The notes under the pieces: model-generated
Databases searched by the model: none
Told to the model about the DNA's origin: nothing
The model's input: only the letters and a program-made list of their open reading frames with translations
Translations under genes and position numbers: made by a program
Part shown: positions 1 through 61,417 of the stretch, piece after piece
How positions within the stretch are numbered: position 1 is the first letter of the stretch
Layout: every line of letters starts with the position of its first letter
Source: a virus
Length of the DNA: 61,417 bases
IMG/VR virus record: IMGVR_UViG_3300045988_077264
Coordinates: 1-61,417 of that record
Strand: one strand, 5' to 3'

Positions 1-28
1 TTAATGCCGGCAGCGGGACTTGAACCCG
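1..28. repeat. att core copy (displaced 3' end of a minus-strand tRNA gene)
   Basis: ttaatgccggcagcgggacttgaacccg is identical to 61390-61417. Its reverse complement reads CGGGTTCAAGTCCCG-CTGCCGGC-A, i.e. T-loop TTCAAGT, T-stem and acceptor 3' strand. Confidence 0.85.
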
Positions 29-73
29 GGAACATGCTCTGAACCCCAGTGTTTATGCGGTTTTCAAAAGTGT

Positions 74-102
74 AGTAATCAAAAAACCGGTAATAGTAAT
101 CA
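74..102 (+). repeat. Two AGTAATCA direct repeats (candidate integrase arm-type sites)
   Basis: AGTAATCA occurs at 74-81 and 95-102. The same octamer occurs twice at 61335-61352, next to the other att core. Confidence 0.4.
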
Positions 103-1329
103 AGATATTTTTCCTGCTGCTTCAATAATTTTCATTTTTTCATGAATACTCGACACATCATATGTATAATTTTCTTCATTTACTCGTTCAGTATGTCCGA
201 GAAGAGCTGCCGCAACTGTTACTGGAACACCATTGCTTCTAAGGTTTGAATTTAATGTTCTTCTTATTGCATGAATACTTTTTGTATGTTCAAACTCTTT
301 AGTCATTGTCATATTTCTTATGCATTCAGAAATTTTTCTAGCATGTACTCTTCCATCTACATCACTAAATACAAATTCTGTTAAAAAGCACCTCTTTATT
401 TCTTCCTTTTTAACCCTATCGAGAACATCTTTTATCTCAGAAGTTAATGGAAATGTTCGTACTTTATCATTCTTGGTTGTGGAAATGTAAAACTCATTTT
501 TCTTTCTATTATACTTTTCAGATCTGCAAATGGTTATTGATTGCTCTTCATAATTTATATCTTCCCACTTAAGTCCGGAAAGTTCTCCAACCCTCATTCC
601 TGTATAAAGAGATAATTCAACTGCATAGCCTGCAATGCTTATATGCTCTTTTTGATGGTTTGCATTTAGTTTTTTAATAATTGCTTTTTTCTCTTCATTA
701 GACACTGTACGTTCTTTTGCTGATTTTGGTCTTGGTTCTTTACAATGTTGCTTGAATATTGGTAAGTCTACATATTTACATGGATTGATTTCAATAACTT
801 TATCCATTAAAGCTTTCTCAAAAACTCCGTTCATATATCCAAACATCGCCTTTAATGCCCTATATGGAATATCTTTTCTTTCAAGCAGTCTTTGAATAAA
901 TTCAGCTATATCTTCATCTGATATATCTTGGATTGACATACTTTCTATTTTGTCACCCTGGAAAAACCTCTTATAATCCGATTCATACTTACTAATCGTA
1001 TTATCTGTCCTTCCACACTTTTCTTGGCGTGAAATCCAAATAATAAATCTATCTTTAAATGAATTAAGAACTTTTTCACTCCAATAATCTATTACCTCAT
1101 TTTCAATATCAATCCGTTTCTTTTTCTTTATGAGTTTTCTTCCGTTTCCATAAGGCAAATATGTGTTCCAATATCCATTTTTCCCTTCCCATATAGAATA
1201 TGGATGTTTCTTTAATAATTCCTTTCTCTTCTGCATTTCTATTTTATCCTGCAAAAGTGCTGCATCAATGATACCATTTTCGACAGCATATTTCAATAAT
1301 TCACTATCAGACAATTTAATGTCTGGCAT
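100..1329 (-). CDS. int: Tyrosine recombinase / phage integrase
   Basis: 409-aa ORF abutting attL. Motifs: TGMRVGEL (Arg box), HAIRRT, LLGHT and a C-terminal Tyr (NYTY). Confidence 0.9.
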   Translation of the reverse strand: MPDIKLSDSELLKYAVENGIIDAALLQDKIEMQKRKELLKKHPYSIWEGKNGYWNTYLPYGNGRKLIKKKKRIDIENEVIDYWSEKVLNSFKDRFIIWISRQEKCGRTDNTISKYESDYKRFFQGDKIESMSIQDISDEDIAEFIQRLLERKDIPYRALKAMFGYMNGVFEKALMDKVIEINPCKYVDLPIFKQHCKEPRPKSAKERTVSNEEKKAIIKKLNANHQKEHISIAGYAVELSLYTGMRVGELSGLKWEDINYEEQSITICRSEKYNRKKNEFYISTTKNDKVRTFPLTSEIKDVLDRVKKEEIKRCFLTEFVFSDVDGRVHARKISECIRNMTMTKEFEHTKSIHAIRRTLNSNLRSNGVPVTVAAALLGHTERVNEENYTYDVSSIHEKMKIIEAAGKIS

Positions 1330-1384
1330 AGGCTGCTCCGCCCTTTCTCTCCCTTCAATATAGTTATCGTAAGTGTTTTTAACA

Positions 1385-1414
1385 TAAAAATACCGCCAGT
1401 TGAATGCTGGCGGT
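1385..1414 (-). terminator. Rho-independent terminator
   Basis: ACCGCCAG/CTGGCGGT 8-bp stem, followed on the minus strand by a T-run (plus-strand A-run 1385-1390). Confidence 0.6.
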
Positions 1415-1427
1415 TGGTATACTTGTG

Positions 1428-1802
1428 CTAATTCATTATCTCTTTATGTTTTCGTATTTTTACAAGTTCCGTTTTATAGCGATTTCTTTCTTCAAGATAT
1501 ATTATCGTTGGGATAGAAAAAGTAAGAAAAAGTATTATTAAGAATTCATATAATAAAACCGGAACATAAAATATAAGTAATATCTGCAGTAAACTTCCGA
1601 CTAATATATATGCAATTCCACATCTAGCATAGTATCGTTGCAATAAATTAGATTCATCTACCGTATCAAATGCAATACATGTTTGAGTTGCTACCACATC
1701 TTTAAACGACATTTTTATAATTCCTAAAACAGAAAAGATTGTTCCACCTGCAATTTCGATAATTGCTATTACTGATAACAATTTTATATACATCAAAAAC
1801 AA
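1428..1802 (-). CDS. Small multi-pass membrane protein (unknown function)
   Basis: 124-aa ORF with several hydrophobic segments. It is the last gene before its own terminator, next to int. Confidence 0.5.
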   Translation of the reverse strand: MFLMYIKLLSVIAIIEIAGGTIFSVLGIIKMSFKDVVATQTCIAFDTVDESNLLQRYYARCGIAYILVGSLLQILLIFYVPVLLYEFLIILFLTFSIPTIIYLEERNRYKTELVKIRKHKEIMN

Positions 1803-1889
1803 CTCCTTTTGTTTTTATTATACACTTCCACCGCCAGTATTCAATTTTCAAGGTACAAAAGTCGAGTGTTATCGACAAATTAAAGTTCT

Positions 1890-2165
1890 TTATTCATCAC
1901 TCCAATCTAATTTTTGACCACAATGGTAACACCATTTTGCAATATTAAAGCCTGTGAAACCAAGATTGCAGGTCGGGCAATAATATGTGTTGACATATCT
2001 AATTTTTTGCTCCTTGCTCTTAATAGGTTTCTTCGGTATCTGCTTTTCAAGTGCCTTGATTGCCATATCTACAAGTTCGTCCATCTTATCGTTTTCCAGC
2101 CATAAATCGTCTAAATTCCATTTTGGAAAGTTTTTGATAATCTCAATTGTTTCATTCTCTGTCAT
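1890..2165 (-). CDS. Small zinc-ribbon protein
   Basis: 91 aa with CPTC...CYHC Cys pairs. Tightly packed with its neighbours. Confidence 0.45.
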   Translation of the reverse strand: MTENETIEIIKNFPKWNLDDLWLENDKMDELVDMAIKALEKQIPKKPIKSKEQKIRYVNTYYCPTCNLGFTGFNIAKWCYHCGQKLDWSDE

Positions 2166-2167
2166 TC

Positions 2168-2563
2168 TTACACCTCCAACAGCTCCGGGTTGTCAAATAC
2201 ATTTCCGATGACCTCCATCTCATATCCTCTAAAACAATCAAAATTCCATTTAGCACCAATAGGCAATTTTTCAGATTTAACGCACATCCACGAAAATTGA
2301 TAATGATTGTCTTGCCAAAATGCTTTGTAAAGATTGCCTTTATCATCCTTAGCAATATCATTCTCATAAATCAGCTTACTGTTTTTATCCTTACCTCCTG
2401 TGCACTGGCAGACGGTTTCTGGGTCTACTTCATGCATACCAACTTCGTTTCCGTACTGTCCGACGCATGTATCACCAATCTTGTAAACCGAATGAACTAA
2501 ATCTCCAAACACCCATTCTCCATTATCTTTCCGCTTGCCGCGGAATAAATATCTATTCTCCAT
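2168..2563 (-). CDS. YopX family protein
   Basis: N-terminal FRGKRKDNGEWVFGDL and C-terminal VIGNVFDNPELLE are typical of YopX. Confidence 0.7.
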   Translation of the reverse strand: MENRYLFRGKRKDNGEWVFGDLVHSVYKIGDTCVGQYGNEVGMHEVDPETVCQCTGGKDKNSKLIYENDIAKDDKGNLYKAFWQDNHYQFSWMCVKSEKLPIGAKWNFDCFRGYEMEVIGNVFDNPELLEV

Positions 2564-2566
2564 CGT

Positions 2567-2752
2567 TTATATCCTCCTGTATTTATTCTGGTTCAGCCAA
2601 TACCATTTACACGCCCTGCCGCCATTAACAAATACCATAGGCTTCCCACTATTATTTGCATTTGCACATGTGACACCATTTGAACCACAATACAGACAGT
2701 TGGAACATCTTTCTTCAATTTGCTTTTCTTCCAGAACTCTGATATATCCCAT
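2567..2752 (-). CDS. Cys-rich small protein
   Basis: 61-aa ORF with CSNCLYCG...C...C, in the operon. Confidence 0.35.
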   Translation of the reverse strand: MGYIRVLEEKQIEERCSNCLYCGSNGVTCANANNSGKPMVFVNGGRACKWYWLNQNKYRRI

Positions 2753-3234
2753 TATTTTTTCTCCATTTCTTTCAACTTGGCTTCAGCTTCAGATTCTGTG
2801 AGTAATACTGTTTTGCCAATACCAGACAATGGAATCGCAAAATTTTTCTCACACTCTATGTAATTGCTATCCGGTCCGGTCTCATCGTCAATCCATTCAT
2901 GTAACCATTTTGCCTTAACCGCAATCTTCATCCAGTTTCTTTTCGCAAAACGGAATGAAACAACTCGACCTGGGAAATATGATGGAATCTTATTCTCAAT
3001 GTCCTCATAACACTCCATATCCTCTATTGGAAGCATCGTGCTGTCTGCATAAACAGTATCTCCCACCTTGCACGGCAACCGCAGTAGTAATCCCTGCTCC
3101 TCGGCATCCTCATAAGCAGCAAGTTTATTAATCAGTGCCTGTAGATTCGCCTTTCCATATTCATAAGGTGTATCTATCGGATTTATAGATTCATAATCCT
3201 TTCCGTTTCCCATATATTCAGTTAATCTCTCCAT
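2752..3234 (-). CDS. Hypothetical phage protein
   Basis: 160-aa ORF, co-oriented, with abutting stop/start. Confidence 0.5.
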   Translation of the reverse strand: MERLTEYMGNGKDYESINPIDTPYEYGKANLQALINKLAAYEDAEEQGLLLRLPCKVGDTVYADSTMLPIEDMECYEDIENKIPSYFPGRVVSFRFAKRNWMKIAVKAKWLHEWIDDETGPDSNYIECEKNFAIPLSGIGKTVLLTESEAEAKLKEMEKK

Positions 3235-3239
3235 ATCTC

Positions 3240-3638
3240 CTACCTCACTTTCACATCCTTATCATTTTTCCTGATTTTGAATTCCAGTCCACATTCTTCC
3301 TTAAGTATTTCTATCTGCTCATCCCAAGTTGTGTAATCATCCATAAGGCACTCTGCCTTGCTATTGAACCGCTCTATGTATCTTTTAATTCTTTCTGCGC
3401 CAAATCCGAACTGGTCCCGGAGTGTGATTGCTGACAGAATTGTTATTGTATCAATGGTATTCTCTTTGATTTTCAGCACACATTCATCTATCGCATTCTT
3501 TGGAAGTGCCAGGGGCATTTTCGTTGCCCCTCTGAATTTGCATTCCTCTTCCAGTCCTTCTATTCCTTTAGTTTTGGCTATCTTTAAGGCATATGCCATT
3601 CCTTCTCTTCTCGCTTCTTCTAATTTATCTCTCGCCAT
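3240..3638 (-). CDS. Hypothetical phage protein
   Basis: 132-aa ORF, co-oriented. Confidence 0.5.
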   Translation of the reverse strand: MARDKLEEARREGMAYALKIAKTKGIEGLEEECKFRGATKMPLALPKNAIDECVLKIKENTIDTITILSAITLRDQFGFGAERIKRYIERFNSKAECLMDDYTTWDEQIEILKEECGLEFKIRKNDKDVKVR

Positions 3639-3720
3639 ATTTTACACCCTCTTTTTATCACATTTTATTTTTCCACTTTTCCTACATATTGATTTTAAAT
3701 ACACGAAAGGAGAAATACTA

Positions 3721-3945
3721 ATGAAAAAAACAATTATAATTTGTCTTATAAAAATTATCTTGCTTCTTCTTAACAAGCACTTTGATAATTTTTATACCTT
3801 TTCAGCAAATTATCTTTTCGACAACAATTGGATATACATTCTAAAATTTCTAAAAAATCAAATGAAATTTAATGCATATCCTAATATAGGAGGCGGAATG
3901 ATGATAGCATGGTTTTATTATTTGTATTTAAAAATTAAAGGTTAG
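3721..3945 (+). CDS. Small hydrophobic protein on the opposite strand (moron candidate)
   Basis: ATG at 3721 is preceded by AAAGGAGAAAT. The 74-aa product has N- and C-terminal hydrophobic helices. The segment is very AT-rich and converges on the MTase gene. Confidence 0.4.
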   Translation: MKKTIIICLIKIILLLLNKHFDNFYTFSANYLFDNNWIYILKFLKNQMKFNAYPNIGGGMMIAWFYYLYLKIKG

Positions 3946-5552
3946 GCAAACCGGAGCTGTCCGGTCTGCTCTGCTTCTATCTGAATGTTTGGCATACGTT
4001 CCGCCACACACAGTTCCGGCAAATTTGCTCTGACAAGTGCTGCCGGTATCGGTGGACATACTGCATTGCCGCATCTTCTCACCTGCTCGCTTCTCGGATA
4101 AGTCTTCCCGGTATAATCATGGTCGATGATATAGTCGTCGGGGAATCCCTGGCATCCATACAACTCTCTTGGCTCCAACATTCGAAGTCCGATATCTACA
4201 ATCTGATAATCCACGCCCTCTATTGTCACCAGTCCGAATCTGCCCTTAGTTGTCACGGTATCAAGTGGTTTTTCAATATCTTGTCCGGTCGCATCTCCAT
4301 AATATTTAATCAAAAATGCCCTAACCTCCCCGAAGTGATCACTTGCTGTTACCGTTCCCAGTGGCTTCCGTATGTCTTGTCCTATACCAGTTTTATAAAA
4401 CTTGCTCAGAAATGATGTGACAAGTCCATAACGATTTGAACTGTCAACTGTCATTATCGGGTCTTTAATTGTCTGCCCTCTGACTTCTCCCTGTGCTGTT
4501 TCGGAATGGTACTGTATAAGCGTTGGAACCACTAACCGATTATGGTCTACAGTGGTAATTGTATCTATAGGCTCATTTACGTTACTTCCATTTCCTTGGT
4601 AGTTTCCACCATATGCCTTATCAATAATTGGTGTAAGTATAGGCTCCACTATACCAAAACCATGCTTCCCAGTAATCGTCCCCAGCGGTCTATTCAAGCT
4701 ATTACAATAATCATATTTTGCACCGCTGTGATTCACTTGCACTACAAACGGCTCTGCATTATCTATAACAAACTTTTTAAGTCCTTTTCCTATCCGGTCC
4801 ATTGTTTTCTTTGCCAGCGGTCGAACCGCACGGATGCCGTACTTTTCTTTGATTTCTTCTGATGTATCAAAGATGCTCGGGCACGGTCGGTTGAAATCAA
4901 TCTGTGTGTATGCTCCCACATAAGGTTTCAGCAATCCAGCTTTCACTTTCTCGCTGTCTGCTGGTCCATGTGTCGGCTCCGGCCATACAATTGGCTTGCC
5001 GTCACACCGAGCAATCATGAAAAATCTCTTTCGCATGGTAGGTGCTCCGTAGTCAGCAGCCACCAATTCCCTGAAATCCACTTCATACCCCAAATTGGTA
5101 AGCTGTTGCACAAACTTTTCGAAAGTCTTCCCATGTTTGCTCTTAATTGGATGATGCCGCCTGTTTAATGGGCCCCATGTTTTAAATTCTTCCACATTCT
5201 CCAGCATAATTACTCTAGGTCTAACAAGCCCTGCCCATCTGCAAGCTACCCACGCAAGACCACGGATATTCTTATCCTTTGGCTTGCCGCCCTTCGCTTT
5301 GCTGAAATGCTTACAGTCCGGTGAGAACCAGGCAAGTGCTACAGGATGTCCTTTACAAGCCTTTACCGGGTCTACTGCCCATACATTCTCGCAATAGTGC
5401 TTTGTATTCGGGTGATTCGCCTTGTGCATCTTAATAGCTTCCGGATCATGGTTGATAGCTATATCTACACTGTAGCCGGTAGCAAGTTCAATTCCGGTAG
5501 ATGCACCACCACCGCCTGCAAAGTTGTCTACGATTAGTTCTCCGTTAATCAT
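3942..5552 (-). CDS. dcm: DNA (cytosine-5) methyltransferase with repeated TRD-like units
   Basis: Motifs DNFAGGGG (I), FSPDCKHFS (IV-like), MLENVEEF (VI), QGFPDDY and RRCGNAVCPP (X). Five P-x-x-T-(I/V)-(T/D) repeat units lie between them. Confidence 0.85.
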   Translation of the reverse strand: MINGELIVDNFAGGGGASTGIELATGYSVDIAINHDPEAIKMHKANHPNTKHYCENVWAVDPVKACKGHPVALAWFSPDCKHFSKAKGGKPKDKNIRGLAWVACRWAGLVRPRVIMLENVEEFKTWGPLNRRHHPIKSKHGKTFEKFVQQLTNLGYEVDFRELVAADYGAPTMRKRFFMIARCDGKPIVWPEPTHGPADSEKVKAGLLKPYVGAYTQIDFNRPCPSIFDTSEEIKEKYGIRAVRPLAKKTMDRIGKGLKKFVIDNAEPFVVQVNHSGAKYDYCNSLNRPLGTITGKHGFGIVEPILTPIIDKAYGGNYQGNGSNVNEPIDTITTVDHNRLVVPTLIQYHSETAQGEVRGQTIKDPIMTVDSSNRYGLVTSFLSKFYKTGIGQDIRKPLGTVTASDHFGEVRAFLIKYYGDATGQDIEKPLDTVTTKGRFGLVTIEGVDYQIVDIGLRMLEPRELYGCQGFPDDYIIDHDYTGKTYPRSEQVRRCGNAVCPPIPAALVRANLPELCVAERMPNIQIEAEQTGQLRFA

Positions 5553-8077
5553 GGCATCACCCCCGGCATAAAATCAAACAATGTCGGCTCATCCACCTCA
5601 TTTTCCGCCGCCTGCAGGTATCCCACGCCATCACGGAAATAATCTGGATTCAATTCGCATCCCTTGCCGTTCCGGTGCATCTTAACCGCTGTCATAGGTA
5701 CGGTCATCAGACCGCCAAAAGGGTCATATACCGTATCACCTTCGTTACTATACCTGTTGATAATACGCTCCACAATGTCAAGCTGCAGTGGGCAAACGTG
5801 CATCTGCGCCCTCCGCCTGCTCTGTGTAGTGTTGAGTGTCCGCATCCGGTTAATATCGTCCCATACTTCCAATTGATTCCAAGAGCCTGGAGCTACCACC
5901 ATAAAAGCTGCCGGTAACTTTCCATTTTCATCCAAATCCTCAGCAAGTTTCACATGCTCTGCATAATTGTAAACAGTACCACGGCTATAATCTCTGTATA
6001 CCTGCTGTAGACTCTCTACCGGAAACTCTTTCAATTCTTCTTTGCTTACTAAACGATTACCGGAACTTCTCCAGTATCCGTGAGCATCTATCTGCCACTG
6101 TGCCCGTGTATAATCTTCTTTCGATTTCTTTACCGGCACATCTGCATAAGCTGTACTTCTGTCTGTCGGAAGTTTACGGAACAGTAATATATATTCCGGA
6201 CATCCTACACCCATCTTGGAACCGTCCTTGCACTGCTCCGTCCATCCAAGGCGATATGTCTGGTTATTCTCCCTTACCACATCGGTAACAACTGTAATCA
6301 TGCCGAAATACTGAAAGCCATATTTCATATAATGCTCAATGCAAAGTGCATGAAAGGGTTCTATAGTCGGCATTCCGGTACCGGTGGCATTTCCAAATAA
6401 AACTCTGTCTTTCACATGGATTGCTGCCACTCTTCCCGGCTTAAGAACGCGAAGCAGCTCCGGTGTCAGATAACACATCTGCTCAAAAAATCGTTCAGTA
6501 TTCTGGTTGTGTCCAAAATCGTTATAATTGGCACTGTATTCATAGTGATTACCGAATGGAATAGAGGTATGTATCAAATCAATGCTGTTACTTTCCATTG
6601 CCCTGGTTTCTTCCACACAATCACCATATACTGCTTCATAATGGTTTCCTCTTACTGTCCTTTCTTCTCTGCTGCCTTCCACACCCATCTTCCTTTCTAA
6701 TCGCTGCGCCTTATTTGCGGAATTTAATCCATATTTCTTCACAATTTCTATCATTTTATCCACCATATGATTGTGGTTTTTCCACTTCTCCAAAAGTGCT
6801 TCTTTAATCTGTCTCTCATTCTCCATATAAATGATGTCAATCACTACTGGCTCTTTCTGTAGGAAACGATAACATCTATGAACTGCCTGGATAAAATCAT
6901 TAAATTCATAATCAATTCCGAGAAATATTTCTCTGTGGCAATACCTCTGAAAGTTGCATCCGGATCCGGACAATGATTTCTTTGTAGCAAACAGCCTTGT
7001 TTTTCCATTTGCAAAATCAATTACCTTCTTTTCTCTCATGTCATAATCCATAGAACCATAAATATCTACTACTTCTGGAAGTGCTTTTTTAATTGCGTGA
7101 CGCTCATTTTCCAAATCATGCCACAAAAGAAAATGTTCTTCCGGAGATTCCTCTACAATTCTCTCCATCTCTGCAACTCTCTTATCAATACTATCCCTTT
7201 TTACTGCTGCAGCTTCCTTTAATCCCTCTGCTGCTTCCTGAAATAATTGCATCTGTCCGTCTCTGTCAGCAGTATCTCCATAATGAACCGGTAATTCATG
7301 CCACCTTACATCCAATGGCGGTAAATCATATCCTTCATCTGAATAATCTGAATTTAAATCTGAAGGTCTTGTAATGAAAAGTGCCCAACTGCTAACCCAC
7401 ATCCAAAACTCATCTTCCATATTCGGATATAATTTCAAATTATTTGCTTTTGTGCTATCTCTCTGAAAAAATCTTGTTAATGCCTGTCCGGTATCCATCA
7501 CTTCCAGATATCCGGCATAATGTATCAGTTCCTTATACTTATTTGGTGATGGTGTAGCTGTTGCCACTAGCTTATAAGGTACATTCTTGAATTTATCCAA
7601 AAATGTCTGATATGTCTTACTGCCAAAACTCCTTAAAACACTGGCTTCATCCAATGATGTGGCTATAAAGTATTCTGGCCGGATGTCTCCATCCCGGACA
7701 CGCTCATAATTTGTCAATACAATCTGGCTTGTACTCTTTTCTACTTCTTCCATTGTCCGGCAGTATTCCGGCTTTTCATATCCAAGCACGTCTACAGCAT
7801 CTCTGGTAAACTCCTGCTTTACTCCAAGCGGAAGTACAATCAATGCTCTTCCACCACACTGTTCTGCCGCTAAATGGCAAAATTCAATTTCCTGCACTGT
7901 TTTTCCTAATCCAAAAGATTCAAACAATGCACGCCTGCCACCTTTTAATGCCCATATAACAGCATCTCTCTGGTGTGGCTTTAATATTTTATTTACTTTT
8001 TCTGGCTCTATAACAAATCCACTATCTGTTGCAAGCTCTATCTTCGATTCTAAAAATTCTTTGTATGTCATTTTCAA
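5549..8077 (-). CDS. SNF2-type helicase fused to an N6A/N4C DNA methyltransferase
   Basis: N-terminal half: FGLGKT (Walker A), SLDEAS (DExx) and GSGCNFQ. C-terminal half: HTSIPF (motif IV-like) followed by DPFGGLMTV (motif I), the beta-class order. The track start is TTG; ATG at 8071 is more likely. Confidence 0.8.
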   Translation of the reverse strand: MKMTYKEFLESKIELATDSGFVIEPEKVNKILKPHQRDAVIWALKGGRRALFESFGLGKTVQEIEFCHLAAEQCGGRALIVLPLGVKQEFTRDAVDVLGYEKPEYCRTMEEVEKSTSQIVLTNYERVRDGDIRPEYFIATSLDEASVLRSFGSKTYQTFLDKFKNVPYKLVATATPSPNKYKELIHYAGYLEVMDTGQALTRFFQRDSTKANNLKLYPNMEDEFWMWVSSWALFITRPSDLNSDYSDEGYDLPPLDVRWHELPVHYGDTADRDGQMQLFQEAAEGLKEAAAVKRDSIDKRVAEMERIVEESPEEHFLLWHDLENERHAIKKALPEVVDIYGSMDYDMREKKVIDFANGKTRLFATKKSLSGSGCNFQRYCHREIFLGIDYEFNDFIQAVHRCYRFLQKEPVVIDIIYMENERQIKEALLEKWKNHNHMVDKMIEIVKKYGLNSANKAQRLERKMGVEGSREERTVRGNHYEAVYGDCVEETRAMESNSIDLIHTSIPFGNHYEYSANYNDFGHNQNTERFFEQMCYLTPELLRVLKPGRVAAIHVKDRVLFGNATGTGMPTIEPFHALCIEHYMKYGFQYFGMITVVTDVVRENNQTYRLGWTEQCKDGSKMGVGCPEYILLFRKLPTDRSTAYADVPVKKSKEDYTRAQWQIDAHGYWRSSGNRLVSKEELKEFPVESLQQVYRDYSRGTVYNYAEHVKLAEDLDENGKLPAAFMVVAPGSWNQLEVWDDINRMRTLNTTQSRRRAQMHVCPLQLDIVERIINRYSNEGDTVYDPFGGLMTVPMTAVKMHRNGKGCELNPDYFRDGVGYLQAAENEVDEPTLFDFMPGVMP

Positions 8078-8129
8078 AAGGAACCCGATATATCGTTACC
8101 CCGGCCGGAGGTTCTGCTCCTTTCTATAG

Positions 8130-8158
8130 TTGTAGATTAGTTTTTACTGCTGTATAAT
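8130..8158 (+). promoter_or_regulatory. Sigma-70-type promoter for the DUF4145 gene
   Basis: TTGTAG (8130-8135), 17 nt, TATAAT (8153-8158), lying 32 nt upstream of the ATG. Confidence 0.45.
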
Positions 8159-8189
8159 AATAGTAAACTTTAATTTATAGGAGGTAGTT

Positions 8190-8870
8190 ATGTCTAGCTT
8201 TCAATGTCCCTTTTGTTCATCTTCTATGGCAATCTCTGATGATACATTATGTAAGCGAAATGTAAGTTTCGAATCCAAAGTTGGATTTACATATCAACTC
8301 GGTATGCCTGAAAACACCTATTCAAACTTAGAACTTAGTTTTTATAAATGTCCTAATTGCAATCAATTTACTGTTTTTGCAAAAGGTGTGGGGCCATCCG
8401 TTAAAGATATCAACACTATTATTAGACCCCAATCACTAGCAAAACAATTTCCAGATTATATACCTGAAGCAATTCGGCAAGATTATGAAGAGGCATGCGC
8501 CATCGTCAATCTGAGTCCGAAGGCATCTGCAACATTGTCGCGACGCTGTCTTCAAGGGATGATTCGCGATTTTTGGACAATCAACGAGTCAAATCTTGCA
8601 AAGGCAATTGACAAACTTAAGGATAAAATTCCAGCTCCACAGTGGCGAGTGATTGATGGAATACGACGAATTGGCAATATTGGTGCGCATATGGAGAAAG
8701 ATATTAACCTTATTGTCGATATCGAGCCAGATGAAGCCCAAAAGCTTATCAAGCTTATAGAACATCTTCTTGAACAATGGTATATCAACCGCCATGAGCA
8801 AGAATGTCTCTACGCTGATATTATTGGCATCGATGAAACCAAACAATCAGAACGTAAGAGAACAGAGTAG
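8190..8870 (+). CDS. Zinc-ribbon + DUF4145-like protein
   Basis: N-terminal CPFC...CPNC, then LSRRCLQGMIRDF...IRRIGNIGAHM, which resembles DUF4145. It is on the opposite strand to the surrounding operon. Confidence 0.6.
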   Translation: MSSFQCPFCSSSMAISDDTLCKRNVSFESKVGFTYQLGMPENTYSNLELSFYKCPNCNQFTVFAKGVGPSVKDINTIIRPQSLAKQFPDYIPEAIRQDYEEACAIVNLSPKASATLSRRCLQGMIRDFWTINESNLAKAIDKLKDKIPAPQWRVIDGIRRIGNIGAHMEKDINLIVDIEPDEAQKLIKLIEHLLEQWYINRHEQECLYADIIGIDETKQSERKRTE

Positions 8871-8874
8871 GAAA

Positions 8875-9057
8875 CTACTCTTTTTCTTTTGCACACGGAT
8901 CATTCTCAGCTAACAACACTCCTTCAAAACTCCAATATTGTCTTATCTCTCGACACTTATCATTCTGGTTCAATCCACTTCCCCTAAGTGACCTTGTTTC
9001 AATTACCTGAATAACTCTTGCACCATCAGTTCCTCTTGGTCTTGCTCCTGTTTCCAT
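8875..9057 (-). CDS. Small hypothetical protein
   Basis: 60-aa ORF with a strong AAGGAAGGAGA RBS. Confidence 0.4.
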   Translation of the reverse strand: METGARPRGTDGARVIQVIETRSLRGSGLNQNDKCREIRQYWSFEGVLLAENDPCAKEKE

Positions 9058-9075
9058 ATTTGTAATCTCCTTCCT

Positions 9076-10194
9076 TTACATAAAATCTTCTAAGTTCATC
9101 TGCCCGTCTACATTGGTAGCAGCTTCTTTTTCCTGTGCCATCCGCTCTTTCTTGTACTCATTGTATTTCTTTCTGTATTCATAGCTTTTTCCAAAAATAT
9201 TCCATGCGGCTTTAACTACGTTTGGCTCATGTGGACGAATCAACTCCAAATCATCAACTGCCTTGTACGAGATTGGGCAACCACAACATCCGGTACGAGT
9301 CAATCCGTATACTTCATACGCATCCGAATACCGTACACCATAATATTCTTTGTACCATTCTTTATCTTTGTCACTCACATAATACAATGGTCGTAATCGA
9401 TATTGCCCGCTTGAAGTTTCCGTAAAGCACAGTGCTGTGTTATCTTTCCTTGGAACCGACCTCATACCACCTTCATCTCTGCGCTCTCCGGTAATGACCA
9501 TCTCGTAATCCTTTTGTACCTTATGTGCAACATTTTTCTTGCAATGTACGCAGCAATCTGCGCTTATCCGGAAGTCCGGTGGATATTCTTCTATAAAATC
9601 CCTCATATACTTCGATGAATTAATAACCAACTGGATATTTGGTCTTGGCTCACCAGCGGAGTTGCAGCAACAAAGGAAATTGATTGTTCCCTCACAATTC
9701 GGGTATCTCTGCCGCAATTCTTCTCGCTTTGCTTGTTTATCCTCTGCCTGATCATATTCCTGTGCAATCGATAATGGCACTTTCTTCTTTTGCCATCCAG
9801 ATAATCCCGCCGACATAATCTTTGATACAAACGGCACGCCGTATTTTCTTGTCGCCTGCACGATATTTGTCTTTGGTCGGCATTCTTCAATTTCCACATT
9901 GTACTTTTCCATTGTATTCTTGACATGGTCCTTTGTAGCTTTCATTTCCAAACCGGTATTAAAAAATACATATTTGATTGGTGGCAGATTAAAAATATTT
10001 CTAGTTCTCTCAATCAGGTCGAGCAGAATATCACTGTCAGCTCCACCCGAATATGAACATATAGCATTCGGATGTTCTCTTAATCTTTTTGCTATAATAC
10101 TCTGTATTGCATTAAATTTTGTAGGTGCATCAAAGTCTGCATAATCCGGTCTGTCCGTATACACCCGACTTCTAAATTCTTCTTTCATTTTCAA
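9076..10194 (-). CDS. PAPS reductase / PP-loop ATPase family protein
   Basis: CSYSGGADSDILLD (SGGxDS PP-loop) plus C-terminal Cys clusters (CCGCP). 372 aa. Confidence 0.75.
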   Translation of the reverse strand: MKMKEEFRSRVYTDRPDYADFDAPTKFNAIQSIIAKRLREHPNAICSYSGGADSDILLDLIERTRNIFNLPPIKYVFFNTGLEMKATKDHVKNTMEKYNVEIEECRPKTNIVQATRKYGVPFVSKIMSAGLSGWQKKKVPLSIAQEYDQAEDKQAKREELRQRYPNCEGTINFLCCCNSAGEPRPNIQLVINSSKYMRDFIEEYPPDFRISADCCVHCKKNVAHKVQKDYEMVITGERRDEGGMRSVPRKDNTALCFTETSSGQYRLRPLYYVSDKDKEWYKEYYGVRYSDAYEVYGLTRTGCCGCPISYKAVDDLELIRPHEPNVVKAAWNIFGKSYEYRKKYNEYKKERMAQEKEAATNVDGQMNLEDFM

Positions 10195-10247
10195 TTGGAG
10201 TAAAGAGCTCTTTTACGCTGGCCAGCAAACCTCTCACTCCTTTCGAT

Positions 10248-10514
10248 TTATTTTAAAATTTTGTCTAAGCAGGCATTCCAGCCTTTATCAAATCTCCCAT
10301 TATCACAATAATCAGGATGATTTGCTTTCTCTGGCAGTTCCCGGAGCGGACATTTTTCATGCCGTTTCTCAGTGAAAGTATTCTGTGACAGCCTTGATGC
10401 TCCATTGTTGAGTACATTCATAAGCTGGCACTTCTTAATGCCTTGAAATTCATATAGGAACTTACACTTGCTACATGATTCCGGCATATCCATAACCAAA
10501 ACTGCTTTAGCCAT
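10248..10514 (-). CDS. Hypothetical Cys-containing phage protein
   Basis: 88-aa ORF in the operon. Confidence 0.4.
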   Translation of the reverse strand: MAKAVLVMDMPESCSKCKFLYEFQGIKKCQLMNVLNNGASRLSQNTFTEKRHEKCPLRELPEKANHPDYCDNGRFDKGWNACLDKILK

Positions 10515-10755
10515 CTACTTCACCGCCTTTTACAATCTTAATTGCATGATGATATGCCAGCCTTGCCGTTTTATCTTCTGTAGCGTTGAAATGTTCCTCC
10601 AACTGCTCCGCCACCTTGTCCGGGTCGTAGGCGGTCGGCTGTTTATCAATAACAGAAGCAATGCGTAAAAAATCTAAGCAATCCATGTCTTCGTTCTTTG
10701 AAATTGCTTTTTCTAAATCCGCTTTTAATTTATCCGCATCAATCAATCTTCCCAT
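10507..10755 (-). CDS. Hypothetical phage protein
   Basis: 82-aa ORF with overlapping start/stop with its neighbours. Confidence 0.4.
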   Translation of the reverse strand: MGRLIDADKLKADLEKAISKNEDMDCLDFLRIASVIDKQPTAYDPDKVAEQLEEHFNATEDKTARLAYHHAIKIVKGGEVDG

Positions 10756-10948
10756 CGTTCGCCCTCCTGTTCCACGCAGTTATTGAATCTTTTTTATCAA
10801 AGTTTAACTTTGTACGATTCTTACAGCATTTGCATTGGACAAAATATCCTTTTACATTTTTAAATAATTTCTTAACTTCAAACGTTTCTATCTCTGCCAT
10901 GTTTCCACAGAACGGGCATGGCTTAAGCTCTTCTTTTACTTCTGCCAT
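10739..10948 (-). CDS. Lar-family restriction alleviation protein
   Basis: LKPCPFCG...VQCKCC...ITAWNRR matches the Lar zinc-ribbon/AWNRR signature. Confidence 0.65.
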   Translation of the reverse strand: MAEVKEELKPCPFCGNMAEIETFEVKKLFKNVKGYFVQCKCCKNRTKLNFDKKDSITAWNRRANDGKID

Positions 10949-11022
10949 TGCTCTTCACGCTCCTTCCTGCACAGGTATTCCAGTACCTGCATCCTTTATC
11001 GCATTTTTTGCCTTTCTCGTAT

Positions 11023-11304
11023 TTACACATTGCCAGCCTTCTTTCCATACCTGGCATTCATTGTCCGCCATTCACGAAGCATCTGAGGTGTGAATCTTGA
11101 TAACGACCGGTCATAATAACTGTGTTCTGGTTCTTCATCACCATATCTCTGAAATGTGTAACTGCCTTTATATTTCAGTTGCCGTTGAATATAATCTGTT
11201 AAATTTTGTCTTCTAAATCCAAGCTGATTACAGATTTCCTTACTGGTGATTTTCTCCATGACCAGCTCGCCATCTTTGAATACGTTGTAATAATATTTTG
11301 CCAT
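11023..11304 (-). CDS. Hypothetical phage protein
   Basis: 93-aa ORF, co-oriented. Confidence 0.4.
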   Translation of the reverse strand: MAKYYYNVFKDGELVMEKITSKEICNQLGFRRQNLTDYIQRQLKYKGSYTFQRYGDEEPEHSYYDRSLSRFTPQMLREWRTMNARYGKKAGNV

Positions 11305-11308
11305 TCTA

Positions 11309-11560
11309 TCAGCGTCCCTTTCTGCATCTTCTGTCTACATCATCTAAATGTGCCATTATCAGCCTTTTAGCATATTCTGCAATTTCAGTCTTTTTGTATT
11401 TCTCATAAAGTTTATTTGCCTGCGCTGTCAGTTCTTCAAAAAAAGCATCTTCGTTATCGGCTTCATAAAACTGCTGTCGGAATTTATAATAGTCATTAAA
11501 AAATTGCCATTCCTCAGAACCTTTTTCAAACTTTTTACTTGCCATAATCAACCGCCCCAA
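11309..11560 (-). CDS. Hypothetical phage protein
   Basis: 83-aa ORF, co-oriented. Confidence 0.4.
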   Translation of the reverse strand: MGRLIMASKKFEKGSEEWQFFNDYYKFRQQFYEADNEDAFFEELTAQANKLYEKYKKTEIAEYAKRLIMAHLDDVDRRCRKGR

Positions 11561-12876
11561 CTATCAAATGGAGTATCCGCTGCGTCCATGAATTCCTGCT
11601 TATTTCGTTCGGAATTCTTTACGTGTAACAGAAATTTATCGAAATCCTCCATGCGTTCTTCGAATCTCATATGCTCTCCATCGAATTTAAGTCCCTCTTT
11701 CATGTTTTCACCTTGCCGCTGCTTCTCCACTTTCAAGCCTTTATATTTCTTATCTTCCGATACGTTCCACAAAAGAATAATATTCGATGCGTCCTGCTCA
11801 ATATCTCCGGATTCTCTAAGTTCTGACATGGTAGGTTCTTTCGTATCTCTTATTTCAGATGTTCGATTCAACTGTGACAGAAGAACAATTGGTACATGCA
11901 ATTCCATTGCCAAAGCTTTAACTGCCTTAGAAATATCTCCAACCTCTGATGCTCTATTAGCAAATTTCCTGTCTGCTTTAATTAACTGCAAATAGTCAAT
12001 AATAATTACCTCGAATTGTTGATGCCGACTTTCTGCTCTAATTTCTCCCACGGTTTTGGAACCGGTTGAAATTATCACATTGTAATCTGACATTTCTTCA
12101 TTGGCTTTATCAAAAGATTCCTTTTCACCACCAAGAAAGGATTTTGCCCTTCGAACACGCGTCAAACTTATTTCGGACAACCTTGAAACAAAACGCTCGT
12201 ATACCTGGCTTTCATTCATTTCAAGGTTGAAATAACCAATTTTATAACCTTTTTTTGCCATCTGTCCAATCACTTGTGTTACAAAAGCAGATTTTCCAAC
12301 ACTAGGTCTCGCACCAATTACCGTTACATCTCCACCCTCAAGACCACCAAGGCAATCATCTAATTTATAAAATCCGGTTTTTAGCAGTTTCTCGCCTACA
12401 TGGTCATTGAAATAATTCTCTTTGCATTCCTGGACAATCTGCTTTAATGATTTAGCTTTCAGAGTTTCATTCTCCTGTAGCTTTTCAAGTGTTATTAAAA
12501 CTTCCGCAATTGTATTTTCTATATCACATGGCATAAGGCTCACTCTCTGAAACAACTCTTTTGCCGTTCTAGTCTTATAATCCTTTGAAATGGTTATCGC
12601 ATAACTTTTAATTGATACTGATGTTGGTGTTAATAACACACATTCCTTTAATTCTGCTGACACCTGCTCCGAAGACCACTTGTGATTTTCCATTGCCTGC
12701 GACAGTGACATAAGATTTATATTTTCGCCCCGGTCATAAAGTGCAAGTATCTGTTTATATGCATCCTGACAAAATTCAGATCCAAACATATCTGGTCTTA
12801 AATTTGAATAAATCTGTGAAAGTGAATCGTTATCAATCAGTATGCTTCCAATCACACCCATTTCTGCTTCGGTCAA
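11548..12876 (-). CDS. dnaB: Replicative DNA helicase (DnaB family)
   Basis: 442 aa. It has an N-terminal DnaB domain, the Walker A motif GARPSVGKSAF, IIIDYLQL and LSQLNR. Confidence 0.85.
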   Translation of the reverse strand: MTEAEMGVIGSILIDNDSLSQIYSNLRPDMFGSEFCQDAYKQILALYDRGENINLMSLSQAMENHKWSSEQVSAELKECVLLTPTSVSIKSYAITISKDYKTRTAKELFQRVSLMPCDIENTIAEVLITLEKLQENETLKAKSLKQIVQECKENYFNDHVGEKLLKTGFYKLDDCLGGLEGGDVTVIGARPSVGKSAFVTQVIGQMAKKGYKIGYFNLEMNESQVYERFVSRLSEISLTRVRRAKSFLGGEKESFDKANEEMSDYNVIISTGSKTVGEIRAESRHQQFEVIIIDYLQLIKADRKFANRASEVGDISKAVKALAMELHVPIVLLSQLNRTSEIRDTKEPTMSELRESGDIEQDASNIILLWNVSEDKKYKGLKVEKQRQGENMKEGLKFDGEHMRFEERMEDFDKFLLHVKNSERNKQEFMDAADTPFDSWGG

Positions 12877-13649
12877 CTATCATCACCTCGCTGCCTTTTC
12901 TCCACTATAGAAACCCAATAGTCACATTCATTTATCAACCAATCATTATACTTTGGAAGGAATCTGAATCGAGTATCTTCCGGATTCCGCTCCGTGTAAT
13001 CTTCCAAATATAATTTAGTAGCCTTATATATCAGTTCCGCTACTTCTTTCTGATTTTCTTCAAGAACGTTGCTTAATTTTCTAAGCCAATACTGTCTGGC
13101 CAACACTGCACAACTTTTTTTGGGGTATAAATCGAAAGTGTCATTCCATGCCTTTTCGCCATCAAAAGAAAATGTGCTTTCTTTTATATTTTCTTTCTCT
13201 ATATCTGTATCTATATCTTTCTCTATATCTATCTCTACATTGCAATTTTGTTGCAGTTTGTTGCATTGCAACATTTTTTGTGCATTTTCCCTAGATTTCC
13301 GACTTCTACGAGTGCTTGCGGTCTCACTTCCTAGGTTATCCTGCACAAAAGGCAACTTGTACTCAATGGAATCAGATGTTTCCAGTAACCCACATGATAA
13401 AAGATACTGAATCGTTACTTGTACGTTGATTTCATCCTCATCAATATCAAGGGCAATCTCTTTGTAAAATTCATCTTCCAAACCGGAATACTCTAAGTAG
13501 CCACCCTTTTTCAGTGATAGAAGCTGCATCTTAAGGTAAATAATCGTGTAAGTATCACCACCAGCCATCTTCCGGAGTTTCTTGATTCGTTTACTGTCAA
13601 AAAAATCATCCATCAGCTTAAGCCAGTAGTATCGCTTATTCTCTGCCAT
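12873..13649 (-). CDS. Phage replisome organizer (N-terminal domain family)
   Basis: MAENKRYYWLKLMDDFFDSKRIKKLRKMAGGDTYTIIYLKMQL. The start is set at the internal Met (13649). The gene contains ori-like iterons. Confidence 0.7.
   Translation of the reverse strand: MAENKRYYWLKLMDDFFDSKRIKKLRKMAGGDTYTIIYLKMQLLSLKKGGYLEYSGLEDEFYKEIALDIDEDEINVQVTIQYLLSCGLLETSDSIEYKLPFVQDNLGSETASTRRSRKSRENAQKMLQCNKLQQNCNVEIDIEKDIDTDIEKENIKESTFSFDGEKAWNDTFDLYPKKSCAVLARQYWLRKLSNVLEENQKEVAELIYKATKLYLEDYTERNPEDTRFRFLPKYNDWLINECDYWVSIVEKRQRGDDS
13190..13275. repeat. Origin-like iteron cluster inside the replisome organizer gene
   Basis: TATCT repeats followed by TTGCA/TGTTGCA repeats. The segment ctttctctatatctatctctac (13218-13239) recurs at 57863-57884. 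Confidence 0.5.
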
Positions 13650-14253
13650 TCTCACTACCTCCGAGCAATTCAACAACCTTTTCTCCGGCTTTCTCTGGTC
13701 GGCAAAATACAAATTCTACGCCATACTTAAGCTGCATTGTAAGCATAGCTTTTGCTAATGTTTTACCGGAAGTCGGTTCTGCCTTTGGTAAAGGGGTATT
13801 AAGCCATTTCCCCTCTCTATGCATATAAGCAATACGATTGTATCTATGTAATCTTGGATTCTGCCACTTAAACACGTCATCAATAGTCTTTACGCCGTCT
13901 GTGTTCTCCACAAGCACATATAGCTTAATGCCGTTGTTCTGCGCCAAAATACACTCATCACGGAATCTTGGATGCGCCTTGCCACAAATGTTGCCTATAA
14001 TTTCCTGCATATCCTTTTTGGTATCCACAGAGACATCATAACTTCCAAGAAAATCCATTTTCTTAACTTCCATCTTTCTTGCAGTCTTACGCTTAATAAC
14101 ATCCAGCACCTTATCCGTGGCAATCACATAATCACCAACCGGAAGCGGCGCGCGCAAAACCTCTATGTCGTGGCAGTCAAAGTAGCGGTTCTTAAGAATA
14201 TGCTGTCCCTCTTTCTGTCCTTTGTCCTCAATCAACATCATCGTTACATTCAC
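13636..14253 (-). CDS. Putative ERCC4-like nuclease
   Basis: PLPVGDYVI...SVDTKKDMQEIIGNI resembles the GDx(n)-ERKx3D nuclease motif. Weak call. Confidence 0.35.
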   Translation of the reverse strand: MNVTMMLIEDKGQKEGQHILKNRYFDCHDIEVLRAPLPVGDYVIATDKVLDVIKRKTARKMEVKKMDFLGSYDVSVDTKKDMQEIIGNICGKAHPRFRDECILAQNNGIKLYVLVENTDGVKTIDDVFKWQNPRLHRYNRIAYMHREGKWLNTPLPKAEPTSGKTLAKAMLTMQLKYGVEFVFCRPEKAGEKVVELLGGSENGRE

Positions 14254-14383
14254 TTCCTCTCAAATACCCTTCTGACATTACAGAATGGCTAAATTAGGAT
14301 TTTTATTGTTTTGGTCGATACTTTTTACCAACCATACAGTTTTCATTGATAGGCGGTCACACAAAGCAACCGCCAAATCATAC

Positions 14384-14809
14384 TTAATTGAATGGTAATT
14401 CCTCATCAATTCCGTCAGGGATATTCATAAATCCATCGCCATCCGGTGCAGGTTCCGGTCTATCTACAGACTGGTTGTTCTGTGAAGCTGCTTTGCTCTC
14501 TGCAAATTCGCAGCTTTCAACAAGACAATCATTGGTATACACCTTATTTCCATCCTTGTTTGTATAGCTGCCGGTCTGCCAGCTACCACCAACAACAACC
14601 TTCGTTCCCTTACGCAGATATTTCTCCACAAACTCTCCATTTTTTCCTAATGCCAAACAGTTGATGAAGTCTGCGCTAGGCTGTCCTTCCTGTTTAAATC
14701 TACGGTCTACAGCAAGAGAAAACCTCGCAACTGCCGTTGTTCTTTCGCCTTGGGAATATCTAATATCCGGATCCCTGGTTAGTCTTCCCATTAAAATCAC
14801 TTTATTCAT
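14384..14809 (-). CDS. ssb: Single-stranded DNA-binding protein
   Basis: MNKVILMGRLTRDPDIRYS OB-fold start and an acidic C-terminal tail DGIDEELPF. The start is set at the internal Met (14809). Confidence 0.85.
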   Translation of the reverse strand: MNKVILMGRLTRDPDIRYSQGERTTAVARFSLAVDRRFKQEGQPSADFINCLALGKNGEFVEKYLRKGTKVVVGGSWQTGSYTNKDGNKVYTNDCLVESCEFAESKAASQNNQSVDRPEPAPDGDGFMNIPDGIDEELPFN

Positions 14810-15377
14810 TTGCTTCTTCTCCTTTCTTAAGCTCTTCAAGTGCCTTATAGAACTCACTACCCTTAATCTCCTCAAAGCCATCATATTCAGATGTAATACT
14901 ACTTCTTGAAGTATTCATTCTCAGATACATCTTGCCATCATACTCGAATCTCGAAACATCATAGCCACCCCTATGTAATTCTTCGAAATAATCTCCCTCA
15001 CAAATCGGATGATTATTGATTACAATGTTTCTCTCAATACATAAGTTCTGAAACTCTTTTAATGTCTTGCTATTGGCTCTGAAACTTCGCATTTTTATAT
15101 CCGAATCACAAAACCACTTGGTCGGCTTTAATAATTCATTACCGAATTTTTCATTGTTTTCCTTGCAATCCTCAATATATAAGCGGATACGGCTCTTTTC
15201 AGATTCATGGAAAGGTTTATTAACTGAACCATCACCACAAATATCATAGGATTGACCTAAAATTTCCTTCCTCTCAAAGAACTCTTTTGCTAATTTTCGT
15301 CTTTCCTCTGAATGGATTCTGAAATCACTAATTTCTTCCAGGAACTGTTCATTGGACACTATATAGAATTTTTCCAT
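14802..15377 (-). CDS. Hypothetical phage protein
   Basis: 191-aa ORF, co-oriented. Confidence 0.45.
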   Translation of the reverse strand: MEKFYIVSNEQFLEEISDFRIHSEERRKLAKEFFERKEILGQSYDICGDGSVNKPFHESEKSRIRLYIEDCKENNEKFGNELLKPTKWFCDSDIKMRSFRANSKTLKEFQNLCIERNIVINNHPICEGDYFEELHRGGYDVSRFEYDGKMYLRMNTSRSSITSEYDGFEEIKGSEFYKALEELKKGEEANE

Positions 15378-15387
15378 GATTCTCCTT

Positions 15388-16134
15388 TCAAAACGGGCAA
15401 AGGTTCATATCAACTTCCAATCCTTTGCACGCAACATAAACATTTGCTCCATATTTAACTGTTTCTTCTGTCATTTGTTTGAATAGTGCGGGATTACCGC
15501 TTTTATCTGATAAGTGTATTAGAACGACATTTCTCAATGCCGGGTTATCGTTAGTAGAAATAAATTTAAGTGCCGTATCAAGGCTCATATGCCCTCGTAG
15601 ACGGTGTTCATAGTTCGGTTCGTCACGGTCTACAAACTGCATATCGTAATTAGCTTCACAAAGAATGTGATTTACCATCTGGTTTGAAAAATCGTATTTA
15701 CAATATTCCAAGTCGGTCAAGAATAACAACTTACCCATTTCCTCATGCTTGATTAAATAGCCATAGCACTCAATTTCTGTGTCATGCGGCACATTGAACG
15801 GTACTACTGTAAAACTGCCGATTTGACACGATTTGTTAGGCGAGATGGCTGTCGTACGCTCTCCGGTAATGACTTCAAGTGCGGTCTGCGTTTCAAACGC
15901 TGTATAAACCGGGATGCCAGACTGCATGAAATCTTTTATGTAGCGCGCATGGTCTCCGTGTTCGTGGCTCACAATACATCCAACAACATCAGAGATTTTC
16001 CAATCAATCATTATCTTAAAGTCCATAAATTTACATCCGGCTTCGATTGCAAGGATTTCTCCACTATCAGTAATCAGGGCATATGAGTTGCCAGCGGATG
16101 AACTTCCAATCACAATTAATTTAATGTGAAACAC
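15388..16134 (-). CDS. MBL-fold metallo-hydrolase
   Basis: SHEHGDH (HxHxDH) and GHMS motifs. 248 aa, in the recombination module. Confidence 0.75.
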   Translation of the reverse strand: MFHIKLIVIGSSSAGNSYALITDSGEILAIEAGCKFMDFKIMIDWKISDVVGCIVSHEHGDHARYIKDFMQSGIPVYTAFETQTALEVITGERTTAISPNKSCQIGSFTVVPFNVPHDTEIECYGYLIKHEEMGKLLFLTDLEYCKYDFSNQMVNHILCEANYDMQFVDRDEPNYEHRLRGHMSLDTALKFISTNDNPALRNVVLIHLSDKSGNPALFKQMTEETVKYGANVYVACKGLEVDMNLCPF

Positions 16135-16957
16135 CTTCTTTCGACCAATAATAACCTCCTGCTCTTAATCTAAAATTGCTATTTGCCGATCGAACAATGC
16201 ATGACTTGCATATTCCAGTATTTTCACTTGCTTCTACAAATCCATGAAATGATTGCAAAACAGAAAGATTATCATCCATTTGTAAAATAATTGTTTGTCT
16301 CGCTTTTTCACTTGCCGACTTTCCACCTATTTTCCCCATGTTTTTTGCATTTTCTTTTTGCAAACAACCACAACTTTTAGTTGCTCCGCTCGTAAGCGCA
16401 TATCCTCTTACAATAGTTTCATTGCCGCAATCACATTTGCAAATCCAATGAGCTCCATGCTTGGTGTGAGCAAGTGAAATAACCACAAGTCTCGAAAATC
16501 TTTTTCCACTTAAATCTACAAGATTTGTCTTTTGTACTTCTTTTGTAAGTGCAACCTCCAAAGGCACACCTGATTGTATTCTTCCTTGTAATGTCTTATA
16601 TCCAATGCCTGTTTCTTTTGACCATTCAGCAAGACACTGTGTCTTACCAAAACACGTATAATTAACATTAACGCGCTTATTGCATTGCTGCTCGTCGTTC
16701 GTTATCCAGCGGCAATTTTTCGGAGAATATCCGAGACTATTATCTATTCGATCTATCGTCAAATTATCCTCATACCCATTTTCAAAAGACCAATCACGAA
16801 ATGCAACAAAATCATTTCTCCACTCGTCACATACCGCAATTCCACGACCTCCATAATTTTCAAACTCTTTGGCAGTTTTCCTATAACAACGAGCTTTCAT
16901 GTTTGTCCATATGCGATACAATCTTGTCCCGGTTCCGCCATGTGTTTTTGCAGGCAT
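16121..16957 (-). CDS. HNH_3-like / phage DNA-binding protein
   Basis: LYRIWTNMKARCY...YGGRGIAVCDEW...IDRIDNSLGYSPKNCRW. Confidence 0.4.
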   Translation of the reverse strand: MPAKTHGGTGTRLYRIWTNMKARCYRKTAKEFENYGGRGIAVCDEWRNDFVAFRDWSFENGYEDNLTIDRIDNSLGYSPKNCRWITNDEQQCNKRVNVNYTCFGKTQCLAEWSKETGIGYKTLQGRIQSGVPLEVALTKEVQKTNLVDLSGKRFSRLVVISLAHTKHGAHWICKCDCGNETIVRGYALTSGATKSCGCLQKENAKNMGKIGGKSASEKARQTIILQMDDNLSVLQSFHGFVEASENTGICKSCIVRSANSNFRLRAGGYYWSKEGVSH

Positions 16958-16967
16958 TTAAACCACC

Positions 16968-17372
16968 TCACTTTCCGAAAAATTCTTCTCTTACATCAAC
17001 AATACCTCGTGTCTGCTTTATCAACTCTCGGTTACGCTTTTCCCTCTGCTCATTGTCACAGATAAATTGCTTGCAAATTTCCGGTCGTACCGGATAAATA
17101 CGGCATTTCTCGCACCTTTTTCCGGTATCAAGAAACGGACAAGTCATATCATATGGCTGCTTCACAGTAGGAAGCAGATGTTTGCACTCCTGGATATGAT
17201 TCTTACGAATATACCGGTGAATAACATCAATTTCCTTTTGGCTCATGGGAAGTAAGTTACTGCAACAACTTCCGCACTGACTACACTTCCCATCCTTGCA
17301 AAAGTTGTAAATCTTATCAGCCATTCCTTTCTGAATTGACTCTAAAACTGAAATAACTTCCATAGACACCAC
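16968..17372 (-). CDS. YkgJ-type cysteine-cluster protein
   Basis: CSQCGSCCSN...CPF...C..C pattern. Confidence 0.5.
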   Translation of the reverse strand: MVSMEVISVLESIQKGMADKIYNFCKDGKCSQCGSCCSNLLPMSQKEIDVIHRYIRKNHIQECKHLLPTVKQPYDMTCPFLDTGKRCEKCRIYPVRPEICKQFICDNEQREKRNRELIKQTRGIVDVREEFFGK

Positions 17373-18292
17373 TACTTCATGAAATCCGGTACATCATCAT
17401 TCTCAACAACTTCACCTTCAACTTTCTCTGGTTCTGCCATTTTCGGTTCTTCTACGGTTTCTGCAACTTCCGGCTCAACCGAGAAATCTTCTGTATTTGC
17501 ATTTTCAGAAATATCATGCTCCACATCCATTAAAGTTCTATCATCCATTTCTGTTGATTCTACATTGTCATAAGCATCATTAAGCATCTGTGTTCCATAT
17601 GTACGGATAATGTACTTTAACGCACGATTCTTTACCGTTTTCATTGCCATCTGGTCTGTGAATTTCTGATGCGTACCAGAACCATTTTCTTTATAACCAA
17701 ATCCCTGTTTCCAAGCCTGCTTAATCATAGAAATATTCATCAGTTCTACATACTGGCTATCATCATCCATAGTCACGATTGCGTATGCACCAATAATCTT
17801 GTCGGTGTTGATGTTCATGAAATCCTGCGTATGGGAATCAATCACAATTCGGGCGTTCTCGATATGGTATTTAAACTCGTCTCCCTCATAGATGCACATT
17901 GCATCAATATTCTTCATGCCATAATTCCTTGCAACGCAGGTGTTACCATAGACAGATACCTGACACTGCAGCTTACCACCATAGGCTACCGGATAGCACT
18001 GCTTTTTCTGCATGGACAATCCCATGGTAACCATATCCATGAGGGTGTTCGCGATAGATACCTGTGAACAACTTTCAAGTACGCATTTCTTATTGTTATC
18101 CTGCGTCTCCTTCAAAATGAGATATGCCCCCATTAACTCGTTGGCATAGTTATATCCCTTAGGAAAAGTAAGACCAAACTTCTCCTTTTGCTGCAACTGC
18201 GCAACCAAGCCATCCACAAATGCATTATTTACAACAAGGCTCGCCTGCTCTTTTCCTTTTGTTGCTACTTCCTGTTTCTTTGTTTCTGCCAT
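17372..18292 (-). CDS. recT: RecT-family ssDNA annealing protein
   Basis: MGLSMQKKQCYPVAYGGKLQCQVSVYG...IYEGDEFKY pattern and an acidic C-terminus. Confidence 0.65.
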   Translation of the reverse strand: MAETKKQEVATKGKEQASLVVNNAFVDGLVAQLQQKEKFGLTFPKGYNYANELMGAYLILKETQDNNKKCVLESCSQVSIANTLMDMVTMGLSMQKKQCYPVAYGGKLQCQVSVYGNTCVARNYGMKNIDAMCIYEGDEFKYHIENARIVIDSHTQDFMNINTDKIIGAYAIVTMDDDSQYVELMNISMIKQAWKQGFGYKENGSGTHQKFTDQMAMKTVKNRALKYIIRTYGTQMLNDAYDNVESTEMDDRTLMDVEHDISENANTEDFSVEPEVAETVEEPKMAEPEKVEGEVVENDDVPDFMK

Positions 18293-18294
18293 AA

Positions 18295-19029
18295 TTATTT
18301 TTCCTCGCTTTCTTCAAATTCTTTTAACTGCTCCGCTAAATTCTTGCACTCATCCGCAACATATTCTTCGGTGCGGATAACATCATCAATCGGATATTTA
18401 CTTTCAACCATTTTTCGTAGTTGATACTCTTTTATATGGCCCGGAAACTTCTGTATCGCATAATCCAAGTCCGACTTATCTCCTGCATGTCCGCAATCAA
18501 ATCCAAACCACCACAAATCACTTTCGATTGGATAATCTGAATGTTCTCCACCGCCTGCGTATGTAATACCACCGTGGCACTGGAAATATGCTTCAATGCG
18601 GATTCTTTCATCTTCATCCATGCAAGCACCAAGCAAAGGGAAAATTCCACTTACTTCTCTGTCACCAACATCGGATTTCTTAATTTCAAGGTAATCACTG
18701 TAATCCTTTCCGTATAACGGATGGTTCTTTGGGATACCGACATAACCGCATCTGTGGCCAATAGTGCCAAATATCACAATACATTTGTAGCCTGCGTGTT
18801 CAAACTCACGCTCGATGATGTACCGTTTCTCCGGTTCCTCATACTTCTTTACTGCTGCCACCTTATCAGCACCATAGGTTTCCACCCACTTCATATCCAC
18901 AGATTCATCCGTAACCGTCAGCTTTGCACCTTTGGCATTTACAACCATGTCACCGGCTTTTACGGAATCCTCGGTGCGGTATGTATAACTTCTGGTGCTG
19001 TTTGGAAATTTTGCTTTGATATAATTCAT
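18295..19029 (-). CDS. Hypothetical phage protein
   Basis: 244-aa ORF, co-oriented. Confidence 0.45.
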   Translation of the reverse strand: MNYIKAKFPNSTRSYTYRTEDSVKAGDMVVNAKGAKLTVTDESVDMKWVETYGADKVAAVKKYEEPEKRYIIEREFEHAGYKCIVIFGTIGHRCGYVGIPKNHPLYGKDYSDYLEIKKSDVGDREVSGIFPLLGACMDEDERIRIEAYFQCHGGITYAGGGEHSDYPIESDLWWFGFDCGHAGDKSDLDYAIQKFPGHIKEYQLRKMVESKYPIDDVIRTEEYVADECKNLAEQLKEFEESEEK

Positions 19030-19283
19030 TCTGTTACCTCGCTTTCCGCCACTTTCTTTTCCTTTTCAAATTCTTCTTTACTGCAAATCAATAATCCACC
19101 AATATAGCCATCTGGCTTTGTGAGTAATCCTGTAACAATTTCATTTGGCATAGCGATTGCCACATTTCCCCATCCGTCCTTGCCACTATGAGCAGATATG
19201 ATATTGGATAATGGGGAAACCTTTAAGTCCTTGTTATTCTTCTGCGACATTCGCTCCATTATTCCTAATGTTCCAATGCTCAT
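19026..19283 (-). CDS. Hypothetical phage protein
   Basis: 85-aa ORF, 4-nt overlap with the downstream gene. Confidence 0.4.
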   Translation of the reverse strand: MSIGTLGIMERMSQKNNKDLKVSPLSNIISAHSGKDGWGNVAIAMPNEIVTGLLTKPDGYIGGLLICSKEEFEKEKKVAESEVTE

Positions 19284-19437
19284 TTATACACGCCTCTCTT
19301 TCCTTTATTTCTCGCATCTTTTTCACAATACGGAAGAGAACAATGTCCGTCTGAAAAATCCATAAAGTTTTTCTTTTTCGCACTCTTCCAACGCTTACAT
19401 GACATACACTGTGCATCCGGCTGTGTGATGTTGTTGC

Positions 19438-20181
19438 CTATTCCAACTCTCGACATTCGGCACCCTCGTTTTCTGCATTGTTAATTGGCATATCCAATGT
19501 AACCGCAACATCTCTGATGAACTCGTCCGGAATATAGATTCCTGCCTGTACGCATATCGCATACTGCACCTTTGCAATACTTGTAATATCAGAACCTTGC
19601 TTTTCCATTGTCTTTGTCAGAACCTTCAGTAGATTAGCCACACCGCCATGTGACTGCGGAGTTTTCCTTGCTGACATACTCCGAATCTCTTGAATATCTG
19701 TTTTCATATTCTCCATGAATTTATTTCTCCTATCATCGAACCATTTTTCAAATACATTCCACAGTTCTAAGAAACAGTCCGTTTTAAGTATTGCATCTTC
19801 GATACTGATGCATCTTTCCGAAAGAAACAGGCTTATTATCTGTCTTGCGTGCTTTTCAAAATATAATTCGCACTTGCCTTTCAGAAAGTACCGATACCCG
19901 GAACCGAATCTGCCACCAAGAAAAGAAAACGAATAAAACGTGTTGCCTTGAAAATATGTATCGTATTTCACATCCCACTCGGTGAACATAGGTTCTTCGC
20001 CCTTTCTATGTACCAAGCGCATAACACATTTCTCATTAAATACTTCTTCGCACATGGTTTTGAATGTAGCCATGCAAATCCTTTCAGTTCCAGGCTCAAG
20101 CGTTTCCCCTGCTTCTATGTATTTGTCAATGATTTCGATTGCCTTTGCATTTATTGGATAGTCCATATCACATAGCTTCAA
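19438..20181 (-). CDS. Hypothetical phage protein
   Basis: 247-aa ORF, co-oriented. Confidence 0.45.
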   Translation of the reverse strand: MKLCDMDYPINAKAIEIIDKYIEAGETLEPGTERICMATFKTMCEEVFNEKCVMRLVHRKGEEPMFTEWDVKYDTYFQGNTFYSFSFLGGRFGSGYRYFLKGKCELYFEKHARQIISLFLSERCISIEDAILKTDCFLELWNVFEKWFDDRRNKFMENMKTDIQEIRSMSARKTPQSHGGVANLLKVLTKTMEKQGSDITSIAKVQYAICVQAGIYIPDEFIRDVAVTLDMPINNAENEGAECRELE

Positions 20182-22198
20182 CTTTCAACTGCTTATCCTC
20201 GGAAACGCTCAAAAGAATTAACTGTGCATCCATATCCGGCACATTGAACTCATTCAGCGATTCCGCGTTATCAACGAAAATCGGCACGCTTACACCGTAT
20301 AACTCACTAAGAGACTGAATAATATCAAGTCCTGCTACGATTCTGTGACCACTGTTCAAAGTCGAATACGGAACGCCATTTACTGTACACTCACAACAGT
20401 CTTTCATGCCGCCATTTAACTGAATTTCGAAGAGTTTGAAATTAACCGTTTTGAAATGACTGTTGATAGAATCTGAAACCTTGTCCAACTTATATCTGAT
20501 GAACGATTCTAAAAGATAAAGCATCTGTTCCTGGTCTGCAACTTTCTGTCCGATTTCTTTCTGCTCTGCCTGCAGCTGTGCAATGCGCTCATCAATTTCA
20601 ACATTCTTAGCAGCCTGTGCAATGATTGTTTTTGCATCTTCTAATGCAGCTTCCAATTCTAATTTTTTCGATTCTAATTCCGATGTATCAATGCTGTTTG
20701 CTCTCGCAGAATCAATCTGTGACTGCAAATCAGTATTTTTCTTCATCAATGCTTTGTAGTCCTCATTGGTGCTCAAATCAGCTTCTTCTGGCAACTCTGA
20801 TAGTTTTTTTATACATTCATTTTTAATTTTCATCTGTTCTGTTTCCTGCTCACGAAGTTCTGGAAGTTTCTTTTCTGCATCTTCAATATCAGATTTCATT
20901 ATTTCAATTTCTGATTTCTTATCAGTACCAAGAGAAGCAATCCGGTTCAATTCTGCAACCTTTTGATTGTTAAATGATTCTCTTATTGTTTTTAAGCGTT
21001 CTGCAGCATCTTCTTTTGCTTTTGCTTTTTTCTCTTCAAAATCAGTCTTCAACTGCTCAATTTTATCTTCTGGCAACCGCTGTCCACATAATGAACAGAC
21101 TGTAGTTGATTCATCAAATTTCCACTTAGATTCATCAAACAGGTACGATGATTCATCAAAAGTCTTTTCCTTTTCACTCATATACTGCTTTCCAAGTTCT
21201 GCTTTTTCGCTTTCCAATGTAGGAATTCTCTTTTTCTTTTCAACAATTTCACTTTCCAGTTTTGTAATCTGTTTATGTAAATCATTGAATTTTATTGTTG
21301 CTTCATCCTTTCTGTCATCCAACGACCGCCGCTCTTTAATAAGTGATTCATTTGCCTTGCGCTTGCAATCATTAATTTCAAACTGTAATTCGAATTTCTG
21401 CTGCTCTAAATCATCAATCACCTTGGATGAAGATTTCATCTGCAACTCAATTTCTTTAATCTGCCGTTCCAAATCAGTCTTTAATAACTCCTGCTCTGCA
21501 GTATCCACATCAACCTTGGATTTCTCGGCTTCATCAATACGGACCGGAATTTCAGCCTGTTTTTTCTTCCATTCTGTAAGTGCTTTGGAAAACTTAGCAC
21601 GAATATCGTCTGTGGATGGTGCTTTTTCCAATTCACTAAGCAATGGAGCATACTGTGAATCTGTCTGTGCAAGTTCCATATCTGAAACCTCTGCTATAAG
21701 TTTTATTAAAATATCTCTCTGCTCTTTCCATTTCAGAGAAGAAAAATACTGTGGATTGGTCAGTAACTTGAACATATCTTCACTCTGCGACAGCTCGGAA
21801 ACATATGCCTTGAAATCAGCTTCACTTTTCGGATAACCATCAATCTCATATGAATTTGGGTTCCCCTGCAAAGTCACGGTGTCGGTTCCACGCTTCTTAA
21901 CCCAGTTCTGCTTCTGCACCTTAGAAAGCATTACTTCCTTGCCTTCCACGTCCAATACACCTACAACCTTGATTTCTACGTTATCAATTTTCTTACCGTC
22001 CTTGTCCAAAGGCCTAACATTAAACTTTTCCTCTCCTGCACTATTCTTGTTAAAAAGCAACCAGGTAAAAGCATCAAAGATAGTTGTTTTTCCGGCTGCA
22101 TTCTGCCCCTTAATACTTGTTTTATTTGAGAAATTCACTTCAAGACTTTTAATTCCTTTAAAATTCTCAATGTGTAATGATTTTAAAATAATTCGCAT
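20168..22198 (-). CDS. AAA ATPase, SbcC/Rad50/RecF-like with a long coiled coil
   Basis: ENFKGIK...GQNAAGKTTIFDAF Walker A, a long Glu/Lys-rich coiled coil with a central CSLCGQ hook-like motif, and a C-terminal ATPase half. Confidence 0.7.
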   Translation of the reverse strand: MRIILKSLHIENFKGIKSLEVNFSNKTSIKGQNAAGKTTIFDAFTWLLFNKNSAGEEKFNVRPLDKDGKKIDNVEIKVVGVLDVEGKEVMLSKVQKQNWVKKRGTDTVTLQGNPNSYEIDGYPKSEADFKAYVSELSQSEDMFKLLTNPQYFSSLKWKEQRDILIKLIAEVSDMELAQTDSQYAPLLSELEKAPSTDDIRAKFSKALTEWKKKQAEIPVRIDEAEKSKVDVDTAEQELLKTDLERQIKEIELQMKSSSKVIDDLEQQKFELQFEINDCKRKANESLIKERRSLDDRKDEATIKFNDLHKQITKLESEIVEKKKRIPTLESEKAELGKQYMSEKEKTFDESSYLFDESKWKFDESTTVCSLCGQRLPEDKIEQLKTDFEEKKAKAKEDAAERLKTIRESFNNQKVAELNRIASLGTDKKSEIEIMKSDIEDAEKKLPELREQETEQMKIKNECIKKLSELPEEADLSTNEDYKALMKKNTDLQSQIDSARANSIDTSELESKKLELEAALEDAKTIIAQAAKNVEIDERIAQLQAEQKEIGQKVADQEQMLYLLESFIRYKLDKVSDSINSHFKTVNFKLFEIQLNGGMKDCCECTVNGVPYSTLNSGHRIVAGLDIIQSLSELYGVSVPIFVDNAESLNEFNVPDMDAQLILLSVSEDKQLKVEAM

Positions 22199-22202
22199 AA
22201 TT

Positions 22203-22526
22203 TTATTCCTCCAATTCCTGTTCCAGTCTTAAATGAAATAAGCGTAATAAATTTTTGTTTGTGGTGTTGTCATATGATAAATACTTTTCTATTGCCGTTC
22301 TATTTCCTTTTTTCATTAATGTGTTAAAAGCATTGCGAATTGAATGTTCAACACAACGCCATGTAATACCATATTTTTCGGCTATCTGATTGTATGTTGC
22401 GGCCATATTCATATAATCGTTTTTTCTTTCGTGATATAATTCCATGACGTCTGCAATATAATAAAATCCTCTCAAGCTAGCCGACATTCCCATCTCAATC
22501 AATGCATTAATTGCTCTATTTCTCAT
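22203..22526 (-). CDS. Spo0A C-terminal-domain-like DNA-binding protein
   Basis: IGMSASLRGFYYIADVMEL...RCVEHSIRNAF resembles the Spo0A_C effector domain. Confidence 0.45.
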   Translation of the reverse strand: MRNRAINALIEMGMSASLRGFYYIADVMELYHERKNDYMNMAATYNQIAEKYGITWRCVEHSIRNAFNTLMKKGNRTAIEKYLSYDNTTNKNLLRLFHLRLEQELEE

Positions 22527-23148
22527 CTGAAATCACCTCAATTCTTGATGCTGAAACCTCATATGCTCTTCTTTCTTCTTCCTCACCATTTGAATGACGC
22601 TTGATATAATCCCGACTCTGGACGCGTCCGGTAATTTTTAAGTGTGTTCCAAGCGGAAGTCCAGATGCATGACGTGCATTTCTACTCCAGCAGATACAAG
22701 GAATATAATCAGATTTGCTATAGGAACGGTTTACTGCCACCAACAGGTCTGCAATTTCTCTTCCAAGAGGAGTCTTACGGTAAATCGGGTCCTTACAGAT
22801 GTAGCCATCCAGAATAATCTGGTTGCTCTTCATCTCCTCTGTCTCTTCTTCAATAAATTCAATCTCCAAGACGAATACAGAGAGAACCAGCCGGTTCTTA
22901 AGTTCCTCATGTCTGTTATAGGAACGGAACTGTCCGGTTACATGAATGATTTCACCAATATGATTTTTATTTACATCAATCAAATATTCCGAAATCAAAA
23001 GTGGTAAGTAATCAATTGTTTCGCTCGTCCGTTTTACAGCTACATCCACAAGGTAAAATCTTTCACCGTATACCTCATGGCTAAATCTGAAATCAGATAC
23101 AATTTCGCCTACAAGTTCTACATTATTATTCTCTAAAAGTTTGTCCAT
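22516..23148 (-). CDS. Tandem OB-fold (SSB-like) protein
   Basis: Two repeats of the pattern N.V.L.G...R.S...D.I...G.FRS. Weak call. Confidence 0.35.
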   Translation of the reverse strand: MDKLLENNNVELVGEIVSDFRFSHEVYGERFYLVDVAVKRTSETIDYLPLLISEYLIDVNKNHIGEIIHVTGQFRSYNRHEELKNRLVLSVFVLEIEFIEEETEEMKSNQIILDGYICKDPIYRKTPLGREIADLLVAVNRSYSKSDYIPCICWSRNARHASGLPLGTHLKITGRVQSRDYIKRHSNGEEEERRAYEVSASRIEVISDEK

Positions 23149-23279
23149 GTTTGAAATTCTCCTTTAAGTATGTTAAAATAGGCGCAAATAGCTTATGCTA
23201 TTGCTTTGATTGGGAATCCTCTGCTTTGGTCGGTTGTGGGATTCCTTTTCTCTTTTTGTATATCTCTTTGATATATTCA

Positions 23280-23810
23280 TTAGCCAACTGACGTTTGACT
23301 GATTTGGTGTTTCCCATGTATTTCTTCAAGTTCATACGTCCTTTCCATTATCCCCAATGCATATGTTGTATAATCTGCAGCATCTCCACGGCTTACCGCA
23401 TTTTTGGTGCCATTGTATACCATAAGAACCGTTCCCATGTCCTCATATTCACTAAATAGCTCTGCCAGATAATCACACCCCACAAGTATATTGCTGTATG
23501 GATCATATAAATCTGTCACACCAAGTTTCTTCATACGGTCCATGTGATACTTCTCATAAATCTGCATCAAACCTTTACAATTACCATTTGATACATTAAC
23601 CTGTCCACTACTTTCGTGTTCAATGATTGCCATTACCATTTCCGGGCAAAGATGATACTGATTTGAAATTACATTAATATAAGGAAGAAACTCATCACAT
23701 ATCCATGTGTCTGCCGGTTCCGCTTCTATCTTCAAAGTCGAGCCAGACAATGTCATCGTCACTACTACAACGATAAGCGCGACTATCTTTCTCAATGATT
23801 TTCTCTGCAT
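23280..23810 (-). CDS. Lytic transglycosylase (SLT domain) with signal anchor
   Basis: AIIEHESSGQ...GLMQI catalytic region and the hydrophobic IVALIVVVVTMTL near the N-terminus. The start is set at the internal Met. Confidence 0.7.
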   Translation of the reverse strand: MQRKSLRKIVALIVVVVTMTLSGSTLKIEAEPADTWICDEFLPYINVISNQYHLCPEMVMAIIEHESSGQVNVSNGNCKGLMQIYEKYHMDRMKKLGVTDLYDPYSNILVGCDYLAELFSEYEDMGTVLMVYNGTKNAVSRGDAADYTTYALGIMERTYELEEIHGKHQISQTSVG

Positions 23811-23974
23811 CCTTAAAGCTCCTTTCCAGCACTGCACCTAATGCTAAAATTAATAATCCAAAAATAAATGGAACGGCTACTATCGGATTTTCGGTAATAT
23901 CGCAACTCATGCTTGTGAAAAGAATTGCCATTCCGACGGCTTCCACAACAAATGAAAATTTTTTAATTTTCATA

Positions 23975-24547
23975 TTATTCACCTTTTTCCTTTCCAAATT
24001 TTTGCAATATTGAAAGGATATTTCTATATTTGATTTTGCAAACAATATTCCAAAACAAATCCAACACCTTTTGACTTATCATGTTTATCAAACTTCTAGC
24101 TATAATTTCTGAAACACTTAGCTTAATGACATCATTCCTCTTTTCTTTTACTTCTTTTGAATCGCTATTGATGGAATCTTTTATCATTTTAAGTATCCTG
24201 AATAATGGCATATTTCTAAGAAACTCCAGCGTGATATTCTGTATCCTTATTAGCTGATGTTTTGATAAAATTATTTCTTCCATTATTTCCAAATCTTTAA
24301 TGTCGATGTATCCTAAAAGAATATCTTCGCACCCATAAACTCCGCGGTAGTCCAAAAGGATATCTGGAAACTCTAAAAAATTAATTTGAACATGTTCTCC
24401 ATCTAGTAAATCAGCATCCGCAATTCTACTGCAGGCACTATTAACGTATTTTTCATACCCATAAACATTGAGCATATGCTTTACACTATACAATGGCTCT
24501 GGCATGTCTTTTCTCTTGAATATGTACTTATAAATGGATTCTTTCAT
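23975..24547 (-). CDS. Hypothetical phage protein
   Basis: 190-aa ORF, co-oriented. Confidence 0.4.
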   Translation of the reverse strand: MKESIYKYIFKRKDMPEPLYSVKHMLNVYGYEKYVNSACSRIADADLLDGEHVQINFLEFPDILLDYRGVYGCEDILLGYIDIKDLEIMEEIILSKHQLIRIQNITLEFLRNMPLFRILKMIKDSINSDSKEVKEKRNDVIKLSVSEIIARSLINMISQKVLDLFWNIVCKIKYRNILSILQKFGKEKGE

Positions 24548-24556
24548 TATTTTCCA

Positions 24557-25351
24557 TTAATCCTTTCCAACTCCATATCTGATTGCCATTTCTTTTACAA
24601 TGGCTGTATACCCTTCGACCAGCTTCTTATCCTCTGCAATAATATCCACATAAGATAATTTGTCTCTGGTTGATTTACTGATACCCTCGTCAGCCATTCT
24701 TCTGCGCTTATTGGTCAGCCGTTGTTTCAGGTTTACGCCCATCCGCTTTGACAGCAGTTCGTAGCTTTCTGCTCTCACTTGGCTATACGCCTGTCCGCCA
24801 CCAAGCTCCATGCTGATTTTTCTTAAAATGTTTCCAGTATCATCACGCCATGATGTCGTATCAAGTGCAACCACTTCCCGGATGCTCTCAACTCTCTGTT
24901 CCACATGATTCAACTGCTCTGCCTGCCGTTTCTGTTCTAACTGCTGTTCCGCTACAGAATTGAAAATTTTCTGAAACATCTGCAATTCTGGCGATAACTG
25001 GTTGAGGTCGATTACCTTTTGTTTTACACGTTCTTCCAGAGTTGTGAAATAATCGCGTGCTTCTTCCGCTTTCGCTACGTTTCCTTTCATGGAAAGTTTC
25101 TTTGCAAAATGGGCTGTGAGTTTGTAATCCTGCGTTTTGTTACCCTCGACATTGATGTCGAACCCCCAGTAATCCTCATTTTCAGTGGCAAATTCATTAT
25201 CAACAATGTTTGATTTCGCCCATCTCGAAAACTGTCCCTGTGCCAATTCCAAGAACGCATACAGCTTTCTTGCGGTAGTCATTCCATTTTCGTCAACACC
25301 AAGTACAATTTCGATTGGCGTCTGCATTTTGCCTGTTTCCAATTCATTCAT
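24557..25351 (-). CDS. Antirepressor-like protein (AntA/ORF6N-type N-terminus)
   Basis: TPIEIVLGVDENGMTTARKLYAFLEL..FSRWAKSNIV pattern. The start at MNELETG overlaps the cro-like stop (ATGA-type overlap). Confidence 0.55.
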   Translation of the reverse strand: MNELETGKMQTPIEIVLGVDENGMTTARKLYAFLELAQGQFSRWAKSNIVDNEFATENEDYWGFDINVEGNKTQDYKLTAHFAKKLSMKGNVAKAEEARDYFTTLEERVKQKVIDLNQLSPELQMFQKIFNSVAEQQLEQKRQAEQLNHVEQRVESIREVVALDTTSWRDDTGNILRKISMELGGGQAYSQVRAESYELLSKRMGVNLKQRLTNKRRRMADEGISKSTRDKLSYVDIIAEDKKLVEGYTAIVKEMAIRYGVGKD

Positions 25352-25547
25352 CCTCCATTTGTTCATCATTGTCCAACAATTCTGCAATCGGGACACCCAG
25401 TACCGTCGCAATCTTTTCTAAAGATTTAAGATTCGGCTTACTTTTGTCCCAGCGACTAATTGTGCCGTTTCCAATTTCAGCTTTGTTTTCCAACGCAGCT
25501 ATACTTAAACCTTTTTCTTTTGCTATTTTTTTTACTTTTTCTAGCAC
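25344..25547 (-). CDS. Cro-like XRE-family HTH regulator
   Basis: 67 aa with KGLSIAALENKAEIGNGTISRW (HTH). Divergent from the CI-like gene. Confidence 0.75.
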   Translation of the reverse strand: MLEKVKKIAKEKGLSIAALENKAEIGNGTISRWDKSKPNLKSLEKIATVLGVPIAELLDNDEQMEDE

Positions 25548-25736
25548 TTTTAGACCTCCATTTCTCTAAATTTAGACTTTTCTCCTTGACAATATTTAGA
25601 GAATACTCTAAAATATACTTGTCCAGAGTTAATATTTAGAGGTATCTCTTTTTTATTTAGAATTAAGTCTAAATAAAGTATATTGAGTTATCTCTAATTT
25701 GTCAAGCATTTTTTAGACCTTTTTCTAAATTTATTT
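25548..25736. promoter_or_regulatory. Lysogeny switch: palindromic TTTAGA operators and face-to-face promoters
   Basis: Operators: TCTAAATTTAGA, TTTAGAG-aata-CTCTAAA, TTATTTAGA-attaag-TCTAAATAA and TTTAGA-cctttt-TCTAAA. Plus-strand promoter: TTGACA-17-TAAAAT (25586-25614). Minus-strand promoter: TTGACA-17-TATACT (25705-25677). Confidence 0.6.
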
Positions 25737-25748
25737 TTGGAGGTAATT

Positions 25749-26483
25749 ATGGATAGCGTTGAGTTGGTAAAGAAATTGTGCAAAGAAAAGAAAATACCTA
25801 TCTCGAAATTGGAAACCTCATGTGGGTTCGGGAATGGATATATAAGAAAATTAAAAGAGGGAAAATTTCCGTCAGATAGACTAGTAAAAATTGCAGAGTT
25901 TCTAAATGTGACAACAGACTATTTGTTGGGAAATACTATTTTTTCGATATGCCCTGTATGCGGATTTGGAGACGATCCTCTTTCAACACAATCAAGAAAA
26001 GAACATGAGTTATTCCATCAGCGATTTTTAAAGATAAAAGAAAAATACCCTTTCTTTAAACCGTATTCTATTGCTGATAAAGAGCGTACTGATAGTATCT
26101 TTGAATTTAGAAGTTATCGGAATAGTTTAGAGCAGAAAATGACTGCGTTTGAAAAATATTTGCAATCTTCTTTTTCAATAGAAATTAATCGCAACGATTA
26201 CATTATAGATAATTTAGACTATAAAGAGTTTTGCAAAACAGAAGTGAGTGCCTTACATGAAGATGATTGTATTTCTCAAGAATTAATAGATGCACTTATT
26301 GATAAATATGGAATAGACAGAAACTTTCTCGCTGGGAATGAATATCTATTAGCGAGAATAAGCAAAAATCCACAACTGATGCGTCTACTTGCTTATGCGG
26401 AAAAATTAAACCCAGGAATGTTAAATATTCTTGAAGTTCAAGCGAAAGCATTATCCGAGCATAATGCCAAAGACCAGGAGTAG
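25749..26483 (+). CDS. CI-like repressor (XRE HTH N-terminus, CxxC-containing C-terminal domain)
   Basis: ATG at 25749 follows TGGAGGT. HTH: KKIPISKLETSCGFGNGYIRKL. It is the only long plus-strand gene in the centre of the element. Confidence 0.7.
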   Translation: MDSVELVKKLCKEKKIPISKLETSCGFGNGYIRKLKEGKFPSDRLVKIAEFLNVTTDYLLGNTIFSICPVCGFGDDPLSTQSRKEHELFHQRFLKIKEKYPFFKPYSIADKERTDSIFEFRSYRNSLEQKMTAFEKYLQSSFSIEINRNDYIIDNLDYKEFCKTEVSALHEDDCISQELIDALIDKYGIDRNFLAGNEYLLARISKNPQLMRLLAYAEKLNPGMLNILEVQAKALSEHNAKDQE

Positions 26484-26485
26484 CC

Positions 26486-26644
26486 TTAGTTGCTACTCCT
26501 TAATTTTTCTCTTACAAACGAATAGAACCAACGCAGTTTGTAATTTTCATTAATACCATCAAATATTTTTCGTAGTTCTTCTCGATATTCTTGGTTTGAC
26601 ATATACGTGTTTTCTTCTTTCACAATGTTTTCTTTAGAATTCAT
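26486..26644 (-). CDS. Small hypothetical protein (52 aa)
   Basis: ATG at 26644 is preceded by GGAGAGGGAG. It converges on the CI gene and shares a hairpin with it. Confidence 0.35.
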   Translation of the reverse strand: MNSKENIVKEENTYMSNQEYREELRKIFDGINENYKLRWFYSFVREKLRSSN

Positions 26645-26882
26645 AAAAATCTCCCTCTCCTGCTGTATATTTGCGATTTCATCGGTGACGTAATCATTGT
26701 ATAAAATAAAAAAAGGTTTTTCTCCCCTATTTCGACCATTTTTTTATTTTTTTTAAAGAAAAGCTATTAAGCTAAATAATTTTTCCGTTTTCTCCCCTGT
26801 TACTACATATGAGCATTATATTATATTTTCCATTATTTGTCTTTACTTTTGTGAATTTGTCCACGGTTGTGGACAAGACTCT

Positions 26883-27095
26883 TTATTTAGGCGCATATTT
26901 ATACTCCGAATCGAATAAATCCACGATTCCCATGTCCAATGCTGCAGCAAGTTTTTCAAGCTGAGAGAGTCTTGGTGAATATCTTTCATTTTCAATATTG
27001 TTGATTTCAGATTTACTAATTCCAGATAAATTTGCCAGTTCTCTAGTGGTAATATTTCGTTCACTTCGAATATTCCACAATTTCATTTTTGCCAT
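26883..27095 (-). CDS. XRE-family HTH protein (Aca-like position)
   Basis: 70 aa with ITTRELANLSGISKSEINNIE (HTH). Confidence 0.7.
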   Translation of the reverse strand: MAKMKLWNIRSERNITTRELANLSGISKSEINNIENERYSPRLSQLEKLAAALDMGIVDLFDSEYKYAPK

Positions 27096-27156
27096 ACTAC
27101 TACCTCCACCATTTGTGTATATGTAAGTAGTATGTATGAATTTGAAAAAAATAATA

Positions 27157-27438
27157 TTAGACTTCCTGCTGACTTATTTCAATCATTTTCCACTCATGCA
27201 TAGAATAATTGTATTGAAGCGTAAAGCCTTTCTCCATACCATATATAATAGCTGTACATTGGTACTTAATTCCAATAAGCCTTGTCAAATTTTCTCTTTT
27301 TAAAATTTTATCTATCGTGACAGATACTATACTGCCATCTATGTCCTTAAACCGGAACCGCATTGGTGTTATCTTTCCATCCGTATCAGTGCACGAAATC
27401 ATCTGGACCGGGATGCTGGTTCTTAGAATACTATTCAA
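27157..27438 (-). CDS. Small hypothetical protein upstream of the HTH gene
   Basis: 93 aa, TTG start 9 nt after GGAG. It follows the lysin terminator and an AT-rich promoter-like segment. Confidence 0.45.
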   Translation of the reverse strand: MNSILRTSIPVQMISCTDTDGKITPMRFRFKDIDGSIVSVTIDKILKRENLTRLIGIKYQCTAIIYGMEKGFTLQYNYSMHEWKMIEISQQEV

Positions 27439-27528
27439 TGTGTTTTGCTCCTTTTTTCTTTGGTGTCTTTATTATATATTCGAACATTTGTTTTGTAAAG
27501 AGAAACTATGAAGTTATTTTCTTCCAAA

Positions 27529-27558
27529 GAAAAAAGCCGGCACTTTTTTGTACCGGCT
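27529..27558 (-). terminator. Rho-independent terminator after the endolysin gene
   Basis: AGCCGG/CCGGCT stem followed by a T-run on the minus strand. Confidence 0.6.
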
Positions 27559-27606
27559 ATAATATTTTTACTGATGATTCAGCCACTTCCGGATGAGTTC
27601 AACTCT

Positions 27607-28380
27607 CTACTTTTCATAGACTGATACATACTTACTTGCTGCAGTAATGTATAACCCGGAAATAAGCTTATACATGCTGCTGCCACCCACTTTAATAGGT
27701 CCTTCTGCGATTGTAAAGACTTCATTCTTTGCCACTCTTCCAGAAACAGCACTACTATCCCAGCTTAATGTTTTTCTAACCGCCAAATTATCCACCAGCA
27801 CTTTCACATACTTTTTCTTCTCCGGCAGTTCCATCGGTGCAACTGGCTTCGATTCAGCCGCTACATAATCAGATAAAGCGTATGCGATTGCTCTGCATAC
27901 CTCTTCGAACTTCTGTTCATACAGTGCTGCATCCGGATTATTCACAAAGCAAACCTCAATAAGCATTGCCTTCGCCTTTGTTTTACGGATAACATATAAT
28001 CCACTTCCGGCCTTTACTCCACGGTTCGTAAATCCAAGTGCTGCAATGTGTTCGCATACCTCTACAGCATCAGGATACTGTCTGCCCTTGTATGTATACA
28101 CCTCTACTCCGTGTCCTGCTCTTGCAGCATCATTGTTAAAGTGAACACTGATAAAATAATCAAGGTCAGTTGCATTTGCCATTGCTACCGCTTTCTGTAA
28201 ATATGCTGCCTGTGTTGGTGCGGAATCTACTGTACATGGTACCACCTGCACCCCGGCTGTTGTAAGAAGCTCTGTCAATCTGTTGCAGACTCTTCTTGTT
28301 TCTGTACTCTCTGAAATAACTCCAATTGTTCCACTTCCTGCTCCTGAAAGTGTATGTCCTGCGTTTAATCCAATTTTCAT
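27607..28380 (-). CDS. N-acetylmuramoyl-L-alanine amidase endolysin with SH3-like C-terminus
   Basis: MKIGLNAGHTLSGAGSG...ISVHFNN (Amidase_3-like). Sits immediately downstream of the holin. Confidence 0.85.
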   Translation of the reverse strand: MKIGLNAGHTLSGAGSGTIGVISESTETRRVCNRLTELLTTAGVQVVPCTVDSAPTQAAYLQKAVAMANATDLDYFISVHFNNDAARAGHGVEVYTYKGRQYPDAVEVCEHIAALGFTNRGVKAGSGLYVIRKTKAKAMLIEVCFVNNPDAALYEQKFEEVCRAIAYALSDYVAAESKPVAPMELPEKKKYVKVLVDNLAVRKTLSWDSSAVSGRVAKNEVFTIAEGPIKVGGSSMYKLISGLYITAASKYVSVYEK

Positions 28381-28381
28381 C

Positions 28382-28843
28382 TTATTCTTCCTCCTTCTCT
28401 TCTGTCTTTGCGACCTCTTCCACCTGTGATTTCAGATTTTTCAACAATGGTAGTAAAAACGGTGGAACCGGTGCACCTATATCCTTGATATTCTCCAGAA
28501 TACTGATGATTTCATTGCATATAATCCATATGGCTACCACGCACGCTATGAGAAATGTAATCGGCATTGTGATTCCAATTGTAGCAGCTGCATATTTCAG
28601 TAACTGGTCAACAATTGCTCCAACCACCACCAGAAGCCACATGGAAATCTTCTTTGCAATTCCCCGGAATCCCTTGTATGAATCCACCGGCTGGTTACGA
28701 TACTTTGATGCGAAGATACCTGTCGCATAGTCAATAATGTTGCAGGCAACCATAAGTAATACCGGTACATAAAGTATACCGAGCAGGGATGATAAGAACC
28801 CCGTTACTGCTGTTATGATTGCTTTGATTGTGTTGCTGTTCAT
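28382..28843 (-). CDS. Holin (phage_holin_4_1 / TcdE-like)
   Basis: CNIIDYATGI...GFRGIAKKISMW...VGAIVDQ with 3-4 TM segments. Abuts the lysin gene. Confidence 0.8.
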   Translation of the reverse strand: MNSNTIKAIITAVTGFLSSLLGILYVPVLLMVACNIIDYATGIFASKYRNQPVDSYKGFRGIAKKISMWLLVVVGAIVDQLLKYAAATIGITMPITFLIACVVAIWIICNEIISILENIKDIGAPVPPFLLPLLKNLKSQVEEVAKTEEKEEE

Positions 28844-28893
28844 TTTCTTTTCCTCCTTAAATTTTTTATAAAAAAAGAAACGTATCAGCTACG

Positions 28894-30216
28894 CTATGCG
28901 TGCTTCAACGCTTCAATTTCTTCCTGTTGTATCTGCACCATCTTAATAAGGTATGGAACCAATTTTGAATAATCAATTGCAAGTACCTTATTCTTAATTC
29001 CTTTACTTGCATCGAACTCTTCTTCTGAATATCCATCAGGAACAGTAACACAGGATGGGATAATATTCAGAACATCCTCTGCAATTAGTCCTCTCTGATT
29101 CTTCTCTCCGCCAAATTCCTTAATATAATCAAAATCTACCGGATTAAGTAATAATATCTTTTTTGCTTCCTCTTCCGACATATTAATAATATTTTCCTTT
29201 ACCAGTCTTGAGGAAGGATTCGTGAAGGATGCACCAAAAACAGGAATGTAAGTATTACCAGCAAGGCTAGTACACTGAACATTATAAGGACTTCTTAATA
29301 TGCAAGAATCATTATGTGCACTGAATTCCCCCACCGCAGTAATTACTACCTCATGATTTTGATATCCTTGAAACATGAAACTATTATTTACCGCATTCAA
29401 AAAGCACAATGCATCGCCACCATCAATTATTCTTGTTGTATAGTCCTTTGAGGACTTATTATGATGAAAGTCTATAAATGGTGTAACTGCGCTAATTTCT
29501 AATGATGCCGGATTCAAAGATTGCTCTGCATGGTTATGACTAGCCGGTGTATAACTACTTGGTTTACCCGTCACTTTACTCCACGCTACTGCATTTGCAC
29601 TTCCGGCACTGGTCGCATACTTGACACTCTGCGAACTTATATTTGATGCTGTGATTGCAGTAGATGCATCCTGCTTCTTGTTTACATTCGTGTTTAGTGT
29701 GTTGATCTGATTAGCCATTGTGCCAGATATAGAGGCATTTTTTTCCGTTGCCGGCAATGCCAATCCGGTACTGTCTGTGACTGCGGATGAATCACTTAAT
29801 TTAACATGACCTGTTGCACTTGTTGATGCTTTTACATTAATGTGGCTTATTAGTTCACTCACAGCCTTTGCAATTTTTCCAAAGAATGTATTTCTGGATT
29901 CTCCACTTTCAAGTTCCGTTAGATTCTCCTGTGGTGTAAAATCTGTTCTAAGAATCATTTTAGCATCTGAATCTACTCCAATATCATCACTGGCTTTTAC
30001 TACTCCTTCGGTACCTTCTGTCGCTACTGGAACAGATGTGCCACCTCTTGCAAGCAATATCCAATACTCACTGCCTTCTTCCGGTGCATTACCGGTTGTT
30101 GTCTTAAGCGCAGCATAGGCGTTTCCGTTATATACAACAGTATCGAGATATTCATATGTAACCGCACTGCTGTAATCCCCTTTTGGAGTAAACGCTATCT
30201 TTCCCGCATCATTCAT
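28894..30216 (-). CDS. Tail fibre protein with C-terminal intramolecular chaperone (peptidase S74-like)
   Basis: The C-terminal NPVDFDYIKEFGG...RGLIAEDV...LVPYLIKMVQ pattern, and its position before the lysis cassette. Confidence 0.65.
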   Translation of the reverse strand: MNDAGKIAFTPKGDYSSAVTYEYLDTVVYNGNAYAALKTTTGNAPEEGSEYWILLARGGTSVPVATEGTEGVVKASDDIGVDSDAKMILRTDFTPQENLTELESGESRNTFFGKIAKAVSELISHINVKASTSATGHVKLSDSSAVTDSTGLALPATEKNASISGTMANQINTLNTNVNKKQDASTAITASNISSQSVKYATSAGSANAVAWSKVTGKPSSYTPASHNHAEQSLNPASLEISAVTPFIDFHHNKSSKDYTTRIIDGGDALCFLNAVNNSFMFQGYQNHEVVITAVGEFSAHNDSCILRSPYNVQCTSLAGNTYIPVFGASFTNPSSRLVKENIINMSEEEAKKILLLNPVDFDYIKEFGGEKNQRGLIAEDVLNIIPSCVTVPDGYSEEEFDASKGIKNKVLAIDYSKLVPYLIKMVQIQQEEIEALKHA

Positions 30217-30894
30217 TTAGACTGCCACCTCCCATAATAAGTGTCCTGTTGTGTTCTGTACTGCAAAATTGAACCGACCACCCTCATATTTGAGGTGCCC
30301 GGTTGTAAAATCAATCGTAAATTGTGGAACATTCTGTGATAAGGCTTCATTTATCCTGTTTATAGCTTCATCCCCTGCTGCTTCTGCCTGCTCTGCATAA
30401 GATTGTGCTGTCTGGCTACTTGCCTGTGACTGCTCGCTATAATATTTACTGTTATCAGTATCTTCACCGGTTCGTGTACCAGTCCCACCGACTGCATAGC
30501 TTTTAGATAATGCAGCATTATTTACTGCTGTTGTTGCCGAAGAACCGGCAATATTGGCATTCTCGATAATCTGTGGTAAATAGGTATTTACTATATCATC
30601 ATGTATCTTAACAATGGTATCTGTATTCTTCTGTGTTGTGTCAGCTAATTTATCTATCCGTTCAAGAATTGAATTGAATTCAGTTACATATTCATCTCGA
30701 ATATCCTTAGTAGCATCTCTGATCTGTGCTTTAAAATCTTCATATGTCCCCATACGTTTTACGACGCCGGCTGCAAAGCACATCCATACAATCTGATTAC
30801 TTGTATCACTGTCGATAGATACTGCCCATTCTCCCGGCAACATCTTTGTTGGGTCGAAATCTGCCTTTAACCCTTTTCTCATCTGAATTGCCAT
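30217..30894 (-). CDS. Tail fibre-associated / structural protein
   Basis: 225-aa ORF abutting the fibre gene. Called by position. Confidence 0.45.
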   Translation of the reverse strand: MAIQMRKGLKADFDPTKMLPGEWAVSIDSDTSNQIVWMCFAAGVVKRMGTYEDFKAQIRDATKDIRDEYVTEFNSILERIDKLADTTQKNTDTIVKIHDDIVNTYLPQIIENANIAGSSATTAVNNAALSKSYAVGGTGTRTGEDTDNSKYYSEQSQASSQTAQSYAEQAEAAGDEAINRINEALSQNVPQFTIDFTTGHLKYEGGRFNFAVQNTTGHLLWEVAV

Positions 30895-30906
30895 ATTGAA
30901 TCACCT

Positions 30907-31101
30907 CTATTCATCAATAACAATCTGACCATACTGCTCAAGTGTTGAAACTGCAGCAAGCACGTTTTCATCTGTGATAATTCGATTCATTTTAACATTG
31001 GAATTAATTACCTTGCCGGTATCACTGATTTCATCAAATGTAATGGCAATTCTTTTCATGTTCCCATCCGATGCTACTGCAAATCCTTTAATATTTTTCA
31101 T
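30907..31101 (-). CDS. Small structural-module protein
   Basis: 64-aa ORF, 4-nt overlap with the upstream gene. Confidence 0.4.
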   Translation of the reverse strand: MKNIKGFAVASDGNMKRIAITFDEISDTGKVINSNVKMNRIITDENVLAAVSTLEQYGQIVIDE

Positions 31102-33497
31102 GATACTTCCTCACTTTCCACATCATATAACAATGATGTTAAATAATTATAGGTTTCTGCTGCACTATCCTCGTTATCTGCATCATCAGGAAATGCCGAG
31201 GACTCTTCCAAACGCATAGTGTCATACTCCCTTTGAATAGCCTTTAATTCCCATCCAAACTTCATATTCGGAGTTCCACTTACAACAAAATATGACGGTG
31301 TTCTTTCACTTACATAAATACTCCCATCACCGTATTTCTGCAAAAACACCTGAAACTGAACTTCTGTATCTATTGTTTCTGCAAATACATCGTCGATATA
31401 AACATAGCATTTACCGGTTTCATCTATGGTTCCCTCTCCTATATCACCAAACATAGGAGAGGGTGTTTCATAACAATATAGAAGTCGGTCTTTATAATTT
31501 TCTGTATTAACCACTCTGGATTTTGTGCCTGATACTATCAAATTTGTTTTTATACTTGCATCTCCATCCACCAATAATGAATAGTTGTGCATTACCGGAG
31601 TATCTGACTTGCCAATATAAAGCGAATCAAATTGAGAACCGCTAGTAGTGATATTAATACATTTTCCTGTTCCGTTTGTCATTTTAATTAAATCTGCCGC
31701 TAAATTCACGCTTCCATATGTTTTTCCATTATATGTCCGTACCAAATTAAGTTTTGAGTCATATTGAATATCCGAACTTAAGGTAATATCTCCACCTGAT
31801 ATAGATGCAGATTTTGAAGTTAAATTTCCATTGGAATCTACACTAAATACTCCTCCACCAATGTTGAAATTCCCAGATTTAATTGTAACAGCCCCTTCTT
31901 TATCTACAACAAATACACCATTACCAATATTTATACTTACACCAGTTATTTCTCCGGCATTTATCCAATCCGCATTAATCCCGATAGCATTCAGAACATT
32001 TACAACTGCATTACCAGATGAATCAATACCAGCATTCCATGTCTTACCGCCGTCTGTGGATACTGCCAAAGCATCTGCTGTCATTTTCCATATAGTAGAA
32101 CTGGTCGCACGCTCCGGCTTATTATGCATATAGTAAACAATGCTGCCATCTTCTAATATTTCCTCTGATTTGAATACACCAAATGACTGTGTCATCAGAT
32201 TGGTAAGCTGCTGCACTGCTAAATCGTAAGAAGATAACTGCTTTTTACTCTCATTTCTGACTTTTACAATTGCCTTGGTGAACTGCGTAAATTGTGTTGT
32301 TTTATTTCGCGCCGGTGTTTCAGAATCACAGGATATATTTAGGCTACCACCAAGAGTAAATGTCCGAGTGGATATAAATGCCTGATAAGTATTCTGCTTT
32401 CTATCAGTAACATAAGCCACATCCCCTGCTTCTACAGCCGGATTGCCAAGTGTTGATACTGTCAACGGTCTGAATCTCATTCCACCAATACGCTTGTATA
32501 AATACGTTGCTACTGTCTTAGCTGTTCCCTCTTGAATCAAATCATTGCCGGATATTTCAATTACATACCCTTCTTTACCGGCAAGATACGTTGCTTTCTT
32601 CTGCGTGTCTGTTTTATCGAATACTTCTGTTACCTTTACACCGGTAATTACTACATCATCTGTGCATACATCAAAAGATTTTGTTGAAAATATATGATGA
32701 TATGTCTTCTGGTCGGTAAATGTACCGCCATCAATGTTATCTCCACTGGAATAATCCTTGAAATTACCACCATCCGCATCATCCCCATCGGAATACGGCT
32801 TTGTTGTTGTCTGGAAAGTTCCACCATCCAACGCAGAGTTGATTTCAAATGCTGACATATTATACCAATCAAGTTTTAATCTTCCGTAGGCATCCATTTT
32901 CGCCCAGCAACCGGATATTTGCGCAGCCATGGCAACAATATCACCAAATGTCATTGCTTTATCATCCGGTCGATTCTTTACCGTATATTTTCCATTTGGA
33001 ATATTTGCACTCAACATGGAAATTCCACAATTGCTACACGCATCTGCCAATATAGCAGAAATAGTTGCCGGATAGCTTAATGTACTGTTAGAGTATGCTT
33101 TATCAAACTTACTCATATAATCAATACAAGATAATGTGATTGTTGAGCCATCATAGCTAGGCTCATCAACTATGTATGTTCCGACCCGGATTTTTTCAAT
33201 GGTGTTTGATAGCTGTAACCCAACATAAGCAATTACTGTTGCATCGGCAAAATCATAATCACTGAAATCATCATAAATATTATTTAGCGTAACTTTCAGC
33301 TTTCCAGTGACTGCTGCACCAATAGTAAATTTATTTTGACTGGATGTAGCATCTTCAATCTTAAAGGTATTTTCCCATACCTTTTCCTTTGTAATATGCA
33401 ATACTTTTCCACTAAGAAGCGTTATATCCAAAAAAGGTAGAAAGTTCCGGTTGTCATTATACATTTCCTGCTTAAATTCAGTTGATAAATCTAACAT
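31098..33497 (-). CDS. Tail tip / tail-associated (Tal-like) minor structural protein
   Basis: 799 aa. Positioned after the Dit-like gene in the tail module. Confidence 0.65.
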   Translation of the reverse strand: MLDLSTEFKQEMYNDNRNFLPFLDITLLSGKVLHITKEKVWENTFKIEDATSSQNKFTIGAAVTGKLKVTLNNIYDDFSDYDFADATVIAYVGLQLSNTIEKIRVGTYIVDEPSYDGSTITLSCIDYMSKFDKAYSNSTLSYPATISAILADACSNCGISMLSANIPNGKYTVKNRPDDKAMTFGDIVAMAAQISGCWAKMDAYGRLKLDWYNMSAFEINSALDGGTFQTTTKPYSDGDDADGGNFKDYSSGDNIDGGTFTDQKTYHHIFSTKSFDVCTDDVVITGVKVTEVFDKTDTQKKATYLAGKEGYVIEISGNDLIQEGTAKTVATYLYKRIGGMRFRPLTVSTLGNPAVEAGDVAYVTDRKQNTYQAFISTRTFTLGGSLNISCDSETPARNKTTQFTQFTKAIVKVRNESKKQLSSYDLAVQQLTNLMTQSFGVFKSEEILEDGSIVYYMHNKPERATSSTIWKMTADALAVSTDGGKTWNAGIDSSGNAVVNVLNAIGINADWINAGEITGVSINIGNGVFVVDKEGAVTIKSGNFNIGGGVFSVDSNGNLTSKSASISGGDITLSSDIQYDSKLNLVRTYNGKTYGSVNLAADLIKMTNGTGKCINITTSGSQFDSLYIGKSDTPVMHNYSLLVDGDASIKTNLIVSGTKSRVVNTENYKDRLLYCYETPSPMFGDIGEGTIDETGKCYVYIDDVFAETIDTEVQFQVFLQKYGDGSIYVSERTPSYFVVSGTPNMKFGWELKAIQREYDTMRLEESSAFPDDADNEDSAAETYNYLTSLLYDVESEEVS

Positions 33498-33512
33498 CGT
33501 ACCCCTGCCTTT

Positions 33513-33869
33513 CTATCTCTCAATTATATTAAAACTGATTTGAGAATAAATTTTCTTATTAATCGTCCACATTTTCATAGGTGCAGTTCTATCACCCACA
33601 TAAAATGTTCTTGTCTCATCTTTGCCACTCATTGCATCCGGATAAGTCACATCTACATATTCCGGATTAAATGCCTGTAATATAGCAGCCGTATCCTCTT
33701 TCGTTGCATTATCCCAAGTTAGCGAAATCTTACGTTTTTGCCCAACTCTATTCTTATGCATTATGGTATCCTGCGTTCTTCCGGAATCTGAATCTGATAT
33801 ATCCTGCAGTCCCCAGCTAAAAGATGTTGGCGTTTTAATAACCACACCATTTACCCATATCATTGCCAT
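33513..33869 (-). CDS. Small distal-tail-like protein
   Basis: 118-aa ORF directly upstream of the Tal-like gene. Called by position only. Confidence 0.4.
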   Translation of the reverse strand: MAMIWVNGVVIKTPTSFSWGLQDISDSDSGRTQDTIMHKNRVGQKRKISLTWDNATKEDTAAILQAFNPEYVDVTYPDAMSGKDETRTFYVGDRTAPMKMWTINKKIYSQISFNIIER

Positions 33870-33977
33870 ATATTGTCCACCTACCTACAATTCTTTTAGG
33901 TTTACGACTATTTCAAACAATAGCCGGTAAATTCTATATATGTGAAAAGCACTCACCAAGGGTAAGTGCTCTATTTT

Positions 33978-34691
33978 CTAAATTTCATATTCTGGATATA
34001 CTGCTTCCCACACATCTCTATGATATGTATTGACTTCGCCATAATTTGCATCGAAAATCTTCTTTACACCATATCCAAGTTCAATGCTCTTTTCTTTAAG
34101 CCTGCGCCATTTAAACTTTTTCCACTCCACGCCATTCATTGCAGCAACACGTTTAATCGAATACCAGTCCTTGCTATAATCAAGTTCTTCCTGTAATCGT
34201 TCCTTTTCTTCTTCTGCCGCAATCCTTGCTGCCCTTTCTGACTTTAGTCTGGTTAATAATTCAATTCCAAAATCCGGATTATTTAAAATATTATCAATGA
34301 CATTGTCTGTTGCATATATTCCATGTTTGCGAATGCTTGGAATAACTTCCATCGCAAGCCAGTTCTGAAACTTGTCCGCTGCCTTGTTACTTGCTTTCAT
34401 TCCAAGGCGGTAGAAAAGCGATTCTGGTATATAATCATCTTTCCCCCACTCGTGGGCGAAACCAAATTCTGTGCTAAATCCATTCATTCTTTCCCATCTG
34501 ATTGAAGTATACTCTTTACCATTCTTATTTTCTGTTTTTGTCCATCCAAATCCTCTAGCAGTATCTTCAGCATTAATGGAAATACTGCCGTCCTCGTTTA
34601 ACATTGTTCGTGCTGAAAAGCCAAGTTCTTTGTTACTAAATAATTTAATTTCATTTTTTCTCATATACAGAAACCTTTCAAATTCATTCAA
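33978..34691 (-). CDS. Bro-N / KilAC-type antirepressor-like protein
   Basis: FSNKELGFSARTMLNEDGSISINAEDTARGFGW (Bro-N-like) and ...FQNWLAMEVIPSIRKHG (KilAC-like). Confidence 0.7.
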   Translation of the reverse strand: MNEFERFLYMRKNEIKLFSNKELGFSARTMLNEDGSISINAEDTARGFGWTKTENKNGKEYTSIRWERMNGFSTEFGFAHEWGKDDYIPESLFYRLGMKASNKAADKFQNWLAMEVIPSIRKHGIYATDNVIDNILNNPDFGIELLTRLKSERAARIAAEEEKERLQEELDYSKDWYSIKRVAAMNGVEWKKFKWRRLKEKSIELGYGVKKIFDANYGEVNTYHRDVWEAVYPEYEI

Positions 34692-34738
34692 ATATAGTCA
34701 TCCGGCGTACACTCAACATCATAATATCTTTAGATAAA

Positions 34739-34796
34739 CAAAAAGCCGCCCTATGTTTGATGTTACCTGCTACGGACTTAATCAAACTAGGACGGC
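34739..34796 (-). terminator. Long hairpin terminator
   Basis: GCCGCCCTATGTTTGAT ... ATCAAACTAGGACGGC forms a stem of about 16 bp, followed by TTTTTGTTT on the minus strand. Confidence 0.6.
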
Positions 34797-34943
34797 ATAT
34801 AACCGTACTTTTCTGGTTTTGCACTTTATTTCCAGACCTCACTAATTCAAGCTGATATTTATTTTTTTATTATAATAATTTGTTTTATTGAAAATGTCAA
34901 TACAAAAGGCACCCGTTAGGATGCCTCTTGCGTTACTCTCTCG

Positions 34944-35198
34944 TCACTCTATATTCTTGGTCTCTTCTCTCGCTCTTCTTCTAAGTATATCTATCGAAAT
35001 GTTTGCAAAAACAATTTCAAAGATAATTAATACACCCAGCACTAAAAACATCGATGTATAAAGTCTTTCTAGTGGATATCCTGAATACTCAACAACTTTG
35101 TATATCTCTATGCCAACAAATCTACACTGGAATAATAGTGCGATGGAAACTATAGCCCATAAAAACATTAAAATATTTTCTTTTGTTCTTTTTTTCAT
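34944..35198 (-). CDS. Small membrane protein (moron)
   Basis: MKKRTKENILMFLWAIVSIALLF... with two TM segments. ATG at 35198 follows GGGAGGAAAAT. Confidence 0.5.
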   Translation of the reverse strand: MKKRTKENILMFLWAIVSIALLFQCRFVGIEIYKVVEYSGYPLERLYTSMFLVLGVLIIFEIVFANISIDILRRRAREETKNIE

Positions 35199-35239
35199 AT
35201 TTTCCTCCCATAATGTGATAGAACAATAAAATATCGACT

Positions 35240-35500
35240 TTACCACGCACTTGCAGAAATATTCTGTCCATCGTATCCAGTAACCTTATTATCTGAAAAA
35301 GTTACTTCTATCCGGCGTTCTATTGTTCCCCCTCGTAAAGCCCCTTTGAATTCAGAATTTAACCAAACAAGGATTTCTTCACCATCTTTTACTTTTTGTC
35401 CATTAGGTTTCCCTAATAAATCCAAAACCTTTTCCTTCGGCATTCCAATTTCCAACTTTGAATATCCATCAATAAATTTGTTTGCTCTAAAAAAACCCAT
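35240..35500 (-). CDS. Small BamE/SmpA-like protein (moron)
   Basis: GMPKEKVLDLLGKPN motif. ATG at 35500 follows GGGAGGTATAAA. Confidence 0.45.
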   Translation of the reverse strand: MGFFRANKFIDGYSKLEIGMPKEKVLDLLGKPNGQKVKDGEEILVWLNSEFKGALRGGTIERRIEVTFSDNKVTGYDGQNISASAW

Positions 35501-35566
35501 TTTATACCTCCCATAATGTGATAGAAAAATCATATCACACTATAGGAGCATTTTCAACTATAGTAT

Positions 35567-38500
35567 TTACCCCATATCTTCTACAATATGGTATCTTCGA
35601 TTGTAACTCTCTTTGCCCTTTTTCACCATCTTATAAAGTGTTTCATTATCTGCTTTCAGTGTAACCTCAACAGTAGGAGCATTCTTTTCACCAGTGCTGC
35701 TATTGGAATTAGCCATCATTGCTTCAAAAACCGCTTCGGTAATAGCCGGTTTCATCTCTTCCATAAATCCTTGCATTATAGCATCTGTACTTACCGTATT
35801 TCTTGGTGCGGTAATGCTCGCCATAGCAACTTTCTCCCTGGCAACAAATTTTCTGGCAGATACCGGCTCCATTGTAACCGGCTCTACCATATTGGATAAA
35901 GCACTTTTCACATCACCAACTTTGTTATTCAATCCAATTAAATATCCCTCAGTTGTATAATTACCAAGTGCTTTCATTACCTTTGATGGGCTATGTATAT
36001 CCAATTTACTTCTTGTTGTTTCCACTATTGTATTGGCAATCTTTGAAGTAGTCTCTCCAAGAGATTTCAATCTAAGATTCATACCATTACTAATGCCATC
36101 AACAATATTTTTTCCTATATTTTCTATATCACTACTTGCTGGTGCAATATTATCTGTAATAGTTGTTCTAAAACTGGTTAAAGTATCAACAGTTGTTCCA
36201 GTATTGTTACTGATTCCAGCATTAAATGTTTCAACCGTATTTCTCGCACTGTTTGATGCATCATCCGTAACGCTACTATCTGTTAGAACATTTCCTGCAT
36301 CTCCCATCCAATTATCAAGCGTCTCAAGTGATGCTCCTTTTGATTCTTCAACACCATTATTAAACTCGTCTACTGTTGCTGATGCAACATTTTTTGCAGT
36401 ATCAGTTACGCTAGGTTTTGCACTTTCTAAAGCATTATTGACAATTTCTTCATAATTATCTTTCAATGAATAAGTAAGATCTGAAGTTGTCATTGCTTCC
36501 CAATCAAACAGATTGTTTAGTAAATCTTCTCCAACATCTTTGCTCCACCCAGCACCGTCCACTCCAAGCTCGTCCATTCGTGCTTCAATTGCATCAGATA
36601 ATTCATCGATATTACCAACCTGTTTTTCAACAGCTTCTCTAATGAATTCATCTTCATCATTTCCCGCCAACCACTTTTCCCAAAAATTCATGTCTTCCCA
36701 TTTAGATTTAGCATCTGTTATAACTCCACTGATTTTATCAATAAAGTCTGTCTGAAACAGATCTGTTACCTGGGTCATCTGCTCACGGGATTTATCCTTC
36801 ATATTCTGAATTGCATTCGGCAAATCATCCAATGCTTTCTGAGCAACTTCTTTCTGTTCCGGTGTTGCATTTGGACTATTTAACAGTTCCGTCCAATATG
36901 CCGAAATGTCTTTCTGTGCTTCTTCCAAATTGGAATCATAATTGTCAACAGCAGTTTTCATATCATCCAGATAGCCATTAAGAACATCCATGTCTACTTC
37001 TTTACCATCTGGGAATAACTTATCGTAATCTATTCCTTTTACAATATTATTAATATCTACGGAATAATCACTCGCTGCCTTTGAGAATCCATCCAAATCA
37101 GAACTTAAAGAATACAGTTCAGAAGAAAGTTCTTTCCATTTATCAGAGCCTACTTCTACCTGATTCATTTCCTGTACAATTTCCTTTGCACGCTCTGTAT
37201 TTGTGAATCCATAAGTTATCATTGCATCAATAGCAGCATCTGTATCCGCACCTATATTTTCTAAGGCATCATGTAATGCACCACCTTCACCATATGCTGC
37301 AATTACTGTCTGCTCCATTGTGGCAAATTTCTGCTCTGTCAATGTTGCCAGTTCTCCGAAAAGCTCTGCTAATTTCTCTTTTCCTTCTTCCACTGACAGT
37401 ACACCATTATCCATTGCTGTTTTGATTCGTGTTATCTCAATCCAAGTATCTTGAATATTTTTCTGTACATTATCCATTTCGTTGGATTTTTCAGATAAAG
37501 TTGAGAATCCTTTACCGGCTTCTTCAATAGAATCTGTGAAATTACTTACAACTGTATCTATAGGTACTCCACCTGGATTGGAAAAAGCATCATAAATAGC
37601 TTCTCCGACCTTTTCATCTACAATTTCATCCATTGCATCTTTTATTCCGGCTATTGCACCAACCAGACCAGCTATAGCAGCAACTGCTATTCCTGCCGGA
37701 CCAAATGCAACATACAATGCACCTGCTGCCAATCCTGCTGCCACAGTTACTTTTCCAATGGATTCCGCCATGTTATCAGTCTGCAGAGCAATATCTCGGA
37801 AAGATTCCTTAAAAACTGTAATTTCTCCAAATACTGCTGCAACACCAATTGCTCCTTTTTGCAGGGTTGTAAGATTGTTTCTTACACCTGCAATTGACGT
37901 TTTGAGACTTCCCCAGAAGTTACCACCAGTAGCACTGGTTTTAAGCCTTGAAAATCCGGCACTAACCTTTGTAAGCAAAGATGCTGTTTTTGGATATTCA
38001 CTTTCCAATTTCATCATAGAAGAACAGTTTCCCTTTAATGCAGAACCTGCCAAATCTACTGCCTTTGAAAATGAATTGAATTTCTTTGCAGCATTTGCAA
38101 TTCCAGAAAATACATTTGTTCCAAACATATTCTTGGTTAATTTATTTAGGCTGACCAGTGATACAATTGTTGTCTCAATCGGTGCTGCACTAAATGTCGT
38201 TGCAAAAGTCTTAATTCCTGCATTTATTGCTTTCCAAAGTGCCTTACCAACCTTGACTCCGATTTCAAGCAAATTCAAATTATCAAGGAATTTTCCAATC
38301 TGCCGTCCAATCATTTCCCAGTTGGTTGTATCAATAGCTGCAATAACCGCATCCAGTATTCCATTTGCCCATACATTAATGGTACGTCCAAGTGAAGCGA
38401 AATCATATGTTCTGAAGAATTCGTTCAAACCAGTTCCAATAGATTTTCCCAAATCCTTGAAATCGAATGTATTTCCAAATGCCAATGCATTATAAATTGC

Positions 38501-40837
38501 ACTATTTAAAGCACCGGCAATGCTTCTTCCTACAGTTCCGAATAAGGATGGCGAAATCAGGCCATTAAGGAATTTAGCAAAATTAGTACCAAAGTTCTTA
38601 GATGCGCTATATACAGAATCCCAATTAATTTTATTGAGACCATCTCTAATGCTGCTGCCGATAAATCGACCTATCCCCTCAAAATTGCCATGTGAAAATG
38701 CATAATATATTTTATCTGCAACCTTCTGAGCTTTATTTTCCATCCGGTCAAAGGCATCATCCCATGCTTTCTGGTACTCTTCAAGCGCCTTGGATATTTC
38801 TGCATCTAATAATGGATTTCCGCCACCAACGCCGGAGCCGGAACCACTATTTGAGCCGGATGTAGGGTCATTAAGCTGATTTAATTCATCGAAGCCAAGT
38901 ACAGTGTTCTTAAGCTTTTTAGCCGCATCATTCGCACCATTTAAGGCATCCTCTGCATCATCCGCTCCACCGACTAAATCCTCAATGCCATTGCTGGCAC
39001 CACCGATGGATGAGTTAATACCACTCAGATTGATTCCAAGCAGACCACCAACCCATGCAAAAAGTCGCTGCATTGCCATTACAAGACCATTGATATATGG
39101 AAGAACCTTCTCAATAATAGGCAAAAACAGATTTCCGATTGTTCTTGCCAGATTAGAAAAGTTCTGTCTTAACATTCTCAACTGGTTAGCCGGTGATTCC
39201 ATTGTGTTTGCCAAGTCACCATATGCAACTTTCGACTGGTCTAATATATCCAGTAATCGTAACTGTGCCTTGGTTGCCTGATTCATTTCACTAATCGCAC
39301 CGTTCAGACCGTATTTATAAGCATATTCCTGCAGAGTAGCATTTGTAATATCAATACCAAACGCACGAACTGCTCTGGACTGTCCTGCCAAAGCAGATGC
39401 GAATTTCTCAAATGCCTGTTCAAATGTAGTGTTTCTCAAGGATGCCCAGTCAGTACCAAGCATTGTAAGAGCAGTCGAAAAATTAAGCGCACTTTCTTCT
39501 GCTACACCAATAGATTCGGATACCTGTGCAAACATTGCCTGGTAATTCATTACAGTATCCGGATTCATTCCAAGATTCTTCTGTCCGGTATATGTAGCAT
39601 TACCATCTGTATCAATATCAAATCCGGTCATCTTGGCTGTAAGCTGCTTTGCTCTTGAAGAGAATGACGATGCATAAGCTTCTGCAGAATCATATCCTGC
39701 CTGTTGCCAATTCGCTGCAGCATCATCACCAAGCTTACGCATGGCTACTTCAAAGTAGTTTACAGTTTCAAGGAAATCCATTGAAGAATTCACTGTATTC
39801 CAAAGGCCTTTAAATCCTCGAATAACCATAAAGAAATTAGCGTAGAATGCACCTGCAATCTGTGAAAAGCTCTTTAAACTTTTGCCAGCCTTTCCATCAG
39901 AGGAAAACAATCCGGATAATATAGAGGTTGATTTACTACCTTTATTACCCATCGTGCTTAATGTGGAACCTACCTTAGAACCCTGCGAAGCTAATTTAGC
40001 CAAAGCATTGGTCATTTCAATAATATTGTTACTTACGGCCGGTGCCTTTGACAGGGTATCCATTAATTCTGCGAGATTCTTCGCCAATAATGGAAGGTTT
40101 GTAATTGCTCTACCGGCAGCCACACCGCCAAGCCTTGAAATAGCGGATGCCATTTCATTCATTCCAGACATATTGAATTTTAATTCACCAATCTGATTCA
40201 TCTGCCGAACAAAACTCTGCAACTGAGCAGATAATGTAGGCAGATTCTTTGTAGCCTGTGTAGATGCCTTGCCACCCAACTTAGATAGTGTTGGTATAAG
40301 CTGTGCCAGTCCTGTCACATCAAATGTCATGGCTCCGATATTGTTCATTCCTGCAACAAAGCTTGCCAAATCATCTTTAATCTTGATAAGATTTCCGGTG
40401 CCGGTAGTGGCATTCTTTCCACCTAGTTTTGCTAATGCTGCCGCAATACTTGTAACTCCTGCAACATTAATATTCTGTGCTTCTGACAAGCCATTAGACA
40501 GATTCTGTAATGCAGAGGTAACTCCATACATAGAATTCGTATCTACCTCTGAAAATTTGCTTAATGCTCTTGCCAGGGATGTAATTTCTGCTGATTTTCC
40601 ACCTTTAAAGCCGATTGCTGAATCAGATAGTGTTCTGATTCCGGATGCAATATTAGTAAGTTTCTGAGAATCAAAGGAAAGACCATCTTTCAACTTTTCC
40701 ATACTGGATGCCATCTTTTCAATAGCTGCAGTATGTCCGGAAATCTTAGAAATTCCACTTGCAAATGAATTAAGTCCTTTTGCCACTTGCACCGCCAAGT
40801 ACAGAAGATACCTTTTCCAATTTGCTAATGAGCGCAT
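35567..40837 (-). CDS. Tail tape measure protein (N-terminal ~40 codons lie in another frame upstream)
   Basis: 1756 aa, Ala/Gly/Ser-rich and helical, positioned after the tail chaperones. See the frame-break finding at 40770-40910. Confidence 0.85.
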   Translation of the reverse strand: MRSLANWKRYLLYLAVQVAKGLNSFASGISKISGHTAAIEKMASSMEKLKDGLSFDSQKLTNIASGIRTLSDSAIGFKGGKSAEITSLARALSKFSEVDTNSMYGVTSALQNLSNGLSEAQNINVAGVTSIAAALAKLGGKNATTGTGNLIKIKDDLASFVAGMNNIGAMTFDVTGLAQLIPTLSKLGGKASTQATKNLPTLSAQLQSFVRQMNQIGELKFNMSGMNEMASAISRLGGVAAGRAITNLPLLAKNLAELMDTLSKAPAVSNNIIEMTNALAKLASQGSKVGSTLSTMGNKGSKSTSILSGLFSSDGKAGKSLKSFSQIAGAFYANFFMVIRGFKGLWNTVNSSMDFLETVNYFEVAMRKLGDDAAANWQQAGYDSAEAYASSFSSRAKQLTAKMTGFDIDTDGNATYTGQKNLGMNPDTVMNYQAMFAQVSESIGVAEESALNFSTALTMLGTDWASLRNTTFEQAFEKFASALAGQSRAVRAFGIDITNATLQEYAYKYGLNGAISEMNQATKAQLRLLDILDQSKVAYGDLANTMESPANQLRMLRQNFSNLARTIGNLFLPIIEKVLPYINGLVMAMQRLFAWVGGLLGINLSGINSSIGGASNGIEDLVGGADDAEDALNGANDAAKKLKNTVLGFDELNQLNDPTSGSNSGSGSGVGGGNPLLDAEISKALEEYQKAWDDAFDRMENKAQKVADKIYYAFSHGNFEGIGRFIGSSIRDGLNKINWDSVYSASKNFGTNFAKFLNGLISPSLFGTVGRSIAGALNSAIYNALAFGNTFDFKDLGKSIGTGLNEFFRTYDFASLGRTINVWANGILDAVIAAIDTTNWEMIGRQIGKFLDNLNLLEIGVKVGKALWKAINAGIKTFATTFSAAPIETTIVSLVSLNKLTKNMFGTNVFSGIANAAKKFNSFSKAVDLAGSALKGNCSSMMKLESEYPKTASLLTKVSAGFSRLKTSATGGNFWGSLKTSIAGVRNNLTTLQKGAIGVAAVFGEITVFKESFRDIALQTDNMAESIGKVTVAAGLAAGALYVAFGPAGIAVAAIAGLVGAIAGIKDAMDEIVDEKVGEAIYDAFSNPGGVPIDTVVSNFTDSIEEAGKGFSTLSEKSNEMDNVQKNIQDTWIEITRIKTAMDNGVLSVEEGKEKLAELFGELATLTEQKFATMEQTVIAAYGEGGALHDALENIGADTDAAIDAMITYGFTNTERAKEIVQEMNQVEVGSDKWKELSSELYSLSSDLDGFSKAASDYSVDINNIVKGIDYDKLFPDGKEVDMDVLNGYLDDMKTAVDNYDSNLEEAQKDISAYWTELLNSPNATPEQKEVAQKALDDLPNAIQNMKDKSREQMTQVTDLFQTDFIDKISGVITDAKSKWEDMNFWEKWLAGNDEDEFIREAVEKQVGNIDELSDAIEARMDELGVDGAGWSKDVGEDLLNNLFDWEAMTTSDLTYSLKDNYEEIVNNALESAKPSVTDTAKNVASATVDEFNNGVEESKGASLETLDNWMGDAGNVLTDSSVTDDASNSARNTVETFNAGISNNTGTTVDTLTSFRTTITDNIAPASSDIENIGKNIVDGISNGMNLRLKSLGETTSKIANTIVETTRSKLDIHSPSKVMKALGNYTTEGYLIGLNNKVGDVKSALSNMVEPVTMEPVSARKFVAREKVAMASITAPRNTVSTDAIMQGFMEEMKPAITEAVFEAMMANSNSSTGEKNAPTVEVTLKADNETLYKMVKKGKESYNRRYHIVEDMG

Positions 40838-41005
40838 CTAACTGCTGATTTGCTCCTTTTGCCTGTGCTTCAACTTCTATCTCTAAACGGTCAATGTCCG
40901 CTGCTCCCATCTGCTCACCAACTTCCTTATAACTATTAAAGGTTTGTGACTATCTCCCATTCGATAGCCAGATAAAAAGAACGGACGCTGTGACACGTCC
41001 GCTCC

Positions 41006-41296
41006 CTAATTTTCTTTTTCTTCAAATTTCTTATTCCAAGCAAGTGCCCACAATTTGAACTGTTCTGCTTCGCTTAATGGTTCTGCTTCTTCCTGTTCTA
41101 CTTCTTCCATCAAGCTATATGGCTGTGACGGATATTTTGAACTCTTAGAAAATGCTGCACCTATCGCTCTAAGGCAATAGATTCCATTGTAATATGCAGA
41201 CAAATCAATAATCTGTGCTTCCTGCTTTTTCTTCTCAGTAAAGGCTTCCTGATATGCATTCATGATTCTTGGATTCAACATAGGAAATGTCCTCAT
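41006..41296 (-). CDS. Tail assembly chaperone, -1 frame extension (gpT-like part)
   Basis: Its frame stays open upstream through the end of the 41380-41727 ORF and is -1 relative to it. Confidence 0.5.
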   Translation of the reverse strand: MRTFPMLNPRIMNAYQEAFTEKKKQEAQIIDLSAYYNGIYCLRAIGAAFSKSSKYPSQPYSLMEEVEQEEAEPLSEAEQFKLWALAWNKKFEEKEN

Positions 41297-41379
41297 ATCA
41301 ATTCCATATCTGATTGCTGCCGGAAGCCATACATTATAAATTTCATTTGTGAAAAACTTTTCTGTAGATGCTAATTCAA

Positions 41380-41727
41380 CTACTGTACTTCCGTCTCCGC
41401 AGTCGCAGATTTCTTCGTACTCTTCTTGTTCTCGTCCATACCGAGAACCTTTCTGAAAAAATCAGATTCATTGATTGCATTTACAAATGCCTGATAAATT
41501 TCATTCATGTTGCCGCCACCATAAATGTGCTGTTCTGCTAACCGGTTAGCTTCTTCTCTGTCACATTTAGCGCAAAGCATGATAAAAGCACTTGCTGGTG
41601 CAAAAATCTGATTTTTCTTGAACATTGCAAGGACATCATATCCTTCGCTTTCCAGCATTTCCATGTGACCGAATCCTAACTTTGGAACATCATATTTTTT
41701 GTTATTAATTGTTACTGTTGTTGCCAT
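41380..41727 (-). CDS. Tail assembly chaperone (gpG-like)
   Basis: 115-aa ORF between the major tail and tape measure genes. Confidence 0.6.
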   Translation of the reverse strand: MATTVTINNKKYDVPKLGFGHMEMLESEGYDVLAMFKKNQIFAPASAFIMLCAKCDREEANRLAEQHIYGGGNMNEIYQAFVNAINESDFFRKVLGMDENKKSTKKSATAETEVQ

Positions 41728-41827
41728 TTTCTTCTTCCTCCTTGTTTGCCGGCTCTTCCGGTTCTGTTACAACCTCTTCATTTTCTGCTGGCAGCTTAGA
41801 GACGGATTTCTCCGTCTCTTCTGTTGT

Positions 41828-42244
41828 TCATGCAGTCTTATCACCAATTGAAATCTTAGTGGATGGAGAAACATTGATTGTCATCTCACGAACGCCGTTT
41901 ACTTCACCTTCATTAACATAAACAGCATGTTCTCCTTCCCAGGTTGCCACACCGTCTTTTCCATCTTTTCCCATTGAGAGACGATAATGCAGCGGAATTC
42001 CTGACTTTGCTAATACTGTTTTGTATGTTTCTAACAGATAATTAGCTTTGAATTCCATGGAATCCATAGACTGCACACCATTGATGAAGGTCTGTGATTC
42101 ATCCTCAAGGTCAGTTGTTTCAAGCTGGTTTGGTGCTCCGCCTAATTTCGGATAGTTTTTGATTGGGCATAACTTTTCCCATGCTTTTCCATCCTCACTG
42201 ATTTCAAGAATGGTATTAATTGTACTTACTGCTTTTTCTGCCAT
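41828..42244 (-). CDS. Major tail protein
   Basis: MAEKAVSTINTILEISEDGKAWEKLCPIKNYPKLGG. The start is set at the internal Met after GAAAGGAAGAAGAA. Called partly by position. Confidence 0.6.
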   Translation of the reverse strand: MAEKAVSTINTILEISEDGKAWEKLCPIKNYPKLGGAPNQLETTDLEDESQTFINGVQSMDSMEFKANYLLETYKTVLAKSGIPLHYRLSMGKDGKDGVATWEGEHAVYVNEGEVNGVREMTINVSPSTKISIGDKTA

Positions 42245-42377
42245 TTCTTCTTCCTTTCTACCGCATAACTTTGAGCGGTCAGCGAACACCTCTCGAGTGG
42301 GTGTCCGGTGCATAAAAAATAAGAGCCATTGCTGACTCTTGGTTTCATTTTATATAAACCCATCGAAATCGAGGGGT

Positions 42378-42788
42378 TTATTCAGTTTTTACTTCTTCTA
42401 TTTCATCCCCATTTGCATAGATGCGCTGAAATCTTATAACCCAGCGGCTTACATTTGGGTCCGCTGCATTTGCAACAGGTAATGGACCATATTTACACTG
42501 CCAACCATATTTAAGCATAATCTCTTTTACTTTATTGCAAATCGTATAACAGGTATTATCAGCAATACTTCCAGTATCATATACCGATACGGTAATCATT
42601 GGTGTCTGTGCTCCCTCGTTACCTTCCAAATCGTAATTTCCACCGGATATATCACTTAATGCCACATCACAGTACGGAAAATCCGTCTGCTTCGGTGTGA
42701 TATACCGGCCGACTTTGCATGCGGGATATGCTTTTTTCATCTTCTTTTCCAAATGTGTATAAAATGTATTCCATTCAAATCCAGACAT
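42378..42788 (-). CDS. Tail terminator / neck-module protein
   Basis: ATG at 42788 follows CAAGGAGGATTT. Called by position. Confidence 0.4.
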   Translation of the reverse strand: MSGFEWNTFYTHLEKKMKKAYPACKVGRYITPKQTDFPYCDVALSDISGGNYDLEGNEGAQTPMITVSVYDTGSIADNTCYTICNKVKEIMLKYGWQCKYGPLPVANAADPNVSRWVIRFQRIYANGDEIEEVKTE

Positions 42789-42857
42789 AAATCCTCCTTG
42801 CTTGATTTTTATAAAAATAGTGATACACTTAAATTGCCAATTAAGGAGGTGATATTT

Positions 42858-43076
42858 ATGGGGAAAATGGATTTTTCTTACACCAACAAAAATGGCAAAA
42901 AAGTTTCTGGTTCTGCGGCATTCAACCATCATGTTTATACTGAAATGGGCGGCGTCCAGAAATACAATGATAGTGTCGGAGAAGAATATGTCAAAGCTTT
43001 TATTCGACAAAACTCCGACATTATCAATGATAACTTAGAAAAGAAAGCAAAACGCCGGAAATTCAAAGTTGTCTAA
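42858..43076 (+). CDS. Small opposite-strand protein inside the tail module (moron)
   Basis: ATG at 42858 follows AAGGAGGTGATATTT. The 72-aa ORF is followed by a hairpin terminator. Confidence 0.45.
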   Translation: MGKMDFSYTNKNGKKVSGSAAFNHHVYTEMGGVQKYNDSVGEEYVKAFIRQNSDIINDNLEKKAKRRKFKVV

Positions 43077-43082
43077 TGCCAA

Positions 43083-43105
43083 AGGCGGAGATTATTTCTC
43101 CGCCT
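43083..43105. terminator. Bidirectional hairpin
   Basis: AGGCGGAG-attattt-CTCCGCCT. Confidence 0.5.
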
Positions 43106-43652
43106 AAGTGTTGAATACTTCCTTTGCAATCTTCAAAACTTTGTCTTTCAATTCCTTGCCAGCGTAATACATAGGCATCTTCGGGGATGTACCACTTGAA
43201 TAGTGCCATTCGCCTTGTAAATCCATGTACCACCATCCCGGCTCGTTTCCATGTGTGCCGTAAGTTCCGGTTCCTACTCCCGGAATGTTTGCCGGATTCT
43301 GCGCCGGAAGTCCAGCACCAAACTCTAACATCAACGCCGGTGAGATTTCTTTACTCTGCACGCCGTCTTGGTTCTGCCATTTGCTCACAATTTTCTGTGA
43401 ATCTTCCATATAAAAGATTGCCTTACATCCAGCTTTCTCCGGTGTGATTTCAGCGGATAAATGAATATATTTTCCGAAACCGCTGCTACCGACATGAGAC
43501 TGCGCAATGGCTATCCCTTCGGCGGATAACCTCCGGCACAGTTCCTCACATTTCGCATCAAGACTGTTCTGGTATTCTCGCAACTCTTTGATTGCCCGTC
43601 CGATTTCCGATACAGATAGACCGAATGATATTTTTTTTGACATATCATCCAT
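43104..43652 (-). CDS. Neck / head-tail joining module protein
   Basis: 182-aa ORF. Called by position only. Confidence 0.35.
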   Translation of the reverse strand: MDDMSKKISFGLSVSEIGRAIKELREYQNSLDAKCEELCRRLSAEGIAIAQSHVGSSGFGKYIHLSAEITPEKAGCKAIFYMEDSQKIVSKWQNQDGVQSKEISPALMLEFGAGLPAQNPANIPGVGTGTYGTHGNEPGWWYMDLQGEWHYSSGTSPKMPMYYAGKELKDKVLKIAKEVFNT

Positions 43653-44079
43653 TTCCTTTCGGCAGTTTTTTCAGAAGATATTTCATGCTGTTCAATGAAG
43701 GTTTTACAGCTAATACGGAATAGTCTGCACTGTCTCCGTCTACTGTGCCATCTTCGTTACGCTGTGGCTCGCTCTGATGCCAAATCCGGCTTGTTTCTGT
43801 AATTGGCAAGGATTTATCCGTTGTAATCAAAATTGCCTGATATGAGCCGATATCAAAGCCATATTCCTTAGCTTCTGCTTCACCGCCAGACATAGCAATG
43901 TTGGCATAAAAAATGACAGGCTCGTTATAGCCTGCCATAGTACCTATCGGTATCGGACTAAGTTCTCCGTCAACCTCTGTGTATTTAATTTTTCCATCCT
44001 CGTCTTTTTCATAGACTGGAATTTCATCACTGTACGTTGCGTAGTACAGTTTCTGCTTATTTTTTTTTAACGAACGCAT
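43645..44079 (-). CDS. Head-tail module protein
   Basis: The start is set at MRSLKKNKQKLYYATY. Called by position only. Confidence 0.35.
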   Translation of the reverse strand: MRSLKKNKQKLYYATYSDEIPVYEKDEDGKIKYTEVDGELSPIPIGTMAGYNEPVIFYANIAMSGGEAEAKEYGFDIGSYQAILITTDKSLPITETSRIWHQSEPQRNEDGTVDGDSADYSVLAVKPSLNSMKYLLKKLPKGNG

Positions 44080-44536
44080 TACATGATTCCTCTTCAGGGA
44101 CATAAACCAAGGCATTAATAAACATATCTTTTCGCTCAATATCCGTATACTTAGTTGATTTAGACTTTTTATTTGCCAATCCTTCAATTATTTTGTAAGT
44201 TATTATAGACACAATTATGCTTATAATAATTACAATCAATACCAACAAGTATTTATTATTGCTTTCATTATTTCCCAAAATTGTGACTGCGTACCCTACA
44301 ACCAAATATATAAAAGCAGCTCTATTCAAGAATATATTTTGAAGTATGCTTGCTAATCTAGCTGTATCTAATATCCTTATTTTATCCATGTTTTTGTCTA
44401 AAGGCTTTACTAATCCCTCAAACGAAAAATACTGACATGTAATGTTCCTTTTAGTGTTAGTAAAGTAATTCAAAATTAACAATATCGCTCCACTTAGCTG
44501 AAAAACTAAGGAAATAGAAAATAAAATTGTATTCAT
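44057..44536 (-). CDS. Multi-pass membrane protein (moron)
   Basis: MNTILFSISLVFQLSGAILLILNYF... in a very AT-rich segment. ATG follows AAAGGAGAAAAGCAT. Confidence 0.5.
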   Translation of the reverse strand: MNTILFSISLVFQLSGAILLILNYFTNTKRNITCQYFSFEGLVKPLDKNMDKIRILDTARLASILQNIFLNRAAFIYLVVGYAVTILGNNESNNKYLLVLIVIIISIIVSIITYKIIEGLANKKSKSTKYTDIERKDMFINALVYVPEEESCNAFVKKK

Positions 44537-44591
44537 ATGCTTTTCTCCTTTCACCGCCATTATACGACAGAAGGAGAGTGACTACAACAAC

Positions 44592-45077
44592 TTATTCTGC
44601 CACAATCCAGTCCTCTGCAAGCATATCAGCCTGTGATGCAAGCCATCCCATCTGAACCCCGGATGTTCCAACAAAAGCGATTGCCTTATTTCCAATGGCA
44701 TCATGCTCACAATTCACAAGCTCGCCATCTGCTGATACATAGGAAATCCCTGTTGCAAGCTGAATGTACTGTTTCTTACCATTCCAACCTTTGCGGGCAA
44801 CTTTCTGTCCGGCTTTCAGTCTGCGGATTGCTTCGCCGAATGTGAATGTCTGAATATCCAAATCTTTTACATCAGCTTCCCCGACAACCTCCCAATCATC
44901 ACGAAGAATAAAATTGAGAGTGTAATCAACATCTTCTGTCTCGCGAATATCAAGGATTCTGCCATCTTTACAGTGCATCTTAATGGAATTATCTTCCCAT
45001 TTCCAATATCCCGCCCATTCCGGGCATTTAATCATAGCACCCTGTTTGAGTGCTTCATATGCTTTTTGAAAATTCAT
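44592..45077 (-). CDS. Tandem DUF2829 (Tad2-like) protein
   Basis: Second half: FTFGEAIRRLKAGQKVARKGWNGKKQYI...WLASQADMLAEDWIV is a canonical DUF2829 pattern. First half: FQKAYEALKQGAMIKCPEW...ILRDDWEVV is a diverged copy. ATG follows GGAGGGAAAGGCA. Confidence 0.6.
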   Translation of the reverse strand: MNFQKAYEALKQGAMIKCPEWAGYWKWEDNSIKMHCKDGRILDIRETEDVDYTLNFILRDDWEVVGEADVKDLDIQTFTFGEAIRRLKAGQKVARKGWNGKKQYIQLATGISYVSADGELVNCEHDAIGNKAIAFVGTSGVQMGWLASQADMLAEDWIVAE

Positions 45078-45223
45078 TGCCTTTCCCTCCAAAATAGAAA
45101 TATGGCGCACCGCCCACCACCACTTAACGTGCGCCGCCTGCAAACTTGTAAGTATTACTTACTAGTTCACGCTCAATCTTCTTTACCGCTTAACCCTACG
45201 GCTGGGAGATAAAATGGACCACC

Positions 45224-45568
45224 TTATCCTTTCTGAATAACCGTTGCAAAAGGAATTACTTCCCTTAAAATGTTTTCCCTTGGATTCCATGCCCGGCTGA
45301 TACCATTTTCACTGTGGCTTGTCTCACCCTCAGCTCCAATATGGTTCCAGTCATACAGTGCAAGGTCTTTTATAATGTCATACATAGCCATCATATCTTT
45401 ATAAATGAACTCTTCTGTGTGATGCTCCTGATAATTTCGCTTACGCTTCACTGCGTAATAGGCTCCCTTAATCTTTGAAGATAAAAGAGCCTTATCAGAA
45501 TCCTCATGCAATTCAGAAGTCAATTCAGTTTCCAAATCCATATTCAATTCTTTCAAAAGCTCTTCCAT
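45224..45568 (-). CDS. Head-tail connector (gp6-like)
   Basis: 114-aa ORF directly downstream of the capsid gene. Called by position. Confidence 0.45.
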   Translation of the reverse strand: MEELLKELNMDLETELTSELHEDSDKALLSSKIKGAYYAVKRKRNYQEHHTEEFIYKDMMAMYDIIKDLALYDWNHIGAEGETSHSENGISRAWNPRENILREVIPFATVIQKG

Positions 45569-45581
45569 CCAAGTTCATCTC

Positions 45582-46874
45582 CTACTCTGTTTTTGAAGTT
45601 ACTGTATTATGTCCTGCTTTAACCGCATTGTAAGCCTTATCGCATTCAACGATAGTAATTACTTTGCCGGATTCAGCTTCGATTTCATCAGTGCCATTCC
45701 ATGCATTCCATGTTCTTACTGACTGTCCCAACTTAACGGTTGTTTCAGCTTCTCCTACTTTGTATTTGTAGGAATTACCCTCCGTCAATGACTCTGTGAT
45801 GGTAATCTTGGTCTTTCCAGTAACATTCCCTGCTGCGGATGCAACTGTCAGTGTTCCAAGTGATGTAGGTTCATCAGAATCTGCCTTTGAAACGGAATAT
45901 ACTTTTCTTGCCATATCTCCATCAGTCGGCATCGCTGCAGACAGATTTGTAATCTTAGCAGAATACCACTCTGGACCATGATCAAGTCCAATCTGACCGA
46001 AAATCTGTTTCTTGGTGCCAGCACCGGTCTTTGCTAATTCTTCAAGGAAGAAGTTTCCTTTTCCTGGTACGAGCTGTTCAACAGGACCCATAATGAACGG
46101 GTCAAACAGTGTCACCGTTCCAGTCGGAAGATAAATCAGGTCTCTTAAATACACTGTTCCAAGTGGTGTAAGCACCTTATCAACAGCAATTCCATTAACA
46201 TCTCTTCCGCTCTCAACGATTGTAAGACCGTTTGCTACAGCATCTGCATTTAACTGCATTCTGCTTGTAGAATCAAGCCCGAGGACAATATTGGTAATAT
46301 CTCCATTTGCTTCCTTGATACACTTTAATGCTTCACACACTAACATGAAAGAAAGTTTCTTTCCATCAGCATCAAGTGCGTTTGTGGTAATTGCTTCCAG
46401 AAGTCCTCTGGACTGGTTTGCGTCGTTATCATTTGTGGATTTATGGTATTTACCATTGAGGAATGTGTACTCAATGTCCTGTCCGATTTTTGCCATCTTA
46501 GCTGCAACCTGGAAATCCTCTTCGGAAATCGGGTTCGCCTGCTGTCCTGCAATATTGATTCCACTTAATGTACCCATGTTAGACATTTTACCGTAGGAAG
46601 TGCCAACGGACTCCTGAAAAATCTGTGTAACATTAGTCTTCTGCTCTCTTGTAATTACTGAAGCTGCCGGTGCATTAAGAGATTCTGCTTCTGAAATTTT
46701 AGGCTGACTTCCTGTTGCTGTCTCATATTCCTGCCCAGTTACAAATTCTGTGCTCGTCGAATATTTTCTTCTTCCACCAATCATTGTTGAGAATGGTGTC
46801 TTTGTGTTGCCCTTATTGAAGAGCATACCAGAATAATTAGGAGTGTTTCCACTCATTGCAAATACATCTGCCAT
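45582..46874 (-). CDS. Major capsid protein with C-terminal Ig-like extension
   Basis: 430 aa, positioned after the scaffold gene. The C-terminal LTVASAAGNVTGKTKITI... is Ig-like. Confidence 0.7.
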   Translation of the reverse strand: MADVFAMSGNTPNYSGMLFNKGNTKTPFSTMIGGRRKYSTSTEFVTGQEYETATGSQPKISEAESLNAPAASVITREQKTNVTQIFQESVGTSYGKMSNMGTLSGINIAGQQANPISEEDFQVAAKMAKIGQDIEYTFLNGKYHKSTNDNDANQSRGLLEAITTNALDADGKKLSFMLVCEALKCIKEANGDITNIVLGLDSTSRMQLNADAVANGLTIVESGRDVNGIAVDKVLTPLGTVYLRDLIYLPTGTVTLFDPFIMGPVEQLVPGKGNFFLEELAKTGAGTKKQIFGQIGLDHGPEWYSAKITNLSAAMPTDGDMARKVYSVSKADSDEPTSLGTLTVASAAGNVTGKTKITITESLTEGNSYKYKVGEAETTVKLGQSVRTWNAWNGTDEIEAESGKVITIVECDKAYNAVKAGHNTVTSKTE

Positions 46875-46900
46875 AATTAAATATCTCCTTTACATTGTAT

Positions 46901-47479
46901 TTAATGGTTTGTTACATTAGCTGCAGCCTGCTGGCGAATTAATGACGCCATAAGAGCCATATCACCGCTTGCCTGCGCATCTGCAATCTGTTTACTGTAA
47001 TCAATAGTTGTCTGGTTTCCTGCCGGAGGAGTTGGCATATCTTTCAGCAAATCGGCTTTGATTGCTTTCTGTAATGCTTCCTCATGCTTTTTCTGTAAAC
47101 GAAAAACAGTTTCCATATCGCCATCATAAAGAGCCTCGGCAATCTCCTTGGCATCTTTCTCCTCATATTTCAAAGCCAAATGCTGCTTTTCATACTCTGA
47201 TACCTTGGATGCACGACGAAGGTTTTTTAATTCCTCTTCAATCTGTGCCTGCTTTTCAGCATCTTCAATCTGCTTCTGTTCCTGCTCGCTTGCTGCAGCT
47301 TTCCATTTCTTTTTATAGTCAGCCGCCTCTGAATTTGCTTTTTCCAGAAGAGTCTTCGGTACAAATCCGTCGTATTGACTCTTATCGACAAGCTCACGTT
47401 CTGCTAACGCCGCGTTAATGTCCTCAAAAGTCATGTCCTCTTTGTACGCATCACCTAATAATTCTTTCAAATCTGCCAT
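46901..47479 (-). CDS. Scaffolding protein
   Basis: Charged, helical, Glu/Lys/Ala-rich 192-aa protein between the portal and capsid genes. ATG follows AAGGAGGATATT. Confidence 0.6.
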   Translation of the reverse strand: MADLKELLGDAYKEDMTFEDINAALAERELVDKSQYDGFVPKTLLEKANSEAADYKKKWKAAASEQEQKQIEDAEKQAQIEEELKNLRRASKVSEYEKQHLALKYEEKDAKEIAEALYDGDMETVFRLQKKHEEALQKAIKADLLKDMPTPPAGNQTTIDYSKQIADAQASGDMALMASLIRQQAAANVTNH

Positions 47480-47621
47480 AATATCCTCCTTGCGTTTGTT
47501 CAAGCGGTTCCCTCCGCATTAGATTCCGTTTTAATGACTTGTCTTGTCTATTGCGTTTTTAAATAGCTTCCCTGCTATGTATATAAAAAGAGAGCCTATT
47601 TCTAAGCTCTCAAAATACCAA

Positions 47622-49133
47622 TTATTCATCTGATACAGACACCTTAGATGGTTGGTCTGTAATATCAGGCTGCATCTTTTTATCAGAATTTGTTTTAGTT
47701 TTCTGATTAAATAAAATTTCATCGATTCTTTCAGCAGAATCCAATGCAACCTGTTGCGGGTCTGTAAATAAGCCAACTATCTCAATTGCTCGAAGTGGGT
47801 CAATTCCAACTTTAATTAATGTTGCCAGCGAATTACACTTAGTAGCCAAATCATAAGTGCGTGACCTTGAAAACTTGATTTCGATATCGGAAAGGTTCAA
47901 TTCTGCAACATCGGAATCAACTTCATTACTCATTTTAAGGATGTTTAGGATAATTGCTGTCTCTCTTTGCTCAGATTCCATCCAAATCTGTTCTTTTGAC
48001 TTGGCATCTGTTTCGGCATCCATCCAACCGGTAGACATATTTGTTGCGCTTCCGGTGCTTCCGCCGGAAAGTTCTGATCTATTTGGAATATGAGCAATTT
48101 TTTCAATCTTACGCTCCACATAATCAACAAGCGTCTGATTCTCTGATTGATTAAGCACACATTCAAGATATTTCAATGTTGCCGTTCTGCCTTGCTCGGA
48201 TTTAGTGAGAATCAAGCCTTGTTTTCGAAGTTCTTTGTATTGTTCTGTATCGATTGCAACATTGTCTCCCCATAGAATGTTTTGAATATGCTGCGCAATA
48301 TCATTAACACGGTCAGAATCAATGGTATTCAACGCATCCATAAGAGGAATAACCCTCTCAAAACATCCCATACGGTCATAATCATTGATATACTCAATAA
48401 TCGGCACCATACCTACTGTGTTTGGTTTTTCCTCAAACCAATCTTCAAAGCCTTTTGTTATTCCCATTTCAATCTTGAAATAGGAAGTCTTGGTATAACA
48501 CCCAAAAGTACAACTTCCATCCTTGTGTGGAAAGTACGAAACTCCAAGAATTGGGTCCCGATATGCATCATTGCTATAAACAACAAATGTGTTCATTGGG
48601 TTCAAATCCAAAATATCAAACACAGATACACCGGTTTTTATACGCTTTGGAAGAATCAGCCGATATCCAACACCGCAGGTCTTTACATCCTTTGCAAGCA
48701 TCAAATCCTTTGCCGCTTTGCACTCTTCAACCATCATCTCATTGAGTGCCGCTACCCTTAAATCCTCTTTTTTGCTTTCCTCCGATGTGAACATTTTTTT
48801 TAAAAAAGAAAAAAGAGCATTCCTGCTCTTAATATCCTTTCTTGCTCTCTGGACATATGAAATCGGAGAACCAAACTCATAACCAAGCTTAAATTCTAGT
48901 ATTTCAGATGCCATGTTATCAACAACCTTCTCATTGATTTCCGGTCTAATCTGCTTTTCTCTATCAAGAATAGGCTGTCTGCCTTTCACGTATTCAAACA
49001 GGTAAAGCATTTCAGCTCTATTTTGCTCGTGAATAGCGTATGCTTCTCCAAGAACTTCAAGAATATTCGTTTTATCAATTACTGTTTTATCACAAAATAT
49101 CTGCTTTCTTCCGAAAAGCTCCACTAATTTCAC
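47622..49133 (-). CDS. Portal protein (SPP1 Gp6-like)
   Basis: 503 aa. Called on size and position downstream of terL. Confidence 0.75.
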   Translation of the reverse strand: MKLVELFGRKQIFCDKTVIDKTNILEVLGEAYAIHEQNRAEMLYLFEYVKGRQPILDREKQIRPEINEKVVDNMASEILEFKLGYEFGSPISYVQRARKDIKSRNALFSFLKKMFTSEESKKEDLRVAALNEMMVEECKAAKDLMLAKDVKTCGVGYRLILPKRIKTGVSVFDILDLNPMNTFVVYSNDAYRDPILGVSYFPHKDGSCTFGCYTKTSYFKIEMGITKGFEDWFEEKPNTVGMVPIIEYINDYDRMGCFERVIPLMDALNTIDSDRVNDIAQHIQNILWGDNVAIDTEQYKELRKQGLILTKSEQGRTATLKYLECVLNQSENQTLVDYVERKIEKIAHIPNRSELSGGSTGSATNMSTGWMDAETDAKSKEQIWMESEQRETAIILNILKMSNEVDSDVAELNLSDIEIKFSRSRTYDLATKCNSLATLIKVGIDPLRAIEIVGLFTDPQQVALDSAERIDEILFNQKTKTNSDKKMQPDITDQPSKVSVSDE

Positions 49134-49244
49134 CTCCAGATATTAAAAAAGAGCCATTGAAAACATTGTTCATGGCTCTCTTGATTCTTTCGACAATATC
49201 AATATATCATGAAAGTATGTCCTTTTTTTCCGCACTTTCATTTT

Positions 49245-49649
49245 TTATCCTTTATTAATATCCAAAAGATAAAAAAAATGTCTGCGCATCTCATAAAATG
49301 CTGACTTTCCAATTGGCATATCTTCACATGCAATTAAATATGTAACCGGGACTTCATAACATACTGCTTTAATAATATATTGGCTCAAATCTTCTCCTGC
49401 CTGTTCTGCTGTTTCTTCAATCAACCGGCATTTTTCTTCCAATACGATTCGCTTAATTGCCAGATTTCCGGTAGCATCTGAATTGTTATGCATAATTGGC
49501 ATATCTGTTATTTCAAGACTCTTAACTGTATCCTTATTATATTTCAATTGATTTTTCCATTCCGGATACTGCTCACAAAATCCACAAAGCTCTTTGTATC
49601 GCTTACCGGAAATTCCATATTTTTCGAGATTCAAATTCCTTTTATTCAA
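49245..49649 (-). CDS. Possible ArpU/RinA-like late regulator
   Basis: 134 aa. The C-terminal IGKSAFYEMRRHFFYLLD resembles the ArpU-family tail. Weak call. Confidence 0.35.
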   Translation of the reverse strand: MNKRNLNLEKYGISGKRYKELCGFCEQYPEWKNQLKYNKDTVKSLEITDMPIMHNNSDATGNLAIKRIVLEEKCRLIEETAEQAGEDLSQYIIKAVCYEVPVTYLIACEDMPIGKSAFYEMRRHFFYLLDINKG

Positions 49650-49664
49650 ACTATCACGCTCCCT

Positions 49665-51398
49665 TTATATTCCAAGCTCGGCTCGGCTCATAATCTCAAC
49701 CTTTGTCATGCCACCATCAAATAACTGGAACAGCTGCACCAAGCCATCCGGACTATCATCATGTTCATTTTTTCCAAGTTGAGTAAACATTCCAAGTTCT
49801 TCCATTGCAGCCCTATATTCTTCACTCTGTAACTCTGGCTTAAGAAAATAGAATCTTCGTTTTATATCAGGTGCATACTGTATAATCTTTGCCATCTTGC
49901 TTATCTGGTTACTAGCTTTTGCCCAAGAAATATTGGTTTTAAAACCTTTATCTTTTAACTGGCGGTCAATATCTTCTGCGTATTCATCTCCACCATTATT
50001 GGCTTCGAATCTTTCCATATTCGGTTGATGTTGTAATGTTTTAGCCACAACAATAGGTTTTGTTGTATATTTATCTCCTTTATTGAAAATCCAATCAGGA
50101 ATATATATTGGTCCATCATCAGTACTTCCAAACAATTTTCCAAACGGCATTGACAAGCTATCATTTCCACCCCATGCAACATCACAGGCTGCTGCCGTAA
50201 TACATTCTCCATCCGGAAGAACACCGTTGTAGTAATTAAGCTCATCCAATGGGAAAAGCAAACCTTCTCGCACAAATGGCATCTGCTGATACTTTGCCAT
50301 CCATTCATTTCTATCCAACCTATCACGCATATTGCGATAGTATTCTGTAGAAAATCCAACGCCATAATCGTACTGGAAGTTTGATTCATCCTTTTCATTA
50401 AGTGCCGGTATCTTTCTAAACCGATATTTTGGATTATTCTTATTTTCCGCTTCGACACGTCCTAATGGGTCTAACACGTTCCATCGGGTTCCAACCATTA
50501 ACTCTTTGGAACCATCATTTTTACGGTCAACAAGGACGTTCAAATAATCTTGGTAGCGATTTTCAAGTCGGATAGGACTTAATGATTCAGTTCTGTCACG
50601 AACCATATCATCGACATACAAATATCCATCCGAACTAATATCAACCGCACCGGTCCATGTTCCATCAATTCCTCGGCATGTCAGTGTGGCAAAAGCTTCT
50701 GTTGGCGAATAAAACAATTCATTCTTTTCAGATGATTTATTTGCTAACTCAATCTCTGGGAATATCTCTTTGAATGTGTATTCCTCGTTTTCCGTCAGTT
50801 TTAATACATCCCGATAAAACCTGTCAGCAAGTATTCCTGAATGTCCTGACATGGCATTATGGCTCTCTGGATGTCTACCAATAACCCAGGTAAGAAAGAA
50901 GATACAGAGAGTGGACTTACCTACTCGTGGTGGGAGTGACAAACCATAGAAATCAAGCTTTCTGTCCTCCAAGTCTTGCAGATCGTCAACAACGATTTTG
51001 AGTGTCCGCATTCTCGGCTCATAGAATTTCTTTTCTGGTCGGCGATTCTTCTCCATATAGAAAAGGAATGATTCAAAATGATATAGTGCCTCTACTTTTA
51101 AAGTTCGCCAGTACAGTTCATCCATCTGTAAAATCTCAATACTGTTTTGAATCGCCCATCTGCAGCTATCCTTAATGTATGAAGTGACTTTCAACGCCCA
51201 AATCGTGTCGTTTTCCTTTTCAAATGCTACTTTCGCCACATCCAAGAGGTCAAACAGTGACCGATATTCAATTCCATGTTGTTTTATGTAATTTTTAATA
51301 TCATCAGCAGTTTCCCGCGTTTGTTCTGAAACCAAAAAAGAGCCTACCTCCCTTCTATCTTGGAAATAGGCTCTCTCTACATATGTGCCACACGGCAC
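49665..51398 (-). CDS. terL: Terminase large subunit
   Basis: The Walker A-like motif LSLPPRVGKSTL, an ATPase plus C-terminal nuclease layout, and a size of 577 aa. Confidence 0.85.
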   Translation of the reverse strand: MPCGTYVERAYFQDRREVGSFLVSEQTRETADDIKNYIKQHGIEYRSLFDLLDVAKVAFEKENDTIWALKVTSYIKDSCRWAIQNSIEILQMDELYWRTLKVEALYHFESFLFYMEKNRRPEKKFYEPRMRTLKIVVDDLQDLEDRKLDFYGLSLPPRVGKSTLCIFFLTWVIGRHPESHNAMSGHSGILADRFYRDVLKLTENEEYTFKEIFPEIELANKSSEKNELFYSPTEAFATLTCRGIDGTWTGAVDISSDGYLYVDDMVRDRTESLSPIRLENRYQDYLNVLVDRKNDGSKELMVGTRWNVLDPLGRVEAENKNNPKYRFRKIPALNEKDESNFQYDYGVGFSTEYYRNMRDRLDRNEWMAKYQQMPFVREGLLFPLDELNYYNGVLPDGECITAAACDVAWGGNDSLSMPFGKLFGSTDDGPIYIPDWIFNKGDKYTTKPIVVAKTLQHQPNMERFEANNGGDEYAEDIDRQLKDKGFKTNISWAKASNQISKMAKIIQYAPDIKRRFYFLKPELQSEEYRAAMEELGMFTQLGKNEHDDSPDGLVQLFQLFDGGMTKVEIMSRAELGI

Positions 51399-51421
51399 TC
51401 TGCAACTGGTGCTCTTTTTAT

Positions 51422-52630
51422 TTATTCACTTGCCTTAAAATTGTATACCGGTTTGATAATTGCAAGCACATCAACTGTATCTTTGATATTCTCAAAAATT
51501 TCATCCAATGTCTTATATGCCATTGGAGATTCATCTATTGTAGATTGATTGACAGAAGTTGTATATATTCCGTCCATTGCCTTTTCAAACTCTTCCAACG
51601 ATACTAATTCCTTGGCTTTTGTCCGGCTCATTACTCTACCGGCTCCATGAGGTGCGGATTGGTTCCAATCCTCATTTCCTTTTCCGGTACCAATAATGCA
51701 ACCGTCTCGCATATTGATTGGAATAAGTACCTTTTCTCCTAGTTTGGCTGAAATAGCGCCCTTGCGGACAATATTTGAATCATGGTCGATATAATTGTGA
51801 ATACACTCGAAGTAATCTGGCATATCGGCATCGACGTCCCATCCCATGTGGTTGCATATAATTTGAGCAATCATAACGCGGTTCATGTAGGCGAACTTCT
51901 GGCAAATTCTCATATCATGCAGATAATCTTCCCTGTATTTACCCTCTAAATAGCACAAATCCTTTGGAATATTCGGATTAACCGCCTTGAAATTTCTGTG
52001 CAATTCTGCTATGGCATTTTGAATTTCAGATTTTCTTCCAGTAGCTTTGTATTCTTCAATAATCCTGTCCTGTTCTTCATACAGTTTATCTTTGCCGCTC
52101 ATAAGTTCAAATGCAAGGTTCTGATAATAGTCAGCAACCTGTTTTCCGAGATTACGGCTACCGGTATGAATAACAAGATACTTATAACCATCCTCTGCAA
52201 CATCAACCTCAATGAAGTGATTTCCACCTCCGAGAGTGCCGATAGACCGCTCAAGCCGTTTTGTATCTCGCAATTCTCGGTAGCACTTCAAATCCTGTAA
52301 TTCATCGAATCTGATAATTCTTCCATCATGCACATCTCTTCCGCTTGGAACATAGGAACGAATCACGTTATCCAGCTTTTCAAAATCAATATCTGTCTGG
52401 CCAAGGCTTACGCAAAGCATACCGCAACCAATATCAACCCCAACAATGTTCGGTATAACTTTTTCCCCAAGGTCTGCTGTAAATCCAATAACACATCCCT
52501 TTCCGGCATGAATATCCGGCATGATACGAACTTTACAATCTTTGAATGCATCCTGTGCAAGCAATAATTCAATTTGATCTACCGCTTCCTGTTCAACGTT
52601 CTTGGTAAATATTTTTAAATCACTCATCAT
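51422..52630 (-). CDS. rtcB: RtcB-family RNA 3'-phosphate/5'-OH ligase
   Basis: VGVDIGCGM, HTGSRNLG and APHGAGR motifs. 402 aa. Confidence 0.9.
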   Translation of the reverse strand: MMSDLKIFTKNVEQEAVDQIELLLAQDAFKDCKVRIMPDIHAGKGCVIGFTADLGEKVIPNIVGVDIGCGMLCVSLGQTDIDFEKLDNVIRSYVPSGRDVHDGRIIRFDELQDLKCYRELRDTKRLERSIGTLGGGNHFIEVDVAEDGYKYLVIHTGSRNLGKQVADYYQNLAFELMSGKDKLYEEQDRIIEEYKATGRKSEIQNAIAELHRNFKAVNPNIPKDLCYLEGKYREDYLHDMRICQKFAYMNRVMIAQIICNHMGWDVDADMPDYFECIHNYIDHDSNIVRKGAISAKLGEKVLIPINMRDGCIIGTGKGNEDWNQSAPHGAGRVMSRTKAKELVSLEEFEKAMDGIYTTSVNQSTIDESPMAYKTLDEIFENIKDTVDVLAIIKPVYNFKASE

Positions 52631-52950
52631 TTCACCCCAATTCTATTGATTTTTCCGCATTTCGGACATTTGATTTCAGCCTGTCCGTTGAATTTACCTA
52701 ACAGGCGGTTGCATTTACTGCAACGATGCTCTACAAGCTGATTCTGCATCTTCCATTCGTCAATAATCTGCAGGATGAACCGCTTGCCGCTACGCATTTG
52801 GCTGTATACAACAATTTCATTTCCATTCTTTTCGCACTTTTCATATTCTCTGAGCAACTGTTTCTGAGATTCGGATAATGGAAATGGTGCGACTTCCTCT
52901 GCAAACTCCACAAGAGATATTTCATTCTCCTGTCTAGTTAATTCATTCAT
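52627..52950 (-). CDS. Protein with Com-like C-terminal zinc ribbon
   Basis: CSKCNRLLGKFNGQAEIKCPKCGKINRI resembles Mu Com. 4-nt overlap with the rtcB start. Confidence 0.45.
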   Translation of the reverse strand: MNELTRQENEISLVEFAEEVAPFPLSESQKQLLREYEKCEKNGNEIVVYSQMRSGKRFILQIIDEWKMQNQLVEHRCSKCNRLLGKFNGQAEIKCPKCGKINRIGVK

Positions 52951-53171
52951 TCTTCCACCAACTTTCTACCACACATCGGGCAAAATGCAATATAAAAATA
53001 TCCCATTGCCACTACAGACTGACTAATTAAAATACTTGGTACTTTATCCTCGCGGTCTTTAAAAATATTTGCTCTTGTCAAATTTGTCTCATTGGCGCAC
53101 TTTTTGATAGGAATATCAGCACCAAATATTTTATTATTTTCGTAATCTTTACAAAAATCACACATGCTCAT
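52947..53171 (-). CDS. Small zinc-binding protein
   Basis: CDFC...CPMCG. 74 aa, overlapping starts/stops with its neighbours. Confidence 0.4.
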   Translation of the reverse strand: MSMCDFCKDYENNKIFGADIPIKKCANETNLTRANIFKDREDKVPSILISQSVVAMGYFYIAFCPMCGRKLVEE

Positions 53172-53437
53172 ACCTCAATCAAAGTAAACTTACGAAGCGT
53201 TTTTGAATTTCCACGATGTAAAATACCATCTATATCACGATATGGCTCTTCCAACAATTGATGATGTTCTACATTTCCAAGATAAACTTTGCATGTTCTT
53301 CCCCCAATTGTAAGTTCTCCGAACATTTCACCTATTTCAGCATTGAAACCACTTACGTCATATGGAGTTTTACAATAAGGGCACGCTTCCTTATCTCTTT
53401 CGATTGGCGCACCACAATTTACACAATTTAAAATCAT
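53168..53437 (-). CDS. Small zinc-ribbon protein
   Basis: CVNCG...CPYC N-terminus. 89 aa. Confidence 0.4.
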   Translation of the reverse strand: MILNCVNCGAPIERDKEACPYCKTPYDVSGFNAEIGEMFGELTIGGRTCKVYLGNVEHHQLLEEPYRDIDGILHRGNSKTLRKFTLIEV

Positions 53438-53459
53438 GTTTATACCTCATATTTTGCAT

Positions 53460-53501
53460 AAAAAAAATACCAACCATCGAATATTGACGGTTGGTATTTT
53501 T
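53460..53501. terminator. Strong bidirectional rho-independent terminator
   Basis: ATACCAACC/GGTTGGTAT 9-bp stem, flanked by an A8 run on the left and a T-run on the right. Confidence 0.7.
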
Positions 53502-53526
53502 CATTGCAATTCACTAATAATTTATA

Positions 53527-54252
53527 TTACATTTCGTCTTTTCCTAAATTATTTCTTCGCATATTACGTTCTAAATAATATTTCTTTAGTGCTTCATCCA
53601 CTTTATCTGCATTTACCATAAAGCTATAAGTAAAACCTTCTTCATCTTTCTTGTCTTTATAAATACTTTGTTTTCCTGTGTTTTCATTTTTATTCTTCTT
53701 AAGCTCATCATAAATTAAATCTAATTTTGCGCTTAATTTATCCTCTGGAGATATATCTATACCTGAAAGGTCAGGAGCACTTGCTTTTACAATTCTTACC
53801 AACGTATTAATCCTTCCTTCTTTTGTTGATATAATTGCATCTTTAATTTTTTCCCTTGCCTCTAATACATTTTCATATAATCTATCGCTTTGATAATAAA
53901 TCGTACTAATTCCGCTCACGTCAAAAATGTTCTCGGTTATATTATCTTGTATTAAAACAACAGGCTTATCATAAGCCTGCCTTAGTCCTAATTCATATAA
54001 TACATTTGGATTCCTATTACTCAAATCACATATTGCCATTGGACACTCTTGAATTGCATCAAAAATTTTATTAATGATTGTATCACTAATTTTATTTTCA
54101 TCAACACGATATGGTATATATCCAGCATTTTCAACAGCAGGCTTAATAATTTGTTCATACACTTTGGTAAAATGACCTTTAGGATAATCTCCCTGGTCAC
54201 TAATTGGCATAATTACAAAGCACTTTTCTTTATCTTTTGTATTATTTTCCAC
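53527..54252 (-). CDS. Nucleoside 2-deoxyribosyltransferase-like / TIR-like fold protein (unknown function)
   Basis: The N-terminal pattern CFVIMPISD...ICDLSNRNPNVLYELGLRQAYDKPVVLIQD is typical of that Rossmann-like superfamily. It lies directly downstream of the tRNA-like array and upstream of the terminator. Confidence 0.4.
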   Translation of the reverse strand: MENNTKDKEKCFVIMPISDQGDYPKGHFTKVYEQIIKPAVENAGYIPYRVDENKISDTIINKIFDAIQECPMAICDLSNRNPNVLYELGLRQAYDKPVVLIQDNITENIFDVSGISTIYYQSDRLYENVLEAREKIKDAIISTKEGRINTLVRIVKASAPDLSGIDISPEDKLSAKLDLIYDELKKNKNENTGKQSIYKDKKDEEGFTYSFMVNADKVDEALKKYYLERNMRRNNLGKDEM

Positions 54253-54327
54253 AACAGATTCCTCCTTTGTATTAATATATCTATATTACCATTTTGACCG
54301 TCAATATTCAATTATCAATGTTCAAAA

Positions 54328-54431
54328 TAGCGACACAGGGAATCGAACCCTGTCAGATCAAACCATGCCAACCGCTTTCAAATCTGCAATTTCTAGTCAC
54401 GGAAGAGTTTTCTGTTTCCAATAATGCCGCT
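54328..54431 (-). ncRNA. tRNA-like RNA T1 (acceptor + T-arm closed, non-canonical 72-nt body)
   Basis: On the minus strand, the 5' AGCGGCA pairs 7/7 with the 3' TGTCGCT. T-arm: CAGGG-TTCGATT-CCCTG. No D or anticodon cloverleaf could be drawn. Confidence 0.4.
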
Positions 54432-54500
54432 ACCATCAATAAGTCTCCCATCGACCAGAACTATTGCAGTAGCACCTGACTAAGTGGAGATAAGGATAAG

Positions 54501-54586
54501 CGCAGTGCGTAGGACTCGAACCTACAAGGCGAATAAACGCCCGACCGGATAGCAACCGGCTCCAATTCCAATTATGGGAACACTTC
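54501..54586 (-). tRNA. tRNA-Ser (anticodon GCU), class II, no encoded CCA
   Basis: Hand fold: acceptor GAAGTGT/GCACTGC (6/7), D-stem CCA/TGG with GG in the loop, anticodon arm GCCGG-TTGCTAT-CCGGT, 18-nt variable arm GGCG/CGCC, and T-arm GTAGG-TTCGAGT-CCTAC. Confidence 0.7.
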
Positions 54587-54651
54587 CGAATTTTCTTGTA
54601 TCGTCAAGAACATTAGGAAAGAAACGACGGATACCTTTCTTGCTGGAGTTA

Positions 54652-54790
54652 TGCCCGCAGGTGGATTTGAACCACCATTCTGCAACCTTGCTTACTCCGA
54701 TTATTTCAAGCGGAAAGTGCCGGAATCGAACCGACCTCACGGATTATTGGTGTACCTCACCGTAATTGCTGCCTTGCGATATACCTTTCC
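54652..54790 (-). ncRNA. Composite tRNA-like unit (T4 80-nt element plus 5'-truncated tRNA-Ser(UGA)-like T3)
   Basis: T4 (54711-54790): acceptor GGAAAGG/ACTTTCC (6/7) and T-arm GTCGG-TTCGATT-CCGGC. T3 (54652-54717): TTCCG-CTTGAAA(TAAT)-CGGAG, variable arm GCAA-GG-TTGC and T-arm GGTGG-TTCAAAT-CCACC, but no 5' acceptor or D arm. Confidence 0.35.
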
Positions 54791-54922
54791 ATACTCGTCA
54801 ACGAACTTTCATCGTCCTGTTTCCACACTTTTTAAGTCGACAATGCTTCCATCACAAGAAAAACATCATTTATTACACTAAAACTCGTCAGTCTTATCAC
54901 ATAAACAATATTTTACAACGCA

Positions 54923-55012
54923 TGGGGAAGAGAGGAATTGAACCTCCAATGTTTACCACTTGGGAACTGATTTACAGTCAGCTGCAACACCGCCAATCGT
55001 TGCCGCTTCCCC
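54923..55012 (-). tRNA. tRNA-Tyr (anticodon GUA), class II, no encoded CCA
   Basis: Acceptor GGGGAAG/CTTCCCC (7/7), D-arm GCAAC-GATTGGCGGT-GTTGC, anticodon arm GCTGA-CTGTAAA-TCAGT, 18-nt variable region, and T-arm GGAGG-TTCAATT-CCTCT. Confidence 0.8.
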
Positions 55013-55089
55013 AAAATGCGCGGACACCTCACTCCGTATCTCTGTATGCGACCGCGCTACGCATACAGTATCAAATCAGCTCGGCACCA

Positions 55090-55182
55090 TCGGAACGGAA
55101 GGATTCGAACCCCCGACTTTCCATCTTTCGATGTCGTGAATTAACACACGCTTGAACGCTCTTGCCAACGAGCTACGTTCCG
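55090..55182 (-). ncRNA. tRNA-like RNA T6 (canonical acceptor, D and T arms with about 20 extra nt in the anticodon region)
   Basis: Acceptor CGGAACG/CGTTCCG (7/7), TA, D-arm GCTC-GTTGGCAA-GAGC and T-arm GGGGG-TTCGAAT-CCTTC. There are 42 nt where about 22 are expected, forming the hairpins CGTG-TGTTAATT-CACG and CATC-GAAA-GATG. Confidence 0.45.
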
Positions 55183-55528
55183 AAACCGCCATCAGACGGT
55201 TAGCAATAATGTTTTTCGTGCCATGCATCGCACTATCCGGTTTGAAGCCTTTCACCGGCAACTCTTTTCATAGCTCAGGCACCGTGGGATAGGCACCCGA
55301 ACAATCAAGTTTGACTGCTATATGGATTGCTCGTCAGCAAATTATGGAGTGACCATCACTCATCACCATATAGGCTTACGTCTAATGCCGCGCTCCGCGG
55401 CAATAACCACCGGACGGTCTCGCACCGTCCTTAACAGAATCGTCCTAGTGGCTGAAAGGTATCTCTATGCCAAACAATGGTATATAACCACGCCGCCAGA
55501 TAGAAAACAATCAAAAACTATCCGGCAA
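55183..55528 (-). ncRNA. 346-nt GC-richer, hairpin-dense non-coding RNA candidate flanked by tRNA-like elements
   Basis: Many perfect stems on the minus strand: GCCGGATAG/CTATCTGGC, GGACGGT/ACCGTCC, GCCGCG/CGCGGC, GAGTGA/TCACTC, TTGCT/AGCAA, GTGC/GCAC and ACCG/CGGT. No credible ORF. Confidence 0.45.
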
Positions 55529-55607
55529 TCAAAGTAAAAGGATTCGAACCTTTGAGTTTCTTTCTCCAGTTCCATTTTCTGTATGCTTGAAAATTAACTG
55601 TACTTCG
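55529..55607 (-). ncRNA. tRNA-like RNA T7 (acceptor + T-arm closed, aberrant body)
   Basis: Acceptor CGAAGTA/TACTTTG (7/7 including one G-U) and T-arm AAAGG-TTCGAAT-CCTTT. The body folds as CAGTT..TTTTC-AAGCATACA-GAAAA..AACTG plus GAG-AAAGAAA-CTC. Confidence 0.35.
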
Positions 55608-55611
55608 CTTT

Positions 55612-55764
55612 TTATTTCCAAATTAGCAACAAGTTTAATACCAATAGCACAATTATTAAACTAACTCCATGTTTTGCTTCTGTACCTTCTACCTTAGATG
55701 AAGCCAACAACGAAATCAGGAACAAATCTAAGAGACTTACTATATCTTTTAAAATTATTCTCAC
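55612..55764 (-). CDS. Possible 50-aa hydrophobic peptide
   Basis: GTG start 10 nt after GGAGAG, with two hydrophobic stretches. Ends 5 nt before T7. Weak call. Confidence 0.25.
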   Translation of the reverse strand: MRIILKDIVSLLDLFLISLLASSKVEGTEAKHGVSLIIVLLVLNLLLIWK

Positions 55765-55789
55765 CTTTTAATCACTCTCCATTTTTTCA

Positions 55790-56131
55790 TTAGTCTTCAA
55801 AACTATGTTCTCTTTTAAATTCTTCCATCTCTTTTACGCTCATACCAATTATTCCTGCTGATTCGTCAGAACCGGTATGCTGAAAGAAATCTCCTTCCTG
55901 TGGAAACATGAACCGGAACATTGCATAATTCGCAACGTCGCACAGATATTCAAGATTCCCAGTTTCTTCGAATCTGGCAAGGCATTTTTTCAAACTTCCA
56001 ATCGCATCAACGTTTCCGGTTGCAAAATTCAAATGTGCAGGTCCGTATTTATAATAGCTCTGCTCAATCAATCCTTTACGTTTTTCATCAAATGCCTTGG
56101 AATACTCTGTTTTCATGATTACTTCATTCAT
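55790..56131 (-). CDS. Hypothetical phage protein (113 aa)
   Basis: The start is set at MNEVIMKTEY, with an ATGAATGA overlap with the upstream small ORF. Confidence 0.45.
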   Translation of the reverse strand: MNEVIMKTEYSKAFDEKRKGLIEQSYYKYGPAHLNFATGNVDAIGSLKKCLARFEETGNLEYLCDVANYAMFRFMFPQEGDFFQHTGSDESAGIIGMSVKEMEEFKREHSFED

Positions 56132-56276
56132 CTTTGCTCTCCCAGTCATCGCAACTATGTTTATACTCAACAAAATAGCCATCATACTCACTTTCTATGT
56201 TTGAGCATTCATAACCATCTGTTTTATCATAATTTGCATACTTGCAAGTACCACAGCACTGTTTGCAACTTGCCAT
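56124..56276 (-). CDS. Cys-rich 50-aa protein
   Basis: MASCKQCCGTCKYANYD...ECS...SCDDWE. RBS GAGAGGAAGG. Below the ORF-track length cut-off. Confidence 0.4.
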   Translation of the reverse strand: MASCKQCCGTCKYANYDKTDGYECSNIESEYDGYFVEYKHSCDDWESKDE

Positions 56277-56392
56277 TACATATCGCCTTCCTCTCTATAT
56301 GCTCCTTTAAAGCCTTTTTTATTTAAAATTTTTTTTTGAAAACCGTTATCGAATGTAACTTTTTGAATTTTATCTGATGTGGAAAATTGAAT

Positions 56393-56626
56393 TCAGAAAA
56401 CTCCGTTGACGTAAAATATACCGCTCAACAGTTTATTATTTATCGTTATTGGGGGTTCTGATAAAACCCCAGCATGTTTAAAACATTTAGCAGTACGATT
56501 ATTGCAGATAACACATCTAAGATTATTCGCGTCTTTATACTGCTTAAGGATTGCTTGAAATTCTTCATCCGTAGATGTTCTTAACAACGCATATCCATTT
56601 TGAATTCCTTCAAGTTTAGCAATCAT
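56393..56626 (-). CDS. Hypothetical small protein
   Basis: 77-aa ORF with a GAGAGGTGG RBS. Confidence 0.4.
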   Translation of the reverse strand: MIAKLEGIQNGYALLRTSTDEEFQAILKQYKDANNLRCVICNNRTAKCFKHAGVLSEPPITINNKLLSGIFYVNGVF

Positions 56627-56937
56627 TTAGACCACCTCTCGTAACTTTGTAGAAATTATGTGGCATCGTATTCATATCTTGTTTATTGGCAGGCGGTCTT
56701 TTTATTAAATTTCACCTTGACCTACTCAGTTAGACCCTGGGGACCGTTTCCAGTAGACCCCTCCCGGGGGTACCAAGAATACAAACAATTTAAAAACATT
56801 TTAAACAATTCTTTCTGGATTTCTTTATCTATTCGCAAAACATCAGTTAAACGAAAAGTTATCCGGTTCTTAAATCTCCGCAAGCCTTGATTTTACTGGA
56901 TTTCTAAATTGTATAGAATTGTGTGTCTGATTTACAA

Positions 56938-57561
56938 TTAAAAATCTGCGTTCGGTGGTTCTAATTGTGTGTCATTTACAGACAATTCAGCCGGCTTGTA
57001 TCTCTGCTGTATCTGCTCTATGCTCTGGGTCTTGCTGCTTCCCTGCTCTCTTACCCCTGGCATATTAAAGCCGCAGTACTTATTAAGTGACGGCATATAG
57101 TTCATTGGATTTCCCTTTCCTGAGACCTGCAAACCGACAAGGCTTTCTTCACGCATTAAGTTAATCTTTTTGCAGATGTCGGAGCCTAGGGAACCGAGTT
57201 GCACGCCATTAACCCAACCGTTCAATGTATCTCTATGTATTCCAGTAAAGAAGGTAAAGCCTGTTATATTAATTATCTTTTCATAATCATTGCAAAGGTC
57301 TATATATATATCTAATATATTATTAACCTTTTCTGTATCATAAGCATTATTAATATTATTATCTTCTTTCAAGTATTTAGGGTTTAACTTAAATACATTT
57401 TCATAGATGTATTTACAACAGTTATACCATCTATTCTGTGATACTTTGCATAAATCCTCTATATTTCTTTCATCCATCCAGAGATGTATATACATGTCTA
57501 TATCATTTTTAAAAACATCAACAGAATTATTATTTAACTCTTGTACTTTTATCTTTGACAT
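56938..57561 (-). CDS. terS: Putative terminase small subunit
   Basis: ITGFTFFTGIHRDTLNGWVNG, an HTH like those of small terminases. ATG at 57561 follows GGAAAGGAGA. It is the first gene of the late region. Confidence 0.5.
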   Translation of the reverse strand: MSKIKVQELNNNSVDVFKNDIDMYIHLWMDERNIEDLCKVSQNRWYNCCKYIYENVFKLNPKYLKEDNNINNAYDTEKVNNILDIYIDLCNDYEKIINITGFTFFTGIHRDTLNGWVNGVQLGSLGSDICKKINLMREESLVGLQVSGKGNPMNYMPSLNKYCGFNMPGVREQGSSKTQSIEQIQQRYKPAELSVNDTQLEPPNADF

Positions 57562-57862
57562 GGCTATATATCTCCTTTCCTCTGGATTTTGAAAATAAAA
57601 AATGCAACTGGTACAATTTAATTTTTTCAAACTGTACCGGCTGCATGAATTCCGTTTCTTTCGGGACCTCGACAGATCTATCTAGCTCCGCCCGTTGCCC
57701 GAATGCGTTTTTAATTTAATAAAACAATATCATTATATCATTTTATTGTCAATACACTGTTTTCAAATTTATCTTAAGACCTATATATATTATATACAAT
57801 TAATAATATATTATCTTGTTTATAAATAATATTATAATATACTTAACTGGATATAATATACT

Positions 57863-57935
57863 CTTTCTCTATATCTATCTCTACGTTGCAAAAATGTTGC
57901 ACTTTGTTGCATGTGTGTTGCAATGCATCAAAACT
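57863..57935. repeat. Second copy of the ori-like iteron block
   Basis: ctttctctatatctatctctac is identical to 13218-13239 and is followed by TGTTGCA-type repeats, as in the replisome organizer gene. Confidence 0.5.
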
Positions 57936-58054
57936 AATACTATTCTATCATTTTCTTATCTGTAATCTTCTATTTGCTCCAGGCATTTTCTTCTTTCTGG
58001 AGACATAAAAAAGGGCAGCCAGAAAAGCCGCCCTATATAAAACATTTAATTCTA

Positions 58055-58240
58055 TTAATCCCAGTTAATCGCATCATGTGGTGTTAATTCGCTATTATCT
58101 GCCTTGGCTTCTTCAAGTGCTGCCAGTTCGTCCGCTTCCGGTTTATCTTCCGGGATGAATTTAATAACAACCCTGTAAAGTGTTTCTATATCTTCATCAG
58201 GTACTAAATCAATTATATTTTTCAACGCTTCTTTGCTCAT
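58055..58240 (-). CDS. Acidic small protein downstream of the RelE-like toxin (antitoxin candidate)
   Basis: 61 aa with ...PEDKPEADELAALEEAKADNSELTPHDAINWD. RBS AAGGAGGG. Starts 12 nt after the toxin stop. Confidence 0.45.
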   Translation of the reverse strand: MSKEALKNIIDLVPDEDIETLYRVVIKFIPEDKPEADELAALEEAKADNSELTPHDAINWD

Positions 58241-58252
58241 TTTTAACCCTCC

Positions 58253-58492
58253 TTATATTCTCTTATATGCCTGTCCTCTTGGTAATATGTCATTTATAAT
58301 TATTATATCTTCCTTGATTGAAAATAATATTCTAAGATCTCCAACCCTTAAGCGAAAATCATTTTCTAACCCTGCTAACTTTTTCACATCTCCAAGCGGC
58401 AATTTTTCTATCGCAATTTTCAGCCTTTGCTTGGTAGCTCTGTCGCAAGAGTTAATATATTTTACTGCTTTCTTTTTGTACTCTATTTGCAT
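58253..58492 (-). CDS. RelE/ParE-family toxin
   Basis: MQIEYKKKAVKYINS...LENDFRLRVGDLRILFSIKEDIIIINDILPRGQAYK. ATG at 58492 follows AAAGGAGA. Confidence 0.7.
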   Translation of the reverse strand: MQIEYKKKAVKYINSCDRATKQRLKIAIEKLPLGDVKKLAGLENDFRLRVGDLRILFSIKEDIIIINDILPRGQAYKRI

Positions 58493-58531
58493 CTTTGGTA
58501 TCTCCTTTCTTTTGATACCTACATTATATGT

Positions 58532-58920
58532 TAAGTGCATTATATAGTCAATATTATAAGTGCATTATTTTCTATATTTTTCCATTCTTTCCAATTCTGC
58601 TGCAACAACTTCTTTTATAAATGTACTAGGGTTTTTAACTCCAACCGCTTGCATTCTGTCCCTTGTTCCGGCTGGAAAAATTACATTTATTCTATCATTC
58701 TTCTTTTCATACTCTCGAACCGCTTTTCTCTGTGCAGCCGAAGTTTTCAATTCTATTTCGCTCATGCGTTATACCTCGCTTATATTCATAATTCTTTAGA
58801 TAAGTATATAATAAGTGCATTATTTTGTCAATTTATAAGTGCATTATACATTATGCACAATTTGATATTATGTATAAGTGCATTATTTTGTTTATTTAAT
58901 CAATTGTATAAGTGCATTAT
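58532..58920 (+). repeat. Six direct copies of TAAGTGCATTAT (operator/iteron-like)
   Basis: Copies at 58532, 58557, 58812, 58836, 58875 and 58909, all in the same orientation. Five of them share the extended form TATAAGTGCATTAT. Confidence 0.7.
58565..58765 (-). CDS. Ribbon-helix-helix-like small DNA-binding protein
   Basis: RINVIFPAGTRDRMQAVGVKNPSTFIKEVVAAEL fits a beta-alpha-alpha (RHH) pattern. The gene is flanked on both sides by the TAAGTGCATTAT repeats. Confidence 0.5.
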   Translation of the reverse strand: MSEIELKTSAAQRKAVREYEKKNDRINVIFPAGTRDRMQAVGVKNPSTFIKEVVAAELERMEKYRK

Positions 58921-58956
58921 ATTTGTTATTATATATTCAACAAGAGAACAACAGAA

Positions 58957-59313
58957 ATGAAAGCGAGGTTTTCCAATATGAAAGATTATACAAAATTTAT
59001 GAAATGGGCCGTTGTTTACATGATTGATAGAAAGACTCAAGACAACCGGAAAAGCAAGGTACAGGTTGAAGCGCTGTTCTCAAGTGCAACACAGGCGAAC
59101 GACAATTATATAATTCACAATCCGGAGCATAAGCGCTATATCATCCACATTGACGATTTAGAAGAGTTTGAAACCATTTATAACCAGTTTCAGGACTTAC
59201 GCGAGAAATACGGAGAATATGCAATTTTTCACATCGAAGATTTAAAACTCGGATGCGATAAAGAAAATAAATACAGATATATTTTAAATGTTTATACAAG
59301 TATTGATTTTTAG
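58957..59313 (+). CDS. Small hypothetical protein (ORF1 of the right-arm operon)
   Basis: The ORF ends at TAG 59311-59313. The likely start is 58978 (GAGG 9 nt upstream) or 58957. Confidence 0.45.
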   Translation: MKARFSNMKDYTKFMKWAVVYMIDRKTQDNRKSKVQVEALFSSATQANDNYIIHNPEHKRYIIHIDDLEEFETIYNQFQDLREKYGEYAIFHIEDLKLGCDKENKYRYILNVYTSIDF

Positions 59314-59378
59314 CCGAAACGCTCCGCCCTGGAGCGTCAGCCGCGGGATGGTCGCCCGGCTCTGATGATGGCAGACCA
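59313..59378 (+). ncRNA. Type II hammerhead ribozyme candidate HH1
   Basis: GCC-GAAAC, stem III GCUCC/GGAGC, GUC (C17 = 59338), stem I AGCCG/CGGCU, CUGAUGA (59362-59368), then GGC. Loop I UGGUC pairs with GACCA (59374-59378). Confidence 0.65.
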
Positions 59379-59390
59379 GAAAGGAAAAAT

Positions 59391-59780
59391 ATGACAACAT
59401 TGAAAATTGAAAATAATAAAATCTATAGCACTTCTGCACTTTGTGAAAGAACTGACGTTTTTGAAATCGTGGAGAAAATCCCAACTGGCTTTTTCGTTTG
59501 GGGAATTGGCGAAAACATGGGAACACATGAATATATTCCAGTTTGCGAGGACTTACACCCGGAAGACAAAGACAATTTTGAAATCAATCTTACAACCCTT
59601 AAAGCCGTAAAAGTTGCGCCGGATGAATGGGAAAAGCTCGACAAAGCGGCATCTTGGGGCATTGGAAACCTTAAACAGGCAGAAAAAGCCTTGAAAAGTA
59701 AACGCCACGGCTACACAGCCGACAGGAAAAGGGCCGCCGCAGAACTTACAATTGATATTTTCCGCAGAATTTGCAAATAG
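59391..59780 (+). CDS. Hypothetical protein (ORF2, between the two hammerheads)
   Basis: 129-aa ORF with an AAAGGAAAAAT RBS. Confidence 0.5.
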   Translation: MTTLKIENNKIYSTSALCERTDVFEIVEKIPTGFFVWGIGENMGTHEYIPVCEDLHPEDKDNFEINLTTLKAVKVAPDEWEKLDKAASWGIGNLKQAEKALKSKRHGYTADRKRAAAELTIDIFRRICK

Positions 59781-59844
59781 TCGAAACCGCCGCCAGGCGG
59801 TCTGCAGGAACTGTGCCCTACCTGCACCGATGAGACAGGGCACA
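59780..59844 (+). ncRNA. Type II hammerhead-like element HH2 (U4-to-C core variant)
   Basis: GUC-GAAAC, stem III CGCC/GGCG, GUC (C17 = 59802), stem I UGCAGG/CCUGCA, CCGAUGA, then GAC. Loop I UGUGCCCU pairs with AGGGCACA (59837-59844). Confidence 0.5.
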
Positions 59845-59866
59845 CAATGAAAGGATGGTTGATTGT

Positions 59867-60046
59867 ATGACAAAAAAAGAACAGTATGAAAGCCACAAAA
59901 AGACATTTTTAGAAATCCGCGATTTCTTTTTGAAAAATCATGAAGAATTTGCACTTGCAAAGGCTTTTCACAAGCCTATGAAATTTTACGGAGAGCACAC
60001 AAAAAAGAAATGCATTGAAATTTTAAGAAAAGAAGCCAAAGCATAG
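59867..60046 (+). CDS. Small hypothetical protein (ORF3)
   Basis: MTKKEQYESHKK... ATG at 59867 follows AAAGGATGG. Confidence 0.45.
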   Translation: MTKKEQYESHKKTFLEIRDFFLKNHEEFALAKAFHKPMKFYGEHTKKKCIEILRKEAKA

Positions 60047-60063
60047 AAAGGTCGGTTGATTTT

Positions 60064-60240
60064 ATGGAATTTATGGAGAAATTGCAGAAACAGAAAGACG
60101 ATGCGCGAGCCGCTTATATTAAAGCCCGGAACGAATGGGCGGACACCAGAACCGCTGAAAACATTAAGGGCGACTTTGAAAAATGGAAAATCTTGTGTGA
60201 CCGAAAAGCAGATTGTATGCGCTTTGGTGTACTTATTTAA
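60064..60240 (+). CDS. Small helical protein (ORF4, 58 aa)
   Basis: MEFMEKLQKQKDDARAAYIKARNEW... ATG follows GAAAGGTCGG. Preferred over the overlapping TTG-start ORF 60056-60295. Confidence 0.4.
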   Translation: MEFMEKLQKQKDDARAAYIKARNEWADTRTAENIKGDFEKWKILCDRKADCMRFGVLI

Positions 60241-60285
60241 GCAAGCGGCGGCGTTTTCCGGGGTTCGATTCCCCGGCTTGCTTTT
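60241..60285 (+). terminator. Terminator-like hairpin shaped as a tRNA acceptor/T-arm minihelix
   Basis: GCAAGC...CGGGG-TTCGATT-CCCCG-GCTTGC-TTTT, with a 5-bp T-stem, a canonical T-loop and a contiguous 6-bp acceptor-like stem. Confidence 0.5.
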
Positions 60286-60330
60286 ACCCGGATAACCGGG
60301 AAAAAATGAAAATATGGAGGAAATAAGGAC

Positions 60331-60525
60331 ATGACAATTATTGAAAAAATGAGAAAAGACGGATACCCAAAGATTATAAAAGGCAACGGAGGATATAGAG
60401 CATATTTGAAAGATATGCAACCTCTAGGCGGTGGAGATTATATGGCTATATATCGCTATCCAGGTGGGGAATGCTGTCACAGCCTGGAAGAAATAAAAAA
60501 ATGCTTTGAAATCATCGAACAATAG
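60331..60525 (+). CDS. Small hypothetical protein (ORF5)
   Basis: 64-aa ORF with a GGAGGAAATAAGGAC RBS. Confidence 0.45.
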   Translation: MTIIEKMRKDGYPKIIKGNGGYRAYLKDMQPLGGGDYMAIYRYPGGECCHSLEEIKKCFEIIEQ

Positions 60526-60542
60526 CCGCCGCAGAGGATGTC

Positions 60543-60570
60543 CGCCGGATCACTACCGGCGGCGGTTTTG
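60543..60570 (+). terminator. Rho-independent terminator of the right-arm operon
   Basis: CCGCCGG-atcacta-CCGGCGG followed by CGGTTTT. Confidence 0.55.
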
Positions 60571-61126
60571 CTCAAATTTGAGTAATTACAGAAAAGACAC
60601 CAAGATTTAGTGCGGCGCTCTTCTGCTTTCCGTGCGCCTGGTGGCATTTGTGCCGGTTCAATTCCGACAGCATGGATTTTCTGGGGAATGTTCCCAGAAT
60701 GTACATTGACAATTGAATATCTGGAAATGATGCGTTATTATATGAATAGTATATATCTTATTTGGATTAATTAAGATTTAAAGAATTCAAAAGAACATTA
60801 AATATTATCACACATGAATTAATATGACATCGTAAAACGATTTTTAAGGCTTTTATATCCTCAATCAATAAAATTATAGGCTGTATAAGTCAAATCGAAA
60901 TTTAAGCCATTCAGAGTGTCACACGGTCATATTATAATCATCATTGAATTGATATTGAGAAAGTGGATATTGTTAAAAAGTTGTAAGGATTTGAAAAAAT
61001 AAATTTTTCAGATTTCTACAAGAAATTTTCAAAACTTGAAATCGAGATTTTCATAACAGAAACGAGCTTACCCCGGGGGGTATCAAAATCAAATGCATAT
61101 ATTTTTAAATCGAAAGGAGAAAAATT

Positions 61127-61231
61127 ATGGATCTTATCAAAATTATCTTTTTCCCATTCATCTTGATTGGAAAATTACTTCTTGGAATACTTAAATTGGT
61201 TTGTCTTATAGACATCTTTGGCAGGCATTAA
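61127..61231 (+). CDS. 34-aa hydrophobic peptide next to attR
   Basis: ATG follows AAAGGAGA. The peptide is MDLIKIIFFPFILIGKLLLGILKLVCLIDIFGRH. The stop lies inside the hairpin GGCAGGC-atta-agCCTGCC followed by TTTTC. Confidence 0.4.
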   Translation: MDLIKIIFFPFILIGKLLLGILKLVCLIDIFGRH

Positions 61232-61334
61232 GCCTGCCTTTTCTTATTTTAGGGCAAAAAAATAAACCGATTTGTGGTCGATTTATCTTAGGTAAGCACT
61301 TTTGCAGGACTCTCCTTTCCTGCGTATTTTAAAT

Positions 61335-61352
61335 AGTAATCACGAGTAATCA
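61335..61352 (+). repeat. Two AGTAATCA direct repeats (candidate integrase arm-type sites)
   Basis: AGTAATCA occurs at 61335-61342 and 61345-61352, in the same orientation as the left-arm copies. Confidence 0.4.
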
Positions 61353-61389
61353 TAAGATTTTTCTGAAACCCTTGATTTTACTGGGCTTT

Positions 61390-61417
61390 TTAATGCCGGC
61401 AGCGGGACTTGAACCCG
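61390..61417. repeat. att core copy (3' part of the tRNA gene that continues beyond the window)
   Basis: Identical to 1-28. The tRNA 5' part would lie to the right of the window. Confidence 0.8.

What the first reader, a model, noticed from the sequence alone, without database searches (positions are those of the whole stretch)
51422..55764. RNA island wedged between terS and terL: RtcB ligase, tRNA/tRNA-like array, structured RNA and a deoxyribosyltransferase/TIR-like protein
About 5.5 kb separates the putative small terminase (56938-57561) from terL (49665-51398), whereas these genes are normally adjacent. The insert contains several small ORFs and a run of about 1.3 kb with no credible ORF (54300-55610). 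That run holds seven T-arm signatures (GGTTCGA-type) on the minus strand. Two fold as ordinary class II tRNAs (Ser-GCU and Tyr-GUA). At least four fold only as acceptor-stem plus T-arm closed RNAs with aberrant bodies. There is also a 346-nt hairpin-dense RNA. A 241-aa NDT/TIR-like protein follows before a strong terminator (53460-53501). A second unit then encodes three zinc-ribbon proteins and RtcB, overlapping or abutting one another. RtcB seals 2',3'-cP/5'-OH breaks, such as those left by anticodon nucleases and self-cleaving ribozymes. Phage tRNAs are known to compensate for tRNA-targeting defence nucleases. Co-localisation of a ligase, substitute tRNAs and non-canonical tRNA mimics suggests a tRNA repair or decoy counter-defence module, or an RNA-processing system. 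The tRNA-like elements could act as RNase P/Z punctuation for the large RNA.
Basis: partly seen in the sequence, partly recalled or inferred. Interest (0 to 1): 0.8.

Follow-up and report, generated by a model that had tools for sequence, protein, structure and literature searches.

The report
Phage tRNA island with tRNA-shaped RNAs
A gut (Roseburia-type) temperate phage carries, just upstream of its large terminase gene, a 1.3-kb block of RNA genes holding two ordinary tRNAs, several conserved tRNA-shaped RNAs that cannot decode, and a new ~185-nt structured RNA; the neighbouring RtcB RNA ligase is an optional extra gene, not an obligate partner.

Summary
On the minus strand of 54328-55607 there are seven T-arm motifs. 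Two belong to class II tRNAs (Tyr-GUA, Ser-GCU). Five belong to tRNA-shaped elements without a normal anticodon arm. A structured RNA lies at 55183-55528 (conserved core 55268-55452). RtcB, three zinc-ribbon ORFs, a TIR/NDT-like ORF and a strong terminator are also where stated.

The odd elements are not decaying pseudogenes. Element H and the structured RNA B recur in dozens of related gut-phage contigs with compensatory base-pair changes. Neither B nor H matches any Rfam family; only element C reaches the tRNA threshold.

The proposed RtcB-plus-array module is only partly supported. Of 37 relatives with the island and terL, 28 lack RtcB. Closely related RtcB genes sit in phages with no tRNA-like motif nearby. 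RtcB is a precise 1.2-kb cassette, and the 241-aa gene sits in a variable slot.

Similar tRNA-like minihelices, and two hammerhead ribozymes, lie at gene junctions in the early operon.

Best reading: a co-transcribed RNA-gene array cut out by host RNase P/Z. It supplies two tRNAs and stable tRNA-scaffolded RNAs of unknown target. RtcB is an independent RNA-repair accessory.

The parts
56938..57561 (-). Putative small terminase (ORF may start at 57630). It is the first gene after the promoter-like site 57752-57724.
   Evidence: No Pfam, PHROG or NCBIfam hit. The AF2 model has pLDDT 34. Homologue P0232 is named 'Putative bacteriophage terminase small subunit' by a source. Promoter-like site and upstream terminator.
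55790..56191 (-). 133-aa ORF of unknown function. It is the constant upstream neighbour of the RNA island.
   Evidence: tblastn finds it at 76-100% identity directly upstream of the island in most island-bearing loci. No family hit.
55529..55607 (-). Element A: a tRNA-shaped RNA with a 7-bp acceptor stem, a T-arm, a long arm replacing the D and anticodon arms, and a small variable hairpin.
   Evidence: Fold. Rfam tRNA 21.6 bits, below threshold. Five variants in 22 loci. Many relatives (e.g. L008-L010) have tRNA-Gln(ttg) shortly upstream of B, the place A holds here.
55183..55528 (-). Structured RNA B. The conserved core is 55268-55452. It has a 5' domain, a hairpin, a three-way junction and a 16-bp 3' hairpin with the invariant loop CUAUCCCA.
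   Evidence: z = -3.6. Nine helices and 60 pairs, 97.3% paired; 21 pairs have changes on both sides, against at most 6 in slid controls. 64 viral contigs carry the 23-nt core motif. A profile finds B in 42 of 80 independently sampled relatives. Best Rfam hit is RAGATH-36 at 14.9 bits against a gathering score of 70. Many G-U pairs fix the strand.
55090..55182 (-). Element C: a tRNA scaffold (acceptor CGGAACG, D-arm, T-arm) whose anticodon arm is replaced by two small hairpins.
   Evidence: Rfam tRNA 40.2 bits with a 32-nt insert. Acceptor, D and T parts are near-invariant while the centre is swapped (A1). At least five different central bodies occur on the same scaffold, and all fold with the scaffold closed. 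Relaxed ARAGORN calls disagree: Asn with an intron, or His.
54922..55013 (-). tRNA-Tyr (GUA), class II.
   Evidence: ARAGORN. Rfam tRNA 27.2 bits in the window and 37.2 bits for the L002 copy. 98-100% identical copies in relatives.
54711..54791 (-). Element E: a tRNA-shaped RNA with a 6-bp arm and a 17-nt loop in place of the anticodon arm.
   Evidence: Fold. 13 variants in 21 loci, mean identity 94%, with a compensatory change in the T-stem of L089.
54645..54698 (-). Element F: a T-arm stacked on a 4-bp stem (GCAG/CUGC), inside an outer 5-bp stem (GGAGU/ACUCC).
   Evidence: Fold plus reading of the sequence. Nine variants in 17 loci. There is too little variation to test the pairs.
54500..54587 (-). 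tRNA-Ser (GCU), class II, with an A2-G71 mismatch in the acceptor stem compared with relatives.
   Evidence: ARAGORN. Alignment with the L004 and L011 copies shows a compensated anticodon stem and the acceptor mismatch. Relatives' copies score 50.6 bits.
54328..54499 (-). A hairpin domain (54436-54499) followed by element H (54328-54431). H is a 104-nt tRNA-shaped RNA with a 7-bp acceptor stem, an unpaired segment with an invariant GG, a long composite arm with the invariant loop UUGCAG, and a T-arm.
   Evidence: 23 distinct sequences: 95.8% of cells paired; 13 of 23 pairs changed on both sides; 0 of 500 shuffles reach this; slid controls give at most 2 (A3). 34 variants in 60 loci. A profile finds H in 32 of 80 independent relatives.
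53527..54252 (-). 241-aa TIR/NDT-like protein, an accessory gene in a variable slot.
   Evidence: PADLOC TIR effector, E 9e-7. Pfam CAP12-PCTIR, E 0.0076, below cut-off. phrog_3634. AF2 model pLDDT 58 with a Rossmann-like beta-alpha order. Foldseek E values are about 0.003-0.02, mostly NDT, DNPH1 and TIR. Found in none of the 146 loci then held. Relatives carry other genes in this slot.
53460..53501 (-). Intrinsic terminator that closes the island and 241-aa unit.
   Evidence: 17-bp stem, -25.6 kcal/mol, z = -7.8, then a U-run. Conserved in relatives.
52627..53437 (-). Three small zinc-ribbon ORFs: 89 aa (53168-53437), 74 aa (52947-53171) and 107 aa (52627-52950, Com-like).
   Evidence: Pfam Zn_ribbon_Com and Zn_ribbon_3. 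PHROG and NCBIfam hits. They are present next to terL in many relatives that lack RtcB.
51422..52630 (-). RtcB RNA ligase, an optional 1.2-kb cassette between the 107-aa zinc-ribbon ORF and terL.
   Evidence: Pfam PF01139, E 1e-61; phrog_1075, E 4e-134. The motifs DIGCGM, GGGNHF, HTGSR and PHGAGR are visible in the translation. The cassette is absent from L100 and L148.
49665..51398 (-). Large terminase subunit.
   Evidence: phrog_38, E 3e-51.

Best explanation
The interval between the putative terS and terL is an accessory-cargo hotspot at the head of the packaging operon of a temperate Lachnospiraceae (Roseburia-type) phage.

**The RNA array.** Its core is a mosaic array of RNA genes on the minus strand. 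I infer that the array is transcribed from the promoter-like site upstream of terS and ends at the terminator at 53460-53501. I further infer that host RNase P and RNase Z cut the transcript at each tRNA-shaped unit.

**Products.**
- Two decoding tRNAs (Tyr-GUA and Ser-GCU).
- At least five non-decoding RNAs (A, C, E, F, H) that use a tRNA acceptor/T-arm frame as a natural scaffold for other RNA bodies.
- The ~185-nt structured RNA B, which lies between A and C.

**What they do.** The bodies of H, E and B are conserved in sequence and in pairing, so I infer that they bind specific, still unknown host or phage partners. They are not merely cleavage marks.

**Independent cassettes.**
- RtcB is a separately gained cassette. 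It seals 2',3'-cyclic-phosphate/5'-OH breaks in trans, most plausibly tRNAs nicked by host nucleases.
- The 241-aa TIR/NDT-like gene occupies a variable accessory slot.

**Shown versus inferred.** Shown: the anatomy, the conservation, the covariation and the separability of the cassettes. Inferred: co-transcription, RNase P/Z processing, RNA stability and any target.
For: **Anatomy.**

**Covariation.**
- H: 13 of 23 pairs changed on both sides, 95.8% paired.
- B: 21 of 60 pairs changed on both sides, 97.3% paired.
- Scaffold behaviour of C: constant acceptor, D and T parts with at least five bodies.

**Prevalence.**
- Of 520 distinct T-arm contexts in the related loci, 294 lie outside ARAGORN tRNAs. 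244 of these had enough flank to be clustered, and they fall into 56 clusters.
- Relatives carry canonical tRNAs (Gln, Glu, Met, Asn, Ser, Tyr, Arg) in the same array.

**Mosaic structure.** Homology breaks fall at element borders.

**Punctuation.** A minihelix family (33 variants in 56 loci) starts at the stop codon of the upstream ORF. It lies beside two hammerhead ribozymes at neighbouring gene junctions.

**Transcription signals.** Terminator. Promoter-like site and upstream terminator.

**RtcB is separable.**

**Variable slot for the 241-aa gene.**

**Precedent.** T4 makes two small RNAs of unknown role from its tRNA region (PMC3014915).
Against: - There are no expression or end-mapping data, so co-transcription and RNase P/Z cleavage are untested.
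- The related contigs are mostly close relatives from a few human-gut data sets. Some apparent covariation may therefore reflect a few inherited events.
- The B structure was derived from the same alignment on which the pairs were counted.
- Elements A and F vary too little for a pairing test.
- No partner or target has been identified for any of these RNAs.
- The promoter scan found no more sites than shuffled sequence (26 against 26.9).
Confidence: 0.55

Rival explanations
1. Dedicated counter-defence module. RtcB and the tRNA-like RNAs work together, either as decoys or spare substrates for host tRNA nucleases, or as precursors that need RtcB ligation.
For: RtcB lies 0.9 kb downstream of the array in this phage and in about a quarter of island-bearing relatives. 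RtcB substrates are the ends left by anticodon nucleases and by the hammerhead ribozymes found in this genome. Phage tRNAs paired with RNA ligases are a described repair theme (PMC7824862, PMC10264068).
Against: 28 of 37 island-bearing relatives that reach terL lack RtcB. Only 10 of 80 in an independent sample have it. RtcB genes 71-82% identical occur with no T-arm motif within 7 kb. RtcB is a clean cassette indel. The tRNA-like elements lack a 7-nt anticodon loop, the usual nuclease target. A strong terminator separates the two units.
Confidence: 0.15
2. Pure punctuation. The tRNA-shaped elements are only RNase P/Z cleavage signals that segment and stabilise the operon transcript. Their bodies and RNA B have no function of their own.
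For: Minihelices of acceptor stem plus T-arm are sufficient RNase P substrates (established knowledge). The early-operon minihelix sits exactly at a stop codon, at a junction equivalent to those occupied by hammerhead ribozymes. The body of element C is freely exchangeable.
Against: The bodies of H and E and the whole of B are strongly conserved in sequence. They have invariant loops (UUGCAG in H, CUAUCCCA in B) and compensated helices. A bare cleavage mark would not need these.
Confidence: 0.2
3. Decay. The odd elements are pseudogenes and fragments left by recombination within a phage tRNA array.
For: Relatives have canonical tRNAs at some of the same positions. The array is mosaic, with breakpoints at element borders. 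Element F and the window's Ser tRNA show imperfections.
Against: H, E, B and the C scaffold are kept in many contigs with compensatory changes and near-invariant segments. Outside the T-arm the elements share no sequence with any canonical tRNA in the set.
Confidence: 0.07

Closest known systems
Phage tRNA gene clusters with extra small RNAs (T4 tRNA region with RNAC and RNAD)
   Same: An array of tRNA genes in a phage genome also yields small stable RNAs that are not tRNAs and have no known role (PMC3014915).
   Different: Here the extra RNAs outnumber the tRNAs. Most are built on a tRNA acceptor/T-arm frame. They form several families conserved across many gut-phage contigs. The array sits between the putative terS and terL. 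No homology to the T4 RNAs was tested.
Phage RNA-repair sets: tRNAs plus an RNA ligase (T4 Pnk/Rnl1; RtcB or Rnl in jumbo phages)
   Same: A phage encodes both tRNAs and an RtcB ligase able to reseal nuclease-cut tRNAs (PMC7824862; Pfam hit).
   Different: The linkage is facultative in this phage group. No RtcA, Pnk, Hen1 or Ro partner was seen among the ORFs scanned between 49245 and 57630.
tRNA-like processing signals (mitochondrial tRNA punctuation, plant t-elements, MALAT1 mascRNA)
   Same: Acceptor-stem plus T-arm structures without decoding ability lie at transcript junctions. The window elements give weak mascRNA-model hits of 19-24 bits.
   Different: Those are eukaryotic or organellar systems. 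Cleavage here is untested. Several elements carry conserved bodies beyond what a cleavage mark needs.
tmRNA tRNA-like domain and bacterial Y-RNA-like YrlA
   Same: A tRNA mimic with an acceptor stem, a T-arm and an unpaired D-loop-like segment carrying GG. The anticodon arm is replaced by another helix, as in element H.
   Different: ARAGORN finds no tmRNA and there is no tag ORF. No tmRNA or Y RNA family reaches its Rfam threshold; the only tmRNA-model hit in the island is 10 bits. No Ro/TROVE protein was seen among the ORFs scanned between 49245 and 57630. The whole window was not scanned for protein families.
RAGATH-type RNAs near hammerhead and twister ribozymes in phages
   Same: Structured RNAs of unknown role lie in phage regions that also hold type II hammerheads. 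The relative Dulem virus 39 has RAGATH-27, a hammerhead, tRNAs and a B-like RNA upstream of rtcB.
   Different: No RAGATH family reaches threshold in the window. The best is RAGATH-36 at 14.9 bits against 70.

Membership tests
Canonical tRNA | Cloverleaf with a 7-bp acceptor stem, D-arm, 5-bp anticodon stem with a 7-nt loop, and T-arm, as recognised by ARAGORN or the Rfam RF00005 threshold. | tested here: met
   Met for Tyr 54922-55013 and Ser 54500-54587 only (ARAGORN). The Rfam scores of the window copies are marginal (27.2 bits for Tyr; 29.2 bits on the Sec model for Ser).
Canonical tRNA | The same features, applied to elements A, C, E, F and H. | tested here: not met
   ARAGORN makes no call. 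C reaches 40.2 bits only by skipping a 32-nt insert. A scores 21.6, E 19.1 and H 19.2 bits (mascRNA model), all below threshold. Relaxed ARAGORN calls are mutually inconsistent.
RtcB RNA ligase (PF01139) | Full-length match to the family profile, plus the metal- and GMP-binding motifs. | tested here: met
   PF01139 E 1e-61 and phrog_1075 E 4e-134. The motifs DIGCGM, GGGNHF, HTGSR and PHGAGR are visible in the translation. Their assignment to catalytic roles rests on my own knowledge.
RtcB-centred RNA repair operon (rtcBA / rsr-yrlA type) | RtcB linked to RtcA, a Ro/Rsr protein and Y-like RNAs, or obligately linked to its RNA partners. | tested here: not met
   No RtcA or TROVE hit among the neighbouring ORFs. 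No Y RNA or YrlA hit. RtcB is absent from 28 of 37 island-bearing relatives.
   cmscan at E up to 10 on 53400-57000 and on 55240-55480 returns none of them.
Hammerhead ribozyme type II | Rfam RF02276 match with the CUGAUGA and GAAA core and three helices. | tested here: met
   59312-59380 (+) scores 69.9 bits against a threshold of 37. It lies outside the finding. A second copy at 59779-59844 scores 31 bits with CCGAUGA and is below threshold.
TIR / nucleoside 2-deoxyribosyltransferase-like fold | A significant profile or fold match, and a conserved catalytic glutamate. | tested here: inconclusive
   PADLOC TIR effector E 9e-7. Pfam E 0.0076, below cut-off. AF2 pLDDT 58. No Foldseek hit has E of 0.001 or better, although NDT, DNPH1 and TIR dominate the list. 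E87 is invariant in the motif NPNVxYELG.
Small terminase subunit | Family profile match or the terS fold, and position upstream of terL. | tested here: inconclusive
   No Pfam, PHROG, NCBIfam or PDB-profile match. The model is unusable. The only support is a source name for homologue P0232 and its position as the first gene of the operon.
tRNA-like punctuation / RNase P-Z processing signals | Cleavage by RNase P at the 5' side and by RNase Z at the 3' side of the tRNA-like unit in vivo. | not testable with these tools
   Only the positional evidence could be obtained: the elements abut one another and, in the early operon, a stop codon.

The most novel reading that the evidence does not exclude
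The tRNA-shaped RNAs are natural tRNA scaffolds. The phage uses the host's tRNA maturation and stabilisation machinery to express small functional RNA bodies, together with RNA B. These bodies bind or titrate specific host factors, such as tRNA-sensing regulators, tRNA-directed nucleases or ribosome-binding sites. They would form a previously undescribed class of phage anti-host small RNAs, exchanged as cassettes among Lachnospiraceae phages.
Probability: 0.25. Interest if true: 0.8.

Novelty: new variant of a known kind. Interest (0 to 1): 0.55.

Why it matters
Phage tRNA genes are usually read as codon supplements or as replacements for tRNAs cut by host defences. In this phage group more T-arm-bearing elements fall outside ARAGORN tRNA calls than inside them (294 against 226 distinct contexts). 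Several of these elements are conserved, and two (H and B) show compensatory changes. Neither B nor H matches an Rfam family. This gives several concrete candidate RNA families (B, H, E, the C scaffold and the stop-codon minihelix) in abundant human-gut phages. It also suggests that phages use a tRNA frame as a carrier for other RNAs, as biotechnologists do with tRNA scaffolds. Finally, it corrects a tempting guilt-by-association inference: RtcB next to the array is an independent cassette.

Tried and rejected
**RNA family searches**
- Rfam at gathering and at E up to 10 on the island gave only tRNA-type hits and noise. A RAGATH-36 hit at 14.9 bits was rejected.
- I first read the repeated CTGACGAG strings as possible hammerhead cores. 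The W..W covariation shows that the one in B is the hairpin UUGCWGACGWGCAA, so that idea was dropped for B. The other occurrences were not examined.
- Intron-containing tRNA reading: ARAGORN with introns at default stringency adds nothing. At low stringency it gives contradictory identities.
- tmRNA: none found.

**Hammerhead-RtcB coupling**
- Hammerhead-like motifs flank the early gene in 78 of 80 relatives, but RtcB is present in only 10. Rejected.

**Sequence searches that found little**
- The search for related loci with the 241-aa protein in viral contigs found nothing.
- blastn of the whole region against GenBank phages found only the RtcB and 241-aa coding matches.

**Protein structure**
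- The structure prediction of the putative terS failed (pLDDT 34). Its profile search against the PDB gave nothing useful.

**Opposite-strand reading of B**
- A Shine-Dalgarno-like sequence plus ATG lies on the other strand. I rejected this reading because the helices contain many G-U pairs that would become A-C on that strand.

**Literature**
- Searches found no description of these RNAs.

Full report
**1. What is in the sequence**

All genes from about 57.6 kb down to 0.1 kb lie on the minus strand. Reading that strand, the order is as follows.

- A terminator-like hairpin (58034-58012) and a promoter-like site (57752-57724).
- A 207/230-aa ORF, the putative terS (56938-57561/57630).
- ORFs of 77, 133 and 50 aa.
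- A 1.3-kb stretch with no credible ORF (54300-55610). Its GC content is 0.43-0.50, against 0.27-0.39 in the flanks.
- A 241-aa ORF (53527-54252).
- A hairpin terminator at 53455-53510: -25.6 kcal/mol, z = -7.8, followed by a U-run.
- Three small zinc-ribbon ORFs, then RtcB (51422-52630) and terL (49665-51398).

The T-arm pattern GGTTCRAWTCC occurs seven times on the minus strand between 54339 and 55550. The window holds 19 matches against 3.7 expected.

**2. The RNA elements**

ARAGORN calls only tRNA-Ser(gct) 54500-54586 and tRNA-Tyr(gta) 54922-55013. Rfam at gathering thresholds reports nothing in the island. In E-value mode it gives these results:

| Element | Coordinates | Best Rfam result |
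|---|---|---|
| C | 55090-55182 | tRNA 40.2 bits, with a 32-nt insert where the anticodon arm should be |
| A | 55529-55607 | tRNA 21.6 bits |
| E | 54711-54791 | tRNA-Sec model 19.1 bits |
| H (3' part) | 54329-54376 | mascRNA model 19.2 bits |

No ROOL, GOLLD, HDV-like, twister, group I or Y RNA match appears. Each odd element folds with a closed acceptor stem and T-arm but an aberrant centre. ARAGORN with introns allowed adds nothing at default stringency. At low stringency it gives contradictory identities.

**3. Relatives**

- Searching IMG/VR with RtcB returned 79 loci.
- Searching with a 23-nt motif from RNA B returned 64 loci.
- Searching with an early-gene product returned 80 more.
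- The same B motif occurs in a Roseburia MAG and in a Clostridia MAG, which suggests the host group.
- The window ends in a 28-bp direct repeat next to an integrase, so the phage is temperate.
- Relatives with RtcB at least 90% identical carry canonical tRNAs upstream of rtcB: Gln, Glu, Met, Asn, two Ser, Tyr and Arg.
- The window's array is a mosaic of the same region. Homology breaks fall at element borders.

**4. The odd elements are conserved RNAs, not debris**

*Element H.* H (54328-54431) has 23 distinct homologues. On a five-helix model, 95.8% of cells are paired. Thirteen of 23 pairs changed on both sides. None of 500 shuffles reaches this, and slid controls give at most 2. H has a 7-bp acceptor stem and an unpaired segment with an invariant GG. 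It also has a composite arm ending in the invariant loop UUGCAG, and a T-arm.

*RNA B.* The core (55268-55452) has nine helices, including a three-way junction. On 12 diverse sequences, 97.3% of cells are paired and 21 of 60 pairs changed on both sides. Slid controls give at most 6. One caveat applies: this structure was predicted from the same alignment. Many G-U pairs fix the transcribed strand as that of the tRNAs.

B is modular. Its 5' domain, or its three-way junction, occurs alone in some contigs, and the junction is swapped for another hairpin in L207.

*Element E.* E is 94% identical across 11 distinct sequences, with one compensated T-stem pair.

*Element C.* C keeps its acceptor, D-arm and T-arm nearly unchanged but carries at least five unrelated central bodies. 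This is how a scaffold behaves.

*Census.* Across the related loci there are 520 distinct T-arm contexts. Of these, 226 lie inside ARAGORN tRNAs and 294 outside. The 244 outside contexts with enough flank to be compared fall into 56 clusters. H is the largest, with 34 variants in 60 loci. Outside the T-arm these elements share no sequence with any canonical tRNA in the set.

**5. RtcB and the 241-aa gene are separable cassettes**

- Of 37 B-motif loci that reach terL, 9 have RtcB and 28 do not.
- In the sample drawn through the early gene, 10 of 80 have RtcB, although most carry T-arm elements.
- RtcB genes 71-82% identical (L018-L069 and others) lie in contigs with no T-arm motif within 7 kb.
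- In L100 and L148 the flanks are 73-95% identical to the window. There, window 52624-51416 is replaced by about 214 nt.
- The 241-aa gene was found in none of the 146 loci then held. Its slot holds a 242-aa membrane-type protein in L002 and a 204-aa protein in L008.
- The N-terminal domain of the 241-aa protein is common in temperate phages of several genera.
- Its family assignment is weak but consistent. PADLOC TIR effector gives E 9e-7. The model has pLDDT 58. Foldseek hits, mostly to NDT, DNPH1 and TIR structures, have E of about 0.003-0.02.

**6. The same theme elsewhere in the genome**

On the plus strand a type II hammerhead lies at 59312-59380 (69.9 bits). A weaker copy lies at 59779-59844 (31 bits, CCGAUGA). 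Together they flank ORF 59391-59780. Hammerhead-like motifs flank the homologous gene in 78 of 80 relatives.

One junction further on, a tRNA-like minihelix (60240-60282) begins at the stop codon of the upstream ORF. Its family has 33 variants in 56 loci, and the coding sequence before the stop codon differs between them. Self-cleaving ribozymes and acceptor/T-arm minihelices therefore occupy equivalent intergenic positions. This is the best indirect support for an RNA-processing role.

**7. Interpretation**

I read the island as a co-transcribed RNA-gene array, excised by host RNase P and RNase Z. It supplies two tRNAs and several tRNA-scaffolded RNAs plus RNA B. The conserved bodies of these RNAs imply specific, unknown partners.

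RtcB is an independent RNA-repair accessory, as described for other phages (PMC7824862). The closest precedent for extra RNAs in a phage tRNA cluster is T4 RNAC and RNAD, whose roles are unknown (PMC3014915).

Transcription, processing and targets are inferred. None was measured.

**8. Rivals**

- A dedicated RtcB / tRNA-mimic module is disfavoured by the presence/absence data and by the lack of anticodon loops.
- Pure punctuation does not explain the invariant loops and the compensated bodies.
- Decay is contradicted by the covariation.

**9. Limits**

- Most relatives come from a few gut data sets and are close, so the independent events are fewer than the cell counts suggest.
- Elements A and F are untestable for lack of variation.
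- The terS label remains unverified.

Noticed in passing
window 59312-59380 (+) and 59779-59844 (+): Two type II hammerhead ribozymes flank ORF 59391-59780. One scores 69.9 bits. The other scores 31 bits, has CCGAUGA in the core and is below the Rfam threshold. Hammerhead-like motifs flank the homologous gene in 78 of 80 relatives, independently of RtcB.
   Followed up: yes
window 60240-60282 (+): A tRNA-like minihelix (GCAAG / T-arm CCGGGGUUCGAUUCCCCGG / CUUGC) begins at the stop codon of the upstream ORF and is followed by a small hairpin and the next RBS. The family has 33 variants in 56 loci, with differing coding sequence before the stop codon.
   Followed up: partly
window 60610-60690 (+): Another T-arm-like element (GCCGGUUCAAUUCCGAC) lies after a terminator-like hairpin. 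Its family has 21 variants in 30 loci. No structure test was done.
   Followed up: no
window 1-28 and 61390-61417; ORF 100-1329 (-): A 28-bp direct repeat, TTAATGCCGGCAGCGGGACTTGAACCCG, sits at both ends of the window. It is the reverse complement of a T-arm plus 3' acceptor strand. It lies next to a tyrosine integrase (PF00589, E 1e-18). This looks like att sites in a tRNA or tmRNA 3' end, or a terminal assembly overlap.
   Followed up: partly
window 58253-58540 (-) and 58055-58240 (-): A ParE/RelE-type toxin-like ORF (PF05016, E 7e-4, below cut-off) is followed by a 61-aa acidic ORF. The pair sits just upstream of the packaging operon and may be a toxin-antitoxin pair.
   Followed up: no
window 49245-49649 (-): An ArpU-family late-regulator-like ORF (phrog_11237; TIGR01637, E 3.5e-4) lies between terL and the portal gene. 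Regulators of this kind usually sit upstream of terS.
   Followed up: no
L001 (Dulem virus 39, PP511791.1) 1418-1482, 5588-5671, 4815-7053, 6159-6297: This sequenced phage from lemur faeces has the same layout upstream of rtcB. It carries a type II hammerhead, a RAGATH-27 RNA (77.2 bits), four canonical tRNAs and a diverged copy of RNA B with compensated hairpins.
   Followed up: partly
window 55455-55466 (-) and the equivalent 5' flank of B in relatives: Most copies of B are preceded by CCUCCUUUC, which resembles the 3' end of 16S rRNA (the anti-Shine-Dalgarno sequence). The window has ACCUUUC. The 3' hairpin loop CUAUCCCA is invariant and C-rich. This hints that B could pair with ribosome-binding sites. 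It was not tested.
   Followed up: no
L121:4314-4425, L199 near 4824, L145 near 546, L008:4403-4497: The element C scaffold (acceptor CGGAACG, D-arm, T-arm) carries at least five unrelated central bodies. One has a nested second T-arm, and one has the anticodon arm simply deleted.
   Followed up: partly
L002:4182-4910 and L008:5719-6333: The slot that holds the 241-aa TIR/NDT-like gene in the window holds different membrane-type proteins in relatives, as expected for a variable accessory-gene slot.
   Followed up: partly
cluster n110 (e.g. L136 near 2996), not in the window: A further non-canonical T-arm family (19 variants in 68 loci) is widespread in the related phages but absent from this window.
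   Followed up: no

What the first reader, a model, noticed from the sequence alone, without database searches (positions are those of the whole stretch)
55183..55528. 346-nt hairpin-dense, GC-richer non-coding RNA candidate of unknown class
There is no credible ORF on either strand. The composition is visibly GC-richer than the AT-rich flanks. Many perfect local stems form on the minus strand. They include GCCGGATAG/CTATCTGGC (9 bp with one G-U) and GGACGGT/ACCGTCC (plus-strand coordinates 55412-55430). Others are GCCGCG/CGCGGC, ATGG..GAGTGA/TCACTC..CAT, TTGCT-GACG-AGCAA, CCGG-TGAA-AGGC-TTCA-AA-CCGG, GTGC/GCAC and ACCG/CGGT. Together with the flanking tRNA-like elements and the downstream hairpin spacer (55013-55089, stem CTGTATGCG/CGCATACAG), the non-coding unit spans about 600 nt. 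Large ornate RNAs of prophages in Firmicutes (the ROOL and GOLLD classes) are reported to sit next to tRNA genes, so this could be a member, a relative or a new class. I cannot recall their consensus well enough to assign it.
Basis: partly seen in the sequence, partly recalled or inferred. Interest (0 to 1): 0.65.

Follow-up and report, generated by a model that had tools for sequence, protein, structure and literature searches.

The report
Structured RNA inside phage tRNA array
A 346-base stretch between two tRNA-like genes of a gut phage encodes a conserved, intricately folded RNA that matches no catalogued RNA family; its core looks like a tRNA without an anticodon arm, and its function is unknown.

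Summary
Window 55183-55528 (RNA on the minus strand) is GC-richer than its flanks, has no conserved reading frame, and folds better than shuffled sequence. It abuts a tRNA-like element at each end.

Homologues occur in more than 200 uncultivated phage contigs. They also occur in Roseburia and Lachnospiraceae MAGs and in one GenBank phage, Dulem virus 39.

The RNA is modular: capping hairpins, a CCUUUC flank, a roughly 55-nt three-way junction ("M1", 55405-55459), a second junction domain, a long hairpin with a UAUCCCAC loop, and a conserved 3' block.

Covariation is strong. 98% of cells are paired, against 32-49% when partners are slid, and 16 of 53 pairs show compensatory changes.

M1 is the universal core. 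It keeps its fold through complete sequence turnover in phages whose terminases are only 27-30% identical.

It is not ROOL or GOLLD. No Rfam 15 family reaches threshold, while the same searches find true ROOL one tRNA downstream in some relatives.

Best reading: a processed spacer RNA released by RNase Z and RNase P. M1 has the topology of a tRNA lacking its anticodon arm, so it probably engages tRNA-recognising machinery. This mechanism is inferred, not shown.

The parts
55529..55607 (-). Upstream tRNA-like element. It has a 7-bp acceptor stem and a canonical GGUUCGAAUCC T-arm, but an aberrant D and anticodon region. It starts 4 nt after the stop codon of a 50-aa ORF (55612-55764).
   Evidence: Rfam tRNA model 21.6 bits, below the gathering score of 29. 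ARAGORN does not call it. It is conserved in close relatives, with a 15-nt insertion in some.
55477..55526 (-). 5' capping hairpins: GCCGGAUAG...CUAUCUGGC (55495-55526) and GUGGU...ACCAU (55477-55491). This is the variable 5' module.
   Evidence: Present in the MFE fold. nhmmer finds positions 1-70 only in near-identical relatives. Other lineages carry different hairpins at this position.
55454..55459 (-). Conserved single-stranded flank CCUUUC, immediately 5' of the M1 junction.
   Evidence: Present in every M1 copy, including loci fetched without requiring it: the RtcB-based loci, the P4-pattern loci and the BLAST hit.
55405..55453 (-). M1 three-way junction, the universal core. P2 is AGCCACU (55447-55453) paired with GGUGGUU (55405-55411), with an invariant inner U.G pair. 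P3 is AGG-ACGAU-UCU (55436-55446). The linker is GUUAA (55431-55435). P4 is GGACGGU-GCGAG-ACCGUCC (55412-55430).
   Evidence: Covariance model R1 scores 78.7 bits, E=1.7e-19, and finds a single copy in the window. In the model-fitted alignment A4, 98.7% of cells are paired and 8 of 16 pairs are compensatory. In the MAFFT alignment A3, 98.3% are paired; this count includes two loop-loop pairs that also covary. 51 distinct variants were parsed.
55387..55401 (-). Hairpin GCCGCG-GAG-CGCGGC.
   Evidence: Pairs at alignment columns 80-83/91-94. The outermost pair occurs as G-C, G-U or A-U.
55318..55373 (-). M2 three-way junction. The closing stem is CUAUAUGG/CCAUAUAG. It carries hairpins GAGUGA-UGG-UCACUC and UUGCU-GACG-AGCAA, with a conserved linker RUAAUUU.
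   Evidence: Helices 5-7 have 9 pairs with compensatory changes. Also present after M1 in Dulem virus 39.
55269..55306 (-). M3, a long hairpin of about 15 bp with many G.U pairs. It presents the conserved loop UAUCCCAC (55284-55291).
   Evidence: Helix 8: 16 pairs, 5 compensatory, 97.5% paired. The same loop recurs on unrelated stems in other M1 lineages, for example L205, L209 and L226.
55237..55259 (-). M6 hairpin GCCGG-UGAAAGGCUUCAAA-CCGG, followed by GGAUAG (55233-55238). GGAUAG is complementary to the CUAUCC of the M3 loop.
   Evidence: Read from the sequence. This module is present or absent among relatives. The M3-loop pairing is unproven because neither side varies.
55184..55235 (-). 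3' block. It comprises hairpin GUGC-GAUGCAUG-GCAC, a single-stranded stretch GAAAAACAUUAUUGCUA, and the terminal hairpin AACCGUC-UGAU-GGCGGUU. The block ends 1 nt before the next tRNA-like gene.
   Evidence: Nearly invariant in 42 distinct relatives, where it ends 1-3 nt from a tRNA of varying identity.
55090..55182 (-). Downstream tRNA-like gene. Its acceptor stem and D-arm match those of tRNA-Ile(UAU) genes in related arrays, but the anticodon region is replaced by two hairpins.
   Evidence: Rfam tRNA 40.2 bits, with 32 nt in place of 11 in the anticodon region. Not called by ARAGORN. Compared with the L216 tRNA-Ile.
55014..55089 (-). Hairpin spacer (CUGUAUGCG/CGCAUACAG) that leads into tRNA-Tyr at 54922-55013.
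   Evidence: Sequence. The same spacer precedes tRNA-Tyr in L216 and L193. tRNA-Tyr is called by ARAGORN.

Best explanation
The 346 nt encode a modular structured RNA that is co-transcribed with the phage's tRNA array on the minus strand.

Release (inferred): the RNA starts right after one tRNA-like element and ends 1 nt before the next. Host RNase Z (5' side) and RNase P (3' side) should therefore release it as a discrete RNA, with a hairpin capping each end.

Core (shown): the conserved heart is M1, a roughly 55-nt three-way junction preceded by CCUUUC. M1 is conserved, with full sequence turnover of its helices, at the same genome position (upstream of the terminase) in a broad group of Lachnospiraceae-type phages.

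Mechanism (inferred): M1 has the topology of a tRNA lacking its anticodon arm. An acceptor-like P2 abuts a T-arm-like P4 with no intervening base. A UAG follows the stem, as U8-A9-G10 does in tRNA. A short D-arm-like P3 has a loop that can pair with the P4 loop. The most likely mode of action is that M1 is read by tRNA-recognising machinery: RNase P, RNase Z, the CCA-adding enzyme or another factor that binds the tRNA elbow. It would serve either as a processing or punctuation site, or as a handle or decoy. M2, M3 and the 3' block are lineage-specific accessory domains.

Shown: the family, the fold, the strand and the context. Inferred: excision, the tRNA mimicry and the partner.
For: Family and fold:
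- nhmmer finds the core in more than 130 fetched loci.
- Model R1 separates structure-bearing copies from chance pattern matches.
- Covariation: A1 has 98.2% of cells paired against 32-48% when slid, with 16 compensatory pairs. A4 has 98.7% against 33-49%.

Strand: the P2 inner U.G pair is invariant, and M3 and P3 hold many G.U pairs that would be C.A on the other strand. The RNA is co-oriented with the tRNAs and with nearly all genes.

Excision:
- The 3' hairpin ends 1-3 nt before tRNAs of many identities.
- The spacer starts directly after a tRNA.
- Array tRNAs lack an encoded CCA, and 86% have U as the first trailer base.
- Where M1 is not in an array (L207, L294), a minimal acceptor plus T-arm element still follows it.

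tRNA-like topology:
- The junctions P2/P3 and P4/P2' have 0 nt.
- Class B has a 5-bp P4 with a 7-nt loop NUCRCAA and an L3 of GGAAU, resembling the D-loop GG pairing with T-loop psi-C.
- Class A L3 and L4 covary: CG:CG, CU:AG and UU:AA.
- P2+P4 is mostly 12-14 bp.
- Neighbouring modules in relatives are themselves tRNA-like shells with the anticodon arm replaced.

Synteny holds with terminase identity down to 27%.
Against:
- Rfam's tRNA model does not score M1.
- Class A has a 7-bp stem with a pentaloop rather than a T-arm.
- The T-loop signature (U54-A58, G53-C61) is absent.
- P2+P4 ranges from 11 to 15 bp, not a fixed 12.
- The conserved CCUUUC flank is unexplained by a tRNA-mimic model.
- The L3-L4 contact rests on two independent compensatory lineages plus several mismatched variants.
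- The accessory domains M2 and M3 have conserved single-stranded bases that hint at a function beyond punctuation.
Confidence: 0.5

Rival explanations
1. A trans-acting 'ornate' phage RNA that works like ROOL or GOLLD. After release from the tRNA array it would form a higher-order, RNA-only or RNA-protein assembly during lytic growth. The tRNA-like features would then be incidental.
For: It shares the genomic niche of ROOL and GOLLD, namely phage tRNA islands (PMC12286853, PMC5737381). True ROOL lies one tRNA downstream of homologous spacers in L101, L111, L209 and L275. Larger relatives embed tRNA-like modules in a variable middle, as GOLLD does in its linker (PMC12286853). Several conserved single-stranded segments and a conserved hairpin loop (UAUCCCAC) look like tertiary or intermolecular contacts.
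Against: There is no sequence or model similarity to ROOL or GOLLD. Family members range from 147 to about 670 nt and gain or lose whole modules, which fits poorly with a fixed quaternary architecture. No conserved self-complementary loop was found.
Confidence: 0.2
2. M1 is a new small self-cleaving ribozyme, or another catalytic or ligand-binding RNA, that processes the array transcript. The phage RtcB ligase would handle the resulting 2',3'-cyclic phosphate and 5'-OH ends.
For: M1 is a compact junction with invariant junction bases (the U.G pair, UAG, GUUAA), a conserved adjacent strand (CCUUUC) and a loop-loop contact, all features typical of small ribozymes and aptamers. A type II hammerhead lies 4 kb away at 59312-59380, and another in relative L209. 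RtcB lies 2.6 kb downstream. HDV-like theta ribozymes are a precedent for ribozymes next to phage tRNAs (PMC10879173).
Against: No ribozyme family scores, even at E<=10. The HDV-like P1 pairing is not supported, because the G-to-U change in Dulem virus 39 is compensated inside P4, not by the flank. RtcB is absent from most M1-bearing loci. There is no experimental evidence.
Confidence: 0.08
3. Non-functional spacer made of decayed tRNA genes and hairpins. Its conservation would reflect only recent common ancestry and recombination among closely related phages.
For: The array is a mosaic. Modules come and go, one relative (L148) deletes everything between two ACCGUC repeats, and several neighbours are degenerate tRNAs. 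The 5' 70 nt and the 3' block are restricted to one lineage.
Against: M1 keeps its fold while P2, P4 and the third pair of P3 are completely replaced, in phages whose terminases share only 27-30% identity. Invariant unpaired bases persist across these lineages. M2 and M3 show 14 compensatory pairs.
Confidence: 0.07
4. A divergent member of an existing Rfam motif of unknown function: RAGATH-10 read on the opposite strand, or RAGATH-36 or drum.
For: RAGATH-10 hits the reverse strand of a class-B M1 at 13.9 bits, E=1.4. The reverse complement of its consensus has the same order of elements: a CUUUC flank, a closing stem, a hairpin with a GGAAU loop, a further hairpin and a U-rich tail. RAGATH-36 scores 14.9 bits and drum 13.5 bits on the window. 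RAGATH motifs were defined by proximity to hammerhead or twister contexts (from my own knowledge of how the RAGATH motifs were defined), and the window has a hammerhead.
Against: All scores are far below the gathering thresholds (41, 70 and 43 bits) and are not significant. None is reproduced in other variants: type 6 M1 gives no hit at all, class A gives no RAGATH-10 hit, and relatives give no drum or RAGATH-36 hit. G.U statistics place M1 on the strand opposite to the RAGATH-10 match.
Confidence: 0.08

Closest known systems
ROOL RNA (Rfam RF03087)
   Same: A phage or prophage RNA of Firmicutes sitting in tRNA islands, highly structured, of unknown function. In relatives it lies in the very same array, one tRNA downstream (PMC5737381, PMC12286853).
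   Different: No model or sequence similarity. ROOL is about 580 nt with a fixed architecture. This family is 147-670 nt and modular, with a 55-nt universal core.
GOLLD RNA (Rfam RF01998)
   Same: tRNA-island context. A variable region that can hold tRNAs, next to conserved parts (PMC12286853). Larger relatives of this element embed tRNA-like modules.
   Different: No Rfam match. Much smaller. Here the conserved core is at the 5' side rather than in a large 3' domain.
mascRNA/MALAT1-type 3'-end formation and the tRNA punctuation model (established knowledge)
   Same: A non-tRNA transcript whose end is defined by RNase P cleavage at an adjoining tRNA-like structure. Here every family member ends 1-3 nt before a tRNA or a minimal acceptor plus T-arm element.
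   Different: Those systems are eukaryotic or mitochondrial. Processing here is inferred from sequence only.
Stable small RNAs of the phage T4 tRNA cluster (species 1 and 2, rnaC/rnaD; recalled from memory, not checked)
   Same: Non-tRNA stable RNAs of unknown function, encoded within and processed from a phage tRNA gene cluster.
   Different: No sequence relation was tested. Different phage group and host.
RAGATH-10 (RF03147) and other RAGATH motifs
   Same: Small multi-stem junction motifs of unknown function from hammerhead or twister neighbourhoods. There is a weak reverse-strand resemblance in element order.
   Different: 13.9 bits against a gathering score of 41.2. The match is on the opposite strand and is not reproduced in other M1 types.
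Theta (minimal HDV-like) ribozymes next to phage tRNAs (PMC10879173)
   Same: A structured RNA element associated with tRNA genes of gut Caudoviricetes.
   Different: Theta ribozymes lie within 5 nt of the tRNA and have the nested double pseudoknot with a catalytic C. M1 lies 40-95 nt from the tRNA and fails the P1 and J4/2 requirements.

Membership tests
ROOL (RF03087) | Match to the curated covariance model at or above 99.1 bits (about 580 nt, six multistem junctions, three pseudoknots) | tested here: not met
   No hit in the window at the gathering score or at E<=10. Positive controls: 366-391 bits in L101, L209 and L275. nhmmer with the L101 ROOL sequence finds nothing in the window.
ROOL / GOLLD | Location in phage or prophage tRNA islands | tested here: met
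   The element lies between tRNA-like genes in an array upstream of the terminase.
GOLLD (RF01998) | Match to the curated covariance model, with its conserved large 3' domain | tested here: not met
   No hit in the window or in the larger relatives at E<=1-10.
tRNA (RF00005) | Cloverleaf scored by the Rfam tRNA model or ARAGORN; canonical T-loop (G53-C61, U54-A58) | tested here: not met
   M1 is not hit by the tRNA model, even in 79-371-nt searches at E<=10, nor by ARAGORN. The P4 closing pair and loop do not fit the T-loop signature.
tRNA-like top half (works-like claim, not membership) | Acceptor-like stem continuous with a second stem (0-nt junction), a short D-like hairpin, and a loop-loop contact | tested here: inconclusive
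   The 0-nt junctions and the invariant UAG are seen in all variants. L3-L4 pairs covary in two lineages but are mismatched in a few variants. P2+P4 is 11-15 bp.
HDV-like / theta ribozyme | Nested double pseudoknot with a 6-7-bp P1 formed by the 5' strand; catalytic C in J4/2; cleavage site within 5 nt of the tRNA | tested here: not met
   Only CUU/AAG (3-4 bp) could pair. The AAG-to-AAU change in Dulem virus 39 is compensated within P4, not by the flank. J4/2 is 0 nt. The distance to the tRNA is 40-95 nt. No Rfam HDV-family hit.
Hammerhead ribozyme | CUGANGA and GAAA core around a three-way junction | tested here: not met
   The CUGACGAG in M2 is the hairpin UUGCU-GACG-AGCAA. Its U-A pair flips to A-U in six of the aligned sequences, which destroys CUGA. 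No Rfam hit at this site, while the true hammerhead at 59312-59380 scores 69.9 bits.
RAGATH-10 (RF03147) | Score at or above 41.2 bits on the modelled strand | tested here: not met
   13.9 bits on the opposite strand of one class-B copy. No hit for type 6 or for the window.
drum (RF02958) / RAGATH-36 (RF03104) | Score at or above 43 and 70 bits respectively | tested here: not met
   13.5 and 14.9 bits in the window. Absent from relatives at E<=10.
RNase P RNA, tmRNA, group I intron, raiA, 6S | Match to the respective Rfam model, or an ARAGORN tmRNA call | tested here: not met
   No hits.

The most novel reading that the evidence does not exclude
M1 (CCUUUC plus the three-way junction) is a new functional RNA class with an activity of its own. 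It could be a self-cleaving or processing ribozyme, or a module that binds or mimics the tRNA elbow and lets gut phages capture or divert host tRNA-handling or tRNA-targeting defence enzymes. The full 346-nt RNA would then be a new class of tRNA-island phage RNA alongside ROOL and GOLLD.
Probability: 0.12. Interest if true: 0.85.

Novelty: new variant of a known kind. Interest (0 to 1): 0.6.

Why it matters
Phage tRNA islands are already known to hide two of the largest enigmatic bacterial RNAs, ROOL and GOLLD. This finding adds a third, unrelated family to the same niche. It is abundant in human and animal gut Lachnospiraceae phages.

The family has a small universal core that is easy to synthesise and test. 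The core's tRNA-like topology gives concrete hypotheses: RNase P or RNase Z processing, CCA addition, elbow recognition, or a decoy for tRNA-directed defence.

The finding also shows that these arrays are built largely from tRNA-shaped shells with replaced anticodon arms. It further shows that gene callers annotate such RNA as small hypothetical proteins, as in Dulem virus 39.

Tried and rejected
- ROOL, GOLLD, RNase P RNA, tmRNA, group I and raiA: no Rfam or ARAGORN hits.
- HDV-like fold for M1, with the CCUUUC flank as P1: rejected. Only 3-4 bp are possible, there is no J4/2, and the Dulem variant compensates inside P4.
- Hammerhead core in M2 (CUGACGAG): rejected, because it is a covarying hairpin.
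- RNase P CR-V-like string in the 3' block (ACG.AAAACAU..UGCUAA): considered by eye. No P4 partner and no Rfam hit.
- tmRNA-like GAUUCUG string: coincidence. ARAGORN is negative.
- Anti-Shine-Dalgarno mimic (CCUCCUUUC): only CCUUUC is conserved. The window itself has AUACCUUUC.
- Alternative long-range pairing of GCCAC with the 3' UGGCG: rejected. L132 and L201 compensate locally, and the GACGGUU variants support the local 3' hairpin.
- RNAalifold's P3 (GACG/UGUU): replaced by AGN/N'CU, which class B supports.
- Protein coding on either strand: rejected.
- drum, RAGATH-36 and RAGATH-10 similarities: not reproducible. A pattern scan for RAGATH-10-like loci found nothing.
- RtcB as an obligate partner: rejected. 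Most M1 loci lack it, and RtcB-only loci (L017-L071) lack M1.
- Neighbouring proteins p133, p230 and p241: no informative Pfam or PHROG annotation.
- Cultured-phage search: only Dulem virus 39.
- Literature string search for the motif: nothing relevant.
- The 2023 catalogue of 10,006 viral candidate RNAs (PMC10690425) could not be checked for overlap, because its supplements are not held.
Full report
**What is there**

The window is a roughly 61-kb tailed-phage genome. It encodes an SPP1-type portal, an SU10-type capsid protein, a large terminase and RtcB, and almost all genes lie on the minus strand.

Between a small ORF (55612-55764) and a 241-aa ORF (53527-54252) lies about 1.3 kb without genes. 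This stretch holds a minus-strand tRNA array. ARAGORN calls tRNA-Ser (54500-54586) and tRNA-Tyr (54922-55013). Rfam's tRNA model adds 55090-55182 (40.2 bits) and, below threshold, 55529-55607 (21.6 bits).

The finding, 55183-55528, is exactly the gap between these last two elements. Its GC content is 0.48-0.54 against about 0.31 in the flanks. Its minus strand folds to -123.5 kcal/mol (z = -3.6).

**It is not protein-coding**

A 71-aa ORF exists on the plus strand. In relatives, the open antisense stretch crosses the most conserved block in three different frames, with 1-2-nt indels between lineages.

**Relatives**

Only positions of about 70-265 and about 290-345 are widely conserved. The 5' 70 nt occur only in near-identical phages, and the middle gains or loses whole blocks. 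Inter-tRNA spacers that contain the element range from 147 to about 670 nt.

The spacer always begins directly after a tRNA, mostly tRNA-Gln(UUG) or tRNA-Ile(UAU). It ends 1-3 nt before another tRNA of varying identity.

Three species-representative genomes carry the element: two Roseburia MAGs and one Lachnospiraceae MAG. One GenBank phage, Dulem virus 39 from lemur faeces, also carries it. There the region is annotated as small hypothetical proteins.

**Anatomy in the window (RNA sense, window coordinates)**

- Capping hairpins: 55477-55526.
- Single-stranded CCUUUC: 55454-55459.
- M1 three-way junction: 55405-55453. P2 is AGCCACU/GGUGGUU, P3 is AGG-ACGAU-UCU, the linker is GUUAA, and P4 is GGACGGU-GCGAG-ACCGUCC.
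- Hairpin: 55387-55401.
- M2 three-way junction: 55318-55373.
- M3 long hairpin: 55269-55306, with loop UAUCCCAC.
- M6 hairpin plus GGAUAG: 55233-55259.
- 3' block: 55184-55235, ending in the hairpin AACCGUC-UGAU-GGCGGUU.

**Structure is under selection**

- A MAFFT alignment of 28 distinct M1-M3 sequences (A1), not fitted to any structure, has 98.2% of 1469 cells paired. When the 3' partners are slid by 1-3 columns the figure drops to 32-48%. 16 of 53 pairs show changes on both sides, and 0 of 500 shuffles reach the observed covariation score.
- The shuffle control ignores relatedness, so the slid control and the number of independent lineages carry the weight.
- The many G.U pairs, especially in M3 and the invariant U.G at the inner end of P2, fix the strand as the tRNA strand.

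**M1 is the universal core**

In RtcB-linked relatives that lack nhmmer similarity (L010-L013, L064, L073), I found the same junction with every helix rewritten. An example is CCUUUC-CCCUCAU-AGC GGAAU GCU-GUUAA-GAGCC GUCGCAA GGCUC-GUGAGGG.

Most of these stretches (all but about ten of 81 distinct sequences) carry the full fold; the rest are chance matches.

A covariance model built from 20 class-A sequences (R1):
- finds exactly one copy in the window (78.7 bits);
- finds all structure-bearing copies in 86 loci;
- finds none of the chance pattern matches and nothing in RtcB-only loci.

On that model-fitted alignment, 98.7% of cells pair, against 33-49% when slid, and 8 of 16 pairs are compensatory. 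This alignment leans towards the structure by construction. The independent MAFFT alignment A3 gives 98.3%.

Parsing 51 distinct variants shows two classes:
- Class A has a 7-bp P4 with a GNRAG loop and an L3 of A[C/U][G/U]NU.
- Class B has a 5-bp P4 with a 7-nt loop NUCRCAA and an L3 of GGAAU.

Invariant features in both classes are the CCUUUC flank, the inner U.G of P2, UAG, and GUUAA. Dulem virus 39 even swaps the first P4 pair from G-C to U-A.

L3 and L4 can form two pairs, and these covary: CG:CG, CU:AG in L209/L275, and UU:AA in L294. A few single variants are mismatched.

**Context**

M1 sits at a fixed genome position, 2-5 kb upstream of and co-oriented with the large terminase. This holds in phages whose terminases are only 27-30% identical to the window's. 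RtcB is present in a minority.

In L207 and L294, M1 is not in a tRNA array. Even there it is followed within about 250 nt by a minimal acceptor plus T-arm element.

Genuine ROOL RNAs (366-391 bits) lie one tRNA downstream of the M1 spacer in L101, L209 and L275, and by nhmmer in L111. The window has none.

**Known families**

With all eight Rfam searches used, no family reaches threshold on the element. The only matches are weak:
- RAGATH-36, 14.9 bits, and drum, 13.5 bits, on the window. Neither recurs in relatives.
- RAGATH-10, 13.9 bits, on the reverse strand of one class-B M1.

The reverse complement of the RAGATH-10 consensus has a similar order of elements. However, type 6 M1 gives no hit and class A gives none. 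The G.U evidence also puts M1 on the other strand. I therefore treat RAGATH-10 as an unresolved lead, not a membership.

I tested HDV-like, hammerhead, RNase P-like and tmRNA-like readings that occurred to me while reading the sequence, and rejected each (see the tried-and-rejected field).

**How it most likely works**

Shown:
- It is a conserved, covarying, modular RNA on the tRNA strand.
- It is bounded by tRNA(-like) elements.
- It has a universal junction core.

Inferred from established tRNA processing:
- The array tRNAs lack an encoded CCA, and 86% have U as the first trailer base. This is the situation in which Firmicute RNase Z cuts after the discriminator.
- RNase P cuts at the 5' end of the next tRNA.
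- The spacer should therefore be released whole, with a hairpin at each end protecting it from exonucleases.

Inferred from anatomy:
- M1 has the connectivity of a tRNA without an anticodon arm. P2 continues into P4 with no intervening base, as the acceptor stem continues into the T stem.
- UAG follows the 5' strand, where U8-A9-G10 lie in tRNA.
- P3 is a stub of a D-arm whose loop can pair with the P4 loop. In class B this is literally GG against UC, as in the tRNA elbow.
- P2+P4 is mostly 12-14 bp.
- Neighbouring modules in relatives are also tRNA shells with a replaced anticodon arm. These include the AGGUGG...GGUGCAAAUCC...CCACCUA units and the window's own 55090-55182 element.

I therefore think M1 is read by tRNA-recognising machinery, either as an extra processing site or as a handle or decoy.

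My confidence estimates are:
- about 0.9 that this is a genuine functional structured RNA;
- about 0.6 that it is excised as described;
- about 0.35-0.4 that the tRNA-mimic reading is correct.

The conserved CCUUUC flank, the UAUCCCAC loop and the conserved unpaired bases of M2 remain unexplained.

**Novelty**

The kind of element is known: an enigmatic structured RNA in a phage tRNA island. This family is not in Rfam 15, and I found no paper describing it. A 2023 catalogue of 10,006 viral candidate RNAs may contain pieces of it, but I could not check.

I rate it a new variant of a known kind, of moderate to high interest.

Noticed in passing
window 59312-59380 (+): A full-length type II hammerhead ribozyme (69.9 bits, E=1.6e-12) on the strand opposite to nearly all genes, about 4 kb from the tRNA array. 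Relative L209 also has one (63.3 bits).
   Followed up: partly
window 51422-52630 (-): A phage-encoded RtcB RNA ligase (Pfam PF01139, E=1e-61) lies 2.6 kb downstream of the array and just upstream of the large terminase. It is optional among M1-bearing phages, and RtcB-only relatives lack the array within 10 kb.
   Followed up: partly
window 55090-55182 (-): An odd tRNA-like gene. Its acceptor stem and D-arm match tRNA-Ile(UAU) genes of related arrays. Its anticodon region is replaced by a hairpin with an 8-nt loop (UGUUAAUU) and a GAAA-capped hairpin. ARAGORN also reports tRNAs with 4-base or 2-base 'anticodons' in relatives (L107 ttca, L209 tttt, L127 ga).
   Followed up: partly
L138, L115, L089, L110, L012 (inside homologous spacers): Larger relatives carry embedded tRNA-Leu-like shells: AGGUGGUGGCGGAAUAGGUAGACGC ... 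GUGAGGUGCAAAUCCUCACCCACCUA. Their acceptor stems covary, and 100-300 nt of hypervariable sequence stands where the anticodon arm should be.
   Followed up: partly
L101 1462-2022; L209 6727-7300; L275 1827-2393; L111 4050-4596: Bona fide ROOL RNAs (366-391 bits) sit one tRNA downstream of the homologous M1 spacer in some related phages.
   Followed up: yes
window 58253-58540 (-): A 95-aa ORF matching a RelE-like toxin family (PHROG 1213, E=3e-14).
   Followed up: no
L317 = PP511791.1 (Dulem virus 39) 56.3-57.3 kb: The GenBank record annotates several 35-70-aa 'hypothetical proteins' across the tRNA-array RNA region that holds M1 and M2. These are probably gene-caller artefacts.
   Followed up: partly
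L205 3861-3927; L311 1395-1462: int-alpA RNA (RF02996) is found above the gathering score near class-B M1 arrays.
   Followed up: no
window 54711-54791 (-) and 54329-54376 (-): Two further weak tRNA-like or T-arm-containing elements (tRNA-Sec model 19.1 bits; mascRNA model 19.2 bits) in the same array. They may be more anticodon-less tRNA shells.
   Followed up: no
L148 (spacer of 147 nt): One relative has lost everything between P4 of M1 and the 3' terminal hairpin, apparently by recombination between the two ACCGUC repeats. This leaves M1's 5' part fused to GAUGGCGGUU.
   Followed up: no

Follow-up and report, generated by a model that had tools for sequence, protein, structure and literature searches.

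The closest described systems are the prophage arrangements of Clostridium scindens, Agrobacterium tumefaciens, and Azorhizobium caulinodans, in which hammerhead ribozymes flank single genes and for which processing of the transcript to single-gene mRNAs was proposed (Perreault et al. 2011; PMC3088659). Clustered prophage hammerheads were found to cleave in vitro as well as in E. coli; the authors also considered that the products might be ligated into circles or spliced, and they detected no such RNA (PMC3088659). An architecture of hammerheads cutting a prophage polycistronic RNA at gene junctions is already known. The window analyzed here, the whole 61,417 nucleotides of IMG/VR virus record IMGVR_UViG_3300045988_077264, is that of a temperate phage (integrase, portal, and large terminase) of gut Clostridia/Lachnospiraceae. 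Its two hammerheads, HH1 and HH2 (Table 1), are like the Perreault arrangements in having type II topology and a loop I/3'-tail pseudoknot, in being intergenic and on the coding strand, and in bracketing single small genes of changing identity in an integrase-encoding prophage of a Clostridia host. Unlike those arrangements, they belong to another phage group, and one of the two ribozymes has a C4 core; in addition, overlap of a TAG stop codon with stem II and adjacency of a Shine-Dalgarno sequence are quantified here. We consider it likely that HH1 and HH2 are cis-acting self-cleaving ribozymes that process an operon of small ORFans to single-gene mRNAs, and that the RtcB RNA ligase encoded in the window is a separate matter.

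Table 1. Features of the window discussed in the text, with positions in the window.
Feature	Position	Strand	Evidence or remark
Large terminase	49665-51398	-	
RtcB RNA ligase, 402 aa, apparently intact	51422..52630	-	Pfam PF01139, PHROG 1075
tRNA array, upstream of RtcB, same strand	54500..55182	-	
tRNA-Ser(GCU)	54500-54586	-	
tRNA-Tyr(GUA)	54922-55013	-	
Atypical 93-nt tRNA-like element	55090-55182	-	
Upstream cistron, 133 aa, ORFan	58912..59313	+	26 homologous loci
HH1, canonical type II hammerhead ribozyme, subtype A	59312..59380	+	Rfam RF02276, fold, homologues
HH1 stem II, GCC/GGC	59313-15/59370-72		
HH1 GAAAC	59316-20		G12-A14 = 59316-18
HH1 stem III, GCUCC/GGAGC	59319-59337		
HH1 C17	59338		Predicted cut 59338/59339
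HH1 stem I	59339-59361		
HH1 core CUGAUGA	59362-68		
HH1 extra U	59369		
HH1 pseudoknot, loop I UGGUC with GACCA	59349-53 with 59374-78		5 bp
Bracketed cistron, 129 aa, ORFan	59391..59780	+	106 homologous IMG/VR stretches
HH2, type II hammerhead, subtype B, core variant C4	59779..59844	+	Rfam 31.0 bits, 50-sequence alignment
HH2 stem II, GUC/GAC	59780-82/59834-36		
HH2 GAAAC	59783-87		
HH2 stem III, CGCC/GGCG	59786-59801		
HH2 C17	59802		Predicted cut 59802/59803
HH2 stem I, UGCAGG/CCUGCA	59803-08/59821-26		
HH2 core CCGAUGA	59827-33		
HH2 pseudoknot, loop I UGUGCCCU with AGGGCACA	59812-19 with 59837-44		8 bp
Downstream cistron, 59 aa from ATG 59867	59867..60046	+	Alternative start 59855 in ORF list

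Our own type II descriptor, which checks the stems, was run over both strands of the 61 kb window, with 40 block-shuffled windows as the control; it returned exactly two sites, HH1 and HH2, and none in the shuffled windows. A permissive Rfam scan of both strands of the window returned no other ribozyme class. HH1 matches Rfam RF02276 end to end at 69.9 bits (E=1.6e-12; gathering score 37), its core is complete with respect to the consensus (CUGAUGA, GAAA, A-U, and C17), and its minimum-free-energy fold is the hammerhead secondary structure. HH2 aligns across the full model (positions 1-66) at 31.0 bits, with an E value of 0.025 over the whole window and 8e-5 in a local search, and its core agrees with the consensus at every position but U4, which is C. 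By both the Rfam alignment and the descriptor, HH1 and HH2 have the type II topology, in which loops close stems I and III and stem II is the open one. An element's own loop I and 3' tail form a helix of 5.0 bp on average, vs 3.3-3.4 bp in controls (3.4 bp with the tails of other elements), and this pairing is kept through at least eight different complementary sequence pairs. An earlier note on this DNA had already read both elements as type II hammerheads with loop I/3'-tail pseudoknots, and in this it was right: Rfam, the descriptor, and the homologue alignment agree on the class, both pseudoknots are real and covary across relatives, its hammerhead coordinates agree with the sequence to the base, and the predicted cut sites are indeed 464 nt apart. 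The comparison with the Rfam type II model that it had suggested divides the pair, HH1 scoring above the gathering score and HH2 below it.

The low score of HH2 is a property of its subtype and not of decay because subtype B copies with the canonical U4 reach 33.6-35.4 bits and also fall below the gathering score. Subtypes B and C score 31-35 bits against RF02276, just under 37 even with a canonical core, and would escape routine annotation. In an alignment of 50 unique HH2-subtype variants, each of the three stems keeps 100% pairing. Over all cells the paired fraction is 94.7%, vs at most 48.5% in slid controls; double-sided changes are found in four pairs, and the observed covariation score was reached by none of 500 shuffles. 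The 5-bp pseudoknot core is retained in 47-48 of these variants, and G5, A6, G8, A9, G12-A14, A15.1-U16.1, and C17 are invariant in all 50. Judged by these comparisons, HH2 is a genuine hammerhead homologue. C4 is the majority allele of subtype B (34/50 unique variants), and among the IMG/VR matches listed in pattern scans it is combined with at least 33 distinct stem I hairpins. It recurs in many unrelated hammerhead lineages of gut phages, is kept in a relative whose bracketed ORF is 62% identical, and in L263 is found together with a compensatory change in stem I.

There is precedent for such a core. A U4C viroid variant (Ambros & Flores 1998, as cited in PMC3088659) had an activity considerably lower in vitro and sufficient in vivo, and an A6C variant in phage and gut hammerheads prefers Mn2+ (PMC7151607). 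Like C4, each is one substitution in the CUGANGA core of an otherwise intact ribozyme that has tertiary contacts, and they show that variants may stay biologically active or turn condition-dependent. Unlike these, C4 is no rarity here: it is the majority allele of this phage hammerhead subtype and is spread over many lineages. HH2 might cleave poorly because U4 is almost invariant and, from what PMC3088659 cites, U4C lowers in vitro activity. Carried further, the replacement of a near-invariant U4 by a base that strongly cuts activity in vitro, the Rfam score below gathering, and the extended 8-bp loop/tail helix of the window copy, which competes with stem I in nested folding, could mean that HH1 is the sole working ribozyme and that HH2 is a catalytically dead relic, its hairpins serving as an intercistronic stabilizer, a protein-binding site, or a recombination linker. 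We think this unlikely: canonical-U4 copies of the subtype score below gathering as well, all other core nucleotides are invariant in the 50 variants, the stems are intact in 60/60 C4 copies, and C4 recurs in unrelated lineages. Such core retention is not expected of a dead ribozyme. C4 is instead probably maintained by selection, and HH2 probably cuts more slowly or only under certain conditions. Of the by-products of the analysis, the frequency of the C4 core deserves most notice, as a substitution commonly regarded as inactivating is the majority in one subtype whose stems are intact and covary. Its majority and its recurrence imply that some hammerheads that function, or do so under certain conditions, are missed by both the accepted consensus and the Rfam gathering threshold.

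On the preferred reading, that of processing to single-gene mRNAs, HH1 and HH2 lie at successive junctions between small ORFan genes that would form one plus-strand operon (58.2-60.5 kb), a transcription unit predicted from the close spacing of the genes and from matches to promoter and terminator consensus sequences. The upstream cistron stops at a TAG (59311-59313) whose G opens HH1 stem II; the bracketed cistron has its Shine-Dalgarno sequence AAAGGA at 59380-85 and a TAG stop (59778-80) that overlaps HH2 stem II; and the AAAGGA of the downstream cistron (59850-55) follows the HH2 tail, where the 'CACAAUGAAAGGAUGG' junction is kept 3' of most subtype B copies. The nesting of each hammerhead between a TAG stop and a Shine-Dalgarno sequence, which had been pointed out from this one sequence, proves to be conserved, the TAG ending on the first stem II base in 98/119 unique contexts and a Shine-Dalgarno sequence with a start codon lying no more than 45 nt from the core in 117/119. 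The same "stop-hammerhead-SD" junction recurs in more than 100 related phage contigs around at least eight unrelated small ORFs. Because the stop overlaps stem II and the Shine-Dalgarno sequence comes after the pseudoknot tail, cleavage would keep both cistrons intact and give them structured ends; a junction this exact to the base is a natural "insulator" design that could interest builders of synthetic operons.

Cutting after C17 would leave the upstream cistron complete, its 3' end being the stem III hairpin with a 2',3'-cyclic phosphate, whereas the downstream cistron would begin at a 5'-OH with the stem I hairpin and pseudoknot, followed by an intact ribosome-binding site. In the predicted products, the 3' stem III hairpins have energies of -11.8 and -13.3 kcal/mol and the 5' start is stem I. 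A polycistronic RNA would in this way become single-gene mRNAs with structured ends, and the stability and translation of adjacent cassettes would be uncoupled; fast cleavage would be expected of HH1, which has the consensus core. In Firmicutes, a 5'-OH end can direct an RNA to RNase J1, the glmS ribozyme product being an example. Cleavage might shift mRNA stability in either direction. Gating of translation by sequestration of the Shine-Dalgarno sequences finds no support in the predicted folds, which leave both unpaired or weakly paired.

The upstream cistron has no match in Pfam, PHROG, or NCBIfam, and the bracketed ORF has no family or PDB sequence match (Pfam, PHROGs, NCBIfam, and PDB). 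Homologous prophage copies of the bracketed cistron are found in Clostridium sp. CAG:510 and in a Lachnospiraceae MAG, and for the bracketed and neighboring ORFs together, for which the Pfam, PHROGs, NCBIfam, and PDB sequence searches gave no match, the sole other match is a hypothetical protein of Streptococcus virus MS1 (33% identical). HH1 has homologues at more than 80 loci. In the GenBank phage collection, the HH1 segment alone was matched, in two unannotated records, and the phage thus has no close relatives there.

The window and related loci together contain 188 hammerheads in 103 of 107 sources, every one of them on the coding strand, and consecutive hammerheads bracket members of at least eight unrelated cargo ORF families, one ORF at a time. 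Of the long-HSP breakpoints, about 47% lie within the 210 nt (about 5%) taken up by HH1 and HH2. Hybrid elements are also found: L086 and L087 have a subtype A body followed by a subtype B downstream junction, and in L263 stem I is of the B type and stem II of the A type. The "stop-hammerhead-SD" module delimits exchangeable single-gene cassettes across this phage group. Close relatedness of the sequences keeps covariation modest inside each subtype.

The breakpoints at HH1 and HH2, the unrelated cargo between the same hammerhead types, and the hybrids are also what would be seen if these sequences were chiefly DNA-level homology linkers for swapping single-gene cassettes, ribozyme activity being secondary. 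However, the stems and pseudoknot carry compensatory changes, which indicates selection at the level of RNA rather than on identity of the DNA; no copy lies off the coding strand; and gene junctions without a hammerhead (60040 and 60320) are breakpoint hot spots too. We therefore rate a chiefly DNA-level role a little lower again than a dead HH2, noting that a linker role can coexist with ribozyme processing.

The earlier note had gone on to propose that the two hammerheads free a 464-nt RNA with 5'-OH and 2',3'-cyclic-phosphate ends, which the phage RtcB then religates or circularizes, ribozymes and ligase making up one functional system. The chemistry fits, in that RtcB joins precisely these ends and the catalytic motifs are kept in the RtcB of the window. 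Engineered ribozyme-plus-RtcB circular mRNAs function in E. coli, the circles of retrozymes have been ascribed to an RtcB-type ligase, and a chimeric hammerhead could form at the junction from the HH2 5' half (GUC) and the HH1 3' half (GGC), which have a compatible 3-bp stem II. A few relatives (L109, L113, L114, L187, L188, and L201) also have both features. However, RtcB is absent from the syntenic slot in the six contigs with the closest same or similar hammerhead brackets, namely L194 (contig of L001), L186 (L002), L193 (L004), L224 (L007), L212 (L046), and L192 (L085); and it is missing from the Lachnospiraceae MAG, a hammerhead bracket without it being seen in L263. Only 1/103 hammerhead-bearing contigs is in the RtcB match list, a hammerhead lies within +-10 kb at 6/79 RtcB loci, and at TerL-anchored loci (2x2 table 4/3/9/16) there is no association (Fisher p=0.40). 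The ligase gene is carried on the other strand and belongs to the packaging module, adjoining a tRNA array. With its own stop codon and a length that is not a multiple of 3, the 464-nt unit shows no adaptation to circular translation. Circular or spliced products of such arrangements were sought by Perreault et al. and none was detected (PMC3088659). By these comparisons, hammerheads and RtcB are independent in inheritance and a partnership is not supported; we regard it as very improbable. Setting the coupling aside on comparative grounds saves experimental effort.

Just as improbable, in our estimation, is the looser version in which any RtcB, of phage or host, seals the bracketed single-gene RNAs into circular or religated mRNAs by way of the chimeric hammerhead, a slow C4 core tuning the balance between cleavage and ligation; if it were true, the phage RtcB, sporadic as it is, would be dispensable and act as a booster, a role compatible with the co-occurrence data. 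The locus is like ribozyme-plus-RtcB circular RNA systems (retrozymes, PMC7229834, and engineered Tornado-type RNAs) in having two flanking ribozymes and ends that RtcB could seal. It is unlike them in that ligase and ribozymes are not co-inherited and its flanking ribozymes do not repeat a single unit; the helix read from the sequence that could join the ends of the excised RNA is the 3-bp chimeric stem II (GUC/GGC, one pair of which is G-U). The claim to novelty in the earlier note loses strength, as the bracketing arrangement, processing, and circular products were treated in PMC3088659. Literature searches for a natural hammerhead-RtcB link in phages or bacteria returned engineered systems and eukaryotic retrozymes only. 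That HH1 and HH2 are chance matches, for which nothing speaks but the sub-threshold score of HH2, is refuted to the point of being negligible by the Rfam score of HH1 (E=1.6e-12), the absence of descriptor matches in 40 shuffles, the pseudoknot pairing, and hundreds of conserved, covarying homologues.

The RtcB gene itself is where it had been said to be and is confirmed on the minus strand by Pfam PF01139 (1.1e-61) and PHROG 1075 'tRNA splicing ligase' (4e-134); its motifs MPDIHxGxG, GVDIGCG, GGGNHFIE, IHTGSRxLG, and HGAGR align to solved RtcB structures. It is a sporadic gene between a variable tRNA array, which ends ~1.9 kb upstream, and the large terminase, in a hypervariable accessory region. 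As an accessory gene in its own right next to the phage tRNA array, it most likely acts in tRNA or RNA repair. Like phage RtcB genes that accompany tRNA genes in RNA repair, it is on the strand of the tRNA array and in an accessory region; a difference is that no partner repair gene (Archease, RtcA, or Pnkp/Hen1) was found among its neighbors, which encode zinc-ribbon proteins. A role for RtcB on an intron-containing or split tRNA was considered and rejected, as the 93-nt element folds into a cloverleaf whose variable arm is long and in which there is no sign of an intron. Decayed T-arm remnants lie among the tRNA genes of the array, and relatives have variable tRNA arrays in the same position.

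The earlier note's plus-strand description of 59313-59844 agreed exactly with the sequence. A stem-checked type II descriptor run over both strands of the 61 kb window returned exactly two sites, HH1 (59312-59380) and HH2 (59779-59844), and the same descriptor returned none in 40 block-shuffled windows; no further ribozyme families were found in the window by an Rfam scan. Compared with the Rfam Hammerhead_II model (RF02276, gathering score 37), HH1 matched end to end at 69.9 bits (E=1.6e-12); HH2 also aligned end to end and scored 31.0 bits, below the gathering score (E=0.025 over the whole window, 8e-5 in a local search).

Elements of the two hammerheads, with the integrase and the terminator-like hairpin of the window
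Feature	Position	Strand	Sequence or remark
Integrase	100-1329		
HH1 stop codon	59311-59313	+	TAG; its G opens stem II
HH1 stem II	59313-59315 / 59370-59372	+	GCC/GGC; extra U at 59369
HH1 GAAAC	59316-59320	+	
HH1 stem III		+	GCUCC/GGAGC
HH1 C17	59338	+	GUC
HH1 stem I	59339-59361	+	
HH1 core	59362-59368	+	CUGAUGA
HH1 pseudoknot	59349-59353 / 59374-59378	+	loop I UGGUC, complement GACCA
HH2 stop codon	59778-59780	+	TAG
HH2 stem II		+	GUC/GAC
HH2 GAAAC	59783-59787	+	
HH2 stem III		+	CGCC/GGCG
HH2 C17	59802	+	
HH2 stem I		+	UGCAGG/CCUGCA
HH2 core	59827-59833	+	CCGAUGA
HH2 pseudoknot	59812-59819 / 59837-59844	+	loop I UGUGCCCU, complement AGGGCACA
Terminator-like hairpin	60542-60562		

Close relatives of the window were absent among GenBank phages, and IMG/VR supplied 106 stretches with homologues of the bracketed ORF and 26 with homologues of the upstream ORF. 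Over 107 sources (the window and related loci), the descriptor detected 188 hammerheads in 103, all on the coding strand; three subtypes were distinct in stem I, loop I, and 3' tail, namely A (HH1-like), B (HH2-like), and C. When 50 unique subtype B sequences were aligned, stems I, II, and III each proved 100% paired; overall, 94.7% of cells were paired, versus at most 48.5% when partners were slid, double-sided changes occurred at four pairs, and the observed covariation score was matched by none of 500 shuffles. The low score of HH2 is a property of its subtype relative to the Rfam seed, because subtype B members with the canonical CUGAUGA core (33.6-35.4 bits) and subtype C members (31-35 bits) also fall below 37 bits; a C at core position 4 (C4) costs ~4 bits. 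Routine Rfam annotation at the gathering score consequently misses subtypes B and C. Sub-threshold B and C hammerheads with canonical cores and intact stems are seen in four related loci (L020:3389-3452, L098:3335-3396, L053:3386-3452, and L051:3380-3449). The loop I/3'-tail pseudoknot proposed earlier is well supported by these comparisons: its 5-bp core is retained in 47-48 of the 50 subtype B variants, lengthened to 8 bp by a 2-nt loop insertion of the window's own HH2, and across subtypes the helix between a loop I and its own tail averages 5.0 bp, versus 3.3-3.4 bp in controls. At least eight different complementary sequence pairs are used, including UGGUC/GACCA, UGCCC/GGGCA, UUGC/GCAA, UGGC/GCCA, UGAUC/GAUCA, UAGCCU/AGGCUA, and UUCGCC/GGCGAG.

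The C4 core, CCGAUGA, is carried by 34 of the 50 unique subtype B variants (58/87 copies) and by one subtype A and one subtype C copy. In none of the 60 copies is stem III or stem I shorter than 5 bp or stem II shorter than 3 bp, and the remaining core positions are all invariant in the subtype B alignment. Among the IMG/VR pattern matches listed, C4 cores occur with at least 33 distinct stem I hairpins, several unrelated to subtype B. A Lachnospiraceae MAG (L263) has the same bracket although its cargo ORF is only 62% identical, and its downstream hammerhead is C4, the basal pair of stem I having changed in a compensatory way (CGCAGG/CCUGCG). Prevalence, intact stems, and stem I diversity thus indicate an old, recurrent, maintained allele, not a one-off lesion. 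The part of PMC3088659 dealing with a viroid U4C variant states that the change "considerably decreases activity in vitro", infectivity still being supported; slow phage hammerhead variants may be condition-dependent (PMC3088659), and A6C, another natural core change, shifts metal preference to Mn2+ (PMC7151607). With the conservation of C4, this literature leads us to read HH2 as a true hammerhead with probably slower or conditional cleavage.

Of 119 unique contexts, 98 have a TAG stop codon whose last base is the first of stem II, and in 117 the core is followed, at no more than 45 nt, by a Shine-Dalgarno sequence and a start codon. Cleavage after C17 would therefore keep both cistrons intact: the upstream one would retain its own stop codon and end in the stem III hairpin (predicted at -11.8 and -13.3 kcal/mol), and the downstream one, in the predicted fold, would open with stem I and keep the pseudoknot tail, leaving the Shine-Dalgarno sequence free. 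The flanking genes are tightly packed plus-strand ORFans. For the gene 3' of HH2, the mechanical ORF start, ATG 59855 (ORF to 60046, +), abuts the Shine-Dalgarno AAAGGA (59850-59855), and ATG 59867 is more likely the true start. The most economical reading is that the ribozymes would divide a polycistronic transcript into mRNAs of one gene each, with structured ends; these products might be either stabilised or destabilised. In Firmicutes, a 5'-OH end can send an RNA to RNase J1, as with the glmS ribozyme, and a hairpin at the very 5' terminus, with no overhang, should impede this nuclease.

The hammerhead arrangement itself is already known. Perreault et al. 2011 (PMC3088659) described type II hammerheads with loop I/3'-tail pseudoknots clustered near integrases and flanking individual prophage genes of changing identity, with cleavage of such arrays in vitro and in vivo; the window pair has in common with them its type, its pseudoknot, and the flanking of a single gene. 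Modestly new are a stop/hammerhead/Shine-Dalgarno junction precise to the base, the frequency of the C4 core, and subtypes B and C lying under the Rfam gathering threshold.

Within this phage group, the ORFs bracketed singly by consecutive hammerheads are small (46-129 aa) and belong to at least eight unrelated families; of the breakpoints delimiting long homology blocks shared by the window and its relatives, ~47% lie inside the two ribozymes (210 nt, ~5%). Two loci (L086:3337-3420 and L087:3340-3423) join a subtype A body to a subtype B-typical downstream junction, and in L263:10394-10445 an A-type stem II (GCC/U-GGC) accompanies a stem I and loop of B type; such hybrids point to recombination inside or next to the ribozymes. 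Hammerhead junctions are thus also boundaries of exchangeable cassettes, and the hammerheads possibly serve as DNA-level linkers for cassette exchange; as hammerhead-free junctions are likewise breakpoint hot spots, we rank this as a possible extra function, below mRNA processing. Judged by pattern matches, phages of many environments widely carry dense arrays of hammerheads at gene junctions: locus L406:8403-11318 (IMGVR_UViG_3300008255_000242) has seven inside 3 kb, and L405 and L450 have three each.

The earlier note had also identified ORF 51422-52630 (-) as RtcB, which was borne out by Pfam PF01139 (1e-61), PHROG 1075 (4e-134), and catalytic motifs, including HGAGR, that align with solved RtcB structures. 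Its further proposal, that RtcB religates or circularises the hammerhead-released RNA, is chemically possible but very improbable, finding no support in the comparative record of phage RtcB. The gene lies on the strand opposite to the hammerheads, directly upstream of the large terminase. RtcB was present in ~12 of 78 terminase-anchored loci and was missing from its slot in six contigs with the same or similar hammerhead brackets; the contig L001/L194 has a bracket, a cargo ORF 99% identical, and no RtcB in the slot. Only one of 103 hammerhead-bearing contigs was among the best 80 of 94 RtcB matches (a few more overlaps being possible), a hammerhead lay within 10 kb in 6 of 79 RtcB loci, and several loci with a 96%-identical RtcB and full flanks were hammerhead-free. 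Where the sequence upstream of the terminase reached 9 kb or more, four loci had both, three RtcB alone, nine hammerheads alone, and 16 neither, giving no association (Fisher p=0.40). Circular or spliced ligation products were considered for such arrangements by Perreault et al., and none were detectable (PMC3088659); no description of a natural phage hammerhead-RtcB system was found in the literature searched. These separate patterns of presence and absence indicate that RtcB and the hammerheads are independent accessory modules, the positional partner of RtcB being the tRNA array.

That array, from which RtcB lies ~1.9 kb downstream in its own orientation, contains Ser-GCU, Tyr-GUA, an atypical 93-nt tRNA-like element, and decayed remnants; relatives have arrays of 0-6 genes in the same region upstream of the terminase, with or without RtcB. 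The 93-nt element (55090-55182, -) scores 40.2 bits with the Rfam tRNA model and received no ARAGORN call. Its fold is a cloverleaf: the acceptor stem has 8 bp, the D and T arms are normal, the variable hairpin is long (CAUC-GAAA-GAUG), and the anticodon arm is odd (4-bp stem, 8-nt loop UGUUAAUU). An atypical tRNA-Leu(UAA) and a suppressor-like tRNA are candidate identities; the element has no homology to the tRNA-Gln that relatives have at this array position. Two T-arm-like segments, GGTCGGTTCGATTCCGGC and GGTGGTTCAAATCCACC, within 54650-54800 (-) between tRNA-Tyr and tRNA-Ser, look like decayed tRNA genes, and relatives have tRNA-Glu and tRNA-Asn there. No RNA-repair partners (Archease, RtcA, others) were detected among the RtcB neighbours. 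Small zinc-ribbon proteins are encoded upstream of RtcB, adjoining it (52627-52950, -) and two genes further (53168-53437, -), and one resembles the translational regulator Mu Com (Pfam PF10122, 1e-6).

The integrase, portal, and large terminase mark a temperate tailed phage, and prophage copies of the cargo gene occur in Clostridium sp. CAG:510 and a Lachnospiraceae MAG. At 60258-60276 (+), where ORF 60056-60295 has its 3' end, CCGGGGTTCGATTCCCCGG forms a perfect hairpin resembling a tRNA T arm; it lies ~1.2 kb from the window end, the integrase being at 100-1329, and is possibly a tRNA 3' fragment that marks the attachment site.
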